29,475 nucleotides of DNA, taken from a virus (lineage: Duplodnaviria > Heunggongvirae > Uroviricota > Caudoviricetes). The notes under the pieces are model-generated. The model saw only the letters and a program-made list of their open reading frames with translations. It had not been told where the DNA came from and ran no database searches. This document shows positions 1-29,475 of this stretch, piece by piece (positions within the stretch are counted from its first letter, which is position 1; the number at the start of each line of letters is the position of its first letter). The translations under genes were made by a program, and so were the position numbers. Where the stretch lies: positions 1 to 29,475 of the IMG/VR virus record IMGVR_UViG_2778261167_000005; one strand, 5' to 3'.

Positions 1-342
1 ATGATGAAAAAAAGTATTCTGACGTTTCTGTTACTCACCAGTTCTGCAGCGGCGCTGGCTGCACCGCAGGTGATTACCGTCAGTCGTTTTGAAGTGGGTA
101 AAGACAAATGGGCGTTTAATCGCGAAGAGGTGATGCTGACTTGCAGACCGGGTAATGCTTTGTATGTCATTAACCCAAGTACCCTCGTGCAGTATCCTTT
201 AAACGATATCGCACAAAAGGAAGTTGCCAGTGGGAAGACTAAAGCCCAACCCATTTCGGTGATTCAGATTGATGATCCTAACAATCCCGGCGAAAAAATG
301 AGTCTGGCACCGTTTATAGAACGAGCTGAAAAACTCTGTTAA
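1..342 (+). CDS. yebY: Host periplasmic protein YebY (DUF2511 family), with N-terminal signal peptide
   Basis: 113-aa ORF with signal-like N-terminus [21 protein letters not shown]; matches my recollection of enterobacterial YebY; followed by a hairpin plus T-run. Lies outside the prophage. Confidence 0.65.
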
Positions 343-371
343 TTACCTAAAATAGCCTTTTGATTTCCAAT

Positions 372-414
372 AAAAAAACCGCCTCAGTTCTTTCACCAGA
401 ACGGGCGGTTTTTA
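372..414 (+). terminator. Rho-independent terminator after yebY
   Basis: Imperfect hairpin CCGCC...GTTCT-loop-AGAAC...GGCGG (379..408) followed by TTTTT (409..413). Confidence 0.6.
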
Positions 415-500
415 ACATTTCAGCTGATGACCACCACGCTTTTTATTGACCATTTTGCACGCAAACTGGAAAACCTGGCGTCGTCATCTATTCTTAAAGG

Positions 501-604
501 GCAAGGCAACTAAGCCTGCATTAATGCCAACTTTTAGCGCACGGCTCTCTCCCAAGAGCCATTTCCCTGGACCGAATACAGGAATCGTATTCGGTCTCTT
601 TTTA
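501..604 (+). ncRNA. sdsR: Small RNA resembling SdsR (RyeB), with sigma-S type -10 box and intrinsic terminator
   Basis: TCTATTCTTAA at 486..496 fits the sigma-S -10 consensus; transcript would begin near GCAAGGCAAC (501..510); internal hairpins at 527..536 and 544..561; perfect 10-bp stem GACCGAATAC/GTATTCGGTC (570..596) then TCTTTTT. Identity is from memory of the SdsR sequence and the yebY-adjacent locus. Confidence 0.55.
570..604 (+). terminator. Intrinsic terminator (3' end of the SdsR-like sRNA)
   Basis: 10-bp perfect stem, 7-nt loop AGGAATC, then TCTTTTTA. Confidence 0.75.
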
Positions 605-638
605 TGTGCTTGTTTTCGTTGGGTTTTTTCTGTGCTAT

Positions 639-667
639 CACGAAATCCCACGAAAATTACTCGAAAT
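639..667. repeat. Three direct repeats C(A/T)CGAAA(A/T) at about 10-bp spacing next to the int 3' end; candidate integrase arm-type sites within attL
   Basis: cacgaaat (639..646), cacgaaaa (649..656), ctcgaaat (660..667). Confidence 0.3.
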
Positions 668-680
668 TTCCATATCCTGT

Positions 681-1766
681 CTAAACCATAACATATTCTG
701 CACCGCGTGCGTCTAGGTATTTTTTGGTCATTGTTAAATTTTTATGCCCCAGCAGTCTCTGTGCGAAATCCTCTCCGCGCTCCCTTTCATACAGTCTGCT
801 CGCCAAGCTCCTGATCTCATGGAAAGGAGGGGGGTTGGGACCAAACTTTAACTCCGTAGAATCCCGGATGTCAGAAAATGCCTGGGTAATTCCGTCCGGA
901 GTTAACGGACCAGGCTTCCTGCCTCCACGTCTCACCGCTGAATACAGCATGAAGTCTGACGGGTTGTTTTTCCTGCAACGTTCGATAACATCCTGCAATA
1001 CCAAATCAGCAGAGTCCAGCCGCAAATCAAGTGGCAACGCCAATTTGTGACCTGTCTTTTCCTGTGTGACAAACAACCTTCCATCCCTGATATCGCTGAA
1101 TCTGAACAACGATACGTCCTCTCTTCTTTGCCCGGTGACAAGTGCCAGGTCACATGCGTTTGCAGCCCATTCGGAATGGGCTGTTGCGGCATCCCTTATT
1201 ATCTCAAACTGTTCAAGCAAAAGACGCTCACGCTTCACTTTGGGTGTCGGCGTTCTTGTCGGCTCTGCCGGATTCCTTTCAATATGTCCCTCGACGATCG
1301 CCTCCCTGAAAATATCCAACAATACCGAACGCAGGCCGGAGGCCATGCTCTTCTTATCGCAGAGTATGTAACTCTCCAGGAAAGTAGATATGTCCTTTGT
1401 GCTGACCGCCGATAGCGGCATGCACCCGAATTCATCACTGATAGTGGCGATCTGGTTGCGCCTGACCTTCATCGTGTTGGGCTTCAATTCTCTTCGCTCA
1501 AGAATTACTTCGTAGCGCTCAAGCCACGCTTTCACCGTAAAAGTTGGTGTTTCTTTTATGCGGTCCAGTAGCGCTGACGGAAGGTAATTCTGTTCGATGT
1601 AGTTATTGGCTTCGATGGCCTGAGAAATGGCGTCCTTTCTGTCGATCCGGCCAAGAGATAACTCTTGACCGGTAATCGGGTTTCGCCAGCTATAAAGCCT
1701 GTCTCTTTTACGATAGGTCAGGTTACGGGGCAGGTTAGCGTCGTAACGAACTGGCCTTTTCGCCAT
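681..1766 (-). CDS. int: Tyrosine recombinase, lambda-family phage integrase
   Basis: 361-aa ORF; C-terminal catalytic region ends ...HEIRSLASRLY...LLGHKNLTMTKKYLD... consistent with the R-H-R-Y tyrosine recombinase fold; sits at the prophage end next to the att region; GGAGAG RBS. Confidence 0.85.
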   Translation of the reverse strand: MAKRPVRYDANLPRNLTYRKRDRLYSWRNPITGQELSLGRIDRKDAISQAIEANNYIEQNYLPSALLDRIKETPTFTVKAWLERYEVILERRELKPNTMKVRRNQIATISDEFGCMPLSAVSTKDISTFLESYILCDKKSMASGLRSVLLDIFREAIVEGHIERNPAEPTRTPTPKVKRERLLLEQFEIIRDAATAHSEWAANACDLALVTGQRREDVSLFRFSDIRDGRLFVTQEKTGHKLALPLDLRLDSADLVLQDVIERCRKNNPSDFMLYSAVRRGGRKPGPLTPDGITQAFSDIRDSTELKFGPNPPPFHEIRSLASRLYERERGEDFAQRLLGHKNLTMTKKYLDARGAEYVMV

Positions 1767-2007
1767 GAGTCAGTCTCTCCAGTAGAGTGCCACCAGTTGG
1801 CAGCGGTATGCGTTTTGCTTTGGGACGAAGGTTCTTTTTGCTCGGATCCACATAGATGGCATCTGGCTGAACCTTATATTCTTTGCCATGAAGTTCCGGA
1901 GCAGGGTAAATACGCCCCTCCCGCGCCCAGCGGCGAAGTGTTGAAAGAGACGGTGGGGTTGAATAAGTTGAATTCGCCCATTCCAGCAGATTAAGAAGCT
2001 TGACCAT
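1735..2007 (-). CDS. xis: Excisionase (Xis-like DNA-binding protein)
   Basis: Small basic protein MVKLLNLLEWANSTYSTPPSLSTLRRWAREGRIYP..., winged-helix-like, resembling lambda Xis; overlaps the int start; start taken at the internal ATG. Confidence 0.65.
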   Translation of the reverse strand: MVKLLNLLEWANSTYSTPPSLSTLRRWAREGRIYPAPELHGKEYKVQPDAIYVDPSKKNLRPKAKRIPLPTGGTLLERLTHGEKASSLRR

Positions 2008-2071
2008 ACTACCTCCGGCTTCCGGCAACTTATTATAGAGCTGCCGGAAAACTGTTAATGAAATATCGTTA

Positions 2072-2314
2072 TCAACTCACCTGACCAGGTAGCGCGCGCA
2101 ACCGGCGCATACCTGTCATCGCCGTGGCCACGTAGCTCGCCTTGCGGTTCACCACTTCCACCCAGACTTTCACACCTTCAACTCTCACCGTGTATGTCTC
2201 CTTCATTTTGCTGCGGCCATAGTCGCCGTAACGTTCTGCATGAGTGGCCAGTGCTATGTCGCATGCCTGACGCGCTAACGGGGATTGCTGATTTGCACGG
2301 TTAATTAGACGCAT
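2072..2314 (-). CDS. Hypothetical early-left-operon protein
   Basis: ORF MRLINRANQQSPLARQ... co-directional with int/xis; start at internal ATG 2314. Confidence 0.4.
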   Translation of the reverse strand: MRLINRANQQSPLARQACDIALATHAERYGDYGRSKMKETYTVRVEGVKVWVEVVNRKASYVATAMTGMRRLRALPGQVS

Positions 2315-2504
2315 GGTCACCGCCTTCTGGATTGGATGGTTGACGGAAAACCGCTCGGGACGGCGACCAATCGCAATATGCATCGGTTTCGGTATGCCCG
2401 AAAATTGCCTTACAGCGACGGATATGAGCGCAGTCGCCGCAGGTCTTACCCTTCGGGAGTTGCATTTTATCGGGGTCTGCCGGGTTATAATTTAGCTCAG
2501 TCAT
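2301..2504 (-). CDS. Small Cys-containing protein (CxxC-x5-C-x12-C), possible zinc-ribbon / Lar-like restriction-alleviation candidate
   Basis: MTELNYNPADPDKMQLPKGKTCGDCAHIRRCKAIFGHTETDAYCDW...; the Lar-like suggestion is positional only (just before recT). Confidence 0.4.
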   Translation of the reverse strand: MTELNYNPADPDKMQLPKGKTCGDCAHIRRCKAIFGHTETDAYCDWSPSRAVFRQPSNPEGGDHASN

Positions 2505-2841
2505 TCCAGGCCTCCAGCTCGTTCTGGATTTCCTCGTCGATCTCGTCATTGGTGGCGTCTTCGTTTAGATAGTCGCGCGCCTCTTTAAGATACTGTTCTC
2601 GGCGTTCGTGGTACCAGGCAGAGAACTCCGGTGACCAGCCGCGACCATTACCTTGAAAATCAACCAGAGCGTTGTCCTCAGCCATACGCTCAACCATGCA
2701 GTCGGCAGTTGTCAGGGCGCATTCCCGGATGTAACCGCGAAGGTGGTTTTTGCGCCACCAAGGACTTACTTTCGAATCGCAACGTCCTTTGAACTCAATT
2801 TCCCAGCGGCGGATGCAGCGTGCGTTTAAAGATTTACTCAT
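2497..2841 (-). CDS. Hypothetical phage protein with acidic C-terminus
   Basis: 114-aa ORF with ATG; overlaps neighbours in operon fashion. Confidence 0.5.
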   Translation of the reverse strand: MSKSLNARCIRRWEIEFKGRCDSKVSPWWRKNHLRGYIRECALTTADCMVERMAEDNALVDFQGNGRGWSPEFSAWYHERREQYLKEARDYLNEDATNDEIDEEIQNELEAWND

Positions 2842-2875
2842 CTCGTTACCGGGAGGGTTCGCCCTCCCGCCTCCC

Positions 2876-3967
2876 TTAAGCCACGTATTCCGGTTTCATA
2901 TCCGCCAGGGTGATGCTGAACTGATCGTGCAGTTCGTCGCCCAGATGACGTTTCGCCGTTGCAAGAACTCGCTCAACTTCCCCAAACCGTTCAGCTGCAT
3001 CCGGTTCATCCGGAGACGGCAGGGAGTTTATCGCGGCTTCAACCTTGTTACGTGAATCAACCAGGTAGTAGCGCTTCACTGCCTTATTCTTCAGCTCGGT
3101 GAACAGGGCAGATCCGAGCGTGGCCTTCGCGCTTTCGATATCAGCGCGCAGTGCTTTGGCGCTATCAACATCCTGCGCAGCATCGATGCGTTCGCGGAAA
3201 TCATCGGCAAGAGCGTCGATATTTACCGACGATTCGTGTGCGCTTTGCGTAGTTGTGACGGTGTCACCTGCGATTTCAGCAACGCTCATTCGTTGGGCTG
3301 AGCCAGGGTTAATAACTTTTTCTTCTCGTTCTTCGACTTCATCGGCACTGTAAACACCGAGAATCACATCAGGGCAGTACAAGCGAGCCCAGCGCTTTAC
3401 CGCGAGATAAGCGAGCTGCTGACGCGGATCACTTGCCCATAGTGTCGAATTACGAACCTGAGCCTGAGAAAGCATGAGTACCAGTTCGCGTGGCTCATCC
3501 TCGCCTTTCATAGTTGCCCACACACGAACTCCTACACCGGCCTCATCCTTTAAATCCCAACCGGGCGCGATGTACTTATTGCCTTTAGAACTGGTTCTCT
3601 CTACAAATCGACCAATGATGTTTTCCCATGGACCAAACCAATCGTAATGAAGGCGATCTTTTGTAGGCGACATGTTGGTAACAACCGCATTAACCAGTTG
3701 AGCTTCGTAACCCAATACTCCGCTATTACCGACGATGTGGGTCTTCTGAGCTACGGCAAAGGGGTCCATACCCCATCGTGCGGCCTGCATGACCACAGCC
3801 ATGCAGGCATCTGGTTTTCCGCGGAAGTGGTCAGGTACAAAAGCGCCACTATTTGCCATCACTGTCGACAAGGTGCGTAGGCGGTCGAAAAGTTCCCCAT
3901 TAGTCAAAATTGAGATGTTATCGATCATTTGCGTCTTGTTTTCGTTGGTAGTAATTGCAGTAGACAT
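2876..3967 (-). CDS. recT: Phage single-strand annealing recombinase (RecT-like)
   Basis: 363-aa ORF directly downstream of the RecE-like exonuclease in the same operon; family assignment rests on synteny and general resemblance to RecT. Confidence 0.6.
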   Translation of the reverse strand: MSTAITTNENKTQMIDNISILTNGELFDRLRTLSTVMANSGAFVPDHFRGKPDACMAVVMQAARWGMDPFAVAQKTHIVGNSGVLGYEAQLVNAVVTNMSPTKDRLHYDWFGPWENIIGRFVERTSSKGNKYIAPGWDLKDEAGVGVRVWATMKGEDEPRELVLMLSQAQVRNSTLWASDPRQQLAYLAVKRWARLYCPDVILGVYSADEVEEREEKVINPGSAQRMSVAEIAGDTVTTTQSAHESSVNIDALADDFRERIDAAQDVDSAKALRADIESAKATLGSALFTELKNKAVKRYYLVDSRNKVEAAINSLPSPDEPDAAERFGEVERVLATAKRHLGDELHDQFSITLADMKPEYVA

Positions 3968-3979
3968 GTTCTTTTCCCC

Positions 3980-6913
3980 TTATGCCTGAGTACGCAGCGC
4001 TTCAAGGCGGCGCAGGTCGAAGTCGTTCAGTTCGTCGGTGTAGTCTTCGGTTATCGGTGCAGACCAGCAATCGGTGTCATACGCATTTGCGAGTGCACGC
4101 ATGGTGCGCTGATACTCCAGCAGCCCGAGGTCGAGCAAATCTTCCGATGCCTCAATTACCGCCACCCAGTGGTAGCCCTCGTCTTTGTTGACGAAGATCC
4201 AGAAGAACTGATCAAAGTCGGCAACGGAGCAATACATGCCAGCGCTGAGGTGGTAGTCGCGGTCGATGATTTCCCGGTGCAGTTTGGCGCGCAAACCGTC
4301 TTGCTTAACGCGTCCCATGCTGATCGTCTTCAGGTCAACACCGATACGAACGCCGTTGATTTGAACCTCAAGGTCAGGGCGCACACGGACTTCCAGACCG
4401 GTTTCGTCGTCCATCCCGAAATAACTTGTTTCCACTGAACGGGAAGGATGGCGCAGCAGTTTCCCGGCTGATTCATGATTCAGTAGGGCTTGCTGAATTG
4501 CCGTGGCCAGCGTCAGTTGTTCTCTGGACAGGATGGTTTTCCCATCAACGCTATCGCGCCATTGCTGCTCAAATTCATCAGCGAAAATGGCCTCCGGGCT
4601 GACCGCGCGTATCGCCGCCTGAAGTTCTTCTTTCTTACCGGTGAGCTTCAGTTGCTCGGCCTTTGGCTTATCCGCGTTAAATTCTCGAATGAACGCCTTC
4701 ATGGAGTCGGTGGTGGTAAACGCCTCAGCCGGAATACCTGGGAATACCGCAAACTCTTCGTGGAGCTTTTCGGGCTCCAGGGCCAGGGTGTGCGCCAGGC
4801 TACCGAACGTCAGCGCCTCGCTGCTTTCGCGACGGATAGTCTTGGTCACGTGACGGCCGTGATAGAACATCAGGCTGACACGTGCGTCTTTCACCTGGGT
4901 TGAGCTGATACCGTTCGCTGCGTGATAAACCTCGTTCGGCAGACCTTCATAGCGGCCAGGTTCGAAGTAAGCAGGGTACACAACACCCGGTTCGTCAGAT
5001 TGAGCTTCTGGCTCGGTTTGGGCCGCAACCGGTTCGGTTTGGTTTACAGAATCGCTGTTTTGGCTAACAGAATCCGCATTCTGGCTCACATCGGCTTGCT
5101 GGCCGGTATGTGACTCTTCACCAGTTTCCAGACTGCTTTCGCCTGACTGCACTTCATCACCAGCCTGTTCTTCATCACTGACAGTTTCTTCCATCTGCAC
5201 ATTGCTGGTGGTTTCCTCATTAAGTGGTGAACGGTTATCTGTTTGGGTTTGTTGATCGCCCATCAGGCCATCAATGGAGAATACGCCGTTGCCCATGTTG
5301 GCGATTTGTGGCTGTTTAGCAGCTGTTTTCTGCTCTGCAGCGACCTGCTCATTAACCTCATTTTCCCAGCTGACGTCCGGCGCATGACCAGCATCAGCCA
5401 GCGTTTCTTCTGAGGGGTTTGAGTGGTCATTTTCGGTTAGATTGGCATTGATATATGCCCGCAACCGCCCAGGAAAGTTAACCAATTCTGATGATGTGCC
5501 GCGGATGAGTGCAAAGATGGCGGCGCGTGAATAGTCCAGGATGCCAGCGGTTTTGCGCAGCGCCTCAGACCATTCGCTGAACGGACTTTCTTTCTTGCTG
5601 ACAATCTCTTTAGCGCGACGGTAGACCCCACCAGGTATGTCGTAGATATTGAAATCCATTGGCAAGGTGGCCAGCGCAATTTCAACATCCAAAGTGTCCA
5701 GTGTGTGGACATAGTCGGTATTACGATCGGTCTTATTTCCACCGCCAGCATTGGTTTTGACGTCAGTACGTTGAATCTGCGCAATGCGGTTACCTTTCTG
5801 CCATTCCTTGACCAGCAGGCCACGGTCGATGTAATCAGTGTTGAACCACACAGTCAGGAACTGGATAACTGTTGCCAGCTCCGGTTTTTTACCGTCGACA
5901 GGGAAGACTTTCTTAACAGCATTCACGACTTTATGAATATCGTGCTCAATGGCTTTTTTGAATGCTTCCACATTCTCAGCAGCCAGCAGCAGGTTCTGGA
6001 TGTACGTGTCATCAGTGTCCATCTCAAGGCGGACAATCTCGTTTTTCTGCCCAGCGTCGATGTGATAGAGATATTCACCATCACCGATGAACTGAGCCAG
6101 TACGCGCTGACGGAATGGCAGGGTGGCTACGACGATCAGGTTCGGCTGATCTGGCTGCTGAGATTGTTCTTCGGGACCGACTTCATCACCAACGCTGGTG
6201 GTTTCAGTTTTGAGCAGAGGAAACCTTCCACTGCGCCAGTCTTCAACCAGTTGATTGCGATCACCTGCTTCTGCGTTCACCCAGTCAGACATGAAAGCAG
6301 CGATCACTTCAGGTCCATGCTCTTCACCCTGTTCGAAGATGTCTTTAATCGCCTGAATCATTTTCCACTCAGCATTAAGACTGAGTTCGCCAACTTCAGG
6401 AACATCATTTTTAACCTGCAGCAAGTTCTGGAGATAGGTATTGCTTTCGGCCAGTGACATTTCGCTGGCAGCCAGCTGCTGCTCTTTAGTGACGTGAGTC
6501 TGGTACTTATCGCTCATCAGATGGAAGGCAAAACGGACTGCTGGAGTGCGGTTTTCTAACGATACATTCTCGTCAGAAGTCGCTACTTCATCGGTATTTT
6601 TTACATCGGCAGGGATAGTGGTGACAACGTCGCCAGCGGCCTTTGGCAGCCAGGTGCGCCCGTCGTCCTGTAGTTCGTAACGATCACACCAGGTGAAATC
6701 AACTTCACCTTCTTCCGGCAGGTCATCAACAACAGGAAAATCTGTGCGAATTGGTTTAGCGTAGTCCTTGCCACGACCGGTCTCGATACCTGCATCTTCC
6801 AGCGCAACGTCCAGCATCAGGTTGGCGCGAGCCTCAGTTTTTGCAGTGAACCAGATAAAAGCATCAGGCTTTCCCGACTTTTGTGTGGCTTTAACTACAT
6901 ATGGAAATTCCAT
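3980..6913 (-). CDS. recE: Exodeoxyribonuclease VIII (RecE-like 5'-3' dsDNA exonuclease, PD-(D/E)XK C-terminal domain)
   Basis: 977-aa ORF; C-terminal region (...YFEPGRYEGLPNEVYHAANGISSTQVKD..., ...RPDLEV...DLKT...) resembles the RecE nuclease domain; long acidic low-complexity linker; paired with recT. Confidence 0.7.
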   Translation of the reverse strand: MEFPYVVKATQKSGKPDAFIWFTAKTEARANLMLDVALEDAGIETGRGKDYAKPIRTDFPVVDDLPEEGEVDFTWCDRYELQDDGRTWLPKAAGDVVTTIPADVKNTDEVATSDENVSLENRTPAVRFAFHLMSDKYQTHVTKEQQLAASEMSLAESNTYLQNLLQVKNDVPEVGELSLNAEWKMIQAIKDIFEQGEEHGPEVIAAFMSDWVNAEAGDRNQLVEDWRSGRFPLLKTETTSVGDEVGPEEQSQQPDQPNLIVVATLPFRQRVLAQFIGDGEYLYHIDAGQKNEIVRLEMDTDDTYIQNLLLAAENVEAFKKAIEHDIHKVVNAVKKVFPVDGKKPELATVIQFLTVWFNTDYIDRGLLVKEWQKGNRIAQIQRTDVKTNAGGGNKTDRNTDYVHTLDTLDVEIALATLPMDFNIYDIPGGVYRRAKEIVSKKESPFSEWSEALRKTAGILDYSRAAIFALIRGTSSELVNFPGRLRAYINANLTENDHSNPSEETLADAGHAPDVSWENEVNEQVAAEQKTAAKQPQIANMGNGVFSIDGLMGDQQTQTDNRSPLNEETTSNVQMEETVSDEEQAGDEVQSGESSLETGEESHTGQQADVSQNADSVSQNSDSVNQTEPVAAQTEPEAQSDEPGVVYPAYFEPGRYEGLPNEVYHAANGISSTQVKDARVSLMFYHGRHVTKTIRRESSEALTFGSLAHTLALEPEKLHEEFAVFPGIPAEAFTTTDSMKAFIREFNADKPKAEQLKLTGKKEELQAAIRAVSPEAIFADEFEQQWRDSVDGKTILSREQLTLATAIQQALLNHESAGKLLRHPSRSVETSYFGMDDETGLEVRVRPDLEVQINGVRIGVDLKTISMGRVKQDGLRAKLHREIIDRDYHLSAGMYCSVADFDQFFWIFVNKDEGYHWVAVIEASEDLLDLGLLEYQRTMRALANAYDTDCWSAPITEDYTDELNDFDLRRLEALRTQA

Positions 6914-7052
6914 GTGAGATCCTCATTTTTGGGTGTTAGAATCCCCGAGCCATTGATAGCGCCCATTGGGTTAACTTTGGTTTTAATGTTGTTTCCGGTG
7001 TAACTTTGGTCGGTGGCACCGGACGTAGATCCCGCCTTGCGCGGGTTTTACG

Positions 7053-7214
7053 TTAGCCTTCGTGAGCCATCTGGTCGTGCGAAGCGCAACGTTTGGAACA
7101 ATACTCTTTCTCTTTGCGCGCCAGCTGTGAGCCGTTTCGATAGAGAAGGGTGCTTTTTATTACTTCTTCCGGTTTAACCGGTTTGCTGCAATAACCGCAT
7201 TTCTTGTCTTGCAT
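7053..7214 (-). CDS. Small Cys4 zinc-ribbon protein (YdaE-like position in Rac)
   Basis: Hand-translated 53 aa, not in the ORF track: MQDKKCGYCSKPVKPEEVIKSTLLYRNGSQLARKEKEYCSKRCASHDQMAHEG; CxxC...CxxxC. Confidence 0.5.
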   Translation of the reverse strand: MQDKKCGYCSKPVKPEEVIKSTLLYRNGSQLARKEKEYCSKRCASHDQMAHEG

Positions 7215-7225
7215 GACACTCTCCG

Positions 7226-7432
7226 TTAATGGCTGAGGCCATTCCCCAGACCGTTCAGATAAACTTCAACCAGCAAATCCCTGGTGTAAGTCATCTCAAC
7301 GCCTCGATGCAGATACAAACGACCACGAGCGTTAGCTGATGCTGTCCAGGTTGAGTCTTTGTGTTTGACGAGCATCCCAGGCTGAACTGCGCCGCGGTTT
7401 ACCGTCTGTGTACCGTAGTACTGATGAACCAT
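7226..7432 (-). CDS. Hypothetical small protein, first gene of the leftward operon (Kil-like by position)
   Basis: Start taken at ATG 7432 (MVHQYYG...) with GGAG RBS; alternative GTG start at 7534. Kil assignment is positional only. Confidence 0.35.
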   Translation of the reverse strand: MVHQYYGTQTVNRGAVQPGMLVKHKDSTWTASANARGRLYLHRGVEMTYTRDLLVEVYLNGLGNGLSH

Positions 7433-7666
7433 GATGTTCTCCAGTTTTTCTGAGTGAACTTCGCTGGTGGTGCCGTCGTGCTGATCTTCACAGTTGAGCG
7501 TTTTAACTCTGCAGTTCACCACCGCGAAGCTCACTTCTGTTTTGCCTTATAGCCGGCCAGCTGAGCGTTAAACCTGATGCGCGTTATTCAATCCACCTCA
7601 TCCGACTATTCATATGCCGTCGGCGGCTACTTCGTGGGCGTCCTGCCTGAGTGGTTCGTGTTGCGA

Positions 7667-7705
7667 TGGAGTAAGTAAAGCACCATTTTACTTTATGGTC
7701 AAACA
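7667..7705 (-). promoter_or_regulatory. Leftward early promoter PL with operator palindrome AGTAAA-N7-TTTACT
   Basis: Minus strand reads TTGACC (-35), 17-bp spacer, TTTACT (-10); the operator at 7675..7693 overlaps the spacer and -10; 35-nt stretch is nearly identical to the PR region at 9563..9598. Confidence 0.6.
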
Positions 7706-7845
7706 AAAGGTGTTCTACGTGGAGGATGTTGCGTGACGGAAGGCAAAAAAATCGGCGCGATGGCTGAGATCGGAGAGAGGAGCAGGCATTTAGCATGTTC
7801 GTCACTCGGTGCTAATCTTTCTGGGTGGCACAACGGAGCGGAACG

Positions 7846-8043
7846 ATGAAGAGCAAAGACGAACAGACTGGGTTGGTTGGCTTGGCGATTGGCGCGGCAG
7901 TGATTGGCTTGGTATCAGTTCAAAAACCCATTAACCGGGCGAGCATCATTGACGAACTGGTGAGACTGGGGAGACAGAAGGGCGATGGCGTTCAGGATGA
8001 GGTGTTTGAGAAGGCGGCGGAGCTGGTGAGTAAAGGGGTATAA
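7846..8043 (+). CDS. Small hydrophobic protein (65 aa), probable single-pass membrane peptide
   Basis: ATG at 7846 with GGAG 7 nt upstream; MKSKDEQTGLVGLAIGAAVIGLVSV...; lies between PL and the repressor-linked moron, convergent with it. Confidence 0.45.
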   Translation: MKSKDEQTGLVGLAIGAAVIGLVSVQKPINRASIIDELVRLGRQKGDGVQDEVFEKAAELVSKGV

Positions 8044-8066
8044 AAACCCGGCGCGATGGCCGGGTC
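8041..8066 (-). terminator. Intrinsic terminator for the minus-strand gene 8100..9020
   Basis: Stem CCCGGC/GCCGGG (8047..8064) with TTTTTA on the minus-strand 3' side (8041..8046). Confidence 0.6.
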
Positions 8067-8099
8067 ATATATTAGTCATCATTCGTATGAAACTAAAAA

Positions 8100-9020
8100 T
8101 TAAAAAGGTAAATCAATTTGCCTTTGTGGGTTGATTATTTTTTTTACCTTCACTATCTCATATGAGGTTTTTATACCTTTATCAGCAAGATACTGAGTGA
8201 TTTTTAGATCAACGAGCAAAAGGTCGCCTTTTGCAAAAGCAACTGATTGCTCATCAATCGCATTGAGGAATTTCTCATCACTGACCTCGGCTTGAAATGG
8301 GCTTGCACCATCTGAAAAATTCCATTTATGGCCTTCTCGAAATGAGATATCAAGAGGATGAAGTGCTCTTTCTGTAACGGACTCAGAAATAATAGTTTCT
8401 TCAGTGCTGTCTACTTTGAAAAAACATGCTTCACTCTTTGTAACTTCAACAAAAGTATGACCATCATCGATAGTGACTGCAAAACTATCGATCCCATCCC
8501 TCTCCAATGGTTTAGAGATTACATTCTCAAGAGCTCTGCGTATTTTTTTATTTTTATATAAATCTATGACTTGATTGTCAAAAACCTCACTTTCATCATC
8601 GATGAAAATTGTGGAGCTACCGTCAAATGTTGGCTCAATACGTTTAATTTTTTTTGGACCTAACCATTTTATTAGCTGAATCAGGCCCTTATATGACTGC
8701 TTAGTGGCTAAGTAGCCAAAACCTACCAAGCTTATGATATTGCAAGCAGCGGAAGCATTATTTCCAGAAAAAACACCTAGTATTTGACTTGTTATGGATG
8801 TTGACTGCGCTATGAGATCAATTCCAAAGGAACCCGCTTTAAATGAAGCGTTGACTTTAATTGATATACGCCTTTCTTTTCCATAGATAGTTTTTCCCGC
8901 CTCTTCTAAAGCATCGGATAGTGACAAAAGCGCCGGCGCAAGATCACGTACATCCATCTCGTGCGTGTCCAAAGCTGGGCCGTCGTAAACTATTCTGAAC
9001 TTCATATCGTCACTATCCAT
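8100..9020 (-). CDS. Uncharacterized 306-aa protein in a low-GC moron downstream of the repressor (rex/sieB-equivalent position)
   Basis: Long ORF with ATG at 9020; distinctly AT-rich compared with flanking phage genes; co-oriented with the repressor; own terminator; no motif I recognise. Confidence 0.6.
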   Translation of the reverse strand: MDSDDMKFRIVYDGPALDTHEMDVRDLAPALLSLSDALEEAGKTIYGKERRISIKVNASFKAGSFGIDLIAQSTSITSQILGVFSGNNASAACNIISLVGFGYLATKQSYKGLIQLIKWLGPKKIKRIEPTFDGSSTIFIDDESEVFDNQVIDLYKNKKIRRALENVISKPLERDGIDSFAVTIDDGHTFVEVTKSEACFFKVDSTEETIISESVTERALHPLDISFREGHKWNFSDGASPFQAEVSDEKFLNAIDEQSVAFAKGDLLLVDLKITQYLADKGIKTSYEIVKVKKIINPQRQIDLPF

Positions 9021-9135
9021 CAATGCCTATCCTGTGCATGATTATAAACCTGATCGTATATACAGTACATTTAATAAGTCATTACTTAGATGTTCTCTTA
9101 CCCACTGCTACTCTCTATGCACTGACCAGAGGTCT

Positions 9136-9519
9136 TCAATCCCCCTGCGATCTGATCCGCCCCTTCATGTACTTCTCATACAACTCATCCAACTCTTTCA
9201 GGCGAATGGCAAAGATGCGGAGCATGTTCTGTTGCTCTTCTTCCGGTAGTTGGCGGTAGAGCTCCAGCAGACGCTGTTCGTCCGGCTTGAGGCCGTCTTT
9301 CTCATCGACATCCTCACCGAGTAACCAAGGTACCGAAACGCCAGCTGCATCAGCGATGGCCAGTGCAGATTGTTTGCTAATCCTTCCTGTTTTGAACCAG
9401 CTGGATACAGCTTGCTTACTGACACCAGCAATCTTGGCCATCTCCGTTTTGGAGAAGCCTTTATTGTTCAGTTCTGTGAGTCTCGAAATAAGACCGTCTG
9501 TCAATGTGTTTTCACTCAT
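9136..9519 (-). CDS. Prophage repressor, HTH XRE-family (RacR/CI-like, no peptidase domain)
   Basis: 127 aa from ATG 9519; HTH segment KTEMAKIAGVSKQAVSSWFK; divergent from the Cro-like gene; operators in the 97-bp intergenic region. Confidence 0.75.
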   Translation of the reverse strand: MSENTLTDGLISRLTELNNKGFSKTEMAKIAGVSKQAVSSWFKTGRISKQSALAIADAAGVSVPWLLGEDVDEKDGLKPDEQRLLELYRQLPEEEQQNMLRIFAIRLKELDELYEKYMKGRIRSQGD

Positions 9520-9616
9520 CTCATGATTGTAAATGATTGCTTTACTCTCTGATAGGGATGTATTGTTTGACACGTCAGTAAAACAATGCTTTACTTCCTT
9601 CATCTAAGGAGGTCCC
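9520..9616. promoter_or_regulatory. Immunity switch region: PR promoter plus two operators (O1 9577..9595, O2 9528..9546) and a candidate PRM
   Basis: PR: TTGACA 9567..9572, 17-bp spacer, TTTACT 9590..9595, AGGAGG RBS 9607..9612. O1 AGTAAAacaatgcTTTACT; O2 TGTAAAtgattgcTTTACT. Minus-strand TACAAT lies immediately before the repressor ATG. Confidence 0.65.
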
Positions 9617-9826
9617 ATGACTGGTATTGAAAATGCAATTCTCCGATCTGGCTCGGCCAGCGCGCTTGGCGCTTTGATCGGCGTTTCAAAAATGGCTGTT
9701 TCGCTGTGGCGCCGTAAAGGAATTCCTGCCGAACGAGTGCTACCAGTGTTTGAGGCAACCGGCGTAACGCCCCACGAACTGCGCCCAGATCTCTACCCAA
9801 ATCCCACTGACGGTTTACCAAAGTAG
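9617..9826 (+). CDS. Cro-like HTH regulator (YdaS-like)
   Basis: 69 aa, strong AAGGAGG RBS; HTH LGALIGVSKMAVSLWRRKG; first gene of the rightward operon, divergent from the repressor. Confidence 0.7.
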   Translation: MTGIENAILRSGSASALGALIGVSKMAVSLWRRKGIPAERVLPVFEATGVTPHELRPDLYPNPTDGLPK

Positions 9827-9837
9827 GAGCACTAACC

Positions 9838-10377
9838 ATGCAGACACTTACTTATCAGAATGATAGCGACATTACTCAAGGGGTAATGATAAATCGCGCT
9901 CAAGCGCGCAGGGGGCCGAGCCATGAAGATATTCGTGACGCGGTTCGCTCCTGGGCTGGCGCCGATGGCCAGGACGTAGTCACGGCTCTGATCATCGAAG
10001 AGTACCTGGCGCAAGGAGGTGATGAGATCACTTTTCCTGATGATCTCTGCCGAAAACGCCAGAAGCTGTTCCGCTTTCTGGACAACCACTTCAACAGTGA
10101 ACGGTACCGCGAGAACGTTCGCCAGCTGACTCCGGCAATCCTCGCAGTTCTGCCGATTGAATACCGCAACCGTCTGCTGCCAGAAGACAACATCATGGCT
10201 CGCCTGGCACGTATGGAGAAGGAAACCAGCGAAGCGAAGATAGCTGTCGCAATGGATGCGCCGCGTCATCAGAAGCTGAAAGAGCTGAGTGAAGGGATCG
10301 TGGAGATGTACCGCGTTGACCCTGGCTTAACCGGGCCGCTGATGGAAATGGTGCAGATGATGCTGGGGGTTGTATGA
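9838..10377 (+). CDS. YdaT-like protein (Rac YdaT family)
   Basis: 179 aa; conserved-looking segments EEYLAQGGDE and LTPAILAVLP recall E. coli YdaT; sits immediately after the Cro/YdaS-like gene as in Rac. Confidence 0.55.
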   Translation: MQTLTYQNDSDITQGVMINRAQARRGPSHEDIRDAVRSWAGADGQDVVTALIIEEYLAQGGDEITFPDDLCRKRQKLFRFLDNHFNSERYRENVRQLTPAILAVLPIEYRNRLLPEDNIMARLARMEKETSEAKIAVAMDAPRHQKLKELSEGIVEMYRVDPGLTGPLMEMVQMMLGVV

Positions 10378-10541
10378 CGGGTTCAAAAATGGCGAAAGCC
10401 GTGGTGCTCGAACACCAACGGCCTTCAGGTGCAAATGTAGAGACAAATGCAAAATCAGTATGCCCACACAATCATATTTTTACCAGTGGAAGTTCTGTTC
10501 ACTGGAACGATCTCATCGCTTTCATTTATCAGGAGGACGCA

Positions 10542-11381
10542 ATGGCCGGTGACTGGATAAAAATGCGCGCCGAGCTGCATACGCATCCGAAAATTGTCCG
10601 CATGTCGTCCGCTTTGAAAGCGGACAGATTGCGCGTTGTTGGTGGACTACATTCCGCATGGTGTCTTTTTGATGTCCATTCTACCGATGGTTTTCTTCAC
10701 GGATACACACCGGAAACTCTCGACGATTTAATCGGCTTCCCTGGCTTTGCGCGAGCAATGATTGCTGTCGGATGGCTGGAAGAAGAGGGTGAAAACCTAG
10801 TAATGCCGCGGTTTGATGTGCACAACGGACAGTCCGCCAAGCGTCGAGCACAGGATGCAGACAGGAAGAAAAAATCCCGCAAAATGTCCGCTTGTGATGC
10901 GGACAAAAAGGGGACCAGAGAAGAGAAGAGAAGAGAAGATATAAAAGATCAAAACCCAGAGAGAGAACGCGCGGGAGAAAACTCTTCCGTGGAAGTCATT
11001 TCTGGCAATGGAACTTCATCACCAACCATTCAACATCAACCGGCCGCTGAAGATTTCGGTGCTGGATGCGCGTTCGGTCCACTTGGCAAATTTCCAATCA
11101 CTGACTCCTGGGCTCCATCTCCTGATTTCGTTCGTCAGGCTGCACTCTGGGGAAAAAACGTCGGTGCAGAACCGGGTTACACCGCTGAAGAACTCCAGCA
11201 GTTCCGTGATTACTGGATCCCTGATGGCAAAGTTAAACACCAGTTGGCCTGGGAACAGACGTTTGCTGACAGCCTGTTGCAATCGCGTAGTCGAATCAAA
11301 AGGGCAAACTCTGCGGGATCGCGAGATGTGAACCGCATTTCTGAGCCAGATAAAACCATCCCAACCGGATTCAGGGGGTAA
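10542..11381 (+). CDS. Phage replication initiation protein (replisome organizer N-terminus, DnaT-like C-terminal domain)
   Basis: ATG 10542 with AGGAGG RBS; alternative upstream start 10374 overlaps the ydaT-like stop (ATGA). C-terminal ...FRDYWIPDGKVKHQLAWEQTFADSLL... is DnaT-like; internal palindromic repeats. Confidence 0.6.
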   Translation: MAGDWIKMRAELHTHPKIVRMSSALKADRLRVVGGLHSAWCLFDVHSTDGFLHGYTPETLDDLIGFPGFARAMIAVGWLEEEGENLVMPRFDVHNGQSAKRRAQDADRKKKSRKMSACDADKKGTREEKRREDIKDQNPERERAGENSSVEVISGNGTSSPTIQHQPAAEDFGAGCAFGPLGKFPITDSWAPSPDFVRQAALWGKNVGAEPGYTAEELQQFRDYWIPDGKVKHQLAWEQTFADSLLQSRSRIKRANSAGSRDVNRISEPDKTIPTGFRG

Positions 11382-11383
11382 GC

Positions 11384-11722
11384 ATGCCAAGACCAAATAC
11401 ACCAGAAGAGCAGGCGGCACTTATCCGGGTGATCATCGAAGAGGTGAAAATCCGTGGACGCTTAACCGTTAGCGAAGCATCACAGATGTTGTCGCTGCAT
11501 CGTCAGACTGCTGAGAAGTATTTCCGCGTAGCAGCCGAACGCGGCGAACTCATTCGTCACGGTCGTCTTGGATTGTTCAGGGACCGGAAGGCTGTGATTG
11601 ATTTTGATCTTCAGCGTTTTTCATACAGCTCGAGTAAGTCTGCGATTGAATTACCAGCCGATTTTCGGGGAAGCGCGGTTATGCGCCGGGTTATAGATAT
11701 CTTAGGGAGAATGCCAGCATGA
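11384..11722 (+). CDS. Hypothetical protein with predicted HTH
   Basis: 112 aa, AGGGGG RBS; segment LTVSEASQMLSLHRQTAEKYF is HTH-like. Confidence 0.5.
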   Translation: MPRPNTPEEQAALIRVIIEEVKIRGRLTVSEASQMLSLHRQTAEKYFRVAAERGELIRHGRLGLFRDRKAVIDFDLQRFSYSSSKSAIELPADFRGSAVMRRVIDILGRMPA

Positions 11723-12120
11723 AACCAACATACGAACAACTTGAACAGCAGGTGCTCGAACTGTCAGTACAGCTCGCTAACTCCGAGAGCAAGTGCAGGG
11801 AGCTGGCCGGGGTAGTTGCTGATAACACTGATTTAAAATCGCTGATTGAACAACATGCAGGCTCTATCGCTGTATGTCCTAACTGCTCACACGAAGAGCC
11901 AAGCGAAACTGACGATATCGTTGCGTTATATCGCTCACTGAAAACCCCAGCCACCGACGCTTTCCTGGCTGAAGTGCGGGTGCAGGGCGTGGAGATGTTT
12001 GCTGACTTCTGCGGTGAAGAAAACTCTGTATTCGTCGAGGCCAAGGCTTACTACCGTTCACTTGCGGATGCAGTTGAAGAGTTTGCCGCACAGCTACGCC
12101 AAGGAGCCGCGCATGAGTAA
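11719..12120 (+). CDS. Hypothetical phage protein with N-terminal coiled coil
   Basis: 133 aa, GGGAGA RBS, overlapping stop/start with neighbours. Confidence 0.5.
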   Translation: MKPTYEQLEQQVLELSVQLANSESKCRELAGVVADNTDLKSLIEQHAGSIAVCPNCSHEEPSETDDIVALYRSLKTPATDAFLAEVRVQGVEMFADFCGEENSVFVEAKAYYRSLADAVEEFAAQLRQGAAHE

Positions 12121-12589
12121 CGCAGCGACTGTTTTGGATGTGTGCTGCGGCTCCCGCATGTTCTGGTTCAACAAGCAGGACACCCGCGCCGTGTTCGCTG
12201 ATATCCGAGCCGAAGAGCACGAGCTGTGCGATGGTCGCCGCCTGGTTATCAGTCCCGACCTGATTTCCGACTTCCGTGCGTTGCCATTCGCCGACGCATC
12301 GTTTCCGGTTGTGGTGTTTGATCCACCACACCTTGAACGTGTCGGCCAAACAGCCTGGATGGGTAAAAAATACGGGCGACTGAACAAAAAAACGTGGCGT
12401 TCGGACCTGCGAGCCGGATTCAAAGAAGCTTTTCGCGTGTTGTGGCCACATGGTGTGCTCATCTTCAAATGGAACGAAACACAAATACCGGTTAGCCAGA
12501 TTCTGGCGCTTACAGACGTGAAACCGGCAATTGGCCAGCGAACTGGGAAGAACGACAAAACCCACTGGATTATCTTTGTGAAGGACTAA
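12113..12589 (+). CDS. Small class-I SAM-dependent methyltransferase (motif I LDVCCGS, motif IV DPPH); putative nucleic-acid amino-methyltransferase
   Basis: 158 aa; glycine-rich SAM motif near the N-terminus and VVFDPPH; AAGGAG RBS; start overlaps the upstream stop (ATGAGTAA). Confidence 0.6.
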   Translation: MSNAATVLDVCCGSRMFWFNKQDTRAVFADIRAEEHELCDGRRLVISPDLISDFRALPFADASFPVVVFDPPHLERVGQTAWMGKKYGRLNKKTWRSDLRAGFKEAFRVLWPHGVLIFKWNETQIPVSQILALTDVKPAIGQRTGKNDKTHWIIFVKD

Positions 12590-12748
12590 CCCATGACGAC
12601 TACCTTCGTTTTTCTGTAATCCAATGTAGTCTGGATGGTGTCACAATCGCATTGCCGAACACTCAACGTGATCAATTGTATAAAAAAAGCTCAGTCTGTG
12701 ATTGTTTATGATTAAGGGCATTGACGTTTTTTTATTGACTTGTTTTTT

Positions 12749-13381
12749 TTATTTTTTCATGACTCGTTTGGCTTTGCGTTCCATGCGGTTTAATGCCGCT
12801 CTTGAGTCGATCCGGTTCAAGTCTGCCTTACTTCGGATTAGACGTTCTTTCGGGTTCCATCCATGATCTAACTCAATTCGGAGTTGTTTCCGGATATCTG
12901 CTGATAAAGCTGCAACTTTCAGCCCTAAATCTGCGTAGAGCCTCCGGCGTTTCAACATGTATGAATCCATCATATCACTACCGAACTCCGGGTTAGAGGT
13001 CATCTCACGAAGTTCTTCTCTGACTTTCAACAATTCGATATCGATTGATTGCAAACGATAGATTAAGGTTGGTTCAAGGTACTTATATTCGCCTTTAACT
13101 GTGCTCATATCGAAATCAGGCGAGGGAACTTGTACTTCGAGACGGTCCGGATAATCCGGTTCCGGTGAGCTTGCATCGAATCCCCGATCCCAGGAAACAT
13201 CTGCACACTGACTAACGAATTTATCGAGCAGGAACACAAGTTGAACACTAATGTAAGCGCGTTCCTCTTTACGCTTTCTTATGTCGAACGCAACTTCTTT
13301 GATCAGGTTGAAACAAAGTGGAAAACCGATTGCAGCAGCACCAGCTAAAAAGCCTTGCATAGCAGGACTAAGACCGAACAT
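12749..13381 (-). CDS. Uncharacterized membrane-anchored protein (N-terminal TM helix), opposite-strand moron
   Basis: ORF on the minus strand inside a plus-strand operon; N-terminal hydrophobic segment FLAGAAAIGFPLCFNLI; lower GC; start uncertain (ATG 13381, ATG 13360 or TTG 13408), no clear SD. Confidence 0.5.
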   Translation of the reverse strand: MFGLSPAMQGFLAGAAAIGFPLCFNLIKEVAFDIRKRKEERAYISVQLVFLLDKFVSQCADVSWDRGFDASSPEPDYPDRLEVQVPSPDFDMSTVKGEYKYLEPTLIYRLQSIDIELLKVREELREMTSNPEFGSDMMDSYMLKRRRLYADLGLKVAALSADIRKQLRIELDHGWNPKERLIRSKADLNRIDSRAALNRMERKAKRVMKK

Positions 13382-13685
13382 ATGTGGACACCGAAAGAGA
13401 GCGAGCAAAGGATTATAAACGTAGTGATGGGGTGATTAAAACGCGTTGAACTGGCTGTTTTGAAATGGACTTTTAAACTTTGACTAAGGTCATTAAATCA
13501 TCGCGATTTGAAGTTTAAGCGAAAATAGTTGATGAGGGGTATTGACCTTTAGTGCTCGCCGGTGACAAGCCAACTCAGGAAGAGATTAATGATGCTGTAA
13601 GGGACGCGCGAATTACCCATCCGTGGAAATTCGCCTGGCATTGATTGATGTATAATCCCTCTCAATGTATCGAGGGGGATTATAC

Positions 13686-13943
13686 ATGTCGGACTGGAAC
13701 ATCGCAGCAAAATCGAAAGAAGAGCAGGACAAGGTTAACGTCGACCTTGCTGCCTCCGGAGTTGCGTACAAAGAGCGTCTGAACATGCCAGTTATCGCCG
13801 AGCAGGTATCCCGTGAGCAGCCAGAGCACTTACGCGAATACTTCATGGAGCGCGTTCGCTACTACCGCGAGCAAAGCCTGACGCTTCCAAAAGCATCCGA
13901 TCCGCGCTATCTGGATATGGCAGCCCAGAACGAGAAGAAGTAA
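13686..13943 (+). CDS. Small hypothetical protein (possibly the cold-shock-induced YnaE/YdfK family of Rac/Qin; uncertain)
   Basis: 85 aa, ATG 13686 with GAGGGGG RBS; preceded by a palindrome overlapping a TATAAT box. Confidence 0.45.
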
Positions 13944-14197
13944 TGGGATGTCTCATTGTTGGCGGCGTCAAGTTTTACACTCTGGCAGAAGGTGAGTCGT
14001 ATCCGGATCCGCATGCCGATAACCGGTATGTCGGTGCGTATGCCGTATTCCCATTCGAGGGAAAGTGGGTCGCTCAGAAGTATTTCAGGGGAGGGCACTG
14101 GAGAGATATCACCGAGCGCCGGTTCAACACCGAAAACGAGGCTTTCAACTTCACCTACGAATACGCGTTTCTCCCGGAAAACCGCTACAAATATTAG
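13943..14197 (+). CDS. Hypothetical small protein
   Basis: 84 aa; start overlaps the upstream stop (TAATG). Confidence 0.5.
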   Translation: MGCLIVGGVKFYTLAEGESYPDPHADNRYVGAYAVFPFEGKWVAQKYFRGGHWRDITERRFNTENEAFNFTYEYAFLPENRYKY

Positions 14198-14691
14198 TCG
14201 ATCGATAATACCGATCGATTTGATTAAATTGATCTATGAAATCGATTATCAAATAAGCACAGCGCAGCAACAAATTACCAACCTGACTTTCCTCGCCACG
14301 AGTGAAATATGTCCCCTGACGACATCGACACCTTTGTCATTTACCTGACGAGAGCATTCCAATCAGATATTTACAATCGACAGTTTTGACGTAGCCATCT
14401 GTTAAAAATAACGATCAATTTTTGCGCGAAAGTAGCAATAAAATTTATCTAAATCAATCGGATAAATGACCTTGCGCAAACAGGCCTTTCATGTGCATAC
14501 TTAAGCAAAACAGACAAATACTGTTTATATGTACAGTTGTTTTGGAGTATAGTTAAGATGTTGCAGTAAATAGTTTTATTTTTCTTCCAGCCAACCTATT
14601 AGGAAATTCGTGCCATTTGGTATGTTGGTTCAGTGAACGGGATTATCCCGGCTGGAAGAGTGAAATTTGTTGATAGCAAAGAGGGGGTTTT

Positions 14692-14931
14692 GTGAAGGAA
14701 AGTCAGGAGCAAGGCGATTGGTACGACATTATCAGGCGTTCTGATGGAAAGCTTATGGCCTCAATGCCACTGGATCGTCAGTATCTCGTCTATAGCAGAA
14801 ATGGCCTGGTATCATGCCGTCCATTACTGGAGGATGAAGGGGTCTTCAACCTTTCATCTGGGACTCGTTTTCTTCGCCGACTTGGCTACCGCATCACCCA
14901 ACCCTCTGATATCATAATATCAACGGATTGA
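14692..14931 (+). CDS. Hypothetical small protein (GTG start)
   Basis: 79 aa; GAGGGGG 5 nt upstream of GTG 14692. Confidence 0.45.
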   Translation: MKESQEQGDWYDIIRRSDGKLMASMPLDRQYLVYSRNGLVSCRPLLEDEGVFNLSSGTRFLRRLGYRITQPSDIIISTD

Positions 14932-14966
14932 GCACCCGTTAACCTGATGCGCCACGGAGAGAAACC

Positions 14967-15566
14967 ATGGCGCACGAACTACAACTAATCAAGCAGTCTT
15001 CAGGAATCCTGATCCCCGCTACGCCGGAGACCAGTGATTTACTGCAATCAAAATTCAAACTCGGCGCCGTGCTGGTGGCCGAGTTCCGGCAGGTACGCAA
15101 TCCTGCCTTTCACCGTCGCTTCTTCGCGTTACTCAATCTCGGTTTCGAATACTGGGAACCCACCGGCGGGGCGATCTCATCCAACGAGCGCAAACTGGTA
15201 ACCGGCTACGCCAAATTTCTTGCCTCATTCGCGGGAAGCGAAGCCGCGCTCCTGGATGCTGCCGAACAATATCTCGACCGTATCGCCGATAAGCGAGCCG
15301 GTAGCATCAGCATCTGCAAATCCTATGACGCATACCGTGCGTGGGTGATCGTCGAGTCTGGCCACTACGACGCTATCCAGCTTCCTGACGGAACCCTTCG
15401 CAAACATCCCCGCAGTATTGCTTTTGCCAATATGGACGAAGCTGAGTTCCAGCAGCTGTACAAAGCCGCGTTGGATGTCCTCTGGCGCTGGATATTGTCC
15501 TGCACGTTCCGCACGCAGCAGGAGGCCGAGAACGCCGCCGCCCAACTGATGAGCTTCGGGGGATGA
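14967..15566 (+). CDS. Phage protein, probably DUF1367 family (nin region)
   Basis: 199 aa, GGAGA RBS; family recalled from lambdoid prophage annotations, not verified. Confidence 0.5.
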   Translation: MAHELQLIKQSSGILIPATPETSDLLQSKFKLGAVLVAEFRQVRNPAFHRRFFALLNLGFEYWEPTGGAISSNERKLVTGYAKFLASFAGSEAALLDAAEQYLDRIADKRAGSISICKSYDAYRAWVIVESGHYDAIQLPDGTLRKHPRSIAFANMDEAEFQQLYKAALDVLWRWILSCTFRTQQEAENAAAQLMSFGG

Positions 15567-15772
15567 TGCCGATGAAATACTCATATTTCCATCATCACGA
15601 ATGCACCACCGAACAGGCCGACGAGCTGGTGGCCAACTACCGGCGCCGCGGCGTAAAAGTCGAGCGTAGCCTGAATCGCGACAACATCACCTGGACCGTC
15701 AGCGCGCAGCTGCCGGAAGGCGACAAAGCGCCGCGCCCGAGCCGTGTATGGCAAAGCAAGGCGTGGGGGTGA
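15563..15772 (+). CDS. Hypothetical small protein
   Basis: 69 aa; start overlaps the upstream stop. Confidence 0.45.
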   Translation: MMPMKYSYFHHHECTTEQADELVANYRRRGVKVERSLNRDNITWTVSAQLPEGDKAPRPSRVWQSKAWG

Positions 15773-15774
15773 GC

Positions 15775-16194
15775 ATGGCTAAATCAGCGAAATGCCTGTT
15801 CTGCGGCAAACCTGCAACCCTGCTCTGTGATGGGATCATAGGCTGGGATGCTGATGAGGACGAGAACCATCACCTTAGCAATGCCCGAGGGATCTTCACC
15901 TGCGACGCGCCGATGTGCGCTGAGTGCGGGACATGGCACGGAAATATCTTCTTCTCAGGAAAAACCGGGGGAATGGAAACCCGCGATTATTGCCCGCTTT
16001 GTCAGGCGCTGCATGTAAATGGTGACGTCATACGGGAAGACAAAAACCGGAAGGGAAAAGCCATTCGCGAGCCAGCCCTACAGGAAGAACAGGCTGCCAT
16101 CATCCGGAAAGCCCACTGGAACAGCCGCCTGAATGCGCATCGCCACGAAGTGCACATCATCCAGGGAGGTGGACAACAATGCCTGCCATTCTGA
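15775..16194 (+). CDS. Cys-rich zinc-finger protein (multiple CxxC pairs)
   Basis: MAKSAKCLFCGKPATLLCDG...CDAPMCAECG...CPLCQ; ATG 15775. Confidence 0.5.
   Translation: MAKSAKCLFCGKPATLLCDGIIGWDADEDENHHLSNARGIFTCDAPMCAECGTWHGNIFFSGKTGGMETRDYCPLCQALHVNGDVIREDKNRKGKAIREPALQEEQAAIIRKAHWNSRLNAHRHEVHIIQGGGQQCLPF

Positions 16195-29475: not shown

What the first reader, a model, noticed from the sequence alone, without database searches (positions are those of the whole stretch)
343..680. Prophage inserted into the SdsR/RyeA sRNA locus beside yebY
Between yebY and int lies a plus-strand element with a sigma-S-type -10 (TCTATTCTTAA), a roughly 100-nt structured transcript and a strong terminator, matching my recollection of SdsR (RyeB). 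The int stop is only about 77 bp beyond that terminator, so the antisense partner RyeA/SraC would be truncated or replaced by phage DNA. This locus is a reported hot spot for horizontally acquired DNA.
Basis: partly seen in the sequence, partly recalled or inferred. Interest (0 to 1): 0.5.

Follow-up and report, generated by a model that had tools for sequence, protein, structure and literature searches.

The report
Prophage integrated at SdsR/RyeA locus
A lambda-like prophage sits exactly at the 3' end of the E. coli small-RNA gene sdsR, a known phage landing site. It leaves SdsR intact and swaps the start of the antisense RNA RyeA for phage DNA, which appears to carry its own copy of the RyeA promoter inside the end of the integrase gene.

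Summary
Rfam finds full-length SdsR at 504-603 (+), 116 bits, and the RyeA model at 607-463 (-), 177 bits. yebY lies upstream. A lambda-family int (681-1766, -) ends 78 nt past the SdsR terminator.

Identity to E. coli K-12 stops at 605. The att core is 578-605 (28 bp) and flanks the same element as a direct repeat in E. coli strain 1506. The junction is uninterrupted in 5191 of 5426 complete E. coli genomes. Only 5 carry this integrase type; 228 carry a 50%-identical one at the same site.

This kind of insertion is already published for Salmonella, Cronobacter and Pectobacterium, so the finding is a new member of a known kind.

One refinement: RyeA is not lost. Only its promoter and first 36 nt move to attR. 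The last int codons (TAT GTT ATG GTT TAG) reproduce the inferred K-12 ryeA extended -10, TGTTATGGT. That motif is kept in 45 of 46 related phage flanks and in decayed "fossil" flanks, including K-12's own.

I predict a hybrid RyeA of about 306 nt made from a phage promoter. This is inferred from sequence, not measured. pphA is probably uncoupled from the sdsR promoter.

The parts
1..342 (+). yebY (113 aa), the conserved left-hand neighbour of sdsR
   Evidence: ORF. It is annotated as a YebY family protein in all matching E. coli genomes.
371..412 (.). Bidirectional hairpin terminator. It serves as the yebY terminator on the + strand and the RyeA terminator on the - strand.
   Evidence: Identical to K-12. 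The minus-strand fold is -20.6 kcal/mol, followed by U7. K-12 RyeA 3' ends at +261 to +270 map here.
487..497 (+). Sigma-S-type sdsR promoter -10 region: C(-13) at 488 and TATTCT at 489-494
   Evidence: Read from the sequence. The +1 at 501 comes from primer BHI+11R. Sigma-S dependence and the -13C are described in PMC3333887 and PMC6610125.
501..602 (+). SdsR (RyeB) sRNA, complete. Its last ~14 nt (589 onward) are probably supplied by the phage.
   Evidence: Rfam RF00111 at 504-603, 116.4 bits. Fold. The A at 589 contrasts with G in K-12 attB and in the attR of two lysogens.
578..605 (.). attL core ACAGGAATCGTATTCGGTCTCTTTTTAT (28 bp). It covers the loop, the 3' arm and the T-run of the SdsR terminator.
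   Evidence: Identity to K-12 ends at 605. The same 28-mer (with R at position 12) occurs twice in strain 1506, flanking the related element. It occurs only once in this window.
372..605 (-). The retained host part of RyeA/SraC, corresponding to nt ~37-270 of the K-12 RNA
   Evidence: Rfam RF00101 at 607-463, 177.5 bits. Identical to K-12.
606..680 (.). Phage P' arm of attL, with three arm-type repeats C(A/T)CGAAA at 639, 649 and 660
   Evidence: Repeats located. They are conserved in 46 type-A flanks and, as ATTTCGG/ATTCGAG, in type-B flanks and in the Flyfo phage attP. The Int has a lambda arm-binding domain.
685..746 (-). Predicted phage-borne ryeA promoter module, lying inside int codons 341-361. 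It comprises TTAACA (737-732), an A-tract (725-720), CTAGAC (716-711) and the extended -10 TGTTATGGT (693-685).
   Evidence: It aligns with the K-12 ryeA promoter region. It is conserved in 45 of 46 phage flanks and in fossil flanks. Synonymous diversity is reduced here.
372..677 (-). Predicted hybrid RyeA of about 306 nt: 72 nt of phage leader followed by host sequence
   Evidence: Inferred by transferring the K-12 spacing between the -10 and the +1. There is no expression data.
681..1766 (-). Lambda-family tyrosine integrase (361 aa)
   Evidence: Pfam PF09003, PF22022 and PF00589. Catalytic residues R214, H316, R319, H341 and Y350 are present. It is 38-40% identical to the HK022, 434 and HK97 integrases.
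1735..2028 (-). Excisionase. It overlaps the first 10 int codons.
   Evidence: Pfam PF07825, E = 7e-21.
2029..29475 (.). The rest of a mosaic lambdoid prophage. It runs off the window end, so attR is not included.
   Evidence: RecT, RecE, a DnaT-like protein, Q, holin, terminase, portal and capsid genes. Patchy 83-93% matches to mEp237, HK225 and Klebsiella phages.

Best explanation
A lambdoid temperate phage integrated by lambda-type Int/attP recombination into the last ~25 nt of sdsR, with the att core at 578-605.

Because attP duplicates that sequence, SdsR is rebuilt intact. Its promoter and body come from the host. Its terminator 3' arm probably comes from the phage, which turns a G-U pair into A-U.

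The antisense RNA RyeA normally starts 36 nt to the right of the core. Its promoter and those 36 nt are therefore moved to the far end of the prophage. In their place sit the P' arm and the 3' end of int. The last int codons contain a module homologous to the host ryeA promoter: an A-tract, CTRGAC and the extended -10 TGTTATGGT. Transcription from it would give a RyeA of about 306 nt with a phage-derived 5' leader that still fully overlaps SdsR.

pphA in K-12 depends on read-through from the sdsR promoter. Here it is separated from that promoter by the whole prophage.

Shown: the insertion, the core, the intact SdsR, the loss of the native RyeA 5' end, the homology and the conservation of the module.

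Inferred: that the phage module fires, the transcription start site, and the effects on SdsR, RyeA and pphA levels.
For: - Identity of the RNAs: Rfam hits.
- Break point: identity to K-12 stops at 605.
- Empty site: the junction is uninterrupted in 5191 of 5426 genomes.
- Direct repeats: the core flanks the related element in strain 1506.
- Phage-derived base: attL has A and attR has G at the position of window 589 in two independent lysogens.
- Site specificity: all 13 relatives of this Int, from 13 species, lie ~77 bp from SdsR. In IMG/VR, every SdsR-adjacent core is followed by a type-A or type-B int.
- K-12 RyeA start: +1 is L001 2141, from the primer names in PMC6610125. It lies 36 nt beyond the core, with TGTTATGGT immediately upstream.
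- Homology: the same 10-mer plus flanking homology sits in int codons 358-361. nhmmer gives E = 5e-5.
- Constraint in intact genes: synonymous diversity is 0.17 in the last 22 codons against 0.42 overall. The motif is kept in 45 of 46 flanks.
- Constraint in fossils: the promoter blocks are 94-100% identical, while the spacers are 31-46%.
- Published precedent: PhiW104 lysogeny modifies the RyeA 5' part and lowers its expression. SraC in Salmonella and Shigella is ~35 nt longer, with the -10 ~35 bp further upstream, which fits the phage spacing (+36 nt).
- pphA: it is transcribed by read-through from the sdsR promoter.
Against: - There are no transcript data for this lysogen.
- The simple sigma-70 scan finds no promoter at 685-746. 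It also misses the experimentally proven K-12 ryeA promoter.
- The conserved CTGGAC block lies 19-20 nt from the -10 hexamer, so it is not a canonical -35.
- The window has CTAGAC where 44 of 46 relatives and all fossils have CTGGAC. Its promoter could therefore be weaker.
- My assignment of TATGGT as the K-12 -10 rests on spacing from the mapped +1. The hexamer itself is printed only in a figure I could not read.
- attR of this very prophage is outside the window.
Confidence: 0.75

Rival explanations
1. RyeA is simply knocked out. Integration removes its only promoter, the int-embedded motif is silent, and the lysogen has de-repressed SdsR and no antisense partner.
For: - The native promoter and +1 to +36 are certainly gone from this side.
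- PhiW104 lysogeny lowers ryeA and raises ryeB expression.
- The window carries the rare CTAGAC variant.
- The consensus scan finds no promoter.
Against: - The extended -10 is identical to K-12's.
- The whole module is conserved in intact int genes beyond coding needs.
- The module survives as islands of identity in fossils whose int has decayed.
- The scan also misses the proven K-12 promoter.
- The published summary says RyeA was 'modified' upon lysogeny, not abolished.
Confidence: 0.17
2. The nucleotide-level conservation at the int 3' end serves the phage recombination or int-expression machinery rather than a promoter. Candidates are an extended P' arm with IHF or Int sites, or a sib-like 3' element of int mRNA.
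For: - The region adjoins the P' arm sites.
- Lambda attP extends close to the int stop (from my own knowledge of lambda).
- The int 5' end shows a similar synonymous dip caused by the xis overlap, so such dips can have non-promoter causes.
Against: - The blocks persist in host flanks where int and the arm sites are gone, as in K-12 with its 36-nt shorter interval.
- In K-12 the RyeA +1 mapped by primer extension and RACE lies 8 nt downstream of the block, by my placement from primer names.
- Type-B phages have a different int C-terminus. They nevertheless keep an intergenic TG-n-TATAAC at the homologous position.
Confidence: 0.06
3. There was no recent insertion: the int-sdsR arrangement is the ancestral state of this strain's lineage, or it is an assembly artefact.
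For: The window ends inside a repeat and lacks attR.
Against: - 5191 of 5426 E. coli genomes have sdsR joined directly to the pphA flank.
- Only 5 genomes carry this int.
- The identity break is sharp and falls at a 28-bp core that is directly repeated in a relative.
- Dozens of IMG/VR contigs share the same junction.
Confidence: 0.02

Closest known systems
PhiW104 and other horizontally acquired DNA at the ryeA/ryeB locus of Salmonella enterica (Balbontin et al. 2008, J Bacteriol 190:4075; read here only through PMC7380047 and PMC3333887)
   Same: - The attachment site lies in the last ~23 bp of ryeB (sdsR), internal to ryeA.
- SdsR is preserved.
- The RyeA 5' part and its expression are altered by lysogeny.
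   Different: - The host here is E. coli.
- The core defined here is 28 bp.
- The phage is a different mosaic lambdoid. Whether the PhiW104 int is type A or type B was not determined.
- I could not find the link between the int 3' codons and the ryeA promoter in the accessible literature. The primary paper was not readable.
The uninterrupted E. coli K-12 sdsR/ryeA/pphA circuit (Choi et al. 2019, PMC6610125)
   Same: The sdsR promoter, SdsR, the RyeA body and the shared terminator are identical apart from one base at 589. Both have convergent sigma-S and sigma-70 promoters.
   Different: - The RyeA promoter and +1 to +36 are replaced by phage sequence.
- The predicted RyeA is 36 nt longer.
- pphA is no longer directly downstream of sdsR.
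Lambda/HK022-type Int-attP systems
   Same: - The Int has an N-terminal arm-binding domain plus a catalytic domain.
- xis overlaps the int start.
- int lies next to attP, with three arm-type repeats in P'.
   Different: - Only 38-40% identical.
- A different core and target: an sRNA terminator instead of gal-bio.
- An outward-facing promoter-like module lies inside the int 3' end.
Phage and island integration into the 3' ends of tRNA and tmRNA genes, with reconstitution of the gene
   Same: The element carries a copy of the RNA gene's 3' end, so the target RNA stays functional. A conserved hairpin with a T-run or acceptor-like 3' end serves as the core.
   Different: The target is a trans-acting Hfq sRNA with an overlapping antisense gene. 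Integration therefore necessarily rewires the antisense partner.
'Type B' SdsR-targeting prophages of E. coli (for example strain Z1323CEC0010 and O26:H11) and the Salmonella element ZC-S1_prp
   Same: - The same att core.
- The same arm-repeat family.
- int is oriented toward sdsR.
- An outward extended -10 about 80 nt from the core.
   Different: - The Int is only 50% identical.
- The promoter-like element is intergenic (TG-n-TATAAC), not inside int.
- Present in 228 complete E. coli genomes against 5 for type A.

Membership tests
SdsR/RyeB sRNA (Rfam RF00111) | Covariance-model match above the gathering score over the full model | tested here: met
   116.4 bits against 38, model positions 1-100 of 100, window 504-603 (+).
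SdsR/RyeB sRNA (Rfam RF00111) | Located downstream of yebY, with a sigma-S-type -10 (C at -13) and a Rho-independent terminator | tested here: met
   yebY at 1-342. C488 followed by TATTCT at 489-494. Hairpin at 569-597 followed by a T-run.
SdsR/RyeB sRNA (Rfam RF00111) | RpoS-dependent stationary-phase expression and Hfq binding | not testable with these tools
   This needs expression data. The promoter and RNA body are identical to K-12.
SraC/RyeA sRNA (Rfam RF00101) | Covariance-model match above the gathering score | tested here: met
   177.5 bits against 37, window 607-463 (-). The model spans only RyeA nt ~35-179.
SraC/RyeA sRNA (Rfam RF00101) | The native K-12 5' end (+1 to +36) and the sigma-70 promoter adjacent to pphA | tested here: not met
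   Sequence to the right of 605 is phage DNA. The K-12 +1 lies at L001 2141, 36 nt beyond the core.
SraC/RyeA sRNA (Rfam RF00101) | A promoter homologous to the K-12 ryeA promoter, positioned to transcribe antisense across sdsR | tested here: met
   TGTTATGGT plus the A-tract and CTRGAC blocks at 685-746 (-) align with K-12. Promoter activity was not tested.
Lambda-family tyrosine integrase with attP arms | Arm-binding N-terminal domain, a central domain and a catalytic domain with the R-H-R-H-Y residues | tested here: met
   PF09003, PF22022 and PF00589. R214, H316, R319, H341 and Y350.
Lambda-family tyrosine integrase with attP arms | Repeated arm-type sites flanking the core, with xis adjacent | tested here: met
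   Three C(A/T)CGAAA repeats at 639, 649 and 660. xis at 1735-2028.
Integrated prophage at the ryeA/ryeB hot spot (Balbontin 2008 type) | The core coincides with the last ~23 bp of sdsR | tested here: met
   The core at 578-605 covers SdsR nt 78-102 plus 3 further bases.
Integrated prophage at the ryeA/ryeB hot spot (Balbontin 2008 type) | A direct repeat of the core at the other prophage end (attR), next to the pphA flank | tested here: inconclusive
   There is no second copy within the 29.5-kb window. It is present in the related element of strain 1506 (L003 670-697 and 11126-11153) and in a type-B lysogen.
Integrated prophage at the ryeA/ryeB hot spot (Balbontin 2008 type) | An empty site exists in the same species | tested here: met
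   5191 of 5426 complete E. coli genomes have the uninterrupted junction.

The most novel reading that the evidence does not exclude
The ryeA/sraC promoter of E. coli K-12 and many other Enterobacteriaceae is a domesticated fossil of the 3' end of an SdsR-targeting phage integrase gene, spanning codons His341 to stop.

Living phages of this family carry the promoter inside a functional int. Each integration therefore swaps the resident RyeA promoter for a fresh homologous one, and RyeA is in origin a phage-supplied antisense RNA (antitoxin) to SdsR.

The direction, phage to host, follows from the conserved blocks. They encode residues shared with lambda Int (H-K-x-x-T-M...Y-x-D-x-R-G), so the coding function came first.
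Probability: 0.65. Interest if true: 0.55.

Novelty: new member of a known kind. Interest (0 to 1): 0.4.

Why it matters
SdsR is a conserved RpoS-dependent regulator. Its reported targets include ompD, tolC, mutS and yhcB, and it is reported to be toxic when unchecked by RyeA.

A prophage that lands in this locus rewires three things at once:
- the antisense partner RyeA,
- the strength of the sdsR terminator,
- the downstream pphA gene.

Lysogens may therefore differ from non-lysogens in stationary-phase physiology, mutation rate or drug efflux.

If the fossil-promoter reading is right, it explains a published puzzle: SraC/RyeA is patchy and variable between species while SdsR is uniform. It also gives a clean example of a host regulatory RNA promoter born from a phage coding sequence.

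Tried and rejected
- Looked for attR in the window with the 23-mer and up to 3 mismatches, and with a repeat search. There is none, so the prophage runs off the end.
- Ran the consensus sigma-70 scan on the window and on K-12. It is uninformative, because it also misses the proven K-12 ryeA promoter.
- Tried to read Balbontin 2008 by DOI and by PMC id. It is not held, so I relied on secondary summaries.
- Searched the phage collection with the int region. Only one distant relative appeared, Flyfo siphovirus Tbat2_3 at 69% nt identity, which supplied an attP.
- Searched the phage collection with the K-12 right flank. Only the core matched.
- First read CTGGAC/TGGACN as a -35 with a 17-nt spacer. 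A recount gave 19-20 nt, so I dropped the claim of a canonical -35.
- Considered that the phage captured the host promoter rather than the reverse. I rejected this because the conserved blocks encode integrase-family residues.
- Considered that the full-length Rfam RyeA hit means RyeA is intact. I rejected this because the model lacks the RyeA 5' 36 nt.

Full report
**1. What is in the window**

Positions 1-342 encode YebY. Rfam gives three hits above gathering score:
- SdsR_RyeB at 504-603 (+): 116.4 bits, full model, E = 2.8e-22.
- SraC_RyeA at 607-463 (-): 177.5 bits, full model.
- isrI, far inside the prophage and unrelated to this finding.

Using the primer names of Choi et al. 2019 (BHI+11R), the SdsR +1 is window 501. 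This puts TATTCT at -12 to -7 and a C at -13, the sigma-S signature discussed in PMC3333887. The 3' ends at +100 to +102 fall at 600-602.

The RNA folds into three hairpins at -34.8 kcal/mol, z = -4.7. The terminator is the hairpin at 569-597 plus a T-run.

The next gene is a 361-aa integrase on the minus strand (681-1766), whose stop codon lies 78 nt beyond the terminator. It is followed by xis (1735-2028), RecT and RecE.

**2. It is an insertion, and where exactly**

Against 5426 complete E. coli genomes, window 1-1100 matches everywhere up to 605-608. It continues beyond that point in only 5 genomes.

A 311-nt probe across the K-12 junction is uninterrupted in 5191 of 5426 genomes.

The alignment with K-12 is perfect from the end of yebY to 605, apart from one base: 589 is A in the window and G in K-12. 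After 605 the identity collapses.

In E. coli strain 1506, a 10.4-kb IS1-truncated relative of this prophage has an int region 96% identical in DNA. It is flanked by two copies of ACAGGAATCGTRTTCGGTCTCTTTTTAT, the second directly abutting the K-12-type flank and pphA.

The core is therefore window 578-605, 28 bp. It covers the loop, the 3' arm and the T-run of the SdsR terminator. This agrees with the 'last 23 bp of ryeB' reported for PhiW104.

In strain 1506 and in an unrelated lysogen, attL carries A and attR carries G at the position of 589. Strand exchange therefore probably lies within 578-588. The last ~14 nt of SdsR in the lysogen are phage-derived, which converts a G-U pair of the terminator stem into A-U. 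The second core copy is not in the window, because the prophage runs off the end.

**3. The integrase and its relatives**

The Int has the lambda arm-binding, central and catalytic domains and the catalytic residues R214, H316, R319, H341 and Y350. It is 38-40% identical to the HK022, 434 and HK97 integrases.

Three arm-type repeats C(A/T)CGAAA lie at 639, 649 and 660.

All 13 relatives found in one-genome-per-species contigs sit ~77 bp from a full SdsR. They come from Enterobacter, Citrobacter, Leclercia, Lelliottia, Siccibacter, Brenneria, Buttiauxella and others, at 52-95% identity.

An isolated phage genome, Flyfo siphovirus Tbat2_3, has the corresponding attP with an SdsR-like core.

In IMG/VR at least 120 contigs contain the core. 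Every core preceded by SdsR is followed by either this 'type A' int or a 'type B' int that is 50% identical, always pointing toward sdsR.

In E. coli, type A is rare (5 of 5426 genomes). Type B is present in 228 genomes, including O26:H11. An ISApl1 insertion accounts for another interrupted junction.

The rest of the window is an ordinary mosaic lambdoid prophage.

**4. What happens to RyeA**

K-12 RyeA is a 272-nt sigma-70 transcript. From the primer names ERIA-80F and BHIA+10R, its +1 is L001 2141, which is 36 nt to the right of the core. Its 3' end lies in the bidirectional terminator at window ~372.

Integration therefore removes only the promoter and the first 36 nt. Window 372-605 remains identical to K-12.

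The Rfam RyeA model covers only RyeA nt ~35-179. That is why it still scores at full length, and why the hit does not prove RyeA is intact.

**5. A homologous promoter inside int**

Immediately upstream of the K-12 +1 is TGTTATGGT, an extended -10. The hexamer assignment is my inference from spacing, because the paper's figure was not readable.

The same 10-mer TGTTATGGTT occurs in the window at 693-684 (-), where it forms int codons TAT GTT ATG GTT (Y-V-M-V-stop).

The alignments show that the K-12 'empty-site' flank L001 2148-2214 is homologous to the last ~67 nt of int. An nhmmer profile of nine int 3' ends hits it with E = 5e-5 in the 7.2 kb searched, at the expected place and orientation.

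Three kinds of evidence indicate that the module is functional DNA rather than mere ancestry.

(a) Intact int genes. Among 10 genes about 78% identical on average, synonymous diversity is 0.42 overall but 0.17 in the last 22 codons. The only lower values fall in the stretch overlapping xis. The residual variation lies in the spacer.

(b) Phage flanks. Across 46 distinct type-A flanks, TATGTTATGGTTTAG is intact in 45 and CTGGAC in 44. The window and one other have CTAGAC.

(c) Fossil host flanks. These are 14 attR-side flanks with no detectable int, representing about 9 lineages and including K-12. In an 11-sequence subset, mean pairwise identity by block is as follows:

| Block | Mean pairwise identity |
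|---|---|
| A-tract (AAAAA) | 1.00 |
| CTGGAC | 1.00 |
| TGnTATGGTT | 0.94 |
| H-K-N-L-T block (CACAAAAATTTAACA) | 0.76 |
| 17-nt spacer (length kept constant in all but one fossil) | 0.46 |
| Segment between the H-K-N-L-T block and the A-tract | 0.37 |
| Upstream 35 columns | 0.31 |

This pattern is what purifying selection on a promoter would leave after the gene has decayed.

The conserved blocks encode integrase-family residues: H-K-N-L-T, K-K-Y-L-D and, from my knowledge of lambda Int, its H-K..T-M...Y.D.R-G motif. The coding role is therefore ancestral, and the host promoter derives from the phage gene.

Type-B phages have a different int C-terminus. They nevertheless carry an intergenic TG-n-TATAAC at the homologous distance (~82 nt) from the core, and this too is retained in fossils.

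One caution: CTGGAC lies 19-20 nt from the -10 hexamer, so I do not call it a -35. The promoter looks like the extended -10 plus A-tract type.

**6. Predicted consequences (inferred)**

Transferring the K-12 spacing gives a start at ~677 and a hybrid RyeA of ~306 nt. Its first 72 nt are the phage P' arm. This is 36 nt more than in K-12.

The difference matches the observation that SraC of Salmonella and Shigella is ~35 nt longer, with its -10 ~35 bp further upstream. It also fits the report that lysogeny by PhiW104 modifies the 5' part of RyeA and lowers its level while raising RyeB.

In K-12, pphA mRNA arises mainly by read-through from the sdsR promoter, and ryeA transcription interferes with it. 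In the lysogen pphA lies beyond the whole prophage, at least 29 kb away, so it should lose that input.

The displaced host ryeA promoter at attR should now read into the right end of the phage. This could not be examined here.

**7. Comparison with what is known, and novelty**

Prophage integration in ryeA/ryeB is published for:
- Salmonella (Balbontin 2008),
- Cronobacter,
- Pectobacterium.

The window is therefore a new E. coli member of a known kind, carrying an integrase type that is rare in E. coli.

I did not find the homology between the int 3' codons and the ryeA promoter, or its survival as a fossil at 'empty' sites, in the papers I could search. I could not read the primary 2008 paper, so priority is uncertain.

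**8. Limits**

- There are no expression data.
- The transcription start site and the promoter activity are inferred.
- The host taxonomy of the IMG/VR contigs is unknown, and the independence of the fossil lineages is approximate.
- attR of this prophage was not seen.

Noticed in passing
L001 2106-2237 (E. coli K-12 'empty' site, between the sdsR terminator and pphA): The canonical E. coli attB is not pristine. Its right flank is a decayed integrase 3' end, which makes it a fossil attL, with a net 36-nt shorter interval between the -10 and the core than in the phage. pphA encodes a lambda-PP-like phosphatase and may belong to the same ancient prophage.
   Followed up: partly
window 18157-18253 (+): An Rfam isrI hit (57.6 bits against a gathering score of 45). 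It lies between the Q antiterminator gene (17043-17867) and the holin gene (18347-18682), and overlaps a small ORF of PHROG 1856. This is the late-leader position of the lambdoid prophage.
   Followed up: partly
window 29239-29475: A perfect 9-nt tandem repeat (GCAGAGCAG)n of about 20 or more copies runs to the very end of the window. It encodes (AEQ)n in an ORF that starts near 29104 (PHROG 2288), downstream of the capsid gene. The window or contig probably ends here because of the repeat.
   Followed up: partly
window 711-716 (-): The window has CTAGAC (Leu CTA) where 44 of 46 related phage flanks and all fossils have the invariant CTGGAC. This is a synonymous change in a block that otherwise never varies.
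   Followed up: partly
window 1735-1766; int codons 1-20: Synonymous diversity among int homologues drops to 0.06 at the 5' end, where int overlaps xis.
   Followed up: yes
L018 (E. coli 17MR471, NZ_CP051158.1) ~2660-3860: An ISApl1 (IS30-like) copy is inserted just past the sdsR terminator. The same spot is therefore also hit by an insertion sequence.
   Followed up: no
L020 (E. coli Z1323CEC0010), 48-kb prophage: A type-B SdsR-targeting lambdoid prophage. It carries nleG7, sodC, lom, four tRNA genes, and ralR and hokD toxins. This int type is present in 228 of 5426 complete E. coli genomes, including O26:H11.
   Followed up: partly
L003 3680-4377 (E. coli strain 1506): The closest E. coli relative of this prophage is a 10.4-kb remnant in which an IS1A sits between the recombination genes and the tail and baseplate genes. 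An acyltransferase gene lies at the right end, on the same strand as RyeA. It could therefore be read from the displaced host ryeA promoter at attR.
   Followed up: no
L017 (Enterobacter pasteurii) and L016 (Citrobacter murliniae): Partial int remnants. In L017 only the last 31 codons survive. Both still keep TATGTTATGGTTTAG and the P' arm next to SdsR, so they represent intermediate stages of fossilisation.
   Followed up: partly
L013 2171-2259 (-) (Brenneria corticis): An Rfam C4 antisense RNA hit (68 bits) lies within ~2 kb of the SdsR-adjacent integrase, which suggests a P1/P7- or P4-like immunity element in that prophage.
   Followed up: no
L021 (Salmonella 'phage' ZC-S1_prp, OK490361.1): This deposited 19.6-kb circular record joins a sopE-family gene, the SdsR core and a split type-B integrase. 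It looks like the Salmonella ryeB-adjacent island or remnant rather than a complete phage.
   Followed up: no

Follow-up and report, generated by a model that had tools for sequence, protein, structure and literature searches.

A predicted disordered acidic linker with imperfect heptad repeats in a long prophage-encoded member of the RecE family

Acidic disordered tails are found on several proteins of DNA metabolism, including the C-terminal tail of SSB, T4 gp32 and T7 gp2.5; these tails are terminal, have defined partner-binding tips and are experimentally supported. RecE of the Rac prophage of Escherichia coli K-12, or exonuclease VIII, is a protein of 866 aa and is the described system against which the present gene is set. 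According to a review, linear-linear recombination works better with full-length RecE than with its isolated nuclease domain, and the N-terminal part of the protein is of unknown function (PMC11611040). A whole-word search of the literature returned no paper describing the RecE linker and no functional data on any RecE linker.

In this paper we examine a RecE-like gene in a stretch of viral DNA of 29,475 nucleotides (IMG/VR record IMGVR_UViG_2778261167_000005), which is referred to below as the window. A preliminary description of the window had reported imperfect direct repeats within a long acidic segment of the RecE-like protein and had suggested that this segment may account for the length of the protein relative to E. 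coli RecE. We describe the repeats, the predicted disorder of the region that contains them and their variation among homologues, and we compare the protein with K-12 RecE and with its closest prophage relatives. The protein encoded in the window is called the query.

The recE-like gene and its prophage

Minus-strand positions 3980..6913 form one open reading frame of 977 codons in the ORF list. Judged from its sequence, the 977-aa product is a RecE-family exodeoxyribonuclease for which exonuclease activity is predicted. Pfam places PF06630 (Exonuc_VIII) at aa 6-93 (E=1.5e-34; 120 bits, where the cutoff is 25) and PF12684 (PD-(D/E)XK-like) at aa 688-950 (1.3e-11). The nuclease domain matches 3h4r_A in a phmmer comparison (E=2e-5), and a Foldseek search with the C-terminal domain of the AF2 model gives 3h4r, the E. 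coli RecE nuclease, as its top PDB match (E=4e-9, TMt 0.77). The query motifs RVRPD847 and VD860LK862 align with RCRPD748 and MD759VK761 of K-12 RecE, and D847, D860 and K862 are unchanged across an alignment of 39 homologues. Together with a recT gene that begins 12 nt downstream of the open reading frame, the two Pfam domains and the 3h4r match support the RecE-like identity proposed in the preliminary description.

The exact protein is already public and is annotated as RecE family: an E. coli 'RecE family exodeoxyribonuclease' in NCBI (P0001; 53 contigs) is 100% identical to it. Against NCBIfam NF007259 / PRK09709, the exodeoxyribonuclease VIII equivalog, the whole protein scores 556 bits and does not reach the cutoff of 1269; the query is a member of the RecE family and not an equivalog of K-12 RecE. 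The host element is a lambdoid, Rac-like prophage. Besides the genes listed in Table 1 it carries DUF4060 and a DnaT-domain replication protein, and its insertion site adjoins the E. coli yebY / SraC-RyeA / SdsR-RyeB locus.

Other features that might have lain within the gene were rejected. For internal translation starts at M540, M552 or M574, nothing resembling a Shine-Dalgarno sequence lies suitably spaced upstream of the ATG, and M574 is V in some homologues. The sole candidate for an opposite-strand gene in the linker region is a GTG open reading frame of 63 aa (4922..5113, plus strand), which is unsupported, and a search for an opposite-strand RNA gave no Rfam match within the gene and only weak, antisense terminator-like matches.

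Table 1. Features of the recE-like gene, its product and neighbouring prophage genes (positions are those of the window)
Feature	Position	Strand	Residues	Basis or remark
Integrase	681..1766			Prophage gene
recT	2876..3967	-		363 aa; RecT-family annealase; PF03837 5e-41 (Pfam)
RecE-family exodeoxyribonuclease gene (putative)	3980..6913	-		977 aa; Pfam, identical NCBI protein P0001, Foldseek
N domain			1-93	Domain map
Short linker			94-114	Domain map
Helical module A			115-233	Domain map
Module copy A	6224..6511	-	135-230	Smith-Waterman; absent from homologues of 831-845 aa
Short linker			234-255	Domain map
Module B and middle domain			256-513	Domain map
Module copy B	5789..6079	-	279-375	Best counterpart of K-12 RecE aa 182-241
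Disordered acidic interdomain linker (predicted)	4991..5374	-	514-641	AF2, FoldIndex, composition
GNGVFSIDGLM motif	5261..5293	-	541-551	Hydrophobic, conserved; just upstream of 4990..5230
ETTSNVQMEET motif	5183..5215	-	567-577	Conserved; within linker
Two hexads (18-nt), EEQAGD EVQSGE	5138..5173	-	581-592	Pair 5139/5157, 72%
Five imperfect heptads (21-nt), QADVSQN/ADSVSQN/SDSVNQT/EPVAAQT/EPEAQSD	4994..5098	-	606-640	TRF, repeat search, lag-7, P0029 deletion
C-terminal PD-(D/E)XK nuclease domain	3983..4990	-	642-977	Catalytic D847, D860, K862; phmmer, Foldseek, motif mapping
cI-like repressor	9136..9603			Prophage gene

Predicted disorder and repeats in the acidic linker

An AF2 model built with 75 sequences, including representatives of divergent clusters, had a mean pLDDT of 82.9, with folded blocks above 90 and values below 50 in exactly four segments (aa 94-114, 234-255, 514-537 and 541-641). 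An earlier run with a shallow alignment of 39 close homologues had a mean pLDDT of 46, and in that run the nuclease domain, whose fold is known, was low too. With the diverse alignment, pLDDT across aa 514-641 was about 27-45, with small rises at 538-540 and 547-548, and the model contained no DSSP elements in aa 549-641, nor at 514-537 and 541-546. FoldIndex was below zero over aa 492-661 and lowest, at -0.43, near aa 586; in K-12 RecE it was below zero over aa 359-607. The preliminary description had named disorder prediction as a check on its acidic segment, and both predictors agree with it (AF2 pLDDT below 50 at aa 514-641, FoldIndex below zero at aa 492-661).

That segment, 4990..5230, corresponds to aa 562-642. 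Its coordinates had been given correctly to within a few bases, and the low-confidence segment runs longer, over 4991..5374. In the AF2 model the 4990..5230 region is the C-terminal two-thirds of an acidic linker that is predicted to be intrinsically disordered, and aa 514-641 as a whole are probably a flexible, polyanionic interdomain tether, disordered by prediction. Its description as low in complexity and acidic is borne out by composition, with 22 D/E against 1 K/R in aa 556-645, where there are also 13 S, 11 Q, 9 T and 6 N.

At the DNA level, TRF detected an array at 5046..5090 with a period of 21, in which 2.1 copies match at 80% and score 53, and a repeat search found pairs spaced by 21 nt at 5038/5059 (71%) and 5010/5031 (92%) and a pair spaced by 42 nt at 4984/5026. 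TRF scores of at least 53 were obtained in 4 of 500 whole-gene codon shuffles and in 0 of 400 linker-only shuffles. The score of 53 is that of the plus strand; when the coding (minus) strand was given to TRF, no repeat was returned, and because of this strand dependence the DNA repeat borders on undetectable. The DNA-level repeat is modestly beyond chance and at the edge of detectability.

At the protein level the heptad repeat is unambiguous. Lag-7 identities in aa 605-642 number 15, against 3.2+-1.6 in shuffles (z=7.2), and one more EP stands directly after the fifth heptad. The two hexads lie upstream of the heptad block, and the lag-6 identity excess in aa 556-645 has z=3.1. The imperfect 21-nt direct repeats of DSVSQN type that had been placed at about 5040..5110 are thus upheld by TRF, by the repeat search and by the lag-7 excess.

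Variation among alleles follows the length of the unit. Allele P0029 is without exactly 21 nt (CAAACCGAACCGGTTGCGGCC), flanked by direct repeats CAAACCGA(A/G)CC. P0092 is without another heptad, a 7-aa deletion that is independent of P0029-like alleles, and the 82/83/90 length classes of the second half of the linker reflect a 7-aa difference. In allele P0026 a 66-nt cassette is replaced by divergent sequence whose period is likewise 21 nt and which encodes KPENAHQ NDESAHQ NAQKVNQ. A compensated frameshift was rejected as the origin of the P0026 heptads, since both alternative frames of the query are interrupted by stops and the aligned DNA reveals cassette replacement and no shift. The unit-length indels and the P0026 cassette bear the marks both of slippage (or unequal exchange) and of mosaic recombination. 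Nucleotide identity to five alleles is 84-100% over aa 571-660 and 52-80% from aa 661 on, so that the conserved junction FEPGRY...HAANGISSTQ, just past the linker, also marks an exchange boundary of nuclease-domain alleles.

Length and linker variation in the RecE family

The query is longer than K-12 RecE by 111 aa; both protein sizes had been stated correctly in the preliminary description, and its explanation of the difference does not hold. When the comparison is split at two conserved anchors, LTE(T/N)DH.NP and G.Y.G..NE.YHA, the query has 142 aa more than K-12 RecE before the first anchor, 87 fewer between the anchors (161 vs 248) and 56 more after the second, for a net excess of 111. 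The K-12 linker is acidic too, with a net charge of -42 over 239 aa, and it is the longer of the two linkers.

BLASTP aligned query aa 8-240 to K-12 aa 11-241 and query aa 325-952 to K-12 aa 182-850; the two alignments overlap and, therefore, K-12 aa 182-241 match two places in the query. A Smith-Waterman comparison of aa 135-230 with aa 279-375 scored 105, against 29+-5 in shuffles; self-BLASTP of the 977-aa protein had not detected the internal duplication. On these alignments, the N-terminal excess is a helical module duplicated within the protein, of which K-12 RecE has a single copy. It is this duplication together with an enlarged nuclease domain, and not the linker, that makes the protein larger than K-12 RecE. 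The domain map of this long variant of RecE runs from the N domain through two paralogous helical modules and the linker, predicted to be disordered, to the nuclease, and could guide truncations for recombineering.

The search that returned P0001 yielded roughly 8000 homologues. Among 124 close homologues of 831-1129 aa, length varies with the presence of module A, with an insert of ~98 aa and with the first half of the linker. The insert, at query aa 750, is present in 77 of the 124. The first linker half is 39-80 aa long; the second, which holds the heptads, is 82-92 aa long and is exactly 90 aa in 87 of these homologues.

When 1.84 billion cluster representatives were searched with phmmer, 427 proteins reached E<=1e-10. 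In 24 representatives, K-12 RecE among them, anchors could be set in the domains on both sides of the linker; linker length there is 48-260 aa (median 150), and the net charge is always negative (median -0.15 per residue). The 75 aa before the FEPGRY start of the nuclease domain are acidic, low in complexity and rich in P/E/T/A/Q/S in all of 34 representatives, often with short periodic units of their own (for example, APEVAET three times in P0164), and lag-7 periodicity is also present in several divergent linkers. The linker varies in length across the 24 representatives and in sequence across the 34, while the flanking domains align. Alignment with RecE homologues was another check named beforehand, and none of the homologues examined has an ordered domain where the linker lies. 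On these comparisons, a linker that is acidic and low in complexity and precedes the nuclease domain is an ordinary feature of the RecE family.

Possible roles of the linker and comparison with known systems

The linker is under relaxed but purifying constraint and does not evolve neutrally: dN/dS reaches 0.44-0.47 in aa 556-645, compared with 0.14-0.37 for the folded regions, and in the heptad part it is ~0.15, on few sites. In close relatives, conservation of the linker roughly equals that of the domains, which, with the heptad value of ~0.15, suggests a constraint more specific than a passive spacer needs.

We propose, as the reading best supported, that the linker tethers the folded N-terminal and middle domains to the predicted C-terminal PD-(D/E)XK 5'-3' exonuclease domain. 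The DSVSQN/EPxxAQT heptads probably arise by 21-nt replication slippage or unequal exchange in a tolerant segment, as filler that is tolerated and mildly constrained. The polyanionic spacer would stay extended and be repelled by DNA, and it may free the N-terminal region to move relative to the ring-forming nuclease. Its conserved short motifs, few in number, may serve for docking or for intramolecular contacts.

A regulatory role for the linker is possible, though we consider it unlikely. It would act as a polyanionic DNA mimic in the nuclease channel or in the DNA groove of RecT, for autoinhibition or hand-off, with GNGVFSIDGLM and TTSNVQMEET docking RecT or a host factor, and could contribute to the linear-linear recombination advantage of full-length RecE. 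The two motifs do persist in divergent representatives amid sequence turnover. The regular expression GxGxFS[IV]xGLM matches 104 of 120 close homologues and 12 of 25 divergent representatives, and an S[ND].{2}[EQM][KE]-type motif ([ST]SN.VQME/SNE.EK) is present in 97 and 13 of the same sets, with V572, Q573 and E576 invariant in 39 homologues. The universal negative net charge among representatives, a linker dN/dS below 1 and the advantage of full-length RecE over its nuclease domain in linear-linear recombination (PMC11611040) also favour regulation. However, K-12 RecE, the sole experimentally tested form, has neither motif nor the DSVSQN heptads and has different motifs, and a length range of 48-260 aa suits a spacer better than a precise mimic. 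The broader proposal, that the acidic linker is a conserved regulatory module of the RecE family in which the repeats serve as an intramolecular DNA mimic while GxGxFS[IV]xGLM, [ST]SN.VQME and the heptads ending in Q-N/T serve to dock either RecT or a replication or repair factor of the host, seems to us quite improbable; if true, it would account for the superiority of full-length RecE over the isolated nuclease domain in linear-linear recombineering.

That the heptad repeat is neutral junk, a recent slippage expansion tolerated between two domains, is very improbable: the weak DNA repeat (80% matches, 2.1 copies) and the unit-length indels and cassette replacement seen among alleles would fit, but the heptad block is kept in 113 of 120 close homologues, DSVSQN/EPxxxQ-type heptads are recognisable by eye in other 50%-identity clusters (P0121, P0135, P0137, P0147 and P0156), and dN/dS is 0.15-0.47 and not about 1, so that the block is both old and constrained.

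Acidic linkers of low complexity that carry slippage repeats are common, and the feature matters little alone. The conserved linker motifs are cheap targets for probing the uncharacterised N-terminal two-thirds of RecE.

Like the tails of SSB, gp32 and gp2.5, the RecE linker is polyanionic and low in complexity, is disordered (in RecE, by prediction) and is attached to a DNA-processing domain; it differs from them in being internal and not terminal. With RecE of the K-12 Rac prophage (exonuclease VIII, 3H4R) the query shares the PF06630 N-domain, a helical middle module, a long, acidic linker predicted to be disordered, a C-terminal PD-(D/E)XK nuclease with the equivalent catalytic D...D.K, and a recT gene immediately downstream, although overall identity is only about 25-30%. 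The N-terminal module occurs twice in the query and once in K-12 RecE. The K-12 linker carries GISDPNDPKW and a Cys4 motif (CNACG...CPDCG), both absent from the query linker with its 87 fewer residues, whereas GNGVFSIDGLM-type and TTSNVQMEET-type motifs and DSVSQN heptads are absent from K-12 RecE; the nuclease domain of the query is 56 aa longer. RecE-family proteins of Citrobacter and E. coli prophages (WP_021543298.1, WP_061360105.1, WP_097344518.1 and P0001-P0120) have the same architecture and linker as the query. They differ from it in a total length of 831-1129 aa, in an optional module A, in the insert at aa 750 and in a variable first linker half, and around aa 660 one nuclease-domain allele has been swapped for another.

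N-terminal modules and mosaic structure of RecE

By sequence comparison, the N-terminal region of the window's 977-aa RecE-family exonuclease contains a helical module in divergent tandem duplication, the two copies, A and B, aligning with a Smith-Waterman score of 105 versus 29+-5 for shuffles. The module is present in single copy in the 866-aa RecE of the E. coli K-12 Rac prophage. Copy A is missing from homologues of 831-845 aa, and precomputed Pfam assignments place PF27432 (YdfE_C) in nearly all homologues of at least 971 aa and in none of the 831-845 aa forms.

Nucleotide identity of the window's recE to five other alleles is 84-100% through aa 660 and 52-80% thereafter, which defines a mosaic boundary after the linker. 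In the allele of NZ_CP151050.1, the DNA of aa 118-645 is virtually identical to that of the window; dS exceeds 1.2 for the N domain and nuclease.

Features located in the window and in K-12 RecE
Feature	Protein aa	Window position	Strand	Basis or setting
RecE helical module copy A	135-230	6224-6511	minus	Smith-Waterman vs other copy
RecE helical module copy B	279-375	5789-6079	minus	Smith-Waterman vs other copy
GNGVFSIDGLM, conserved hydrophobic short motif	541-551	5261-5293	minus	inside otherwise disordered linker (predicted)
Mosaic recombination boundary	~642-660	~4930-4990	minus	nucleotide identity to five other alleles
Insertion site in nuclease domain	750	~4664	minus	close homologues
SraC/RyeA		within 463-607	minus	Rfam, 177 bits
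SdsR/RyeB		within 463-607	plus	Rfam, 116 bits
isrI Hfq-binding sRNA		18157-18253		Rfam, 57.6 bits; inside prophage
ORF, 307 aa		8100-9023	minus	Pfam search, no matches
ORF, 219 aa		12749-13408	minus	Pfam search, no matches
Cys4 motif CNACGQTGGDNCPDCG	517-531			K-12 RecE linker (L004, E. coli K-12 recE)

Small RNAs and ORFs outside recE

SraC/RyeA and SdsR/RyeB, identified with Rfam, overlap on opposite strands at the chromosomal edge of the prophage, adjoining yebY. The 307-aa and 219-aa ORFs belong to the prophage; the former occupies the interval from recE to a cI-like repressor, where various hypothetical genes are found in related prophages.

Nuclease insertion and linker motifs

An insertion of ~98 aa interrupts the nuclease domain in 77 of the 124 close homologues (831-1129 aa), and may be a counterpart of the DNA-capturing loops of K-12 RecE, residues 665-698 (PMC11611040). 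Judged by eye, its consensus appears to be built of ~45-aa repeated units similar to the MKAFIREFNADKPKAEQLKLTGKKEELQAAIRAV segment of the window's own protein.

A candidate for an interaction motif, GNGVFSIDGLM is found again in divergent representatives of the RecE family and coincides with a slight rise in pLDDT. The linker of K-12 RecE carries a Cys4 motif which looks like a zinc ribbon and is also present in the RecE-family representatives P0129, P0138 and P0152, whereas the window's protein lacks it.

Follow-up and report, generated by a model that had tools for sequence, protein, structure and literature searches.

[quoted passage not shown]

PL and PR, the early promoters that drive leftward and rightward transcription in the prophage described here, have a common cassette, and the sequence makes it very probable that both are overlapped by the same 19-bp repressor operator, forming a lambda-like switch whose repressor would be freed by a candidate antirepressor. 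The prophage, a lambdoid element of the Gifsy/Rac type, was analysed as a single stretch of 29,475 nucleotides (IMG/VR record IMGVR_UViG_2778261167_000005, hereafter the window). The cassette pair adds one more example of a well-known design, ordinary for lambdoid phages, and does not represent a new one.

Gene order of the prophage

The early region is arranged as recT-recE-ydaE-kil transcribed leftward from PL, then the cargo interval, the repressor transcribed leftward from PRM, and cro (YdaS)-cII (YdaT)-O transcribed rightward from PR. The genes on which the argument depends are:

681-1766: integrase gene, adjoining the RyeA/SdsR small-RNA locus
2876-3967, minus strand: recT
3980-6913, minus strand: recE
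7053-7214, minus strand: ydaE-like gene
7226-7432, minus strand: kil (septation inhibitor), first gene of the PL operon
9136-9519, minus strand: immunity repressor, 127 aa, with an N-terminal HTH (HTH_3 / Phage_CI_repr)
9617-9826, plus strand: Cro analogue of the YdaS family, first gene of the PR operon (PF15943, 1.6e-12; phrog_35)
9838-10377, plus strand: CII analogue of the YdaT family (PF06254, 6.8e-26; phrog_163, CII-like)

Replication genes follow the cII analogue in the PR operon. The closest E. coli prophages, which are ~85% identical in the conserved parts, are annotated in the order RecE - YdaE - Kil - ... - HTH protein / transcriptional regulator - YdaT - replication proteins. As expected of a lambdoid switch, the repressor (9136-9519, minus) and cro (9617-9826, plus) are divergent with sites at 9528-9546 and 9577-9595 between them, and a second operator of apparently the same specificity lies over the leftward early promoter (7674-7702); a YdaS-family Cro followed by a YdaT-family CII is in turn the arrangement of the Rac and CP-933P right operons. 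The repressor resembles the short HTH repressors of the Gifsy type (~130-150 aa; GfoR/GfhR/GtgR, DicA, RacR) in having no cleavage domain; its only Pfam match is to HTH_3 / Phage_CI_repr over residues 12-70, with none to Peptidase_S24, and a further in-frame ATG, at 9603, would lengthen its ORF. A PDB sequence search with the repressor returned only spurious repeat matches (polyubiquitin, BurrH) and a weak HTH match, and tblastn gave weak matches, at 29-33% identity, to repressors annotated DicA.

The PL and PR cassettes

The sequence-only reading of the window had proposed that PL and PR are near-identical promoter-operator cassettes about 1.9 kb apart. The cassettes are indeed there, at 7674-7702 (minus) and 9567-9595 (plus), and their positions agree with the promoters they were taken for, as one lies before the cro-like YdaS gene, pointing away from the repressor, and the other heads kil-ydaE-recE-recT. 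To call them near-identical was generous for an inverted match of 32/42, and the minus-strand coordinates given were ~2 nt off, the TTGTTTGAC block beginning at 7706 and not at 7705. The palindrome AGTAAA-N7-TTTACT that had been described over the spacer and -10 of both is perfect at 7674-7692 and 9577-9595, and a scan of the window for it, which that reading had suggested, gave three matches with at most one mismatch, all at the expected sites. The third of these is the degenerate copy reported at 9528-9546, which carries one mismatch (TGTAAA) and overlaps the likely -10 of PRM. The elements of the three sites are:

7674-7702, minus strand: PL core promoter with OL1 (motif scan; same position in 22 relatives)
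7702-7697, minus strand: PL -35, TTGACC
7692-7674, minus strand: PL palindrome (OL1), AGTAAAATGGTGCTTTACT
7682-7681 and 7679-7674, minus strand: PL TG and -10-like TTTACT
about A7667, minus strand: predicted start of the PL transcript
9567-9595, plus strand: PR core promoter with OR1 (motif scan, conservation)
9567-9572, plus strand: PR -35, TTGACA
9577-9595, plus strand: PR palindrome (OR1), AGTAAAACAATGCTTTACT
9587-9588 and 9590-9595, plus strand: PR TG and TTTACT
about A9602, plus strand: predicted start of the PR transcript, with the SD AAGGAGG and the cro ATG at 9617
9528-9546: predicted distal right operator, TGTAAATGATTGCTTTACT, 49 bp from OR1 and conserved in relatives
9531-9526, minus strand: likely PRM -10, TACAAT, overlapped by the distal right operator

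The longest inverted repeat in the region 7000-10400 pairs 7665-7706 with 9563-9604, a match of 42 nt at 76% complementarity whose arms are 1856 nt apart, and the blocks common to both arms are TTGTTTGAC, AGTAAAA and TGCTTTACTT. Within it the PL cassette reads TTGACCATAAAGTAAAATGGTGCTTTACT (minus strand, 7702-7674) and the PR cassette TTGACACGTCAGTAAAACAATGCTTTACT (plus strand, 9567-9595). The three matches to the palindrome in 29.5 kb compare with 0.00 in 100 shuffles, and allowing two mismatches adds one unrelated match at 17624; the full cassette TTGAC-N6-GTAAA-N4-TGnTTTACT occurs twice in 29.5 kb with no mismatch, 0.02 occurrences being expected even with up to three mismatches.

A 32/42 inverted match was, however, reached in 3/100 dinucleotide shuffles of the 3.4-kb region, and significance is therefore drawn from motif structure, position and conservation and not from raw identity. 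A likeness of 42 nt that is not very improbable, much of it made up of promoter consensus, is also what would be seen if two strong sigma-70 promoters were merely alike, the palindrome arising by chance from TTTACT and an AGTAAA that has nothing to do with it, with the real operators elsewhere. We consider this very improbable, partly because the third palindrome, at the start of the repressor gene, comes without a -35, and further evidence against it is found in the related prophages below.

A simple promoter scan called neither PL nor PR, because the second position of the -10 hexamer is not an A in TTTACT, and their status as promoters consequently rests on context and conservation. An A at -11 is nearly universal in -10 hexamers. 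With a spacing of 17 bp and a TGn, TTTACT matches 4/6 of the -10 positions and has no -11 A, and the alternative -10, TACTTn, has the -11 A but needs a 19-bp spacer. Either could serve as the -10 of PL and PR, and the operator covers the hexamer in both cases.

On the repressor side only 6 nt separate the end of the PRM TACAAT from the repressor ATG at 9519, so that the repressor mRNA should be leaderless, and there are precedents for this in CP-933P (PMC8630535) and Rac (PMC9638921). There is only one operator site on the left side of the window, and the two right-hand sites are not adjacent but 49 bp apart, so pairwise cooperativity in the style of lambda cannot be assumed.

Conservation of the operator and repressor in related prophages

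Scanning one genome per species with the repressor identified 18 further loci at 70-86% identity, and almost all of these carry a second PR-like cassette, downstream of the repressor gene and oriented like PL. As automated detection of PL was mis-registered in two relatives (L009 and L012), the position of PL was taken instead from the leader RNA described below. When the PL and PR of the window, of phage mEp237 and of five relatives with the same operator class (L003, L004, L005, L011 and L020) are aligned, the only sequences invariant in 14/14 cassettes are TTGAC, GTAAA, TG and TTTACT; the bases separating the -35 from the left half-site, the centre of the operator and the downstream sequence all vary. 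The TG is conserved on the promoter-proximal (-10) side only, which fits an extended -10. GTAAA in contrast falls within the spacer, a part of the promoter that should contain no element of its own and where contact with polymerase would not conserve it, and its invariance is thus difficult to square with two promoters that merely resemble each other.

Four operator classes were found among 22 related prophages, each common to the PL and PR of its own element: GTAAA..TTTAC in two spacer variants, TAAACA-N3-TGTTTA and TTAAG-N7-CTTAA. Two E. coli relatives with other immunity regions likewise each repeat their own palindrome at PL and PR, TTAAGTCTnAGGCTTAA in L001 and TAAACATnnnTGTTTA in L002. 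In an alignment of the 22 repressors the C-terminal half is nearly invariant (GEDVGEKDGLKPDEQRLLELYRQLPEEEQQNMLRIFAIRLKELDELYEKYMKGRIR) and the N-terminal HTH falls into four types, which match the four operator classes. Heteroimmune relatives therefore exchange the whole palindrome along with the HTH domain, which again argues against an accidental palindrome. Invariant half-sites in 14 cassettes whose flanks drift, together with a class of operator that covaries with the HTH, are the pattern expected if the palindrome is the repressor operator, and the earlier proposal that it is one gains considerably from these comparisons. The same pattern would be expected if this repressor family changes immunity specificity by swapping the HTH module and both operator sets together.

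A second left site, GTAAAGCnnTGCTGTACT, lies 46 bp upstream of OL1 in 5/6 of the same-class relatives; it is degenerate in mEp237 and missing in the window. No description of an operator class of the form rGTAAA-N7-TTTACy was found in the literature.

Cro and repressor share operators in lambdoid switches, and it could be asked if the palindrome is chiefly a target of the Cro-like YdaS or the CII-like YdaT and not of the leftward repressor. Binding of both YdaS and YdaT to the intergenic region is described for Rac and CP-933P (PMC8630535, PMC11879457). Use of the operators by Cro is, however, already part of the switch that we propose, the YdaT box as published (TTGATT-N6-AATCAA) is absent from the surroundings of PL, PR and the start of ydaT, and the operator class tracks the HTH of the repressor. 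It would therefore seem highly unlikely that either protein, in place of the repressor, is the main ligand of the palindrome.

The interval between the repressor and PL

It had also been suggested that PL is far from the repressor with accessory genes in between, and this describes the window well, the interval being occupied by a low-GC defence-candidate gene and a 72-aa ORF:

7825-8043, plus strand: small ORF, 72 aa (65 aa from the ATG at 7846), phrog_3975, divergent from PL
8044-8066, minus strand: predicted intrinsic terminator, an 8-bp GC-rich hairpin then UUUUUAU (-15.7 kcal/mol, z = -3.2)
8100-9023, minus strand: cargo gene, 307 aa, matching defence candidate PDC-S42 (PADLOC PDLC05015, 1.3e-87; phrog_3243)

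The GC content of the cargo gene is 36-38%, against ~50% in the flanks. The terminator hairpin can form on the plus strand too, where it follows the 72-aa ORF, a degenerate relic of it is found at 7746-7775, and mEp237 has a similar small ORF and terminator at the equivalent place. No terminator is predicted in the window between the repressor and the cargo gene, which together with the strong one after it suggests that the cargo is expressed with the repressor in the lysogen; the two are probably co-transcribed from PRM. Among the relatives the distance from repressor to PL ranges from ~0.5 kb, with no cargo (L011, L015 and L016), to 2.9 kb in mEp237, which has five small genes there, and the genes in between differ from element to element. 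The interval thus behaves as a variable cargo slot, comparable to that which holds rexAB between cI and OL in lambda.

The DNA just upstream of PL in the window looks rearranged, OL2 having been lost and the terminator relic duplicated, and the PL copy of the cassette could on this basis be a non-functional relic of recombination, with the left operon driven from elsewhere. We regard this as extremely improbable, as the core cassette of PL is intact with 0 mismatches, PL is at the equivalent place in all relatives, the leader RNA directly after it is under strong structural selection, and a promoter search from 7700 to kil found nothing better than the PL cassette.

The separation of the two cassettes bears on how the operators are used. 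In lambda, CI octamers bridge OL and OR, and this OL-OR loop is well established. Operators that are real in the window could likewise work mainly as one long-range unit, with repressor oligomers bridging OL1 and the OR sites over 1.9 kb and the single OL site serving above all to make repression of PR more stable and to mediate autoregulation of PRM. Such bridging would benefit an element that, like the window, has just one OL site and OR sites set far apart, and PaaR2 of CP-933P, which has OL and OR sites, forms octamers (PMC8630535). The Gifsy-1 repressor GfoR on the other hand elutes as a dimer (PMC3121763), and the OL-OR distance of 0.5-2.9 kb among the relatives shows no sign of constraint. 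We think looping unlikely to be the main role of these sites, and the reading preferred is that each operator acts over its own promoter.

Comparison with characterised phages

The window has in common with lambda a divergent repressor and cro, the same operator over the core promoters of PL and PR, an autoregulatory site over PRM, and accessory or exclusion genes between repressor and PL that are expressed in the lysogen (in the window, probably so); in both, these genes place OL and OR ~2 kb apart. It differs in having two OR sites separated by 49 bp and one OL site where lambda has three adjacent sites on each side, in a repressor of 127 aa without the S24 self-cleavage domain of CI, in having no N after PL, and in a Cro and CII that belong to the YdaS and YdaT families.

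By layout the closest experimentally characterised analogue is CP-933P, which also has a YdaS-type Cro and a YdaT-type CII. Its PL has a -35 and -10 identical to those of PR along with similar operators, and lies beyond the toxin-antitoxin cargo paaA2-parE2, which is situated between paaR2 and PL933P; PL933P is repressed ~100-fold by PaaR2 and by YdaS, and PRM is leaderless (PMC8630535). The cargo in the window is instead the PDC-S42 defence candidate, and the CP-933P operators are different, being 18-bp palindromes of the GTTTAGTAA type with three or four per region (PMC8630535).

GfoR and GfhR of Gifsy-1 and Gifsy-3 are, by their description, like the repressor of the window in being short and non-cleavable, and these prophages carry recE/recT in the left operon (PMC3121763). 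The upstream in-frame ATG of the window repressor, which gives an N-terminally extended ORF, resembles GfhR* (PMC3121763); that paper lists no operator sequences for the Gifsy phages. Rac has the same order of recE-ydaE-kil ... repressor / ydaS-ydaT-replication, several intergenic palindromic operators and a leaderless repressor promoter, but the RacR operator is (T/A)TAGGC-N3-GCCTA(T/A) (PMC9638921), and operators are described in the racR-ydaS intergenic region only, with no PL-side operator, in the portions available of the two Rac studies (PMC9638921, PMC11879457). The repressor of the window is ~29% identical to the one annotated dicA in 'Escherichia phage Rac' (MN652886.1).

The closest sequenced phage is the temperate coliphage mEp237 (JQ182730), whose repressor is 86% identical and is linked by a depositor's note in the record to a regulator of S. 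Typhimurium 14028S. It matches the window in the class of its PR, distal-OR and PL sites, in its kil/recE left arm and in the leader RNA, carries a homologue of the 79-aa ORF discussed below, and differs from the window in its five small cargo genes over 2.9 kb and in keeping a degenerate OL2; both the operators and the leader RNA are unannotated in its record. HK639 also resembles the window, with pL annotated ~1.9 kb from cI and four genes between.

A model for the switch and its induction

Binding of the repressor to its sites, the order in which they would be occupied, the points at which transcription starts and the route of induction are all deduced from sequence and analogy, and the following scheme would be consistent with them. 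In the lysogen the repressor would be made from a probably leaderless PRM transcript that would also carry the defence-candidate cargo gene. Bound at OR1 and OL1 it would exclude sigma-70 RNA polymerase from PR and PL, since each site covers both spacer and -10 region, and this would silence cro-cII-replication to the right and kil-recE-recT and further genes to the left. The third site over the PRM -10, presumably weaker, may provide negative autoregulation of the repressor and may also be the place where the YdaS-type Cro shuts off repressor synthesis.

As the repressor has no self-cleavage domain, the most likely inducer is a small antirepressor under LexA control, and a candidate is found to the right of the replication genes:

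14519-14538, plus strand: LexA box, tACTGTttatatgtACAGtt (perfect), upstream of the 79-aa ORF
14692-14931: 79-aa ORF, candidate SOS-controlled antirepressor, just before ninB

A LexA box and a small ORF are likewise found to the right of the replication genes and before ninB in Gifsy (PMC3121763). The window has no dinI homologue between the LexA box and the small ORF, unlike Gifsy and unlike mEp237, in which the order is LexA box, dinI homologue and then the homologue of the 79-aa ORF. Homologues of this ORF occur only in phages whose repressor belongs to this family. In Gifsy the repressors stay uncleaved and are released from DNA by LexA-controlled antirepressors, which act across heteroimmune repressors (PMC3121763), and by analogy the product of 14692-14931 may bind the conserved C-terminal domain and so free the repressor from both operators at once. 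The C-terminal ~58 aa of the repressor, which are nearly invariant among heteroimmune relatives, would be the natural target for it.

A structured RNA in the PL leader

When the PL regions are aligned, conservation is highest not in the promoter but in a part of the leader beginning ~14 nt after the predicted start, within the 230 nt that precede kil:

7593-7654, minus strand: 62-nt three-helix RNA, starting ~14 nt after the predicted PL start

Its closing helix, P1, is CCACU/GGUGG; P2 (GGC-N5-GCC) is a small invariant hairpin, joined by the invariant linker CACGAAGUAGC to P3 (CCGAC-N13-GUCGG), a hairpin with a 13-nt loop. Folding the leader as a single sequence was uninformative (z = +1.4), and the structure was revealed by alignment alone. 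RNAalifold on 18 diverse copies found compensatory changes at 9/13 pairs, and 98% of the cells in the same alignment can pair, against 23-44% when the partners are slid.

BLAST finds the same ~50 nt in SfV, SfII, SfIV, ST64B, ZF40, YeP1-3, pAEv1818, SPN3UB and others; in SfV, ST64B, ZF40, YeP1, pAEv1818 and SPN3UB it is found 100-170 nt past the repressor gene, in DNA that carries no annotation, and these six have repressors of differing types, of which some include a peptidase domain and others do not. The RNA is thus conserved, with compensatory changes, behind PL in these six as well as in mEp237 and e14 despite their differing repressors; in e14, a prophage of E. coli K-12, it is found between ymfK and ymfJ, on the minus strand of NC_000913.3 at about 1,202,101-1,202,185 in the ymfJ leader. 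An exact 14-mer scan of IMG/VR gave at least 120 loci, and 63 of the first 80 listed match the covariance model; among the 59 distinct sequences in those 63, 10/13 pairs covary and 96.6% of cells pair. The RNA core is present in 1467/5426 complete E. coli genomes and is never annotated. Rfam 15 has no match to 7400-7720 at the gathering threshold or at E<=10, and a literature search with the core sequence returned only unrelated yeast primers.

The put RNAs of HK022 and HK639 are similar to the leader RNA in that they are cis-encoded, structured, roughly 60-70 nt long and located directly after PL in N-less lambdoid phages. They are however formed of two long stem-loops where the leader RNA has a closing helix and two hairpins, and the leader RNA, by the covariance model, is single-copy in each genome with none after PR, where put RNAs are found after both PL and PR. 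The covariance model (R1, built on 18 leaders) had no match in HK022 (L022, L029) or in HK639 33000-39000, including the annotated putL-like RNA; by eye the putL sequences of HK022 and HK639 are alike and neither is like the leader RNA, and identity with put was rejected.

Tentatively, PL could be the front end of a two-part module, a repressor-gated promoter followed by a leader RNA that perhaps represents an undescribed class of phage cis-acting RNA, although we would put the chances of this at somewhat below even. Our best guess, held with modest confidence, is that the RNA acts on elongation or termination of PL transcripts in N-less phages, and the most attractive candidate modes are anti-termination, anti-Rho or anti-pausing, either independent of protein or dependent on a host factor. 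A search of the minus strand from 600 to 7600 found no convincing intrinsic terminator in the PL operon of the window, and a classical role in read-through is accordingly not obvious.

Implications

The operator rGTAAA-N7-TTTACy would be the immunity specificity of one enterobacterial group of Gifsy/Rac-like prophages, and the operator and repressor data should be useful for annotating prophages and for predicting heteroimmunity and cross-induction between them. They also mark the interval between the repressor and PL as a cargo slot, which here holds a candidate anti-phage defence gene. The leader RNA could matter more than the operator, since it is widespread, unannotated and also present in E. 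coli K-12, and it offers a testable lead on early leftward control in N-less lambdoid phages. If the proposal is true, PL and PR have a common 'off' switch but differ in how elongation from them is controlled.

Integration site and defence candidates

Rfam matches and the integrase place the prophage at a small-RNA locus, and a further small-RNA match falls in its late region:

463-607: genes for the small RNAs SraC/RyeA and SdsR/RyeB (Rfam scores of 177 and 116 bits)
681-1766: prophage integrase, directly adjoining these genes
18157-18253, plus strand: match to isrI, an Hfq-binding sRNA (Rfam, 57.6 bits; gathering score 45)

As the small-RNA genes adjoin the integrase, the prophage is located at the bidirectional SraC/RyeA-SdsR/RyeB sRNA locus, which in enterobacteria is known as a hot spot for insertion.

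Two genes match phage-defence candidates in PADLOC:

8100-9023, minus strand: cargo gene with a 307-aa product, between the repressor gene and PL (the predicted leftward early promoter); PDC-S42, 1.3e-87
12749-13408, minus strand: second candidate, within the rightward early region; PDC-S67, 2.5e-29

The cargo gene has a GC content of 36-38%, against about 50% in its flanks, and in the lysogen it is probably carried on one transcript with the repressor. The PDC-S67-like gene runs against the orientation of its neighbours, a reversal that is moron-like.

The surroundings of PL

Directly 3' of PL lies a structured RNA supported by covariation, with copies elsewhere:

7593-7654, minus strand: three-helix RNA of 62 nt
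6102-6186, minus strand: copy in L152 (E. coli K-12 e14)
about 2486-2569: copies in six further compared sequences (L023-L028)

Covariation in this single-copy leader RNA is strong (9-10 of 13 pairs, with 97-98% of cells paired), and it has no entry in Rfam 15; the put RNA of HK022/HK639 was considered as an identity and rejected, the two being unrelated. Many lambdoid phages with differing repressor types carry the leader RNA behind PL, and 27% of the complete E. coli genomes contain it; in phages and genomes alike it is always unannotated.

Upstream of PL, five of the six relatives sharing the window's operator type (L003, L004, L005, L011 and L020) have a second operator on the left, GTAAAGCnnTGCTGTACT, which lies 46 bp upstream of the operator palindrome over PL; it is degenerate in the sixth, coliphage mEp237, and is missing from the window when 7706-7824 is compared with those five. 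In the same interval the terminator at 8042-8060 recurs as a degenerate duplicate (7746-7764), and the 72-aa small ORF has left a truncated remnant, which suggests a local rearrangement or insertion.

Repressor and antirepressor candidate

Three features bear on the repressor and its control:

9520-9603, minus strand: in-frame upstream extension of the repressor ORF (ATG at 9603, 28 further codons)
14519-14538, plus strand: perfect LexA box, upstream of the 79-aa ORF
14692-14931, plus strand: 79-aa ORF, immediately 5' of ninB

The extension corresponds to GfhR*, the version with a longer N terminus that is seen once Gifsy-3 is induced (PMC3121763), and in the mEp237 record the longer repressor is the annotated one. 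Homologues of the 79-aa ORF are confined to phages with the window's repressor family, and in mEp237 a LexA box and dinI gene precede the homologue; with the Gifsy phages as model, the ORF is likely an SOS-controlled antirepressor candidate.

The repressor was compared across the window, mEp237 and L001-L020 (prophages with a related repressor), 22 heteroimmune prophages in all, from about a dozen genera of enterobacteria. Its C-terminal half (residues about 70-127) hardly differs among them, while four types can be told apart in the HTH half. The family is a clean example of modular exchange, in which specificity is swapped as a module against a fixed, putative partner-binding domain.

Follow-up and report, generated by a model that had tools for sequence, protein, structure and literature searches.

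We found a putative LexA (SOS) box that overlaps the predicted promoter of a single gene lying directly behind the repressor of a Rac/Gifsy-like prophage. The box is the new finding of this work, and from it we infer that LexA controls the gene in vivo. The gene encodes a LAPAL-family (PDC-S42) protein and belongs to a cassette at positions 8042-9135 of the window (the 29,475-nt stretch of DNA that was analysed as a whole). This cassette would consist of a LexA-operated sigma-70 promoter, an RBS, one gene and a terminator, and occupies the variable repressor-to-PL slot. We put the chances at about even that the region is a self-contained mobile moron whose product is an SOS-boosted exclusion or abortive-infection protein.

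The cassette gene (8100..9020, minus strand, taken from the ORF list) encodes an acidic 34-kDa product of 306 aa when translated from ATG 9020 to the TAA stop codon at 8100-8102. An alternative longer start at a TTG would give an ORF of 8100..9023 (-). The ATG at 9005, also in frame, could serve as the start just as plausibly. The NCBIfam profile and the distant homologues start close to residue 6-8. The sequence-only reading had described the ORF as sitting directly downstream of the repressor on the same strand and as much more AT-rich than the phage backbone, and both statements were borne out. The spacer between the two genes is 115 nt long. The GC content of the cassette (8041-9135) was 0.383 vs. 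0.513 in the remaining window, the lowest value of any 1095-nt stretch in the window (mean 0.508, sd 0.044 over the window), and the GC3 of the ORF was 0.313 vs. 0.46-0.62 in the adjoining genes. No match to 8041-9135 was obtained by megablast, whether among 5,426 complete E. coli genomes or among 50,697 phage records, which indicates that the cassette is rare in E. coli; yet an identical protein is present in public E. coli assemblies (100% identity to P0001). A search of the region 7000-10000 with Rfam detected no RNA element.

The left boundary of the cassette is formed by an intrinsic terminator hairpin at 8042..8066 (CCCGGC-CATCGC-GCCGGG with a 6-nt loop, followed by T5). A folding energy of -21.1 kcal/mol (z = -4.3) was obtained for a 71-nt stretch with this hairpin, in agreement with the earlier proposal that the gene has a terminator of its own. 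The same hairpin also ends a convergent 72-aa ORF (7825..8043, +; PHROG 3975) with one hydrophobic helix, which is part of the variable left flank; the region 7666-8038 is not shared by two LAPAL-carrying loci (L010 and L011). This ORF was considered as the partner in a two-gene system and rejected, as it is not co-inherited with the cassette. The right boundary is the stop codon of the prophage repressor gene (9136..9519, -), whose product is a DicA/RacR-like HTH protein (Pfam HTH_3 and Phage_CI_repr; NCBIfam DicA-like) without an S24 cleavage domain. The mechanically called repressor ORF spans 9136..9603; the true start is probably ATG 9519 because operators fall within the called ORF. Between the repressor and cro there are two operator-like GTAAA-N8-TTTAC sites (9529-9546 and 9578-9595). 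The repeat families D2/I1/I5 tie them to the operator GTAAA-N8-TTTAC at 7674-7691, which overlaps a PL-like promoter (TTGACC-17-TTTACT, 7674..7702, -) upstream of kil. These three operators and the promoter support the view, already taken from the letters of the sequence, that the gene lies between the repressor and PL.

The candidate cassette promoter was read from the sequence at 9041..9069 (-), with a -35 element TGTACT at 9069-9064, a 17-nt spacer and a -10 element TATAAT at 9046-9041. A Shine-Dalgarno motif AGGA (9030..9033, -), read in the same way, is located 9 nt 5' of ATG 9020 and is kept in homologue loci. A generic promoter scan missed both the cassette promoter and the terminator, the promoter because its -35 element matches at 3/6 positions only; the promoter was established by comparative alignment and the terminator by folding. 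The putative LexA box TACTGTATATACGATCAGGT (9048..9067, -) spans the -35 element and the spacer of this promoter and was identified by pattern scan and by comparison with the uvrA/ssb operator. It matches the 18-mer LexA pattern with 0 mismatches, and the window contains three matches to this pattern vs. 0.21 expected by chance. The remaining two matches are one palindromic site at 14519-14538 counted on both strands; this second LexA box is the likely counterpart of the box of the Gifsy dinI-antirepressor operon. The cassette box is identical to the E. coli uvrA/ssb operator (sequence taken from MG1655) at 17/20 positions, including both half-sites, and agrees with the consensus at 14/20 positions (CTG-N10-CAG form, left half perfect).

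A strict-score LexA box was present upstream of the gene in 22 of the 68 distinct loci (background 0.0069 per 210 nt), among them loci of Orbus and Burkholderia that carry different repressors. The box accompanies the gene across Enterobacterales, and the sequence farther upstream is unrelated among those loci. Where the protein identity is 57-96%, the box, the -10 element and the RBS make up a conserved block, while the stretch from this block to the repressor is unrelated. The box is missing from the slot where the cargo differs; the site is cassette-specific, not slot-specific. No LexA box was detected upstream of the majority of distant homologues (35-41% identity) or of the Gram-positive homologues, and a search for Cheo boxes in front of the latter was negative. 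Because the box is undetected in these two groups, SOS control would be clade-specific and not a family trait. Since the gene-linked box overlaps the gene's own -35/-10 region, expression of the cassette gene should be SOS-gated, which is probably a better description than simple co-transcription with the repressor.

The protein had been described as containing no recognizable motif, a claim that has to be dropped since the family is already catalogued as PDC-S42, LAPAL_fam and PHROG 3243. The match to PADLOC PDC-S42 (PDLC05015) is full length (E = 1.3e-87, 292 bits, residues 5-305 vs. profile positions 3-299 of 302), and PHROG 3243 ("unknown function") matched end to end (E = 5e-92). In NCBIfam, the protein is a full-length member of NF053583 (LAPAL_fam), scoring 282.9 bits vs. 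the curated cut-off of 60. The LAPAL motif is found at residues 27-31, and its residues L27-A28-P29-A30-L31 vary little or not at all among 43 homologues. The family comprises 5,298 clusters at 50% identity, spread among phages of Proteobacteria, Firmicutes and Actinobacteria. The sole Pfam match was a sub-threshold one to DUF7946 in the N-terminal half (E = 0.064), seen in 11/43 members; it is possibly real and is uninformative. PDC-S42 is one of 145 PADLOC defence candidates, whose nomination goes back to members found inside BREX, DISARM or type I RM loci (bioRxiv 10.1101/2024.01.29.577857). Three of seven other PDC systems were protective against phage when assayed (one preprint). The PDC-S42, LAPAL_fam and PHROG 3243 entries record no function, LexA box, repressor-adjacent position or OB fold. 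Our literature search found no paper on PDC-S42, DUF7946 or the LAPAL motif and no experiment on any family member; a paper on phage BH1 was rejected as a source for the family, as it concerns a different ORF19.

In the predicted model, the C-terminal domain has an OB-like fold with modest scores, and a fold search on the model placed it closest to ssDNA-binding OB folds. Conserved aromatic and basic residues (K/W/F) around positions 232-251 of the OB fold would be compatible with nucleic-acid binding; the domain is acidic (pI 4.9), which calls for caution on the predicted ssDNA/RNA binding. The N-terminal region of the model had no match among solved folds, and model confidence was low at residues 50-110. 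Conservation is highest in the N-terminus, outside the OB domain ("YDGPAL...DLAPAL"). An uncharged, Gly/Ala-rich hydrophobic segment at about residues 76-112 is kept in all homologues examined and is borderline for a membrane helix (Kyte-Doolittle 19-residue maximum of 1.2-1.85, and 1.17 in this protein). No catalytic motif is present in the cassette protein. The PDB sequence-profile search returned noise only (E about 1), and the BFVD viral structure search returned uncharacterised phage proteins only, including a DUF6575 protein. No characterised homologue was found by Pfam, PDB profile or fold searches, and this includes any clear homology to a characterised non-defence protein; on this point the defence hypothesis of the sequence-only reading stands.

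The genomic contexts of the family were compared in 48 distinct homologue loci. A CI-type repressor is the upstream same-strand neighbour in roughly half or more of them (17 Peptidase_S24, 23 HTH_3 and 9 Phage_CI_repr, counts overlapping), and the gene recurs right after CI-type repressors of several families in unrelated prophages. The same gene with the same box stands behind cleavable S24 repressors of several families in 17/48 distinct loci. The homologues of three Gram-positive phages (Lactobacillus phage A2, one of Listeria and one of Bifidobacterium) lie beside the integrase in the lysogeny module, and those of A2 and the Listeria phage have an apparent promoter of their own. Some homologues are located in early/morphogenesis regions of Mu-like prophages, near Gam, Mor, Mu F or a virion-morphogenesis gene, where their expression would be lytic. 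RdgC and Erf are further early-region neighbours. Family members also occur outside prophages, in non-phage islands.

Three related E. coli prophages (L095-L097) have the flanks in common with the prophage studied here and carry other genes in the slot. Homology to them stops at 7665 and restarts at 9135 (L095) or 9153-9155 (L096/L097), and homology with other LAPAL-carrying prophages begins at 8039/8042. The alternative cargo encodes proteins of 467 aa, of 117 aa, or of 136 and 149 aa. No PADLOC or Pfam identity was obtained for this cargo, so that the slot cannot be called a proven "defence hotspot" from the present data. Because related E. coli prophages hold other cargo in the slot, the cassette behaves as a moron. 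It combines a predicted promoter, RBS and terminator of its own with deviant GC content and a presence/absence pattern with sharp boundaries.

The repressor-to-PL slot is occupied by rexAB in lambda and by the Abi gene bstA in BTP1 (PMC8585504). The sequence-only reading had assigned the gene to a rexAB/sieB-equivalent slot. The positional part of this assignment held, with different cargo in the related E. coli prophages, but no homology to RexA/B or SieB was found. As homologues, RexA/B, SieB and BstA were excluded: there was no Pfam or PADLOC Rex/SieB match at E <= 1, and hhalign of the family alignment vs. BstA(BTP1) gave a probability of 0.7%. What the cassette gene has in common with lambda rexAB and Rac/P22 sieB is the slot in the genome and, presumably, the advantage for the lysogen. 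In contrast to the PRM-driven rexAB pair of sensor and membrane channel, the cassette has one gene with predicted SOS gating, and its product is not clearly transmembrane, the sole hydrophobic stretch being borderline. The resemblance to BstA of BTP1 is closer in architecture: a single gene of about 307 aa straight after the prophage repressor on the same strand (PMC8585504), a nearly identical GC-rich hairpin terminator, then a small convergent ORF, and then PL, which is followed by N in BTP1 vs. kil here. Both proteins are found in diverse Gram-negative prophages and occasionally outside them, and both have more than one domain and no catalytic motif. BstA has been shown experimentally to have abortive-infection activity and an aba self-immunity element (PMC8585504). 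The two proteins have no sequence relationship, the KilA-N domain (Pfam) is absent from the cassette protein, and no LexA box was found upstream of bstA, whereas the cassette gene has a predicted SOS-operated promoter of its own.

DNA damage is coupled to the regulation of defence genes by CapH/CapP and by WYL regulators. DdaA in Moraxellaceae is a further precedent for such control (PMC12392091). As in DdaA-type systems, immune-gene expression would be raised when DNA damage is sensed; the difference is that host LexA would act directly on the promoter of the mobile gene, with no dedicated regulator encoded. The Gifsy dinI-antirepressor operon provides another likeness, since there, too, a prophage whose repressor is non-cleavable carries a LexA box (PMC3121763).

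An anti-phage role is what we infer for the cassette protein, and the steps would be as follows. LexA bound at 9048-9067 would keep the promoter low in undamaged lysogens, and DNA damage, or infections that generate RecA filaments, would raise expression. The product would then protect the lysogen, and hence the prophage, from other phages via exclusion or abortive infection, with co-resident prophages induced simultaneously among the possible targets. The C-terminal OB fold may recognise a phage-derived ligand, e.g., ssDNA or a phage protein. The N-terminal "YDGPAL...DLAPAL" domain and the segment at about residues 76-112 would be the effector, which could plausibly act by membrane association or by blocking a target protein. 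The PDC-S42 match, the protection seen with three of seven other PDC systems, the recurrence after repressors, the lysogeny-module location in the three Gram-positive phages, the slot of rexAB and bstA and the precedent for damage-coupled defence speak for such a role. Against it, SOS gating would fit other roles, e.g., aiding induction, equally well, and where virulent phages shut the host off rapidly, little de novo induction from a LexA-controlled promoter could be expected. Further points against this reading are the lack of a detected LexA box at most distant and at the Gram-positive homologues, the homologues in Mu-like early or morphogenesis regions, the structural title of the NCBIfam family, the modest scores and acidity of the OB domain, the low model confidence at residues 50-110 and the borderline hydrophobic segment.

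The protein could instead help the prophage's own induction as an OB-fold DNA-metabolism accessory made upon LexA cleavage. Its activity might be binding to ssDNA or to DNA ends, protection of replicating phage DNA against host nucleases, or modulation of RecA/SOS. We regard this as possible though not likely. The overlap of the LexA box with the promoter, the similarity of the C-terminal domain to ssDNA-binding OB folds and the near-identical LexA operator at ssb itself would all suit such a helper, as would the several homologues that adjoin Mu Gam, RdgC, Erf or Mor in early regions. Moreover, the cargo right after the Gifsy-1 repressor alters host RNA-repair signalling in SOS and is not a known defence (PMC9879122). 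However, the cassette moves into non-phage islands and among phages whose repressors and replication modules are unrelated, and the nomination of the family from BREX, DISARM or RM loci would be odd for a replication helper. The acidic OB domain and the greatest conservation in the non-OB N-terminus also argue against it, and the copies in Gram-positive phages appear to be lysogen-expressed, not induction-expressed. The co-transcription with the repressor in the lysogen that had been proposed from the sequence was not confirmed in the form given. Read-through from the repressor gene into the cassette gene is possible, as the two genes are on the same strand and the 115-nt spacer is without terminator or significant structure (z = -0.04). 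BstA is thought to use the repressor promoter jointly in the same architecture (PMC8585504), and the Gram-positive and distant homologues have no recognizable LexA site. With a promoter and a LexA box of its own, the gene would nevertheless not have co-transcription as its main logic. Constitutive, RexAB/SieB-like expression by this route, with the LexA-like site non-functional or marginal, seems rather unlikely to us in view of the conserved box/-10/RBS block next to unrelated sequence towards the repressor, the two half-sites identical to a proven operator, the cassette-specific nature of the site, and the lack of homology to RexA/B, SieB or BstA.

Two further readings appear highly improbable. 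A LexA-controlled antirepressor of a non-cleavable repressor, like Tum of phage 186 or GfoA of Gifsy, would account for a LexA-boxed gene that adjoins a repressor without an S24 cleavage domain. Yet the cassette protein has 306 aa and occurs behind repressors of three or more unrelated families, cleavable S24 types among them, and the 17/48 distinct loci with cleavable S24 repressors present unrelated targets that need no antirepressor. Gifsy antirepressors are small proteins encoded in a dinI operon right of the replication genes (PMC3121763), an arrangement that fits the box at 14519-14538 and not the cassette gene. A virion protein is suggested by the title of NF053583, "LAPAL motif-containing putative phage structural protein," and by three distinct loci in which the upstream neighbour is a morphogenesis protein (two Phage_tail_S, one Mu F). 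Here the gene is part of the immunity region and lies on the other strand from cro and the replication genes, and the lysis genes and terminase (18.6-21.9 kb) are some 10 kb away. The post-repressor position in roughly half or more of the distinct loci and the family members outside prophages are also at odds with a structural role. Fold searches gave no match to a capsid, tail or scaffold protein, and no publication was found that backs the structural label, which is probably misleading.

A broader version of the SOS-boosted defence reading can be formulated, in which mobile elements have wired the LAPAL proteins, as a large and mechanistically new class of non-enzymatic immune effector, directly to the host SOS circuit; we think it unlikely. 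LexA cleavage would arm the LAPAL protein, the OB fold would sense ssDNA or a phage replication/recombination protein, and the N-terminal LAPAL domain with a hidden hydrophobic hairpin would halt the cell or a competitor phage. One use of such a device might be warfare between prophages co-induced by the same DNA damage.

The cassette locus is a compact construct of about 1.1 kb with its native control, and it makes the PDC-S42 catalogue entry a testable hypothesis. If the protein is not protective, the gene would still be an SOS-regulated prophage cargo, and the "structural protein" label would be corrected. If it is protective, it would represent a new protein architecture for prophage-borne immunity and a mobile defence gene with the host LexA repressor as its switch, and SOS induced by antibiotics or DNA damage would be linked to phage susceptibility and prophage competition.

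From the ORF list and family matches, the minus strand carries genes for a RecE-like exonuclease (3980..6913), YdaE (7053..7214) and Kil (7226..7534). A convergent plus-strand 72-aa ORF with one hydrophobic helix follows (7825..8043; PHROG 3975), then on the minus strand the LAPAL-family gene (8100..9020) and a DicA/RacR-type HTH repressor that lacks an S24 domain (9136..9603 as called mechanically). Divergent Cro/YdaS (9617..9826) and YdaT/CII-like (9838..10377) genes on the plus strand precede the replication genes. By homology, these neighbors identify a Rac/Gifsy-like prophage early region. The LAPAL gene lies directly downstream of the repressor on the same strand, as the sequence-only reading had described. 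Three copies of GTAAA-N8-TTTAC were found: two between repressor and cro (9529-9546 and 9578-9595) and a third at 7674-7691 that overlaps the predicted PL equivalent, a TTGACC-17-TTTACT promoter preceding kil. Since these copies fix the operator positions, the 1.8-kb repressor-to-PL distance proposed earlier holds. The repressor ORF called from 9603 includes both OR operator-like sites, so its true start is probably ATG 9519 (127 aa). The slot-equivalent of the 72-aa ORF is a 68-aa hypothetical protein with no Pfam match in one E. coli prophage (L097), and in another (L096) a DUF2767 protein named 'fumarate hydratase FumD' in RefSeq, a name that seems unlikely for a prophage gene of such size.

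The mechanical ORF list gave a single long ORF at the locus, 8100..9023 (minus strand), encoding 307 aa if it starts at TTG and 306 aa if at ATG 9020. Another in-frame ATG, at 9005, likewise has a purine-rich stretch before it, and alignments of the family begin near residue 6-8 of the 306-aa protein; the start is therefore 9020 or 9005. The GC content of 8041-9135 is 0.383 vs. 0.513 in the rest of the window (ORF GC3 0.313), the lowest of any 1095-nt stretch in the 29.5 kb, which bears out the AT-richness noted against the phage backbone. The terminator proposed for the gene was also recovered, as a hairpin at 8042-8066 with a T5 tail; the 71-nt stretch around it folds at -21.1 kcal/mol (z -4.3). 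Next-lowest in GC (∼0.40) are the 1095-nt stretches with starts at 19651-19751, which include a 170-aa ORF of opposite orientation (19690-20202, minus). This ORF is flanked by the lysis genes (18654-19651) and the small terminase (21289-), a typical position for a moron (an independent cargo transcription unit). It has no PADLOC match.

The sequence-only reading recognized no motif in the 306-aa protein, yet it is no orphan. It matches end to end the PADLOC defense-candidate family PDC-S42 (E 1.3e-87), PHROG 3243 ('unknown function'; E 5e-92) and NCBIfam NF053583 ('LAPAL motif-containing putative phage structural protein'; 282.9 bits, cut-off 60). The sole Pfam match was sub-threshold, to DUF7946 in the N-terminal half. 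The identical protein is recorded from E. coli assemblies, and relatives occur in Pseudescherichia, Enterobacter, Cronobacter, Hafnia, Yersinia, Klebsiella, Erwinia, Pantoea and Lonsdalea (81-95% identity), in Methylobacter, Burkholderia, Pseudomonas and Desulfobulbus (35-45%), and in Lactobacillus phage A2, a Listeria phage and Bifidobacterium phages (26-32%). A profile search of 1.84 billion representatives returned 5,298 clusters at E <= 1e-3; the best 150 are mostly ∼300 aa and matched in one stretch, indicating a standalone protein. Invariant residues are Y12, G14, L27-A28-P29, L31, G63 and F65 in the N-terminal part and F227, W233, G238, F251 and D266 in the C-terminal domain, and no catalytic motif was recognizable. 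The protein is acidic (pI 5.05). All homologs examined contain an uncharged, Gly/Ala/Ser-rich hydrophobic segment (∼residues 76-112), borderline as a membrane helix (Kyte-Doolittle 19-residue maximum 1.2-1.85). In the three-part AlphaFold model (pLDDT 77.8), confidence is lower for the N-terminal part, which matched no solved fold, and good for both the middle alpha/beta domain and the C-terminal domain of beta1-3/alpha/beta4-5 topology, the latter of which the modest match scores suggest to be an OB-like fold.

For enterobacterial loci, we aligned the 130 nt preceding the start codon. The sequence adjoining the various repressors is unrelated between loci, followed by a conserved ∼70-nt block consisting of (T/A)ACTGTATA(T/A)NCGATCAGGT, a -10 hexamer (TATAAT in the window) and the RBS. 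In the window, the 20-mer TACTGTATATACGATCAGGT at 9067-9048 coincides with a minus-strand promoter read from the sequence (-35 TGTACT 9069-9064, -10 TATAAT 9046-9041, 17-nt spacer). The E. coli LexA consensus is TACTG(TA)5CAGTA, i.e., CTG-N10-CAG, and the uvrA/ssb operator of MG1655, TACTGTATATTCATTCAGGT, shares 17 of 20 positions with the window box, both half-sites among them. The 20-mer is thus a predicted LexA box, and the putative operator over the cassette promoter is sequence-perfect and phylogenetically footprinted. Of 68 distinct loci, 22 had a strict-score box no more than 200 nt ahead of the gene (background in the same loci, 0.0069 per 210 nt), and several remaining enterobacterial loci have one-mismatch variants. 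An Orbus copy carries a near-perfect box directly after an S24 repressor, and a Burkholderia copy has one 182 nt upstream. No box was seen upstream of the majority of distant homologs or of the Gram-positive ones; SOS gating is a predicted feature of an Enterobacterales-centered clade.

A LexA pattern search of the window gave three matches vs. 0.21 expected. They represent two sites, as the palindrome at 14519-14538 was matched once on each strand. This second, near-palindromic box, TACTGTTTATATGTACAGTT, lies to the right of the replication genes and is followed by a TATAGT -10-like hexamer and, ∼150 nt downstream, a 79-aa ORF (14692-14931, plus strand; PHROG 340, unknown function). Just upstream is a DNA polymerase III theta subunit homolog (13665-13943, plus strand; PHROG 1105, E 6e-41). 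Gifsy prophages with non-cleavable repressors are induced by a LexA-controlled dinI/antirepressor operon (PMC3121763), which the 14519-14538 region matches in position and logic; this is probably the route of prophage induction. The prophage has a second candidate defense cargo, a lowish-GC (0.45) 219-aa ORF (12749-13408, minus strand) matching PADLOC candidate PDC-S67 (E 2.5e-29), beside a type II/orphan DNA methyltransferase (11999-12589, plus strand; MTase_II E 8e-71).

E. coli prophages with the same RecE-YdaE-Kil...repressor-YdaS-YdaT-replication backbone carry other genes between repressor and PL: a 467-aa protein (PHROG 5990; L095:1510-2913), a 117-aa protein (L096:1712-2065) and a 136 + 149-aa pair (L097:1549-2411). 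None had a significant PADLOC or Pfam identity (the 136-aa protein gave weak sub-threshold matches only), and these genes are a pool of further candidate lysogeny-module cargo. No LexA box was found in the slot of these prophages or upstream of bstA in Salmonella phage BTP1, so the box belongs to the cassette and not to the slot. In pairwise BLAST against the alternative-cargo prophages, homology breaks on the left at 7665 and on the right at 9135 (the repressor stop codon) in the closest case and at 9153-9155 in the remaining two. Prophages that also carry a LAPAL gene are homologous from 8039/8042 onward, with 7666-8038 not in common. These break-points place the mobile unit at 8042-9135, essentially the region first delimited, and it is a moron-type cassette in all three classical respects. 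The hairpin after the LAPAL gene, CCCGGCCATCGCGCCGGGTTTTT, is almost identical to the post-bstA hairpin of BTP1, CCCGGCCACAGCGCCGGGTTTTC (L099, ∼28085-28110), and a short piece (8013-8065) is common to the window and an E. coli prophage with different cargo. This suggests that the hairpin is a conserved slot boundary where cargo is exchanged.

We fetched 80 viral-contig loci, called ORFs and assessed 48 distinct upstream same-strand neighbors, which matched Peptidase_S24 (17), HTH_3 (23) and Phage_CI_repr (9; counts overlap). About half of the loci or more thus have the LAPAL gene downstream of a CI-type repressor, and several unrelated repressor families are represented (short RacR/DicA-like, P22 C2-like, lambda CI-like). 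The same order occurs in an Orbus prophage, a metagenomic element and a Burkholderia prophage. In Gram-positive phages the gene adjoins the integrase within the lysogeny module, where lysogenic-conversion and immunity genes sit, and an apparent own promoter was read upstream of it in phage A2 and the Listeria phage. Exceptions are the early regions of Mu-like prophages, beside Gam, Mor, Mu F or a virion-morphogenesis gene, and a small chromosomal islet in Desulfobulbus.

By architecture, the closest characterized system is BstA, which agrees in slot, size, terminator and the small convergent ORF. Membership in the BstA family was excluded (hhalign probability 0.7%, no KilA-N domain), and RexAB and SieB were excluded by sequence. 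Both rexAB, as had been proposed, and bstA occupy this slot (PMC8585504). We consider it moderately probable that the cassette serves anti-phage exclusion or abortive infection. This function, which we infer, is favored by the slot, the Gram-positive positions, the nomination of PDC families for the location of members inside BREX, DISARM or type I RM loci (bioRxiv 10.1101/2024.01.29.577857), the protection given by about half of the few PDCs tested elsewhere, and a precedent for damage-coupled control of immunity (PMC12392091). SOS gating could raise an alarm when an infection damages DNA, give protection during collapse of repressor immunity, or provide a weapon against other prophages induced by the same signal.

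As the main rival, a helper of induction that acts on DNA would fit the OB-like fold of the model, the ssb-like operator and the occurrence of Gam, RdgC and Erf as neighbors of homologs; we regard it as unlikely. Slightly less likely again is the constitutive co-transcription with the repressor put forward in the sequence-only reading, which needs the conserved LexA operator to be idle. The repressor-to-gene spacer has no terminator or significant structure, so low-level read-through may add to expression; this part of the proposal stands, whereas its main logic gives way to an own promoter with a predicted LexA box. The structural protein of the NF053583 title and a LexA-controlled antirepressor are both highly improbable, and the operon expected to serve a non-cleavable repressor (PMC3121763) is better matched by the 14519-14538 box.

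The LAPAL family is already in databases, and the gene itself is no discovery. New are the self-contained, predicted SOS-operated promoter that travels with it, the sharp limits of the cassette, the gene's recurrent placement beside repressors of different families and the model-based fold assignment. We conclude that the cassette is prophage lysogeny-module cargo with a presumed immunity function and a speculative mechanism. It makes a large family, for which we infer a defense role, directly testable.

Follow-up and report, generated by a model that had tools for sequence, protein, structure and literature searches.

The YdaS/YdaT-family genes of a lambda-like Escherichia coli prophage read as a lysis–lysogeny control region with a candidate SOS-controlled antirepressor

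Does a phage repressor facing two genes labelled as YdaS and YdaT toxins form an addiction module, or does it form the genetic switch of a temperate phage? We examined this question at a prophage locus lying in a window of 29,475 nucleotides, the whole stretch of DNA analysed, using a comparative set of about 180 related loci. The first-pass annotation described three open reading frames at 9136..9603 (minus strand), 9617..9826 (plus strand) and 9838..10377 (plus strand) as a Rac-type repressor divergent from a Cro-like YdaS gene and a YdaT-like gene, and the positions and three-gene arrangement are as it gave them. Our analysis indicates that the locus is very probably an ordinary lysis–lysogeny control region of a lambda-like prophage in E. 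coli, with the repressor set opposite Cro-like and CII-like regulators, and that the name "YdaS/YdaT toxin" is a misnomer of the databases and gives no evidence of an addiction module. A search of Rfam returned no RNA families in or near the module, and its protein-coding genes are as follows:

9136 to 9519, minus strand: maintenance repressor, 127 aa, a short DicA/Gifsy-type HTH repressor with no S24 self-cleavage domain (the listed ORF extends to 9603)
9617 to 9826, plus strand: Cro analogue of the YdaS family, 69 aa, assigned from Pfam, PDB and comparison with Gifsy-1 and Rac
9838 to 10377, plus strand: CII analogue of the YdaT family, 179 aa, assigned from Pfam, PHROG, PDB and comparison with Rac

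The repressor has the layout of short phage repressors (a class of about 130–150 aa), with an N-terminal HTH, a C-terminal helical region and no S24 peptidase, and its Pfam matches, HTH_3 and Phage_CI_repr, are HTH families only. The listed 155-aa ORF is probably over-extended, with the true start at the ATG at 9519 and not at 9603, because the DicA profile match starts at residue 29, because the 28-codon extension overlies operators and promoters, and because most close relatives lack any ATG within it. The protein can be aligned from end to end with DicA (29% over 115 aa, E 5e-13) as well as with the Gifsy repressor GtgR/GfoR (25% over 107 aa), both alignments taking in a LLELYxQLPEEEQ motif, and is 86% identical to the repressor of phage mEp237. 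Its score of 43.1 bits against the NCBIfam DicA model does not reach the cut-off of 101, and the protein is a relative of DicA, not a member of the DicA subfamily. The proposal of a RacR-type repressor did not survive comparison, as resemblance to RacR is confined to the HTH (11/27 identities, E 7e-4 in a single comparison) and no PHROG is common to the two proteins. PDB matches of the repressor to polyubiquitin and BurrH were discarded as artefacts of a short motif, DGLKPDEQRL, summed over repeats.

For the downstream pair, by contrast with the repressor, the family names given at first reading were confirmed by Pfam, both above cut-off. The 69-aa protein matches YdaS_toxin (PF15943) at 47.5 bits (cut-off 30) across profile positions 1–63 of 65, finds its best solved structure in 3bd1, a bona fide Cro (E 1.4e-8), and shares 54% identity with the Gifsy-1 Cro analogue and only 40%, over 52 aa, with Rac YdaS of E. 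coli K-12. Its gene is the first of the rightward early operon, and the 97 nt between its start and the repressor ATG contain two palindromic operators; operator binding and repression of the repressor promoter have been shown only for CP-933P YdaS (PMC8630535). The 179-aa protein matches YdaT_toxin (PF06254) at 91 bits (cut-off 21) and, over nearly its full length, PHROG 163 'CII-like transcriptional activator' (3.3e-57), and is only 35% identical to Rac YdaT over 115 aa. Its PDB matches are 3c4r and 8bt1, the DNA-binding YdaT of CP-933P, and the recognition-helix arginine (R60 in CP-933P, R57 in Rac) is kept, with QKLFRFLDN aligned to QKIFRWLDK in 8bt1 and IYHRWLKG in Rac; the residue beside this arginine is Phe here and Trp in the compared proteins. 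These structural matches of both proteins argue against the suggested addiction role. An identical YdaT occurs beside unrelated repressor/cro pairs (for example at locus L007), a mosaicism that fits a cII module outside the immunity-specific core. An alternative ydaT start at M17 (ATG 9886), prompted by the PHROG 163 alignment beginning at residue 17, was rejected, as relatives have ATG, GTG or CTG at this codon while ATG 9838 and its Shine–Dalgarno sequence are conserved.

The wider architecture is in part that of Rac: the order of divergent repressor, YdaS-family gene and YdaT-family gene holds, as the first-pass annotation had it, and the left arm carries recE, recT and kilR as in Rac, although the repressor itself lies outside the RacR family. 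The surrounding genes follow a complete-looking lambdoid order of int, recET, kil, replication genes, ninB/G, Q, lysis, terminase and portal, and the prophage adjoins E. coli yebY/ryeAB. Every ORF seen for early functions, replication, nin, Q, lysis, terminase and portal has its full length and a family match, and the window holds only part of the prophage, ending inside the morphogenesis genes. The prophage is apparently intact.

A perfect GTAAA-N7-TTTAC palindrome occurs three times in the window (0.65 expected), twice between the repressor and cro and once upstream of kil. These operators coincide with candidate promoters:

9526 to 9531, minus strand: candidate PRM-like −10, TACAAT, read from sequence, ending 6 nt before ATG 9519
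9529 to 9545, no strand: operator GTAAATGATTGCTTTAC, adjoining the repressor gene and overlapping the PRM-like −10
9567 to 9595, plus strand: candidate PR-like promoter, TTGACA, 17 nt, TTTACT, followed by the Shine–Dalgarno sequence AAGGAGG and the cro ATG
9578 to 9594, no strand: operator GTAAAACAATGCTTTAC, overlapping the PR-like spacer and −10
7674 to 7702, minus strand: candidate PL-like promoter, TTGACC, 17 nt, TTTACT, upstream of kilR, recE and recT
7675 to 7691, no strand: operator GTAAAATGGTGCTTTAC, the third GTAAA-N7-TTTAC, inside the PL-like promoter

Operator placement is conserved. The distance from the repressor ATG to the repressor-proximal site is 10 nt in 30/30 class-A loci, with half-sites kept and a variable centre, and the PR-like site lies 59 nt from that ATG in class-A loci; where the left flank is long enough, these loci generally have one more operator 0.55–2.9 kb left of the repressor (two in L058). 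At least four related immunity classes have palindromes of their own at the same positions. A middle operator between the two control-region sites was looked for and is not claimed, the interval holding only a weak half-site-like GATAGG motif. The PL-like promoter is built like the PR-like promoter, whose −35 TTGAC and spacing are kept across immunity classes; the TTTACT −10 of both lacks the usual A at position 2, and the PR-like −10 is weak. A consensus scan for sigma-70 promoters and terminators did not report any promoter in the control region, its matches being no more numerous than in shuffled sequence, and the promoter calls therefore rest on the perfect −35, the spacing and conservation. 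TACAAT or TACACT stands at the corresponding PRM-like position in class-A relatives, and repressor mRNA from this candidate promoter would be leaderless, as for lambda cI.

A further candidate regulatory site is embedded in the coding sequence of ydaT:

9886 to 9903, no strand: candidate YdaT-box ATGATAAATCGCGCTCAA, codons 17–22 of ydaT, called from conservation

This window ranks 1/175 among six-codon windows for third-codon-position conservation across 70 distinct sequences. The commonest variant among relatives, ATGATAAATCGCAATCAA, differs little from the footprinted Rac box ATGATTCATGAAAATCAA (PMC11879457), which likewise lies at the 5′ end of ydaT, and TGATAAATCGC is invariant among four diverged loci. 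The box also resembles that of CP-933P (PMC9986795), although sequence and position differ. The right half-site is degenerate locally (GCTCAA), giving ATGATA-N6-GCTCAA here and ATGATT-N6-AATCAA in Rac. A search with the CP-933P consensus TTGATT-N6-AATCAA, allowing up to three mismatches, returned no match at the ydaS/ydaT junction, because the local box differs from it at four positions; the box was located through conservation only. No PRE-like promoter was identified with confidence. TATCAT (9860–9865, minus strand) has a class-II geometry relative to the box that would suit a PRE-like −10, and this poorly conserved match is speculation.

A repressor with no self-cleavage domain raises the question of how the prophage would be induced. 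Some 4 kb to the right of the module, the window contains two features that bear on it:

14521 to 14536, no strand: LexA box CTGTTTATATGTACAG, 171 nt upstream of the 79-aa gene
14692 to 14931, plus strand: candidate SOS-controlled antirepressor, 79 aa, GTG start, PHROG 340 'unknown function', immediately upstream of a ninB/irsA-like DUF1367 gene (14967)

The 79-aa gene occupies the slot corresponding to Gifsy gftA/gfoA, and as in Gifsy it is a small gene under a LexA box, with a non-ATG start, just upstream of an irsA/ninB homologue. CTGT-N8-ACAG with a variable centre stands about 172 nt upstream of the small gene in 77/78 related loci, and 132/132 homologues of the protein start with GTG or TTG; the Gifsy-2 antirepressor has been reported with a GUG start, matching the GTG seen here (PMC3121763). 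Presence of the gene tracks the repressor family closely. Among loci sharing YdaT, 34 have both, 3 the repressor only, 1 the 79-aa gene only and 31 neither (Fisher p 5e-15), an association that holds across variable intervening genes and that shared phage-backbone ancestry could explain in part. Where the repressor is Gifsy-type, a GftA homologue fills the same slot. Sequence relationship to known antirepressors is remote at best. BLASTP found no pairwise similarity of the 79-aa protein to GftA/GfoA or Rem, the protein has no curated family in Pfam or NCBIfam, it and the Gifsy antirepressor fall in different PHROGs (340 vs 4847), and hhalign of its family against GftA gave a weak remote match (probability only 74%, E 2.8e-5, 48 columns). 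On balance we favour the view that the GTG/TTG-start proteins of PHROG 340 are a previously unrecognised LexA-controlled antirepressor family serving a DicA-like repressor clade across Enterobacteriaceae.

Gene identities, family memberships, the co-occurrence of repressor and 79-aa protein, and the conservation and placement of operators, YdaT-box and LexA box are direct observations. They are best read, with high probability, as a CI/Cro/CII-type bistable switch of a Rac/Gifsy-like lambdoid prophage induced via an SOS-controlled antirepressor, for which experimental precedents exist in CP-933P (PMC8630535), Rac (PMC11879457), Gifsy (PMC3121763) and DicA/Rem (PMC10448788). By analogy with those systems, from which we infer binding partners, promoter activity, YdaT activation and antirepression, the 127-aa repressor would bind the three GTAAA-N7-TTTAC operators in the lysogen. 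Occupancy of the PR-like operator would control the rightward early promoter for cro(ydaS), cII(ydaT) and the replication genes, while the second operator overlaps the predicted promoter region of the repressor itself and the third the PL-like promoter upstream of kil and recET. Upon infection or induction, the YdaS-family Cro would be the first product and would oppose repressor synthesis. The YdaT-family protein may bind the box within its own 5′ coding region and thereby drive leftward, PRE-like transcription through cro into the repressor gene, favouring establishment of lysogeny. The repressor lacks a self-cleavage domain, and its inactivation most likely takes the Gifsy route, in which DNA damage would release LexA from the box at 14521–14536 and the 79-aa protein then made would bind and inactivate the repressor.

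The contrary idea, that YdaS and/or YdaT are dedicated toxins checked by the repressor, stabilising the element or controlling host growth apart from phage development, draws on Pfam family names that still say 'toxin', on the lethality of RacR depletion in K-12 Rac, exerted through ydaS/ydaT (PMC5700377, PMC5700373), and on filamentation caused by Rac YdaT via host rcsA (PMC11879457). We consider it highly improbable. Both belong to the HTH DNA-binding regulators, their structural relatives being Cro and YdaT/POU-like proteins, and these family and structure matches do not fit a type II toxin-antitoxin system, in which a toxin of recognised toxic fold or activity is neutralised by a cognate antitoxin that binds it. 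The genes fill the cro and cII slots both in this complete-looking phage and in mEp237, PADLOC returned no match for the YdaS-like or YdaT-like protein, and YdaT has been swapped independently of the repressor, unlike the toxin of a cognate toxin-antidote pair. In the characterised systems, CP-933P YdaT is non-toxic and experiments showed that the pair does not form a toxin-antitoxin system (PMC8630535); in CP-933P and Rac, YdaS and YdaT act as Cro and CII analogues, with toxicity arising from ectopic or de-repressed expression (PMC5917428, PMC8630535, PMC9986795, PMC11879457). As the prophage looks complete, loss of its repressor would kill the host through lytic induction regardless of any toxicity of YdaS/YdaT, and the sequence offers no pointer to addiction or growth control beyond the traits of any inducible prophage.

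It is also very unlikely that the module is a domesticated remnant, belonging to a prophage defective outside the window and now acting mainly on host genes, a role proposed for Rac YdaT at rcsA. In its favour, the window stops inside the morphogenesis genes and a host promoter is bound by Rac YdaT (PMC11879457); against this, the ORFs seen from the early region to portal have their full length and match known families, the operators, the LexA box and the candidate antirepressor remain intact and conserved, and IMG/VR viral contigs of 40–55 kb carry near-identical modules. The remaining alternative accepts the switch and alters only its trigger, replacing the 79-aa protein with another antirepressor, with Cro-driven spontaneous switching as for DicA/DicC, or with proteolysis. 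DicA-controlled promoters do switch spontaneously too, independent of Rem and RecA (PMC10448788), and the 79-aa protein has no pairwise similarity to known antirepressors. Its near-perfect co-occurrence with the repressor family, the conserved LexA box and the concerted swap to GftA beside Gifsy-type repressors make such a route unlikely, and favour induction through the 79-aa protein.

Known systems share some features with this switch and differ from it in others. From Rac it further differs in its replication genes, which are O-like with a DnaT domain plus DUF977 in place of ydaU/ydaV, and in looking complete whereas Rac is cryptic. With Gifsy-1 and Gifsy-2 of Salmonella (Lemire et al. 2011, PMC3121763) it shares a short repressor (about 130 aa) that lacks a cleavage domain and carries the same C-terminal LLxL(Y/F)xxLPExE motif, although the CII analogue is YdaT-type and not Gifsy-type, no dinI lies between the local LexA box and the small gene, and the 79-aa protein is at best a remote GftA homologue. 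The CP-933P paaR2-ydaS-ydaT locus of E. coli O157:H7 (PMC8630535, PMC9986795) likewise sets YdaS and YdaT as Cro and CII analogues against a peptidase-less repressor, but its YdaT is a distant relative (27.8 bits), and CP-933P is defective with no known antirepressor. Qin dicA-dicC offers a related repressor that is inactivated by a small antirepressor, Rem (PMC10448788), whereas the local Cro resembles DicC only weakly. Among sequenced phages mEp237 is the nearest; it carries the same three genes, annotated as repressor/transcriptional regulator, transcriptional repressor (cro position) and CII. Its ydaT is 88% identical in DNA, its operators and layout are equal, and a homologue of the 79-aa gene lies upstream of ninB, but its Cro is only 63% identical, its replication genes are O/P-type and dinI precedes the small gene. 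Searching the literature for mEp237 by name returned DOI-string matches only.

The main value of these results is a correction, as the 'YdaS/YdaT toxin' names that Pfam-derived and PGAP annotations carry encourage readers to take a standard Cro/CII pair for a toxin-antitoxin system. The immunity type is widespread in Enterobacteriaceae but unstudied, and the analysis supplies a testable wiring diagram of operators, a coding-embedded YdaT-box and an SOS-controlled antirepressor, together with a likely function for a small protein family now labelled 'unknown' (PHROG 340). If that function is correct, a single antirepressor type could co-induce heteroimmune prophages, as the clade spans at least four heteroimmune operator classes; co-induction cross-talk of this kind has been described for Gifsy phages. 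Downstream of the repressor the prophage carries a PDC-S42 candidate defence gene as cargo, in a position where CP-933P carries a toxin-antitoxin pair.

We identified three full-length genes in the immunity region of the window, arranged divergently:

9136-9603, minus strand: repressor ORF as called, 155 aa
9617-9826, plus strand: YdaS-family gene (cro position), 69 aa
9838-10377, plus strand: YdaT-family gene, 179 aa

The Pfam check suggested in the first-pass annotation assigned the 69-aa protein to YdaS_toxin (47.5 bits, cut-off 30) and the 179-aa protein to YdaT_toxin (91 bits, cut-off 21), and placed the minus-strand protein in HTH families alone (HTH_3 and Phage_CI_repr). PHROGs analysis assigned the 179-aa protein to family 163, 'CII-like transcriptional activator' (3.3e-57), and the repressor and 69-aa protein to transcription-regulator families. 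The two rightward proteins share 40% identity over 52 aa and 35% identity over 115 aa with K-12 Rac YdaS and YdaT, respectively. Because ORF calls, Pfam, PHROGs and Rac identities agree, the proposed divergent layout and YdaS/YdaT families are confirmed. The proposed kinship of the repressor to RacR was not borne out, as similarity to RacR amounts to 11 of 27 residues in the HTH alone. Full-length alignment relates the repressor, which misses the NCBIfam DicA threshold (43 vs 101 bits), to Qin DicA (29% over 115 aa, E 5e-13) and to Gifsy GtgR/GfoR (25% over 107 aa), with which it has a C-terminal LLxLYxxLPExEQ motif in common. The 155-aa ORF is probably too long: its ATG, at 9603, lacks an SD and is separated from the cro ATG by 13 nt, the DicA profile match begins at residue 29, the 28 additional codons span the operators and promoters, and most close relatives having the same Cro and operators have no ATG anywhere in the extension. 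We take the start to be, probably, the ATG at 9519, giving a 127-aa repressor.

The gene order across the window is that of a lambdoid prophage, and all listed genes are full-length:

681-1766: lambda-type integrase
2876-3967: RecT
3980-6913: RecE
7226-7432: KilR
Right of KilR: immunity region, O-like replication gene with a DnaT-type C-terminus, then DUF977
14967-15566: NinB/DUF1367, then NinG
17043-17867: Q, then lysozyme, then portal and head genes

As an immunity region the locus is an ordinary lambdoid one, of the type represented by Rac, Gifsy and CP-933P. In CP-933P, YdaS and YdaT are analogues of Cro and CII and form no toxin-antitoxin pair (PMC8630535); this YdaT binds DNA as a POU-like tetramer, with TTGATT-N6-AATCAA as its recognition site (PMC9986795). 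Rac YdaT binds ATGATTCATGAAAATCAA, overlapping its own start codon, and from there switches on a reverse promoter, increasing expression of racR (PMC11879457). The window's YdaT, which retains the recognition-helix arginine, gives a match to structure 8bt1 from CP-933P, and its gene contains a candidate site:

9886-9903: candidate YdaT-box ATGATAAATCGCGCTCAA, codons 17-22 of ydaT

Across 70 distinct sequences of this YdaT subfamily, codons 17-22 rank first of 175 six-codon windows in third-codon-position conservation. The commonest variant, ATGATAAATCGCAATCAA, is one half-site base off the Rac box, and TGATAAATCGC is unchanged in four loci diverged elsewhere. We read these codons as a putative YdaT-box; we identified no leftward promoter for YdaT to activate with confidence. 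Just past the ydaT stop, a conserved hairpin (10382-10432) preceded by an A-run, or followed by a T-run on the minus strand, occurs in two versions whose stem sequences differ with pairing kept, and homology among YdaT loci stops abruptly about 60 nt past the stop. The hairpin resembles an intrinsic terminator for the minus strand that would form part of the ydaT module and may end an oop-like antisense RNA, for which we identified no promoter.

The first-pass annotation had also raised the possibility that the three genes double as an addiction or growth-control unit. The reports of ydaS/ydaT toxicity in K-12 that favor this idea are real (PMC5700377, PMC5700373), and have since been reinterpreted as the effect of phage regulators being de-repressed within a cryptic prophage (PMC5917428, PMC8630535), with YdaT toxicity traced to off-target rcsA activation (PMC11879457). 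We consider a toxin or addiction function very improbable, because here two HTH regulators fill the cro and cII positions of what looks like a complete phage, YdaT is swapped independently of the repressor, and repressor loss would launch the lytic programme anyway.

Wiring of the immunity region as a lambdoid switch was analyzed through its operators and candidate promoters, named after lambda counterparts:

9529-9545: operator palindrome, 17 bp, GTAAATGATTGCTTTAC, between repressor and cro
9578-9594: operator palindrome, 17 bp, GTAAAACAATGCTTTAC, between repressor and cro
7675-7691: third perfect GTAAA-N7-TTTAC, upstream of kilR
9567-9595, plus strand: PR-like candidate promoter TTGACA-N17-TTTACT, then AAGGAGG, then the cro ATG
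7702-7674, minus strand: PL-like candidate promoter TTGACC-N17-TTTACT, built identically to PR-like and holding the left-arm operator
9531-9526, minus strand: candidate PRM-like -10 TACAAT, ending 6 nt before the ATG at 9519

The 29.5 kb contain three perfect GTAAA-N7-TTTAC sites where 0.65 would be expected, and the right-hand operator falls in the spacer and -10 of the PR-like promoter. In 30 related class A loci the two sites between repressor and cro are 10 nt and 59 nt away from the ATG of the repressor, with half-sites conserved and centres variable. Where the left flank suffices they generally carry one extra site (two in L058), 0.55-2.9 kb left of the repressor at a distance that shifts with cargo genes. 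Over 117 loci, repressor/cro pairs form at least four classes, each having distinct palindromes at corresponding positions, the pattern that heteroimmune lambdoid phages should show. Given the position of TACAAT, the repressor mRNA may be leaderless, like that of lambda cI. We infer these promoters from sequence; their -10 hexamers are weak, and a consensus promoter scan did not report the candidate promoters of the control region.

A Pfam search found no S24 peptidase domain in the repressor, and because it has no peptidase domain, lambda-type cleavage cannot drive induction. In Gifsy, a LexA-controlled operon (dinI, small antirepressor, irsA) encodes a protein that binds and inactivates the repressor, and a GUG start is reported for the Gifsy-2 antirepressor gene (PMC3121763); the small protein Rem inactivates DicA (PMC10448788). 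The window contains a similarly placed pair of features:

14521-14536: strong LexA box CTGTTTATATGTACAG, 171 nt upstream of the 79-aa ORF
14692-14931, plus strand: 79-aa ORF, GTG start, directly ahead of an irsA/DUF1367 homologue

Of 78 related loci, 77 keep the LexA box, which has a variable centre and precedes the 79-aa gene by about 172 nt, and all 132 homologues of the gene start with GTG or TTG. Among species-representative genomes from Leclercia, Enterobacter, Atlantibacter, Franconibacter, Siccibacter and others, the gene is present wherever ninB is in range. The repressor family occurs in 54 of 63 loci anchored on the 79-aa gene, each with 8 kb of upstream sequence, while Cro class, YdaT (32-97% identical or absent) and replication genes all vary; for several of the remaining nine, the fetched sequence ends before the immunity region does. 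Among 69 YdaT-anchored loci with adequate flanks, 34 have both genes, 31 neither, three the repressor only and one the 79-aa gene only (Fisher p 5e-15), the four discordant loci having distant matches alone (29-35% identity). Where the same YdaT accompanies a Gifsy-type repressor (50-64% identical to GtgR), a GftA homologue (74-75%) occupies the 79-aa slot in five of six loci; the sixth, L094, has a weak 33% GftA match alone. Pairwise searches of GftA/GfoA and Rem against the 79-aa protein were negative and the 79-aa and GftA/GfoA families fall in different PHROGs; a profile of the 79-aa family aligned 48 columns with GftA (74% probability, E 2.8e-5). On balance, this comparative evidence favors the 79-aa protein as the cognate SOS-controlled antirepressor. 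Together, the analysis corrects the gene model and repressor family, suggests a likely function for an unannotated small-protein family, and provides a wiring diagram, with three operators, a coding-embedded YdaT-box, and a LexA box with an antirepressor candidate, for a type of immunity that many Enterobacteriaceae share.

At its integration site (window 1-680) the prophage adjoins E. coli yebY and two convergent small RNAs, SraC/RyeA and SdsR/RyeB (Rfam, 177 and 116 bits), and because this left flank is the E. coli yebY and ryeA/ryeB locus, we assign the host as E. coli. The immunity region (window 9000-10500) was found at above about 82% identity in none of 5,426 complete E. coli genomes; the repressor family is widespread in Leclercia, Enterobacter, Atlantibacter, Pseudocitrobacter, Franconibacter and Siccibacter. 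Among sequenced phages mEp237 is the closest (repressor 86% identical, ydaT DNA 88% identical); its annotation names the three genes repressor or HTH regulator, transcriptional repressor (cro position) and CII. Many assemblies contain a YdaT identical to that of the window, and in one of them, L007, it is accompanied by different repressor, cro and replication genes. In comparisons of loci with a different repressor and Cro and the same YdaT, similarity to the window (L007 2768-3540; window 9760-9840) resumes within the last 60-70 nt of cro (encoding ...TPHELRPDLYPNPTDGLP), which therefore places a recombination junction between immunity core and cII module within the cro 3′ end. The replication gene (10374-11381, plus strand) is probably shorter than its listed ORF, with a PHROG 2509 match starting at residue 57 and a strong SD (AGGAGG) ahead of the ATG at 10542. 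The gene product ends in a DNA-binding domain of DnaT type, and the following gene encodes DUF977 rather than a helicase loader of the P or DnaC type.

Directly downstream of the repressor, a 307-aa gene (8100-9020, minus strand; NCBIfam 'LAPAL motif' family, GC 39%) matches PADLOC defence candidate PDC-S42 (1.3e-87). A LexA-like box upstream of it (9050-9065; coding strand TACTGTATATACGATCAGG, then TATAAT) is kept even where the protein is 60% identical and flanking DNA unrelated. This retention points to a cargo or defence gene under SOS regulation, at the position occupied in lambda by rexAB. Between the PL-like promoter and this gene lies a small cargo gene, a 72-aa rightward ORF (7825-8043, plus strand; PHROG 3975, 'unknown function') followed by a GC-rich hairpin. 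In the nin region, a 219-aa gene (12749-13408, minus strand) matches PADLOC candidate PDC-S67 (2.5e-29) and is another probable moron. The early right operon also contains an orphan type II DNA methyltransferase (11999-12589, plus strand; PADLOC MTase_II, 8e-71) and a DNA polymerase III theta (HolE-like) homologue (13665-13943, plus strand; PHROG 1105, 6e-41), and a match to the Hfq-binding small RNA isrI (18157-18253, plus strand; Rfam, 57.6 bits, gathering score 45) lies between the Q antiterminator and lysis genes.

Follow-up and report, generated by a model that had tools for sequence, protein, structure and literature searches.

A probable lambda-type replication origin within the initiator gene of a Rac-like prophage

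Does the replication initiator gene of this prophage also house the origin from which the prophage replicates? The question is raised by short inverted repeats and a purine-rich tract lying inside the gene, in a 29,475-nucleotide stretch of Caudoviricetes DNA that was analysed as a whole and is called the window below. The gene order places the region in the early-right operon of a lambdoid or Rac-like prophage, comprising the following genes.

9136-9603, minus strand: gene of a CI/RacR-like repressor
9617-9826: YdaS/Cro-like gene
9838-10377: YdaT-like gene
10542..11381, plus strand: replication initiator gene, 279 codons plus stop, identified by a PHROG 2509 match, the MAGDWIK start and public gene calls
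11384-11722: DUF977 DNA-binding gene

The initiator gene starts at ATG 10542, preceded by AGGAGG at 10532. A start at 10374, the mechanical limit of the open reading frame, was rejected, as all homologues open with MAGDWIK and the public calls give a protein of 279 residues; the same product is called on at least 24 public contigs. The protein belongs to PHROG 2509 (epsilon15-type, annotated as 'replication initiation protein'), which it matches over the full length of the profile (E 2e-100, residues 1-279 on profile positions 1-277 of 277). The gene was not found in complete E. coli genomes, and a plasmid database gave two weak matches and none other, which provide no independent evidence of a replicon.

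Two domains are distinguished in the initiator, encoded as follows.

10542..10830, plus strand: predicted N-terminal winged-helix domain (ca. residues 1-95), the presumed origin-binding domain
11091..11294, plus strand: C-terminal DnaT-like single-stranded-DNA-binding domain (residues 184-251), Pfam PF17948

No Pfam or NCBIfam model matched the N-terminal 130 residues. According to an AlphaFold2 model of residues 1-135, the fold of the N-domain is a winged helix (pLDDT 85-95 over residues 11-90), followed by a long helix of low confidence, which covers the linker encoded by the repeat cluster closer to the purine tract. Residues 184-251 are a member of PF17948 (E 3.9e-13, 49.3 bits at a cut-off of 25). 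The initiator also matches positions 83-179 of the NCBIfam DnaT model PRK02854 (E 1.3e-25), but with 90 bits against a whole-protein cut-off of 201, and hence it is not DnaT itself. Presumably it is through the DnaT-like domain that the initiator connects with the primosome or helicase of the host. The initiator family is large, with 7,793 representatives at 50% identity for E up to 0.001 and 4,746 for E up to 1e-10. A C-terminal tail, ..PDxxIPxGFRG-stop, is common to the window protein (11340-11378), the Rac-type ydaU of MN652886 (L167:1957-2013) and K-12 YdaU (L168:4921-4974), although the N-domains are unrelated, that of K-12 YdaU being DUF1376; the tail may be where a partner common to these proteins docks.

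The elements within the initiator gene are arranged in two clusters of hexamers, the second of which is followed by the tract.

10596..10647: distal iteron cluster, with GTCCGC at 10596 and 10607 forward, GCGGAC at 10620 inverted and a degenerate GTGGAC at 10642-10647; includes the palindrome at 10607-10625
10875..10915: proximal iteron cluster, with a degenerate TCCCGC at 10875-10880, GTCCGC at 10886 forward, GCGGAC at 10899 inverted and a degenerate GGGGAC at 10910-10915, spaced by 11-13-11 bp
10916..10939, plus (sense) strand: homopurine pentamer tract, C + (AGAGA)4AGA, delimited by TRF and family conservation
10940..10960: AT-rich continuation of 29% GC, together with the tract the presumed unwinding region

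Exact GTCCGC copies lie at 10596-10601, 10607-10612, 10832-10837 and 10886-10891 on the plus strand, and at 10620-10625 and 10899-10904 on the minus strand. Six of the eight copies of the window are in this way gathered in 309 bp (10596-10904), while dinucleotide shuffles give an expectation of 15.7 per 29.5 kb, i.e., ca. 0.16 per 309 bp (Poisson P = 2e-8). Both clusters that the original prediction, made from the sequence alone, had noticed in the replication gene are confirmed by these counts, and its two palindromes are present: the perfect 19-bp palindrome GTCCGCTTT-G-AAAGCGGAC at 10607-10625, one of three perfect inverted repeats with arms of at least 9 in the window (shuffle mean 1.2), and GTCCGC-N7-GCGGAC at 10886-10904. 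The proximal cluster and the tract occupy codons 112-140, between the winged helix (residues 11-90) and the DnaT-like domain (residues 184-251), and the last half-site of the cluster ends one base ahead of the tract.

The copy at 10832 sits in a small perfect palindrome, CGGACAGTCCG, at 10826-10836 (CGGAC-A-GTCCG). It was rejected as a part of the system, with a synonymous observed/expected ratio of 1.75 at Ser98 and no conservation in homologues, and is probably due to chance. Outside the origin region there are two GTCCGC copies in 29 kb versus ca. 15.5 expected. In the flanks of about 90 related loci, a search for avoidance of the iteron elsewhere in the phage genomes found a mild GTCCGC depletion, which is the same in foreign iteron classes (0.69 vs 0.72); being independent of the iteron class, it is no evidence of iteron avoidance.

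The purine tract announced by the original prediction is present after the clusters, though its unit is AGAGA and not the heptamer AGAGAAG: TRF finds (AGAGA)4.6 at 10917-10939 with a period of 5 and a 100% match. It is the longest homopurine run of the window (23 nt, the next longest being 16). The segment 10917-10960 is 84% purine and has 34% GC, as opposed to 50.8% in the window, in keeping with the predicted AT-rich stretch; its nearest-neighbour stability falls among the lowest 0.5-1.7% of the window, and the minimum of the window lies elsewhere. The same is seen in the homologues, in which the tract together with the next ca. 20 bp is 17-31 GC points under the mean of its own locus (n=98). 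The tract alone is only 61% A+T, and it is conserved more exactly than a simple unwinding element would require.

The comparison comprised 160 loci encoding the N-domain, drawn from one-genome-per-species contigs and IMG/VR. Their hosts include Enterobacterales, Pseudomonas, Burkholderiales and Xanthomonadales, as well as Planctomycetota and Verrucomicrobiota known from MAGs; a homologue from Kluyvera georgiana has 98% amino-acid identity. From its ATG to slightly beyond the tract, a length of ca. 420-470 bp, the gene has a DNA identity of 83-87% with epsilon15 and SPN1S, 81% with a Klebsiella phage, 75% with Ralstonia phage RPZH6 and 71% with Pseudomonas phage phiPSA1. When seven sequences are aligned, no change is seen in the hexamer clusters or in CCAGAGAAGAGAAGAGAAGAGAAGA, whereas the surrounding third codon positions vary. 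The family consensus has two clusters, each of forward and then inverted hexamers with 11-bp phasing, and most members of the GTCCGC class share one layout counted from the ATG: +54 and +65 forward, +78 and +100 inverted, then +333 and +344 forward, +357 and +368 inverted, and the tract at +375. Relative to the tract start, the hexamer is found at -42 in 68%, at -31 in 96%, at -18 in 92% and at -7 in 92% of this class (n=92). The window keeps +54, +65, +78, +344 and +357, and is degenerate at +100, +333 and +368, three outer half-sites whose degeneracy means that the window origin may be weakened, to an uncertain degree.

Synonymous change was followed in a codon alignment of 104 homologues of <90% nucleotide identity, as the ratio of the observed synonymous differences to those expected from pairwise synonymous divergence. 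This ratio is 1.0-1.8 in the gene background and drops to 0.01-0.38 in the codons of the distal hexamers (19-28), returning to ca. 0.8 in the spacer codons 24-25; it is 0.05-0.24 in codons 116-124 of the proximal cluster and 0.00-0.14 in the tract codons AGA GAA GAG AAG AGA AGA GAA. The AGA arginine codons of the tract are retained even in hosts of 65% GC, in which AGA is rare. Among the matches listed, the tract is read by the ORF spanning it in frame 0 (79 loci), frame 1 (29) or frame 2 (one). The sites are under strong DNA-level selection. The exact coincidence of suppressed synonymous change with the hexamers and the tract, along with the retention of the tract in three frames, indicates a DNA-level site and not a coding constraint, as had been argued from the palindromic symmetry. 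That the repeats arose by chance and are held by constraint on the encoded peptide ...SAxDADKK..REEKRRE has next to no probability; the REEKRRE peptide is indeed conserved, but the frozen synonymous sites, AGA arginine at 65% GC, the use of three frames and the enrichment (P = 2e-8) exclude this explanation.

The word of the repeats is not the same throughout the family. Divergent members (37-50% protein identity) have no GTCCGC, and carry another word in several copies at the same place upstream of the tract, for example:

L078, L082 and L085: GTCACG/CGTGAC
L086: GTAGAC three times, then GTCTAC twice
L080: GTAAC/GTTAC
L084: GTCCC/GGGAC
L079: four direct copies of CGGACA

Further words in relatives are GTAACG, GTCCGAC, 11-mers and others. 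In 111 distinct loci among the matches listed in an IMG/VR scan that used the tract only, words particular to the lineage stand in the 75 bp upstream, in 3-6 copies spaced by ca. 11 bp, and the last half-site ends in '..AC', followed by C and then by the tract ('..AC C AGAGAAG'). The 5-mer of the last half-site recurs at least three times within 70 bp upstream in 129 of 182 distinct loci, while a control window downstream has zero copies of the locus's own word in 155 of the 182. The distal cluster, too, is general and made of the own word; relative to the tract it lies at -340 to -280 where that word is GTCCGC, and at -270 to -210 in the GTAAC and GTCAC classes. The original prediction had named absence or free variation of the repeats in homologues as what would speak against it; the opposite was found, with the repeats held in position and phasing and their words changing jointly. 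Such a concerted change, with the position and phasing kept, is what one expects of sites that are recognised by a protein particular to each lineage. The N-domain in which the repeats are embedded is the sole component always accompanying them: the two travel together, and flanking genes vary by locus. Mutual information between the iteron class and protein columns revealed no recognition residues, the top columns being iteron-encoded or phylogeny-driven. In a distant family member, L075 (positions 3001-3400, a Pirellulales MAG), four tandem 24-bp repeats AAGAGCGTACCGGAGGTCCAACGC, encoding KSVPEVQR x4, replace the short iterons, and the pentamer tract is missing.

The same comparison bears on the possibility that the conserved element acts as RNA, the palindromes forming hairpins in the initiator mRNA and controlling, with the purine tract, its translation, pausing or stability. 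Both clusters fold as hairpins better than shuffled sequences do (z -2.8 to -5.9), and in all of the matches listed the sense strand carries the tract, the purine strand being the transcript strand. However, there are lineages with direct repeats only (L079, L204/L272 and the L232-type), and pairing is therefore not the conserved property; the 11-bp phasing and the additional outer half-sites fit a protein on duplex DNA, and no Rfam 15 covariance model matched within 10300-11500 at E up to 1. An RNA-level role is, in our opinion, highly improbable.

The tract, in turn, is invariant regardless of the iteron word, the reading frame or the host GC. It is present in 100 of the 104 non-redundant homologues, being exactly 23 nt long in 58, and its information content in the 100 tract-bearing homologues is 2.0 bits per position, compared with ca. 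0.3 bits directly after it. At least 120 IMG/VR contigs contain it, each of those listed having iteron-like repeats upstream, and it is kept in hosts of 45-67% GC. Among the matches listed, 101 of the 109 tract-spanning ORFs belong to the initiator family of the window; one full-length exception, L273, joins the tract to a DUF1376 N-domain like that of K-12 Rac YdaU.

In an alignment with the epsilon15, SPN1S, Klebsiella, Ralstonia and Pseudomonas phages (L001-L006), DNA homology of the window (10539-10960) starts at the ATG and stops a few bases past the tract. The C-terminal domains vary, also between close relatives in the N-domain, and so do the neighbouring genes; the tract hence coincides with a module junction. 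One could suppose on these grounds that the tract is a recombination joint for swapping the N- and C-terminal modules of initiators, conserved through repeated exchange and without a role in initiation. Exchange does not explain a base-perfect tract beside at least eight iteron specificities, in proteins down to ca. 42% identity, nor does it explain the fixed one-base gap to the last half-site and the low-GC stretch that follows. It is more plausible that the joint results from a conserved functional 23-mer than that it gave rise to it, and we consider the recombination explanation very unlikely.

Judging from the comparative sequence data, the region is very likely a prophage replication origin of lambda design, situated inside its own initiator gene and serving a large, uncharacterised initiator family. 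Dimers or oligomers of the winged-helix N-domain would bind the GTCCGC/GCGGAC half-sites, about one helical turn apart, occupying the proximal cluster (10875-10915) and the distal one (10596-10647), which lies ca. 280 bp upstream. The complex of protein and DNA so formed, in which the DNA between the clusters may be looped, would strain the DNA beside the last half-site, so that the C-(AGAGA)4.6 tract and the following 20 AT-rich base pairs (10916-10960) open, and the DnaT-like C-domain would then recruit the host helicase-loading machinery. Binding of the N-domain to these sites, opening at the tract and the start of replication here are inferred steps. No DnaA box was found within 6 kb. In the limited set of literature searched, which extended to the origin of epsilon15 or SPN1S and to DnaT-type phage initiators, no paper was found that describes this origin or the tract, or that reports binding, opening or replication for any family member.

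In iteron plasmids and P1, additional iteron clusters serve control. With this precedent, the repeats might be sites at which the initiator, or another phage DNA-binding protein, exerts autoregulation or copy control by roadblock or handcuffing, the true origin being elsewhere. The distal cluster, 210-330 bp from the tract and without a counterpart in lambda, could serve such a purpose, and for this cluster a control role is possible. As an account of the whole region this is nevertheless unlikely: no sigma-70-type promoter-like site was found in 9000-12200, the conserved element that always adjoins the proximal cluster, low in GC and rich in purines, is what one expects at an origin rather than at an operator, the neighbouring regulators vary among loci while the repeats follow the N-domain, and no other candidate combining iterons with AT-rich DNA was seen in the window.

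A known counterpart of the proposed origin is that of lambda, which comprises four dyad-symmetric iterons of 18-19 bp inside gene O, followed by CACAAAAGACACTATTACAAAAGAAAAAAGAAAAGA, an AT-rich sequence with many purines on the sense strand (PMC5043065). The region studied here has the elements of this design: it lies between the parts coding for the DNA-binding and the partner-binding domains, and it contains several dyad-symmetric repeats, the putative initiator sites, and an A+T-rich, strand-asymmetric region of ca. 40 bp. As in lambda, the proposed origin is within the initiator gene, in the part coding for the inter-domain segment, the repeats are dyad-symmetric (19 bp in lambda and 6-N7-6, i.e., 19 bp, here), and the last repeat is directly followed by ca. 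40 bp of AT-rich DNA with purines prevailing on the sense strand. The likeness to the lambda origin put forward in the original prediction is borne out by this layout, with repeats in the linker-coding part and the low-GC, purine-rich segment behind them. The initiator itself, however, is no homologue of O (hhalign probability 0.14, no Pfam O-type domain), and for this reason the window origin may be said to work like oriLambda without being a member of the O/ori-lambda lineage. The two differ also in that lambda has four tandem 19-mers, whereas here there are hexamer half-sites with 11-bp phasing in a forward-forward-inverted-inverted order, with a second cluster ca. 280 bp upstream; an exact pentamer repeat kept across the family takes the place of the loosely AT-rich stretch of lambda; and the C-terminal domain is DnaT-like, with no P gene.

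The Rac region (oriJ; racR-ydaS-ydaT-ydaU-ydaV) shows the same order of repressor, YdaS-like, YdaT-like and initiator genes, and shares the C-terminal tail ..IPxGFRG with the window initiator. The Rac-type ydaU of MN652886 (L167) encodes the N-domain of the window, with 29% identity over the full protein and 34% over residues 1-96; it follows the same design with GTAACGC iterons, the last part reading GCGTTAC-C-AGAGGAAGAGGAAGAGGAAGATATAAATAC, and the related purine tract AGAGGAAGAGGAAGAGGAAGA. Rac of K-12 differs in having a YdaU with a DUF1376 N-domain and no (AGAGA)n tract, and the window in turn has no DnaC-like ydaV. In the linker of K-12 ydaU (L168:4480-4640) there are TGTTCAAACA repeats, two direct and one inverted, and behind them a stretch rich in A+T and in purines. 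By its sequence this linker looks like the same origin design in the gene of a DUF1376-type initiator, and it is proposed as a candidate position of oriJ. A passage of PMC3945230 reports oriJ of Rac as an active origin; no text placing oriJ inside ydaU was found in the literature searched.

Plasmid iteron origins served by winged-helix Rep proteins (RepA/RepE/pi; RepA_N) have direct repeats of 17-22 bp that are intergenic and usually accompanied by DnaA boxes, whereas the hexamer half-sites described here are intragenic and have no DnaA box; in its repeats and their setting the region does not fit that class. A passage of PMC5043065 citing Richardson 2016 describes the DnaA-trios of bacterial oriC, a short one-strand tandem repeat beside the last initiator box, followed by AT-rich DNA. 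Their likeness to the tract is an analogy of layout, the period being 5 here versus 3 there, and no DnaA being involved here. The tract is a perfect homopurine mirror repeat, in which it resembles H-DNA, and its (AGAGA)n unit is the pentamer of the Drosophila AAGAG satellite, which a part of PMC6316130 links to triplex DNA. With the purine-rich R-loop primers (ColE1 RNA II and the retroviral polypurine tract) it has in common that its purine strand is the transcript strand. By analogy, the resemblance to H-DNA and R-loop primers offers a lead.

The lambda-like design is known in kind, and the base-perfect (AGAGA)n tract is the part going beyond the known kind. That it stands beside iterons of many specificities, is read in three frames, accompanies N-domains of two families and occurs over a wide range of host GC argues for a sequence-specific firing step. 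We tentatively suggest, at somewhat less than even chance, that C-(AGAGA)4-5 is a sequence-specific origin-firing element independent of the initiator's specificity and shared by thousands of temperate-phage lineages in Proteobacteria and beyond. It would then be more than a DNA segment that merely melts easily, and could possibly act as a single-stranded landing pad for an oligomerising initiator (in this a phage counterpart of DnaA-trios), as a purine-rich transcript segment giving a stable R-loop or primer, or as an H-DNA switch.

The initiator family is a very large one, whose origin-binding domain has no Pfam model and for which no described origin was found in the literature searched. 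For epsilon15-like phages and many phages of Pseudomonas, Ralstonia and Xanthomonas, the comparative data provide a map of the binding word, its phasing, the two clusters and the opening element. An invariant tract beside freely changing iterons separates recognition by the initiator from firing of the origin, and the old question of how iteron origins open can thereby be put to a direct test. The tract can, moreover, serve as a handy marker when phage origins of this class are sought in genomic and metagenomic sequence.

Two other features of the window deserve a mention. Downstream of the replication module, a small ORF at 13665-13943 is a phage-borne HolE/Hot-like gene: the precomputed gene table that accompanies an identical public contig lists its product with a match to the theta subunit of DNA polymerase III (PF06440). 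At the far end, a perfect 9-bp tandem repeat, GCAGAGCAG, present in 20.3 copies at 29293-29475, runs off the window; the GCAGAGCAG array encodes (Ala-Glu-Gln)n in an ORF starting at ATG 29104, directly after a capsid-like gene (28016-29071) and the terminator-like hairpin of that gene.

Follow-up and report, generated by a model that had tools for sequence, protein, structure and literature searches.

A 158-residue protein of a lambda-like prophage is probably an M.NgoMXV-like orphan DNA amino-methyltransferase

We analysed a 29,475-nucleotide stretch of a Caudoviricetes virus record (IMGVR_UViG_2778261167_000005; hereafter the window), in which an earlier note, made from the sequence alone, had described a small methyltransferase gene. 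The features of this gene and its surroundings are listed in Table 1. The methyltransferase ATG lies within the end of the upstream reading frame (overlap sequence ATGAGTAA), and translational coupling of the two genes is therefore probable. The methyltransferase reading frame is a real and intact gene, since 122 blocks of a public assembly collection contain exactly the same protein and the 90%-identity cluster that holds it comprises 838 members.

The element that carries the gene is a lambda-like (lambdoid) prophage. The repressor, the CII-like gene, the replication gene and the NinB-like gene place the methyltransferase in the early-right operon, as had been proposed in the earlier note. 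Within this operon the DUF977 gene, the PHROG 492 gene and the methyltransferase gene travel together as a cassette, and in contigs with an identical cassette NinG and antiterminator genes were found farther downstream. No restriction endonuclease adjoining the methyltransferase was detected among the neighbours using Pfam, PHROG and PADLOC. The DUF977 gene, the PHROG 492 gene, the PDC-S67 candidate and the theta-like gene are its neighbours, and by these models none of them encodes a nuclease, in agreement with the missing restriction partner of the earlier note. The convergent gene at 12749-13408 was considered as a possible restriction partner and rejected, given its PDC-S67 match, its hydrophobic N-terminus and its absence from most other loci.

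Table 1. Genes and sequence features at the methyltransferase locus (window coordinates)
Feature	Coordinates	Strand	Description and basis
CI-like repressor	9136-9603	-	neighbour in the early-right operon context
YdaT/CII-like gene	9838-10377		neighbour in the early-right operon region
DnaT-type replication initiator	10374-11381		early-right operon
DUF977 gene	11384-11722		early-right operon, ahead of the PHROG 492 gene and the methyltransferase
133-aa gene, PHROG 492	11719..12120	+	upstream gene, function unknown; stop overlaps the methyltransferase start
Shine-Dalgarno AAGGAG	12101-12106	+	6 nt 5' of the ATG; read from the sequence
Methyltransferase gene	12113..12589	+	ATG start, TAA stop, 158 aa; ORF list and translation
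Motif I, VLDVCCGS	12131..12154	+	residues 7-14, SAM-binding loop after beta1; model strand 7-11
Motif II acid D30, and R32	12200..12208	+	both invariant; D30 ends beta2; model strand 26-30
Beta-hairpin, residues 33-45	12209..12247	+	hypervariable, insertion-prone; strands 34-37 and 43-46
DPPH codons GAT CCA CCA CAC	12320-12331	+	residues 70-73, catalytic motif IV, end of beta4
Convergent neighbour	12749-13408	-	sole match PDC-S67 (candidate single-gene defence)
Theta-like gene, then DUF1367/NinB-like gene			downstream of the methyltransferase

The AlphaFold2 model of the protein (pLDDT 94, pTM 0.89) has a class-I fold, and a Foldseek comparison with this model retrieved class-I fold matches. 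Motif I precedes DPPH, which corresponds to the gamma order. Reading frame, HMM matches and fold model together bear out the earlier description of a 158-aa class-I methyltransferase with a DPPH motif. Among 65 diverse members of the family (alignment A1), D9 of motif I, D30, R32, P48, D70-P71-P72-H73, W95, E105, R108 and L110 are invariant, and the conservation profile revealed C12 and G13 of motif I and the motif III acid D53 in at least 90% of the sequences. Of the 267 family proteins gathered at the time of the count, 254 have DPPH. By analogy to the general architecture of class-I methyltransferases, D30 would be the usual acid that binds the SAM ribose. When invariant and placed at the end of beta4, DPPH marks a protein as an amino-methyltransferase, as opposed to an O- or C-methyltransferase. 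A methyltransferase for protein amides or amines (HemK/PrmC-like, glutamine N5) or for small molecules would have the same Rossmann core. However, the likeness is confined to this core, the invariant tetrapeptide reads DPPH and not NPPY, neither HemK nor PrmC was matched in NCBIfam, and both the REBASE-derived models described below and the genomic tie to DNA metabolism point to DNA, so that a substrate of this kind is extremely unlikely.

The protein consists of little more than the catalytic domain. It stops at residue 158, just past strand 150-156 (beta7), has no target-recognition domain, and two helices of the canonical fold, alphaA and alphaB, are missing from its model. The core is basic (pI 9.3; family median 8.55). 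Hypervariability and a tendency to insertions coincide in one internal segment only, the hairpin of residues 33-45, with insertions after residue 40 in 27 of the 65 sequences (entropy profile), and we regard it as a candidate for a minimal target-recognition element. In the Foldseek comparison with the PDB, M.TaqI was the only DNA methyltransferase family within the top 30 (E 4e-4, 18-19% identity), and cytosine-N4 DNA methyltransferases were found among weak viral fold matches. Searches of the PDB by sequence, with the single sequence and with a profile, identified no relative. M.TaqI and the gamma-class N6-adenine enzymes have the same motif I to VIII order as the window protein, but M.TaqI has NPPY and a C-terminal recognition domain of roughly 170 residues, neither of which is found here. 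Beta-class N4/N6 enzymes (PF01555; M.PvuII, M.RsrI) use the chemistry that we propose for the window protein, whereas in their permuted order motif IV opens the series and motif I closes it, the reverse of the window protein.

Family assignment by HMM, which the earlier note had put forward as a check, yielded DNA methyltransferase models that match over the full length. PHROG 954 ('DNA methyltransferase') matches end to end (1.1e-84), as does the REBASE-derived PADLOC model oMTase (PDLC03730, 'orphan methyltransferase', E about 2e-48 to 1.6e-47). The second REBASE-derived PADLOC model, MTase_II (PDLC03288, 'Type II methyltransferase', 3.9e-71), aligns residues 6-158 with positions 3-162 of its 169. 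Among the curated DNA-methylase models of Pfam and NCBIfam, none matched the window protein: Pfam gave only weak, sub-threshold matches to Methyltransf_25/11, the best NCBIfam match (E 0.004) scored 16.8 bits versus a cut-off of 242, and neither PF05869 (Dam, at E<=1) nor PF01555 (N6_N4_Mtase) was found. One of 71 relatives matches PF01555 weakly (3e-4), and another relative, P0330, carries a precomputed PF01555 label.

Public annotations are of mixed content. NCBI names the protein merely 'class I SAM-dependent methyltransferase', and the names of its relatives conflict (N4-cytosine, cytosine or N6-adenine). Within the 90% cluster of the window protein, ADC57975.1 is annotated as 'DNA N-4 cytosine methyltransferase M.NgoMXV [Klebsiella variicola At-22]', and the M.NgoMXV name is also found on many streptococcal members from independent submissions. 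A streptococcal member so named aligns with the window protein over the full length (46% identity, E 4e-55). No Neisseria entry was found among the members listed for the clusters, and a genome-contig scan with a streptococcal member as query gave streptococcal-type relatives only, with neither S. iniae nor Neisseria among them. Judged by the HMMs and the transferred names, the protein is probably a member of an M.NgoMXV-like family of orphan DNA methyltransferases. As such it is an ordinary methyltransferase and not a new one; REBASE-derived models already recognise its family.

M.NgoMXV and the window protein have the gamma-type motif order and an Asp-type catalytic tetrapeptide in common, which in M.NgoMXV presumably also reads DPPH. 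The window has no second methylase, whereas the M.NgoMXV gene is reported to form a tandem with the gene of a C5-type methylase. Both are orphans without a nuclease, M.NgoMXV (= M.NgoDCXV, GenBank AJ004687) being that of Neisseria gonorrhoeae MS11. M.NgoMXV is an unusual gamma-class amino-methyltransferase that acts on cytosine (PMC3874165), and the title of a reference cited there calls it 'atypical', with a catalytic aspartate. It is an orphan m4C enzyme with the target GCCHR, and S. iniae has a copy with 95% identity, placed by its gene number in prophage Phi1; no GCCHR-specific methylation was found in the S. iniae lysogen (bioRxiv 10.1101/2019.12.17.880476). Thus both are prophage-borne, the window gene directly and M.NgoMXV through the S. 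iniae copy in Phi1. We liken the window protein to M.NgoMXV via transferred names and REBASE-derived HMMs, not by direct alignment; the streptococcal members share about 46% identity with the window protein, which may differ from them in the kind of product and in the sequence methylated. The window contains 419 GCCHR sites, both strands counted, and an enzyme with this target would find ample substrate. Two further candidates for comparison were dismissed: 'NgoAXV' of FA1090 is a different enzyme (GGNNCC, m5C), and phage PH10, considered as a stand-in for S. iniae Phi1, has a C5-type methyltransferase unrelated to the family.

Grouped at 50% identity, the family falls into about 1,970 clusters (1,968 with E<=1e-3). 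Its members occur in phages of Actinobacteria, Firmicutes, Bacteroidetes and Proteobacteria, in a haloarchaeal virus and in classic prophages of S. pyogenes, S. pneumoniae, Listeria, Klebsiella and Salmonella. The earlier note had implied that the gene was odd; it is short and stands alone, as stated there, but both traits are normal for this large family and its unusualness was overstated. Across the loci examined, family genes are found in replication/recombination modules. Since in some other prophages the gene adjoins integrase or recombination genes, it is not tied to the early-right operon. At some loci PF05869 is matched by a different gene next to the methyltransferase. Domain fusions were explored as a clue to the substrate and discarded: N-terminal extensions are mutually unrelated and mostly represent miscalled starts or sporadic fusions (one each with DnaB_C, ASCH and DUF6291). 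Enterobacterial forms of 248 aa have an extra C-terminal module of about 90 aa, in which no Pfam match was detected in the single form scanned (P0002).

Gordonia-phage and enterobacterial copies are about 65% identical, a level uncommon among anti-restriction genes of phages, and a universally conserved substrate could be the explanation instead. This would suit a target such as rRNA or tRNA, and thus an RNA methyltransferase (m2G/m6A on host rRNA/tRNA; RsmC/RsmD-, Trm11/TrmN- or TrmM-like) that alters host translation, in line with the 'host RNA' alternative of the earlier note. RNA m2G and m6A enzymes also have (D/N)PP(Y/F/H), and the fold scores of Trm11 (6zxw/6zxv), TrmN (3tma), RsmC (3dmf) and TrmM (7wm6) are near that of M.TaqI. 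However, this similarity is generic for class I and covers about 120 aligned residues at 12-24% identity. Trm11/TrmN and RsmC/RsmD, with their (D/N)PP(Y/F) motif and comparable fold similarity, have RNA-binding or duplicated N-terminal domains, whereas the window protein is a single 158-aa domain without THUMP, PUA or any other RNA-binding domain. In addition, no RNA-methyltransferase model of NCBIfam or Pfam matched, REBASE-derived DNA-methyltransferase HMMs match end to end, the named prototype is a DNA m4C enzyme, and the gene is found in DNA replication/recombination modules, often abutting DNA methylases. We consider an RNA substrate very unlikely; that is, neither RNA nor protein targets are supported. 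What stands of the earlier proposal is an orphan nucleic-acid methyltransferase that would protect phage DNA, in agreement with the HMM family and the cluster mates named M.NgoMXV.

A different question is whether the enzyme selects its target on its own. In a seeded phmmer census a conventional DNA methylase was found nearby in at least 15 of 84 loci and directly adjacent in 7; an earlier regex census had missed known cases. No partner methylase was found in 69 of the 84 loci, including the window. Large C5-type methylases of one and the same family are coupled to the small methyltransferase by a 4-nt overlap in the Gordonia phage Pickett, in the Pectobacterium phage ZF40 and in loci from metagenomes, and the pair occurs in either gene order. 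The enzyme might therefore be targeted by a partner such as this C5-type methylase, or have relaxed or no specificity and act in broad anti-restriction like M.EcoGII, a non-specific prophage methyltransferase. Such a reading is compatible with the reported tandem of M.NgoMXV and a C5-type gene, with a protein that lacks a recognition domain, ends right after beta7 and has a 13-residue hairpin as its sole variable element, and with extreme conservation across hosts whose restriction repertoires are wholly different. But the target of M.NgoMXV is defined, though degenerate (5-bp GCCHR), and in the 69 loci without a partner, the window among them, the enzyme must act alone. A small size does not preclude specificity either: PamA of the S. 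aureus prophage mPhi11 is a proven GATC m6A phage enzyme of 141 aa with NPPY (PMC12435837). Like the window protein, PamA is a tiny prophage orphan DNA methyltransferase with its tetrapeptide at about residue 65-70 and without a recognition domain; it differs in NPPY and m6A at GATC versus DPPH, and homology between the two is not implied. On balance, relaxed or partner-dependent targeting is unlikely, and its narrower form, a relaxed-specificity m4C methylase or the catalytic half of a two-protein methylase with a C5-type targeting subunit, is slightly less likely still.

We thus favour, with a probability of roughly 0.7, a functional M.NgoMXV-like orphan enzyme that methylates amino groups of DNA and serves anti-restriction in lytic growth. 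The protein would be a minimal class-I Rossmann domain in gamma order that binds SAM via motif I (VLDVCCGS), D30 and D53. DPPH at the end of beta4 would take up the flipped-out base and move the methyl group onto its exocyclic amino group. The product would most probably be N4-methylcytosine, as for M.NgoMXV, and less likely N6-methyladenine. Any preference for particular sequences would reside in short loops, chiefly in the variable hairpin 33-45. Since the early-right operon is repressor-controlled and the gene is probably coupled to the one upstream, it would be silent in the lysogen and switched on alongside the replication genes once the prophage is induced or a cell is infected. Methylation of the freshly copied phage DNA would then shield it from the restriction systems of the next host.

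Published data on related prophages may be read along these lines. For prophage orphan methyltransferase genes of GAS little or no transcript has been described, their membership in the family of the window protein not being established. Together with the lack of GCCHR-specific methylation in the S. iniae lysogen, this low transcript level would fit lytic-only expression. The GAS and Vibrio phage papers treat prophage methyltransferases in general terms only, and literature searches for the DPPH motif in phage methyltransferases, or for methylome papers in which this gene is named, brought up no specific report.

Orphan DNA methyltransferases of phages are already well known, and as a discovery the finding has little weight. 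The family is nevertheless very common yet inconsistently annotated, and it has neither a Pfam or NCBIfam family model nor a solved structure. It is among the smallest DNA-methyltransferase architectures and raises a genuine structural question, namely how a target is recognized when no domain is devoted to this task. If the two-protein reading were true, stand-alone copies would be promiscuous or act on a special substrate, for example replication intermediates. For the favoured orphan enzyme, location in a repressed early operon leads to an expected invisibility in lysogen methylomes. This expected silence is relevant whenever 'orphan methyltransferases' of prophages show no matching methylation motif.

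The methyltransferase gene is real and conserved, and it lies in the early-right operon of an enterobacterial lambdoid prophage. The earlier note had proposed a 158-aa DPPH methyltransferase at this place, and the reading frame, the motif codons and the neighbouring genes confirm it. The ATG overlaps the TAA of the preceding ORF (ATGAGTAA), as is usual where genes of a phage operon are translationally coupled. Exactly this protein is on record under 'MULTISPECIES [Enterobacteriaceae]', including E. coli entries; Salmonella and Klebsiella supply its cluster mates.

Features of the methyltransferase locus (window coordinates)
Feature	Position	Strand	Remark
CI-type repressor gene	9136-9603	-	
YdaS/Cro-like and YdaT/CII-like genes			between repressor and DnaT-domain genes in the listed order
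DnaT-domain replication initiator	10374-11381		
DUF977 protein gene	11384-11722		
133-aa gene	11719-12120	+	between DUF977 gene and methyltransferase
Ribosome-binding site AAGGAG	12101-12106	+	of the methyltransferase gene
Methyltransferase ORF	12113-12589	+	intact, 158 codons
DPPH codons GAT CCA CCA CAC	12320-12331	+	D70-P71-P72-H73
Convergent gene	12749-13408	-	after methyltransferase
DNA pol III theta-subunit homolog (HolE)	13665-13943	+	PF06440, E 6e-36
84-aa conserved protein gene	13943-14197		PHROG 17759 (unknown); directly after theta homolog
DUF1367/NinB-like gene			after theta-like gene
NinG and antiterminator genes			farther on; read from contigs with identical cassette

No tRNA gene was found in the window and no restriction endonuclease near the methyltransferase, in agreement with the claimed absence of a restriction partner. 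The convergent gene was considered for this role and rejected: its PADLOC match is to PDC-S67 (E 2.5e-29), a candidate for single-gene phage defence, and it resembles a moron or defence gene carried by a prophage. This 219-aa ORF has AT-rich flanks and a hydrophobic N-terminus, and it matches PHROG 33426 (unknown) and nothing in Pfam.

General-purpose curated libraries hardly recognise the methyltransferase family. Searches with the window protein gave sub-threshold Methyltransf_25/11 matches only in Pfam, nothing meaningful in NCBIfam and no relative in the PDB, whether a single sequence or a profile was used; in BFVD, one family member (TM 0.91) was followed by a large gap to the next match. 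Phage- and defence-oriented libraries settled the assignment. PHROG 954 ('DNA methyltransferase') matched with 1.1e-84, and two PADLOC models aligned over their full length: MTase_II ('Type II methyltransferase') at positions 3-162 of 169 (3.9e-71) and oMTase ('orphan methyltransferase') at positions 5-152 of 153 (1.6e-47). The restriction-modification models of PADLOC presumably derive from REBASE. Methyltransferases about 155-170 aa long thus already form a group in REBASE-type classification, with the window protein as a member. The earlier note, which took it for a possible orphan nucleic-acid methyltransferase, was right about its general nature.

Across 65 diverse members (alignment A1), D9, D30, R32, P48, D70, P71, P72, H73, W95, E105, R108 and L110 are invariant, catalytic and SAM-binding residues among them, and 23 more positions are at least 90% conserved (including C12-G13, D53, Y87-G88, F118-K119-W120 and P138). 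Of 267 family proteins compared, 254 had DPPH. The AlphaFold2 model built from A1 was confident (pLDDT 94.1, pTM 0.89), with strands at 7-11, 26-30, 34-37, 43-46, 64-70, 110-121, 140-144 and 150-156 and helices at 82-87, 95-109 and 127-131 only. Since the model has no helix at the alphaA and alphaB positions, the protein is predicted to be an unusually stripped-down Rossmann fold. When mapped on a canonical class-I methyltransferase, motif I (VLDVCCGS) follows beta1, the ribose-binding acid D30 falls at the end of beta2, D53 is the motif III acid and DPPH lies at the end of beta4, while the C-terminus comes directly after beta7. The motifs thus run I-II-III-IV-...-VIII, which among DNA amino-methyltransferases is called the 'gamma' order. 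Inside the protein, hairpin 33-45 alone combines hypervariability with a tendency to take insertions (27 of 65 sequences have insertions after residue 40), and the core is basic (pI 9.3; family median 8.55, with 74% of members above 7.5).

We conclude that the window protein is a DNA amino-methyltransferase, whose product is most probably N4-methylcytosine. That it methylates proteins or small molecules is highly improbable: the motif of an amino-methyltransferase and a context centred on DNA both contradict it. Generic fold similarity and extreme conservation are all that suggests an RNA m2G/m6A methyltransferase, which we regard as improbable too, if slightly less so.

The window protein likely belongs to the M.NgoMXV family (probability about 0.85), because name transfers are concordant and the matching HMMs are REBASE-derived. 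Several relatives are annotated 'DNA N-4 cytosine methyltransferase', and the 90%-identity cluster of the window protein contains ADC57975.1, 'DNA N-4 cytosine methyltransferase M.NgoMXV [Klebsiella variicola At-22]'. Many independently submitted members from S. pyogenes, S. agalactiae, S. equi and S. dysgalactiae (accession series SUN, SQF, VGR and VHB) also carry the M.NgoMXV name, and one of them aligns with the window protein over the full length (46% identity, E 4e-55). The window protein and M.NgoMXV share the gamma order, the catalytic Asp, orphan status and prophage residence, and M.NgoMXV presumably also reads DPPH and has no target-recognition domain. M.NgoMXV reportedly stands in tandem with a C5-type gene, whereas the window has no second methylase. 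M.NgoMXV is described as an unusual amino-methyltransferase of the gamma class, with cytosine as the methylated base (PMC3874165). It is an orphan gamma m4C enzyme with the target GCCHR, and QMA0248_1949 of S. iniae, placed by its gene number inside prophage Phi1 (integrase QMA0248_1936), is a copy 95% identical to it (bioRxiv 10.1101/2019.12.17.880476).

An exhaustive HMMER search of 1.84 billion representatives yielded 1,968 clusters (50% identity) with E<=1e-3, 210 with E<=1e-30. Using tblastn on 50,697 phage records, homologs were found in 253 phages, with Streptococcus (67), Vibrio (38), Acinetobacter (19), Porphyromonas (15), Listeria (12), Gordonia, Enterococcus and Lactobacillus (11 each) and Staphylococcus (10) among the hosts, and in two haloarchaeal tailed viruses. 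Identity to the window protein was about 60-65% for Gordonia (H49-H58) and Corynebacterium (H47, H62, H63) phage copies, which is unusually strong for a phage accessory gene, 46-55% for those of Firmicutes and Bacteroidetes phages and 33-39% for the haloarchaeal homologs. In a public assembly index, 122 blocks contain the identical protein; close copies are rare in complete E. coli genomes (4 of 5,426, 87.9% nucleotide identity). In the copy examined, that of NZ_AP021894 (L001, 7977-8454), a frameshift makes the gene a pseudogene, and a tRNA-Ile on the reverse strand comes after it.

The gene travels in a small cassette of DUF977, the 133-aa gene, the methyltransferase and a convergent gene of about 210-219 aa (PDC-S67-like). 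Identical cassettes lie behind two replication modules, with either a DnaT-domain or a lambda O-type initiator (L114-L116 versus window 9600-12600), which illustrates modular exchange immediately upstream. Many enterobacterial relatives (P0002, P0008, P0016, P0040, P0095) are 248-251 aa long because the methyltransferase is followed in them by a conserved module of about 90 aa (…HHQRRLKHHINRMWLEKMP…) at the C-terminus, which gave no Pfam match in the one form scanned (P0002); the window gene stops at residue 158, without this module. Fusions are sporadic, and the N-terminal extensions of some database entries, unrelated to each other, are mostly miscalled starts. One relative, P0019, is a 266-aa chimera of a DndB-like N-terminus (PF14072, DGQHR) in frame with a methyltransferase missing motif I, probably a deletion or recombination product; it shows that DndB-like, DNA-modification-associated genes can directly precede the methyltransferase in some prophages.

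In the annotated genomes of phages from four bacterial phyla and of one haloarchaeal virus, early or replication/recombination genes surround it, for example those for RecT, RusA, a replication initiator, a DnaC-like loader or an SF3 helicase. Where an integrase lies just downstream in a prophage locus, the methyltransferase belongs to the opposite early arm; it is therefore a mobile cassette rather than a fixed part of the early-right operon. Among the clusters of neighbouring genes, conventional DNA methylases recurred most often (C5 DNA_methylase in 5 clusters, N6_N4_Mtase in 2, Dam, MT-A70 and DUF4942 in 1 each). A seeded phmmer census of 84 loci found a same-strand conventional methylase neighbour in at least 15; it was directly adjacent in 7, 6 of them with a 4-nt overlap. 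Coupling by this overlap joins the gene to a large methylase of 526-764 aa (L002, L008, L039, L081, L082, L088), which is C5 DNA_methylase-like or, in L088, contains DUF4942. One large C5-type family is coupled in both Gordonia phage Pickett (gp56-gp57, L002) and Pectobacterium phage ZF40 (gp20-gp21, L008), in opposite gene orders. The arrangement resembles the tandem of M.NgoMXV and a C5-type gene. It suggests that a minority of phages carry small and large methylase as a conserved two-gene module.

Such coupling, and the lack of a target-recognition domain in the window protein, would also suit a variant of our explanation, a DNA methylase of relaxed specificity or dependent on a partner, which we consider unlikely. 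Small size is no obstacle to specificity, since PamA, a 141-aa phage enzyme with NPPY, methylates GATC.

The window protein would be made only once the early-right operon is derepressed, and would act on replicating phage DNA, shielding the progeny from restriction. If GCCHR specificity were conserved, the window alone would offer 419 sites, counted on both strands. Lytic-only expression would agree with what is seen in lysogens: an S. iniae lysogen shows no GCCHR-specific methylation (bioRxiv 10.1101/2019.12.17.880476), GAS lysogens show no cytosine methylation and orphan methyltransferase genes of GAS prophages (their membership of the window family not shown) yield little or no transcript. 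The window methyltransferase is unremarkable within its family, which is large and already catalogued, yet poorly studied and inconsistently annotated.

What the first reader, a model, noticed from the sequence alone, without database searches (positions are those of the whole stretch)
12590..13685. Opposite-strand membrane-anchored gene inside the rightward early operon
ORF 12749..13381 runs against the flow of the replication/nin operon, is flanked by AT-rich spacers with promoter-like and terminator-like elements, and encodes about 210 aa with one N-terminal TM helix and a charged C-terminus. Its orientation and autonomy suggest an independently expressed moron such as a superinfection-exclusion or membrane-acting abortive-infection protein.
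Basis: partly seen in the sequence, partly recalled or inferred. Interest (0 to 1): 0.6.

Follow-up and report, generated by a model that had tools for sequence, protein, structure and literature searches.

The report
Inverted membrane-protein moron, candidate phage defence
A real, self-contained 1-kb gene cassette sits backwards in the early operon of an E. coli lambdoid prophage. It encodes a membrane-anchored protein from a widespread, untested family that is catalogued only as an anti-phage defence candidate (PADLOC PDC-S67). It is a sensible target for a phage-challenge experiment but not a surprising kind of element.

Summary
The ORF is real: 12749..13381, minus strand, 210 aa. It lies inverted between a methyltransferase gene and a theta-like gene in the replication/nin region of an E. 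coli prophage.

It is under purifying selection. It sits in a low-GC cassette (~12605-13648, GC 0.43 against ~0.51) that related prophages lack or replace with other cargo, so it fits the moron definition apart from a terminator.

The protein has an N-terminal TM helix, with the C-terminal domain predicted to be cytoplasmic. That domain is a confidently predicted four-helix bundle with no specific structural relative, and the tail is basic.

Pfam and NCBIfam find nothing. The only informative hit is PADLOC candidate PDC-S67 (E 2e-29), a family nominated by "guilt-by-embedding" and never tested.

The family has 577 clusters at 50% identity across Proteobacteria. Members occur in prophages, often inverted again, and in plasmids, integrase islands and Tn7-like cargo. 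Their neighbours include Gabija, PD-T4-5, an MmeI-type RM enzyme and other candidates.

It is not homologous to SieB or SieA, but its gene organisation mirrors lambda and P22 sieB.

Best reading: a lysogen-expressed, single-gene anti-phage effector acting from the cytoplasmic face of the membrane. The function is inferred, not shown. A promoter is plausible (perfect TATAAT). No terminator was found.

The parts
12605..13648 (.). Cassette (moron): low-GC block that related prophages lack or replace with other cargo
   Evidence: Similarity to the L018 prophage ends at about 12604, and similarity to the L017 prophage starts at about 13649. GC is 0.429, against 0.517 on the left and 0.496 on the right. 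The cassette is 99.9% identical in a second E. coli prophage with a different backbone, L003.
12749..13381 (-). CDS, 210 aa: single-pass membrane protein, member of PADLOC candidate family PDC-S67
   Evidence: ORF list and translation. PDC-S67 match with E 2.2e-29, residues 20-196 on profile positions 13-188 of 203. phrog_33426 match with E 2e-11. Homologues. Purifying selection. AF2 model with pLDDT 88.3 and pTM 0.75.
13298..13366 (-). Codons 6-28: N-terminal transmembrane helix carrying a GxxxG motif (G10-G14) and the invariant P21, L22 and N25
   Evidence: Hydropathy and flanking charges. Invariant residues. The helix is continuous with the first bundle helix in the AF2 model, H6-63.
13082..13207 (-). 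Codons 59-100: the most conserved segment (C59-x2-V62-x2-D65-x-G67 ... P88-x-F-D ... G97-E-x-K), at the end of helix 1 and through the ordered loop
   Evidence: Alignments A1 and A5 and the family-wide conservation analysis. Block-mean pLDDT over this region is 81-95.
12752..12871 (-). Codons 171-210: basic C-terminal helix (13 K/R, 5 D/E)
   Evidence: Charge count. Helix 177-209 in the model.
13412..13440 (-). Putative own promoter: -10 TATAAT (13417..13412) and weak -35 TTTAAT (13440..13435) with a 17-nt spacer. A weak SD-like GGTG lies 7 nt before the ATG.
   Evidence: Read directly from the sequence. It aligns with -10-like hexamers, TGnTATAAG or TAAAAT, in the Serratia, Rahnella, Proteus and Citrobacter loci. 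It was NOT called by the consensus scan.
12593..12619 (+). Eight-codon remnant of a small plus-strand ORF, truncated at the left junction of the cassette
   Evidence: The alignment with L018, where the corresponding ORF is 43 aa, stays similar up to about 12604.
13648..13687 (+). Right-hand boundary: 19-nt inverted repeat that overlaps the Shine-Dalgarno sequence and start of the theta-like gene. It belongs to the flank, not to the cassette.
   Evidence: Inverted repeat I2, 89% complementary. It is conserved in L017, which lacks the cassette and has an intrinsic terminator immediately upstream.
12113..12589 (+). Left flanking gene: class I SAM-dependent (DNA) methyltransferase, 158 aa
   Evidence: phrog_954 match with E 6e-85. 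Called gene in L001. RefSeq annotation of the homologue in L018.
13686..13943 (+). Right flanking gene: DNA polymerase III theta-like protein (HolE/Hot-like), 85 aa
   Evidence: PF06440 match with E 6e-36. Called gene in L001. RefSeq annotation in L017 and L018.

Best explanation
The locus is an autonomous, horizontally exchanged cassette (a moron). It is inserted backwards at the boundary between the replication module and the nin region of an E. coli lambdoid (Rac-like) prophage. From my knowledge of lambda, this slot corresponds to its ren/tR2 position.

It encodes one 210-aa protein. A short N-terminus faces the periplasm. A glycine-rich TM helix (GxxxG) runs straight into a cytoplasmic four-helix bundle. 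The bundle carries a strongly conserved Cys-Asp-Gly / Pro / Arg patch and ends in a basic helix.

The most likely function is a single-gene anti-phage effector of the abortive-infection or exclusion type.
- It would be transcribed from its own weak constitutive promoter in the lysogen, when the rightward early operon is repressed.
- Its cytoplasmic bundle would sense a product or consequence of infection by another phage.
- It would then act at the inner membrane, for example by TM-driven oligomerisation that perturbs membrane integrity or a membrane-bound host factor.
- During the prophage's own induction, convergent early transcription would oppose its expression.

What is shown: the gene is real, the cassette is mobile, and the protein belongs to a family with the predicted membrane anchor, topology signal and fold. 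The family's association with defence genes and mobile elements is also shown.

What is inferred: expression in the lysogen, anti-phage activity, the trigger, the membrane-perturbing step, and silencing by convergent transcription.
For: Gene reality and selection.

Cassette status:
- Megablast breakpoints and junction alignments.
- A related prophage has no gene upstream of theta at this position (L017). Another has different cargo between the same methyltransferase and theta (L018).
- GC is 0.429 against about 0.51.
- The same cassette occurs in two different prophage backbones.

Autonomy:
- Inverted orientation, with 267-nt upstream and 144-nt downstream non-coding flanks inside the cassette.
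- A perfect -10 hexamer conserved in position in sister loci.
- Homologues are again inverted inside early operons of unrelated prophages: Serratia L023, L030 and L031, and Rhizobium L040.

Membrane anchor and topology.

Fold: pLDDT 88, helices 6-63, 104-129, 135-167 and 177-209.

Defence association:
- PDC-S67 HMM match, E 2.2e-29.
- Neighbours are GajA (about 5 kb downstream), PD-T4-5, PDC-S64/HEC-08-like and PDC-S31.
- One member is packed between an MmeI-type RM enzyme and a T5orf172 protein. Another is Tn7-like cargo beside a 975-aa DEAD/ResIII helicase.
- The same prophage carries a second candidate, PDC-S42, next to its repressor.

No housekeeping homology.

Organisational precedent: lambda and P22 sieB are inverted genes inside the early-left operon. 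P22 sieB has an annotated promoter of its own.
Against: - No experiment supports any function. PDC families are computational candidates, and only the HEC systems of that study were tested.
- The promoter fails the scan's criteria and no terminator is detectable.
- The TM segment of this particular copy is only moderately hydrophobic (Kyte-Doolittle 1.51).
- Defence neighbours are common on all mobile elements, so co-location is weak evidence.
- In the distant branch the gene sometimes looks like part of a multi-gene array (L038, L041). The solo Enterobacterales form might therefore not be sufficient on its own.
- The cassette is rare: there is no megablast match in 5,426 complete E. coli genomes.
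Confidence: 0.5

Rival explanations
1. Superinfection-exclusion protein in the strict sense. It blocks DNA entry of incoming phages at the inner membrane, as P22 SieA, T4 Imm or HK97 gp15 do (comparison from my own knowledge), without killing the cell.
For: - Prophage-encoded, membrane-anchored, small and autonomously placed.
- Proteins of this kind are typically orphan families without Pfam domains.
- It could act from the cytoplasmic face on an inner-membrane channel that phages use for entry (inference).
Against: - In 172 of 173 family members the charge bias places all but about 5-8 residues in the cytoplasm. Little is therefore exposed to the periplasm, where tail and tape-measure proteins arrive.
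- There is no homology to SieA (hhalign probability 0.5%).
- The family occurs widely on plasmids, Tn7-like elements and islands, and across Alpha-, Beta-, Gamma- and Zetaproteobacteria. That argues against adaptation to one phage-entry route.
Confidence: 0.15
2. An accessory membrane protein of mobile elements with a role other than defence. Examples are a modulator of host envelope physiology or stress, a counter-defence factor, or a factor functionally tied to the DNA methyltransferases it often neighbours.
For: - Function is wholly unknown and there is no catalytic motif.
- DNA methyltransferase genes recur next to family members: the window's class I SAM methyltransferase, MT-A70 and DNA_methylase in L023, Dam in L040, and MmeI in L041.
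- Guilt-by-association has a substantial false-positive rate.
Against: - Partners are not conserved. Neighbours differ in nearly every context examined.
- Methyltransferases are simply common in prophage early regions and in RM islands.
- The variable-slot, low-GC, inverted arrangement, together with co-location with Gabija, PD-T4-5 and RM genes, is the typical signature of defence cargo.
Confidence: 0.25
3. A regulator of the prophage's own life cycle, for example a lysis-timing or antiholin-like factor, a cell-division inhibitor, or a factor affecting induction.
For: It is a small membrane protein in a lambdoid prophage, and the window also carries KilR- and YdaE-type genes in its early-left region.
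Against: - It is inverted relative to the lytic operons, so it would be opposed by them during lytic growth.
- It is absent from closely related prophages.
- It is present on plasmids, transposon cargo and non-phage islands.
- It has no similarity to holins, antiholins or spanins in Pfam or PHROGs.
Confidence: 0.06
4. A non-functional or spurious antisense ORF.
For: The Shine-Dalgarno sequence is weak, no promoter or terminator was called by the scan, and the gene is rare in E. coli.
Against: - There are hundreds of full-length homologues of constant length.
- The codon-position pattern is that of purifying selection.
- The structure prediction is confident.
- The identical protein occurs on 59 contigs.
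Confidence: 0.02

Closest known systems
PADLOC phage-defence candidate PDC-S67 (single-gene candidate from the 'guilt-by-embedding' study, bioRxiv 10.1101/2024.01.29.577857)
   Same: The sequence matches the model over nearly its whole length (E 2.2e-29). It is a single gene without a conserved partner in Enterobacterales. It is found on mobile elements near other defence genes.
   Different: The candidate label carries no demonstrated function or mechanism. The window copy is not embedded in a BREX, DISARM or type I RM system but in a prophage early operon. At about 100 bits it is probably a divergent, Enterobacterales-specific branch of the family.
SieB of phages lambda and P22 (abortive exclusion of superinfecting phages)
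   Same: The gene organisation is the same. Each encodes a roughly 185-210 aa protein on the strand opposite to an early operon. P22 sieB is annotated with its own promoter. Each sits in a prophage.
   Different: No sequence relationship exists: hhalign probability is 0.07% for lambda and 0.2% for P22, and there is no hit to any Pfam family. The location also differs, being the rightward replication/nin boundary rather than the leftward N-ral region. No internal-start Esc-like self-immunity product is evident.
Morons of lambdoid phages (Hendrix/Juhala definition; my knowledge)
   Same: It is present or absent between conserved flanking genes, its base composition is distinct, and it is a separate transcription unit by orientation.
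   Different: The canonical moron has a recognisable promoter and a factor-independent terminator. Here the promoter is only plausible and no terminator is detectable.
Single-pass membrane exclusion proteins (P22 SieA, T4 Imm, HK97 gp15; my knowledge)
   Same: It is a small, phage-encoded inner-membrane protein expressed independently of the lytic programme.
   Different: There is no homology to SieA. The predicted bulk domain is cytoplasmic and folds as a four-helix bundle. The family is far more widespread taxonomically.

Membership tests
PADLOC PDC-S67 | Match to the family HMM over most of its length | tested here: met
   E 2.2e-29, 100 bits, residues 20-196 on profile positions 13-188 of 203. 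It is the only PADLOC family hit.
PADLOC PDC-S67 | Single-gene system with no conserved partner gene | tested here: met
   The window cassette holds one gene. Neighbours differ among more than 10 contexts. Caveat: in L038 and L041 the gene abuts other genes in the same direction.
PADLOC PDC-S67 | Some family members embedded in BREX, DISARM or type I RM loci (the basis of the candidate call) | tested here: inconclusive
   This is not the case in the window. The closest observation is L041/L042, where the gene lies in a co-directional array with an MmeI-type (type IIL) RM enzyme and a T5orf172 protein. The paper's supplements do not list 'S67' in the held text.
PADLOC PDC-S67 | Anti-phage activity | not testable with these tools
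   PDC systems were not tested experimentally in the source study. No paper in the library mentions the family, its accessions or its sequence.
Moron (lambdoid phage accessory cassette) | Present between two genes that are adjacent, or differently filled, in related phages | tested here: met
   In L017 the genes upstream of theta run straight into it with no inverted gene. In L018 the same methyltransferase and theta are separated by other cargo. Breakpoints are at about 12604 and 13649.
Moron (lambdoid phage accessory cassette) | Base composition distinct from the surrounding genome | tested here: met
   GC is 0.429 against flanks of 0.517 and 0.496 (profile).
Moron (lambdoid phage accessory cassette) | Own promoter | tested here: inconclusive
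   No site passes the consensus scan. A perfect TATAAT with a 3-of-6 -35 lies at 13412-13440, positionally conserved with -10-like hexamers in sister loci. Transcript mapping is needed.
Moron (lambdoid phage accessory cassette) | Own factor-independent terminator | tested here: not met
   No terminators were found in 12300-13900. Folds of the 3' flank have z-scores of -0.04 and +0.76.
SieB family (PF14163) | Sequence or profile similarity to SieB | tested here: not met
   There is no Pfam hit even at E <= 10. The hhalign probability is 0.07% against lambda SieB and 0.2% against P22 SieB.
SieA (P22) | Sequence or profile similarity to SieA | tested here: not met
   The hhalign probability is 0.5%, and only the hydrophobic helix aligns.
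Single-pass N-out/C-in inner-membrane proteins | One hydrophobic helix of about 20 residues with a positive-inside charge bias | tested here: met
   In the window protein, residues 9-27 score 1.51, with 0 K/R before and 6 K/R after. Across the family the median score is 1.82, and 172 of 173 members have more K/R on the C-terminal flank.
Single-pass N-out/C-in inner-membrane proteins | Experimentally determined membrane insertion and topology | not testable with these tools
   This needs fractionation or PhoA/LacZ/GFP fusions.
All-alpha dATP/dGTP pyrophosphohydrolase (PF04447, MazG-like) | Pfam match above threshold | tested here: not met
   Only 6 of 33 closely related members give sub-threshold hits (best E 0.002). 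The window protein gives none, and ten more divergent members give none.

The most novel reading that the evidence does not exclude
PDC-S67 proteins are a new class of single-gene, membrane-anchored anti-phage effectors with a fold that has no characterised relative. A cytoplasmic four-helix bundle with a conserved Cys/Asp/Arg patch would sense infection. It would switch a GxxxG transmembrane helix into an oligomer that collapses the membrane potential. In lambdoid prophages, self-immunity would come from gene orientation rather than from an antidote protein: convergent early transcription would silence the cassette on induction.
Probability: 0.25. Interest if true: 0.65.

Novelty: new member of a known kind. 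Interest (0 to 1): 0.45.

Why it matters
If the protein does protect against phages, an untested computational candidate (PDC-S67) would become a validated defence family. The family is present across Proteobacteria, in 577 clusters at 50% identity.

It would also add a compact 210-aa membrane effector whose fold has no characterised relative. And it would give a clean example of how a prophage places defence cargo antisense in an early operon, so that the cargo is on in the lysogen and opposed during induction.

The cassette is only about 1 kb and its host is E. coli, so the test is cheap. If the protein has no phage phenotype, that is a useful calibration of the false-positive rate of 'guilt-by-embedding' candidates.

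Tried and rejected
- **Curated families.** Pfam (single protein and all 33 alignment members, up to E 10), NCBIfam and PDB sequence profiles gave no meaningful hit. PHROGs gave only an unknown-function family.
- **Weak PF04447 hits.** Six of 33 members gave weak hits to PF04447 (all-alpha dNTP pyrophosphohydrolase). I followed this up and dropped it: the window protein and ten more divergent members give no hit.
- **Fold searches.**
  - Foldseek against PDB had a best E of 0.33.
  - Foldseek against BFVD gave one significant hit to an uncharacterised Myoviridae protein and a non-significant one to an HP1 ORF in the int-C1 region.
  - The afdb50 library was unavailable.
- **DNA searches.** Megablast of the locus found nothing in 50,697 phage records or 5,426 complete E. 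coli genomes. tblastn found only two distant phage copies, in a Klebsiella phage and a Ralstonia phage.
- **DUF2971 as an obligate partner.** It lies beside the gene in two islands, but it is absent from the window and was not detected by BLASTP in the other loci screened at that stage. It is itself another candidate, PDC-S31.
- **Terminators.** Neither a terminator search nor RNA folding of the 3' flank gave support.
- **Upstream elements.** There is no LexA-box-like element upstream, and no flanking direct repeats suggest transposition.
- **Literature.** The family name, six accessions and three peptide words gave no paper. The supplements of the PADLOC-candidate and DefensePredictor papers hold no occurrence.
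- **Viral-contig scan.** The scan with the broad alignment failed for lack of a conserved stretch. It was repeated with the close alignment.
Full report
**1. What is there**

The window is an E. coli lambdoid (Rac-like) prophage.
- Positions 2749-23381 are 100% identical to contig NTPA01000024.1 of assembly GCA_002463585.1.
- It is integrated next to the chromosomal SraC/RyeA-SdsR/RyeB sRNA locus.

The rightward early genes all lie on the plus strand:
- a YdaS/YdaT-type pair
- a DnaT-domain replication initiator (10374-11381)
- DUF977 (11384-11722)
- a phrog_492 protein
- a class I SAM methyltransferase (12113-12589)
- a DNA polymerase III theta-like gene (13686-13943)
- phrog_17759
- NinB/DUF1367 (14967-15566)
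- NinG and a Q-type antiterminator

Between the methyltransferase and theta genes lies the reported ORF, on the minus strand at 12749..13381 (ATG start, 210 aa).
- An in-frame TTG at 13408 would add nine residues.
- Homologues start at the position of the ATG.
- The putative -10 element lies so close to the TTG that a transcript from it would probably start downstream of that codon.

**2. Is it more than chance?**

Yes.
- The identical protein is recorded on 59 contigs. There are 60 close homologues in Enterobacterales, including E. coli, Salmonella, Citrobacter, Enterobacter, Leclercia, Kluyvera, Serratia, Yersinia, Pectobacterium, Rahnella and Proteus.
- A profile search of 1.84 billion cluster representatives finds 577 relatives (207 at E <= 1e-10). 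Nearly all are 185-235 aa and match in one stretch, so this is a stand-alone single-domain family.
- A second search shows the distant branch in Alpha-, Beta-, Gamma- and Zetaproteobacteria.
- Against seven homologues, nucleotide identity follows codon position 2 > 1 > 3, for example 0.84/0.70/0.46. This is the signature of selection on the protein.

**3. The cassette**

The locus is a GC trough in the composition profile.
- Megablast against 5,426 complete E. coli genomes finds the flanking genes but never the ORF.
- In strain H6 (L017), the gene upstream of theta runs straight into it, separated only by an intrinsic terminator.
- In strain 2018-10-1CC (L018), the same methyltransferase and theta are separated by about 1.15 kb of unrelated cargo.
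- Junction alignments put the breakpoints at about 12604 and about 13649.
- The left junction leaves an eight-codon stump (12593-12619) of the small ORF that follows the methyltransferase in L018.
- The right junction abuts a 19-nt inverted repeat that overlaps the theta ribosome-binding site and is conserved in L017.
- The block 12605-13648 has GC 0.429, against 0.517 and 0.496 on either side.
- The same cassette (99.9% identical) occurs in a second E. coli prophage whose replication, Q and lysis modules differ. It therefore moves with the local module by mosaic recombination.

This satisfies the present/absent and composition criteria for a moron.

The promoter criterion is unresolved.
- The scan calls nothing upstream.
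- There is a perfect TATAAT at 13417..13412, with a 3-of-6 -35 hexamer 17 nt away.
- It aligns with TGnTATAAG or TAAAAT elements at the same distance from the start codon in the Serratia, Rahnella, Proteus and Citrobacter loci.

The terminator criterion fails.

**4. The protein**

- Residues 6-28 are hydrophobic and glycine/alanine-rich (G10xxxG14), with invariant P21, L22 and N25. The Kyte-Doolittle score is only 1.51 in this copy.
- Across 173 family members the median score is 1.82 and 70% reach 1.6. In 172 of 173 there are more Lys/Arg on the C-terminal flank, and 72% carry GxxxG.
- By the positive-inside rule, the N-terminus is periplasmic and the rest cytoplasmic.
- AlphaFold2 with a 33-sequence alignment gives pLDDT 88.3 and pTM 0.75. 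It predicts one 58-residue helix (6-63) that continues from the membrane into a bundle with helices 104-129, 135-167 and 177-209, plus an ordered loop at 64-103.
- Family-wide conserved residues cluster at the end of helix 1 and the start of the loop (C59, V62, D65, G67), at P88 and Y108, and in helix 3 (R145, L152, G153, R164).
- The last 40 residues are basic.

No curated family matches.
- Pfam and NCBIfam give nothing.
- A PDB sequence-profile search gives nothing.
- Foldseek against PDB has a best E of 0.33.
- Foldseek against viral models gives one uncharacterised Myoviridae protein.
- PHROGs gives phrog_33426, of unknown function.

**5. The one informative match**

PADLOC's model PDC-S67 matches at E 2.2e-29 over 176 of 203 profile positions.
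- According to the source study, PDC systems are genes found embedded in BREX, DISARM or type I RM loci, curated to exclude known functions, and added to PADLOC for future testing. Only the separate HEC-01 to HEC-09 set was tested.
- Neither 'PDC-S67', six accessions of family members, nor three peptide words occur in any paper of the library. They are also absent from the supplements of that study and of the DefensePredictor paper.

The family is therefore catalogued but uncharacterised.

**6. Context of relatives**

The family is cargo of many kinds of mobile element.

| Locus | Host and element | Neighbours or arrangement |
|---|---|---|
| L023, L030, L031 | Serratia prophages | Inverted inside the leftward early operon, between MT-A70-side genes and a DNA methylase |
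| L040 | Rhizobium prophage-like region | Inverted inside an operon that contains Dam |
| L025 | Serratia conjugative plasmid | Beside an Mrr-like gene, PD-T4-5 (E 4e-126) and a PDC-S64/HEC-08-like gene |
| L021 | Yersinia CP4-57-like island | GajA (E 1e-241) and a UvrD helicase about 5 kb downstream |
| L005 | Serratia, ssrA-linked island | Beside DUF2971 = PDC-S31 |
| L007 | Enterobacter, nfsA-rimK islet | Beside DUF2971 = PDC-S31 |
| L019 | Pectobacterium integrase island | No defence gene identified |
| L039 | Burkholderia Tn7-like cargo | Next to a 975-aa DEAD/ResIII helicase |
| L041, L042 | Metagenomic integrase island | Packed co-directionally between an MmeI-type RM enzyme and a T5orf172 protein |

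- No partner is conserved, so in Enterobacterales it is a solo gene.
- In L038 and L041 it may be part of a larger array.
- The window's prophage carries a second candidate, PDC-S42 (E 1e-87), directly downstream of its cI-like repressor. That is the classical rexAB position.

**7. Mechanism**

What is shown:
- an autonomous, mobile, selected gene
- a family with a predicted N-out/C-in anchor and a cytoplasmic helical bundle
- association with defence loci and mobile elements

What I infer:
- The gene is transcribed in the lysogen from its own weak promoter while the rightward operon is repressed.
- It protects the lysogen against other phages.
- Because almost the whole protein is cytoplasmic, it more probably senses an intracellular cue and acts on the membrane or on a membrane-bound factor. 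That is Abi-like. The GxxxG helix suggests oligomerisation. A periplasmic block of DNA entry seems less likely.
- On induction, convergent transcription from the early promoter would oppose its expression. This is a possible route to self-immunity, since no antidote gene is present.

I put about 0.5 on the anti-phage reading overall and much less on any specific step. The rivals are:
- strict entry exclusion (0.15)
- a non-defence accessory membrane role, possibly linked to the recurrent neighbouring methyltransferases (0.25)
- a role in the prophage's own life cycle (0.06)
- a spurious ORF (0.02, effectively excluded)

**8. Comparison with known systems**

The closest organisational analogue is sieB of lambda and P22.
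- Both encode a protein of about 185-192 aa.
- Both genes lie on the strand opposite to an early operon. P22 sieB has an annotated promoter of its own.
- There is no homology: hhalign probability is 0.07-0.2% for SieB and 0.5% for P22 SieA.

The locus is a member of the PDC-S67 candidate family by HMM. It is a moron by three of four criteria. It is not a member of any characterised exclusion or Abi family.

**9. Verdict**

Its interpretation is reasonable and now has independent circumstantial support, but it remains untested.

This is an ordinary kind of element, a prophage moron with a likely defence role. It encodes an uncharacterised, widespread protein family. Novelty: new member of a known kind. 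Interest: 0.45.

Noticed in passing
window 8100-9023 (-): A 307-aa gene immediately downstream of the cI-like repressor (9136-9603, minus strand) matches another PADLOC candidate, PDC-S42, at E 1.3e-87. This is the classical rexAB position. The prophage therefore carries two untested defence candidates.
   Followed up: partly
window 463-607 and 681-1766: SraC/RyeA (minus strand, 177 bits) and SdsR/RyeB (plus strand, 116 bits) sRNA genes lie just outside a 361-aa minus-strand ORF that I take, from its position, to be the integrase. The prophage appears to be integrated beside the ryeA/ryeB locus.
   Followed up: no
window 18157-18253 (+): An Rfam match to isrI, an Hfq-binding sRNA (57.6 bits against a gathering score of 45), lies between the Q-type antiterminator and the lysis genes.
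   Followed up: no
window 13648-13687 (+): A 19-nt inverted repeat (89% complementary) overlaps the Shine-Dalgarno sequence and start codon of the theta-like gene. It is conserved in E. coli H6 (L017), where an intrinsic terminator (CCGCTTCGGCGG followed by a T-run) sits immediately upstream. It may control translation or transcription of the theta/nin genes.
   Followed up: partly
window 14198-14691: An AT-rich stretch of about 500 nt (GC about 0.36-0.39) has no convincing gene: the only ORFs of 40 aa or more there are the 3' end of a 130-aa TTG ORF (13956-14348) that overlaps the phrog_17759 gene, and a 40-aa minus-strand ORF. It has no Rfam match. It lies between phrog_17759 and a 79-aa ORF. 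It may be another cargo slot or a regulatory region.
   Followed up: no
window 12593-12619 (+): This is an eight-codon stump of a small ORF that is 43 aa in a related prophage (L018 4457-4588). It was truncated by the cassette's left junction and so marks the recombination breakpoint.
   Followed up: yes
L018 4677-4768: In E. coli 2018-10-1CC, the equivalent slot between the methyltransferase and theta genes holds different cargo. This includes a feature annotated as tRNA-Ile on the opposite strand. The slot is a variable cargo site.
   Followed up: no
L005 8859-9977; L007 8701-10451: DUF2971 genes (PADLOC candidate PDC-S31) lie convergent and adjacent to the homologue in two unrelated chromosomal islands, one in Serratia and one in Enterobacter. 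None was detected by BLASTP near the homologue in the loci screened at that stage (L001, L003, L010-L016), and the window has none adjacent. This may be co-location in defence islets rather than a functional pairing.
   Followed up: partly
window 12113-12589; L023 7150-7797 and 9850-10743; L040 10172-10708; L041 3074-5830: DNA methyltransferase genes of four different types (class I SAM, MT-A70 plus C5 DNA_methylase, Dam, MmeI) lie next to or near family members in independent contexts. This could be coincidence of prophage early-region and RM-island location, or it could be a functional link.
   Followed up: no
L038 6936-8603; L041 3074-11881: In the distant branch the homologue abuts other genes in the same direction. 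In Mariprofundus an unknown 354-aa gene ends one base before the homologue starts. In a metagenomic island there is a six-to-seven-gene array. Some relatives may therefore work in multi-gene systems.
   Followed up: no

Follow-up and report, generated by a model that had tools for sequence, protein, structure and literature searches.

What does a 490-bp stretch of DNA do when it lies between two prophage genes and holds no convincing ORF of its own? The question is raised by the gap between an 84-aa gene and a 79-aa ORF in the nin region of a viral sequence of 29,475 nt (the whole stretch analyzed, hereafter the window), in which a preliminary description had suggested either a promoter/regulatory hub or a structured RNA. 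On the strength of sequence comparison, we consider it probable (about 0.8) that this DNA controls an SOS-inducible antirepressor gene which belongs to the GfoA/GftA family and is carried by a Gifsy-like lambdoid prophage. The type of switch is known, and what is new is the absence of dinI, the structured leader and the conserved upstream module.

Prophage setting and content of the gap

The window is a lambdoid, Gifsy-like prophage adjoining the chromosomal SraC/RyeA-SdsR sRNA locus. The 361-aa ORF beside that locus (681-1766, - strand) is probably the prophage integrase and, since the genes for SraC/RyeA and SdsR/RyeB lie next to it, the prophage appears to be inserted there; Rfam matches at 463-607 correspond to full-length SraC/RyeA (- strand) and SdsR/RyeB (+ strand) sRNA genes. 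Beyond the immunity region (Table 1), a probable replication gene (10374-11381) is assigned by its position, a replication gene being found at the equivalent place in locus L001 of Escherichia coli, and by analogy with the same locus the ORF at 17043-17867 would occupy the position of antiterminator Q; lysis and head genes are also present. The 79-aa ORF is followed in order by a DUF1367 gene, small ORFs and NinG. Two further observations concern the surroundings of the gap. The theta (HolE/HOT-like) gene is also found at the equivalent place in phage SEN34 and in Klebsiella phage ST974-OXA48phi18.2, and a match to isrI, an Hfq-binding sRNA of Salmonella islands, was obtained at 18157-18253 on the + strand (57.6 bits vs. 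a gathering score of 45), about 290 nt past the Q-position ORF, where a late-promoter leader RNA is expected.

Table 1. Elements of the window referred to in the text (positions are counted from its first nucleotide).
Feature	Position	Strand	Remarks
Prophage repressor	9136-9603	-	155 aa, immunity region
Cro/YdaS-like gene	9617-9826		Immunity region
YdaT/cII-like gene	9838-10377		Immunity region
DNA polymerase III theta (HolE/HOT-like) homologue	13665-13943	+	Precedes the 84-aa gene, two genes upstream of the putative antirepressor gene
Upstream gene, phrog_17759	13943-14197	+	84 aa; its TAG stop (14195-14197) marks the left edge of the module
First palindrome, TCGATCG-ATAATAC-CGATCGA (TCGATCG-N7-CGATCGA)	14198-14218	+	First conserved element of the module
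Second palindrome, ATTGAT-CTATGAA-ATCGAT (ATTGAT-N7-ATCGAT)	14228-14246	+	6-7-6 layout, nearly invariant
Conserved block GCAACAAATTACCAACCTGAC	14267-14287	+	Alignment
Hypervariable segment	14288-14360	+	Alignment; nearly constant length
AT-rich conserved block AATCAGATATTTAC	14361-14374	+	Alignment
AT-rich conserved block TGTTAAAAATAACGATCA	14400-14417	+	Alignment
Candidate promoter P1	14472-14477 (-35), 14496-14501 (-10)	+	TTGCGC, variable 18-nt spacer, CATACT
LexA box TACTGTTTATATGTACAGTT	14519-14538	+	17/20 positions of the consensus TACTGTATATATATACAGTA
Candidate promoter P2	14524-14553	+	-35 TTTATA inside the LexA box, 18-nt spacer, -10 TATAGT at 14548-14553
Leader helix, 5' arm TCTTCCAGCC	14583-14592	+	Inverted repeat, fold, covariation
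Inner hairpin CGGGA-TTA-TCCCG	14638-14650	+	Abuts the 3' arm; only in the clade of the window
Leader helix, 3' arm GGCTGGAAGA	14650-14659	+	Inverted repeat, fold, covariation
Shine-Dalgarno AGAGGGGG	14680-14687	+	4 nt ahead of the GTG; left unpaired by the predicted fold
Putative antirepressor gene, GfoA/GftA family	14692-14931	+	79 aa, GTG start
DUF1367 gene	14967-15566	+	Pfam DUF1367, E=5e-91; next in the presumed operon

The gap had been described as AT-rich and free of convincing ORFs, and both statements hold. Its GC content is 0.36-0.43 vs. 0.52-0.61 in the flanking genes, and only four ORFs of at least 30 aa touch 14198-14691: one, of 130 aa and out of frame (13956-14348), reaches in with its tail, and the other three, of 37-40 aa, are on the minus strand. 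None of the four is conserved, since homologous loci are hypervariable in the middle of the region. These minus-strand ORFs and a 26-aa + strand ORF (14310-14390), which lie in the hypervariable segment and show no conservation, were discarded as genes. The suggested Rfam scan returned no match at the gathering thresholds within 13900-15000; in the search of the whole window at gathering thresholds and of 13900-15000 at E<=10, the best sub-threshold hit was IS102 (26.9 bits vs. 46), its score being driven by the CGATCG hairpin. A hok/sok-like locus, considered for the presence of hokD upstream of rem in the Qin prophage, was likewise rejected, with no Rfam match and no Hok-like ORF. The 494-bp gap found no blastn match among 50,697 phage records and a single one among 5,426 E. 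coli genomes.

A LexA box in front of a small gene

The most informative feature of the region, absent from the preliminary description, is the LexA (SOS) box at 14519-14538, located 173 nt ahead of the start codon (GTG) of the 79-aa ORF. Its CTGT and ACAG motifs are both preserved around an AT-rich spacer, and the consensus that it approaches is that of E. coli-type LexA operators. The idea of a promoter/regulatory hub was thus right in kind, given a conserved LexA operator, promoter-like hexamers and a conserved small gene behind them, but it had been formulated with neither the box nor the antirepressor gene recognized. The chance expectation for CTGT-N8-ACAG is 0.38 per window. A second copy, CTGTTTTGGCTAACAG, was met at 5055-5070 (+), inside a 977-aa minus-strand ORF (3980-6913), and its spacer is not AT-rich, so the match is probably due to chance.

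A LexA box was found upstream of the homologue in all 13 loci that had been retrieved without regard to the box (twelve genomic loci collected via the protein alone and one E. coli locus via DNA), at a distance of 139-416 nt, and where this distance reaches about 330-415 nt a dinI gene sits between box and homologue. The box is also present in five annotated phages (mEp237, SEN34, Gifsy-2, PHB10, and ST974-OXA48phi18.2). Judged from this sequence conservation, host LexA would bind the box at 14519-14538. A minus-strand promoter or gene under control of the same box was considered and rejected, as neither a leftward ORF nor hexamers are conserved.

Two promoters are candidates for LexA control. 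Across 73 distinct sequences the TTG of the P1 -35 element is kept in 73, 73, and 67 cases, respectively, and A2 and T6 of its -10 element in 72 each, with a spacer that varies in sequence and is fixed in length, the classic pattern of conserved hexamers; P1 is retained even where the -10 of P2 has been lost. With P1, the LexA box would fall at about +11 to +30, i.e., downstream of the start. P2 is the sole sigma-70-like site on the + strand in a consensus scan (9/12 matches), and its -10 (TATGGT/TATAGT) is kept in most loci, not in all. Both candidates are weak, with 7-9 of 12 matches and 18-nt spacers, and both layouts are compatible with LexA repression; the choice of promoter is ambiguous, and the start of transcription is one that we infer.

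The 79-aa protein, its presumed target and its neighbor

The GTG at 14692 is the first start codon after an in-frame TAG (14674) and is used in nearly all homologues. Seventy of these, 67-97% identical to the window protein and mostly of exactly 79 aa, were collected from Enterobacter, Leclercia, Kosakonia and relatives, all of them annotated as hypothetical. The window protein belongs to phrog_340 (E=2e-7), as does gp55 of Salmonella phage SEN34, with which it shares 51% identity over 94% of its length. The link to GfoA runs through primer matches: counting the annealing parts, the published gfoA primers (PMC3121763) match SEN34 gene 55 at 17/17 positions at the 5' end (pp866) and 20/22 at the 3' end (pp867). 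Both gftA primers of the same study match Gifsy-2 exactly, at 11468 and 11659, so that STM1020.1n (11464-11685, GTG start) is GftA.

No direct similarity was detected by BLASTP between the window protein and GftA, nor any significant one with E. coli Rem, and no relative was found among solved structures. The gap to GftA is bridged by a 71-aa protein encoded behind the same promoter-leader module in other contigs, which matches both GftA (E=5e-12) and the window protein (E=2e-8) and supports a homology between the two, transitive and drawn from sequence. The PHROG families of the window protein and of GftA show a weak cross-match, and hhalign aligned the window family with the GftA family at P=5e-4 over 48 columns, with a probability of only 31%. 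Taken from this homology, the 79-aa protein would act as an antirepressor.

The presumed target of the 79-aa antirepressor is the DicA/GtgR-like repressor of the immunity region. It carries only the Pfam domains HTH_3 and Phage_CI_repr and lacks the S24 peptidase domain responsible for autocleavage; it matches the NCBIfam DicA model over its full length (E=3e-11, below the curated cut-off), and is 29% identical to E. coli DicA (E=1e-12) and 25% identical to the Gifsy-2 repressor (E=6e-7), with which it shares the C-terminal motif LL.L..QLPE.E. None of the window proteins scanned proved to be a repressor equipped with a peptidase domain. Non-cleavable repressors of the DicA/GtgR type have been shown to be inactivated by antirepressors (PMC3121763; PMC10448788).

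The DUF1367 gene follows the antirepressor gene in mEp237, SEN34, and Gifsy-2 as well, and in mEp237 its annotation notes a similarity to Gifsy-2 STM1020. As STM1020 comes directly after gftA in Gifsy-2, and gftA has been placed between dinI and irsA (PMC3121763), the DUF1367 gene would be an irsA homologue, an assignment derived from gene order and similarity.

The promoter could also be LexA-controlled and the 79-aa product, instead of being an antirepressor, be an SOS-induced accessory protein with a different role, the prophage itself being induced by other means. The function is taken from homology of at most 51% to a characterized protein, the small proteins of the family diverge fast, and the characterized relative Rem shows no direct similarity, all of which leaves room for this explanation. 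It is nonetheless quite unlikely in view of the position of the gene, which is that of gfoA/gftA, its GTG start, the DicA-type non-cleavable repressor accompanied by no peptidase-domain repressor among the scanned proteins, and the exchange of the module between loci along with different alleles of the family.

A conserved module upstream of the box

The whole 490-bp gap is a conserved module, with 67-98% identity in more than 50 loci. In a BLAST search with 13943-14540 against the upstream regions of the loci added by the leader-motif scan described next, homology started at 14199/14200 in almost every locus, two bases past the stop codon of the 84-aa gene, and the genes upstream of the module vary from locus to locus. 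At least 66 loci were added by scanning viral contigs with the leader motif and filtering for a nearby LexA box, so that in these 66 the box and the motif were themselves selection criteria. The 16-nt pattern AACCTATTWGGAAATT is too short for such a purpose by itself, as it gives mostly chance matches, and hits were filtered by a LexA box within 120 nt; a single metagenome scan with it yielded 2 true loci among the matches listed.

The order of elements in the module is palindromes, GCAACAAATTACCAACCTGAC, hypervariable segment, AATCAGATATTTAC, TGTTAAAAATAACGATCA, AAATCAAT, TTGCG, 18-nt spacer, GTGCATACTTAAGC, and LexA box. The cluster of ATCGAT-type palindromes noticed at the beginning of the gap was confirmed, with three copies within 46 nt (14201, 14214, and 14241), and across the whole 29.5-kb window 14 copies were observed vs. 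7.8 expected. Lacking a T-run on the + strand, the first palindrome does not qualify as a canonical terminator; the second is a candidate operator pair or RNA hairpin. The distance from the second palindrome to the LexA box is 286-293 nt in 61 of the 62 loci with enough sequence, a count from a second scan in which this palindrome served as query and which includes loci L259-L299. This spacing is held despite the hypervariability of the intervening sequence.

In many related loci the hypervariable segment contains hairpins followed by TTTTCT, which resemble terminators, and no clear terminator was found in that of the window. The block AATCAGATATTTAC is a candidate match to the loose IHF core (WATCARNNNNTTR); by-eye comparison with the Fur, Cra, DnaA, and IHF motifs gave this loose IHF-core fit only, at 14361-14373.

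Short inverted repeats arise readily in AT-rich intergenic DNA, and 22 were listed in this region, hence one could see in the gap nothing but a non-functional spacer at a mosaic joint whose repeats are fortuitous. Since the 490 bp are conserved across over 50 loci, homology sets in abruptly at 14200, some blocks are invariant, spacing is fixed, and the LexA box and helix are kept, such an explanation is hardly credible, and chance is excluded because of the conservation.

The only one of the 5,426 E. coli genomes to carry the module is GZ2408P (NZ_CM172482.1; L001, 6001-6690), where a 480-bp gap is 97.7% identical to that of the window and is followed, from about window position 14681, by a different GTG-initiated ORF of 64 aa (MSIEVAEAIDTVKEGGKF...). 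The comparison reveals a clean mosaic joint at the ribosome-binding site. The same type of ORF recurs in L053, L261, and L274. Altogether the module precedes at least four types of small protein, the position of the GTG being fixed, and therefore the control region moves as a cassette and the antirepressor allele varies. Such allele swapping behind a fixed module is expected if the antirepressor must match the repressor of each phage.

A predicted structured mRNA leader

The outer inverted repeat reported in the preliminary description is perfect over 10/10 positions, TCTTCCAGCC pairing with GGCTGGAAGA across 57 nt, and the inner elements it mentioned are also present, CGGGA-TTA-TCCCG at 14638-14650 and CCAAC/GTTGG at 14591-14595 and 14624-14628. 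In the minimum free energy fold of 14555-14700 the two outer arms are paired and the helix extends on both sides; the fold has z = -2.2, with 7/200 shuffles as stable, so the thermodynamic signal alone is weak. The proposed folding and covariance check showed the outer helix to be kept across 30 diverse homologues, for which RNAalifold returned the same 11-bp helix. Pairing is possible in 93% of cells, compared with 45-66% in controls that shift the 3' partner by 1-3 columns, and compensatory changes occur in five of the 11 pairs, e.g., from G-C to A-U at a position that marks the clade of the window. None of 500 shuffles reached the observed covariation, in a comparison whose controls remove the effect of relatedness only in part.

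The outer helix persists in leader variants with a wholly different loop sequence, one leader variant has a different AT-rich long-range helix instead, and the fold of the variant leaders has z of about 0. An unrelated leader sequence was observed behind the same upstream module and LexA box in L259, L262, L263, L265, and L275, with a long AT-rich inverted repeat (GGAATTTATTTATTT / AAATGAATAAATTTC) at the relative position of the helix.

The inner elements fared differently. The predicted fold uses the CGGGA hairpin, not CCAAC/GTTGG, and at the site of this hairpin other clades have different small hairpins or none; as a conserved structure, the pair CCAAC/GTTGG and CGGGA/TCCCG is unsupported outside the clade of the window. 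The notion of a structured RNA hence stands for the outer helix, conserved in the predicted 5' untranslated leader of the mRNA, but not for inner hairpins that are clade-specific, nor for an RNA with an Rfam family or an unusually stable fold.

On comparative grounds, we conclude that selection has maintained the outer helix in the predicted mRNA leader. The helix may, for instance, set an expression threshold, serve in processing by RNase III or in attenuation, or occupy a CU-rich anti-Shine-Dalgarno stretch.

A free-standing sRNA may also be envisaged, either one with 14267-14287 as seed, followed by variable hairpins and a terminator, or a leader released as an SOS-induced sRNA. Conserved blocks do flank a hypervariable segment of constant length, hairpins followed by TTTTCT occur there in many related loci, and for most relatives, the window excepted, an alternative local hairpin involving the 3' arm, with GGTATTTGGT behind it, obtains a terminator-like score; moreover, an sRNA could coexist with the antirepressor control region. 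Yet no Rfam family matches at threshold, no convincing promoter was found upstream of 14267, the variable segment of the window is without a terminator, and the fold of 14198-14400 is ordinary (z=-1.3), which makes this possibility unlikely for the window; it may apply to those relatives that do have terminator-like hairpins. The nested repeat region would be part of a structured mRNA leader, not a free-standing RNA gene.

A LexA-controlled small hydrophobic peptide encoded in the leader, acting as leader peptide or as type I toxin, would be suggested by the largest clade, whose leader holds a hydrophobic ORF of 37 aa (MNFSSGEPIRKFAPFVILALWSGVLPAGRGYLVIAK) ending at the ribosome-binding site of the antirepressor gene. 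However, just 26 of the 60 distinct leaders combine an ATG with at least 30 open codons, what is conserved is the nucleotide sequence, in which indels break the frame, and no Shine-Dalgarno precedes the ATG, so that such a peptide is very improbable; for the window, which offers 20 open codons and no ATG, it was rejected, the ORF being absent from it and from most clades. In the leaders where the ORF MNFSSGEPIRKFAPFVILALWSGVLPAGRGYLVIAK does occur (L002, L020, L025, and others) it overlaps the leader helix.

Comparison with known antirepressor switches

The Salmonella prophages Gifsy-1, -2, and -3 have, past their replication genes, a LexA box that governs dinI, gfoA/gftA/gfhA, and irsA, and the antirepressor is a small, GUG-initiated protein that inactivates a short non-cleavable repressor, the start codon of gftA being GTG (PMC3121763). 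The window shares with them a LexA box placed after the replication genes, within the nin region, a small, GTG-initiated and homologous putative antirepressor with DUF1367 next to it, and a short, HTH-only, non-cleavable repressor of the DicA/RacR/GtgR class. The order [LexA box]-X-DUF1367-small ORF-NinG-Q is the one found in Gifsy-2 and relatives.

Unlike the Gifsy prophages, the window has no dinI and no ORF at all between the box and the GTG, and its box is instead followed by a predicted untranslated leader of about 130-185 nt, structured and conserved. The dinI gene is present in the relatives L006, L007, and L010-L012, in mEp237, SEN34, and PHB10, and in Klebsiella phage ST974-OXA48phi18.2. 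The promoter layout is different too, as the -10 element of Gifsy and mEp237, TATACT, overlaps the LexA box, in contrast to the window. The promoter of the window is in addition preceded by about 320 bp of conserved non-coding sequence that includes the paired ATCGAT palindromes; Gifsy-2 has two canonical terminators there, whereas the window has the hairpin 14198-14218 lacking a T-run on the + strand. In the dinI-containing relatives Gifsy-2 and mEp237 the spacer between dinI and the antirepressor gene (L016 11353-11463 and L014 2357-2473) was seen to contain a GCGC...GCGCGC hairpin followed by ATTTTTC, which may be an internal attenuator.

Rem, encoded by the cryptic prophage Qin of E. coli K-12, is an antirepressor that inactivates DicA, and its inducing signal was stated as unknown (PMC10448788). 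Directly behind rem comes a DUF1367 gene (ydfU), and the Rem protein targets a DicA-type repressor, as would be the case here; in K-12, however, rem has no LexA box upstream, unlike the gene of the window. Tum of coliphage 186 and AntC of phage N15 are LexA-controlled antirepressors, Tum having 146 aa and being fused to a DinI-like half, and published alignments do not group Tum/AntC with GfoA/GftA/FsoA (PMC3121763). The likeness to these systems, taken here from their description, is that LexA represses the antirepressor and not the phage repressor itself, but they belong to P2-like and N15-like phages and to other gene contexts.

Proposed mechanism

In a lysogen, host LexA bound at 14519-14538 would block a weak sigma-70 promoter, either the overlapping P2 or P1 just upstream. 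Upon DNA damage, active RecA would lead to LexA self-cleavage and the promoter would fire, giving a transcript with an untranslated leader of about 130-185 nt, in which 14583-14592 would be paired with 14650-14659, followed by the coding sequence of the 79-aa protein and probably by the DUF1367 gene too. The small protein would then bind the non-cleavable repressor and strip it from its operators, resulting in prophage induction. The leader helix probably tunes expression post-transcriptionally, and the weak GTG start may help to hold basal antirepressor synthesis low, these being the least secure steps.

A second, LexA-independent layer of control, made up of the paired ATCGAT-N7-ATCGAT palindromes and the covarying leader helix, may be proposed only tentatively and seems to us rather doubtful. 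The helix could then serve as a riboregulator (e.g., RNase III site, attenuator, or anti-Shine-Dalgarno mask) and the palindromes as operators for a further factor; if true, prophage induction would need more than LexA cleavage.

Implications

The antirepressor control region proposed here probably explains how the prophage is wired to the SOS response despite a repressor unable to cleave itself, and the same wiring is probable for its relatives, which form a large group represented in genomes of Enterobacter, Leclercia, Kosakonia, Silvania, and Atlantibacter as well as in many viral contigs. The Gifsy-type antirepressor switch would thus also exist in a form free of dinI and provided with a conserved structured leader. 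Candidates for extra control over induction thresholds are the conserved helix and the palindromes upstream. Finally, the promoter-leader unit is exchanged among phages as the antirepressor allele varies, which bears on the cross-induction of prophages residing in the same host.
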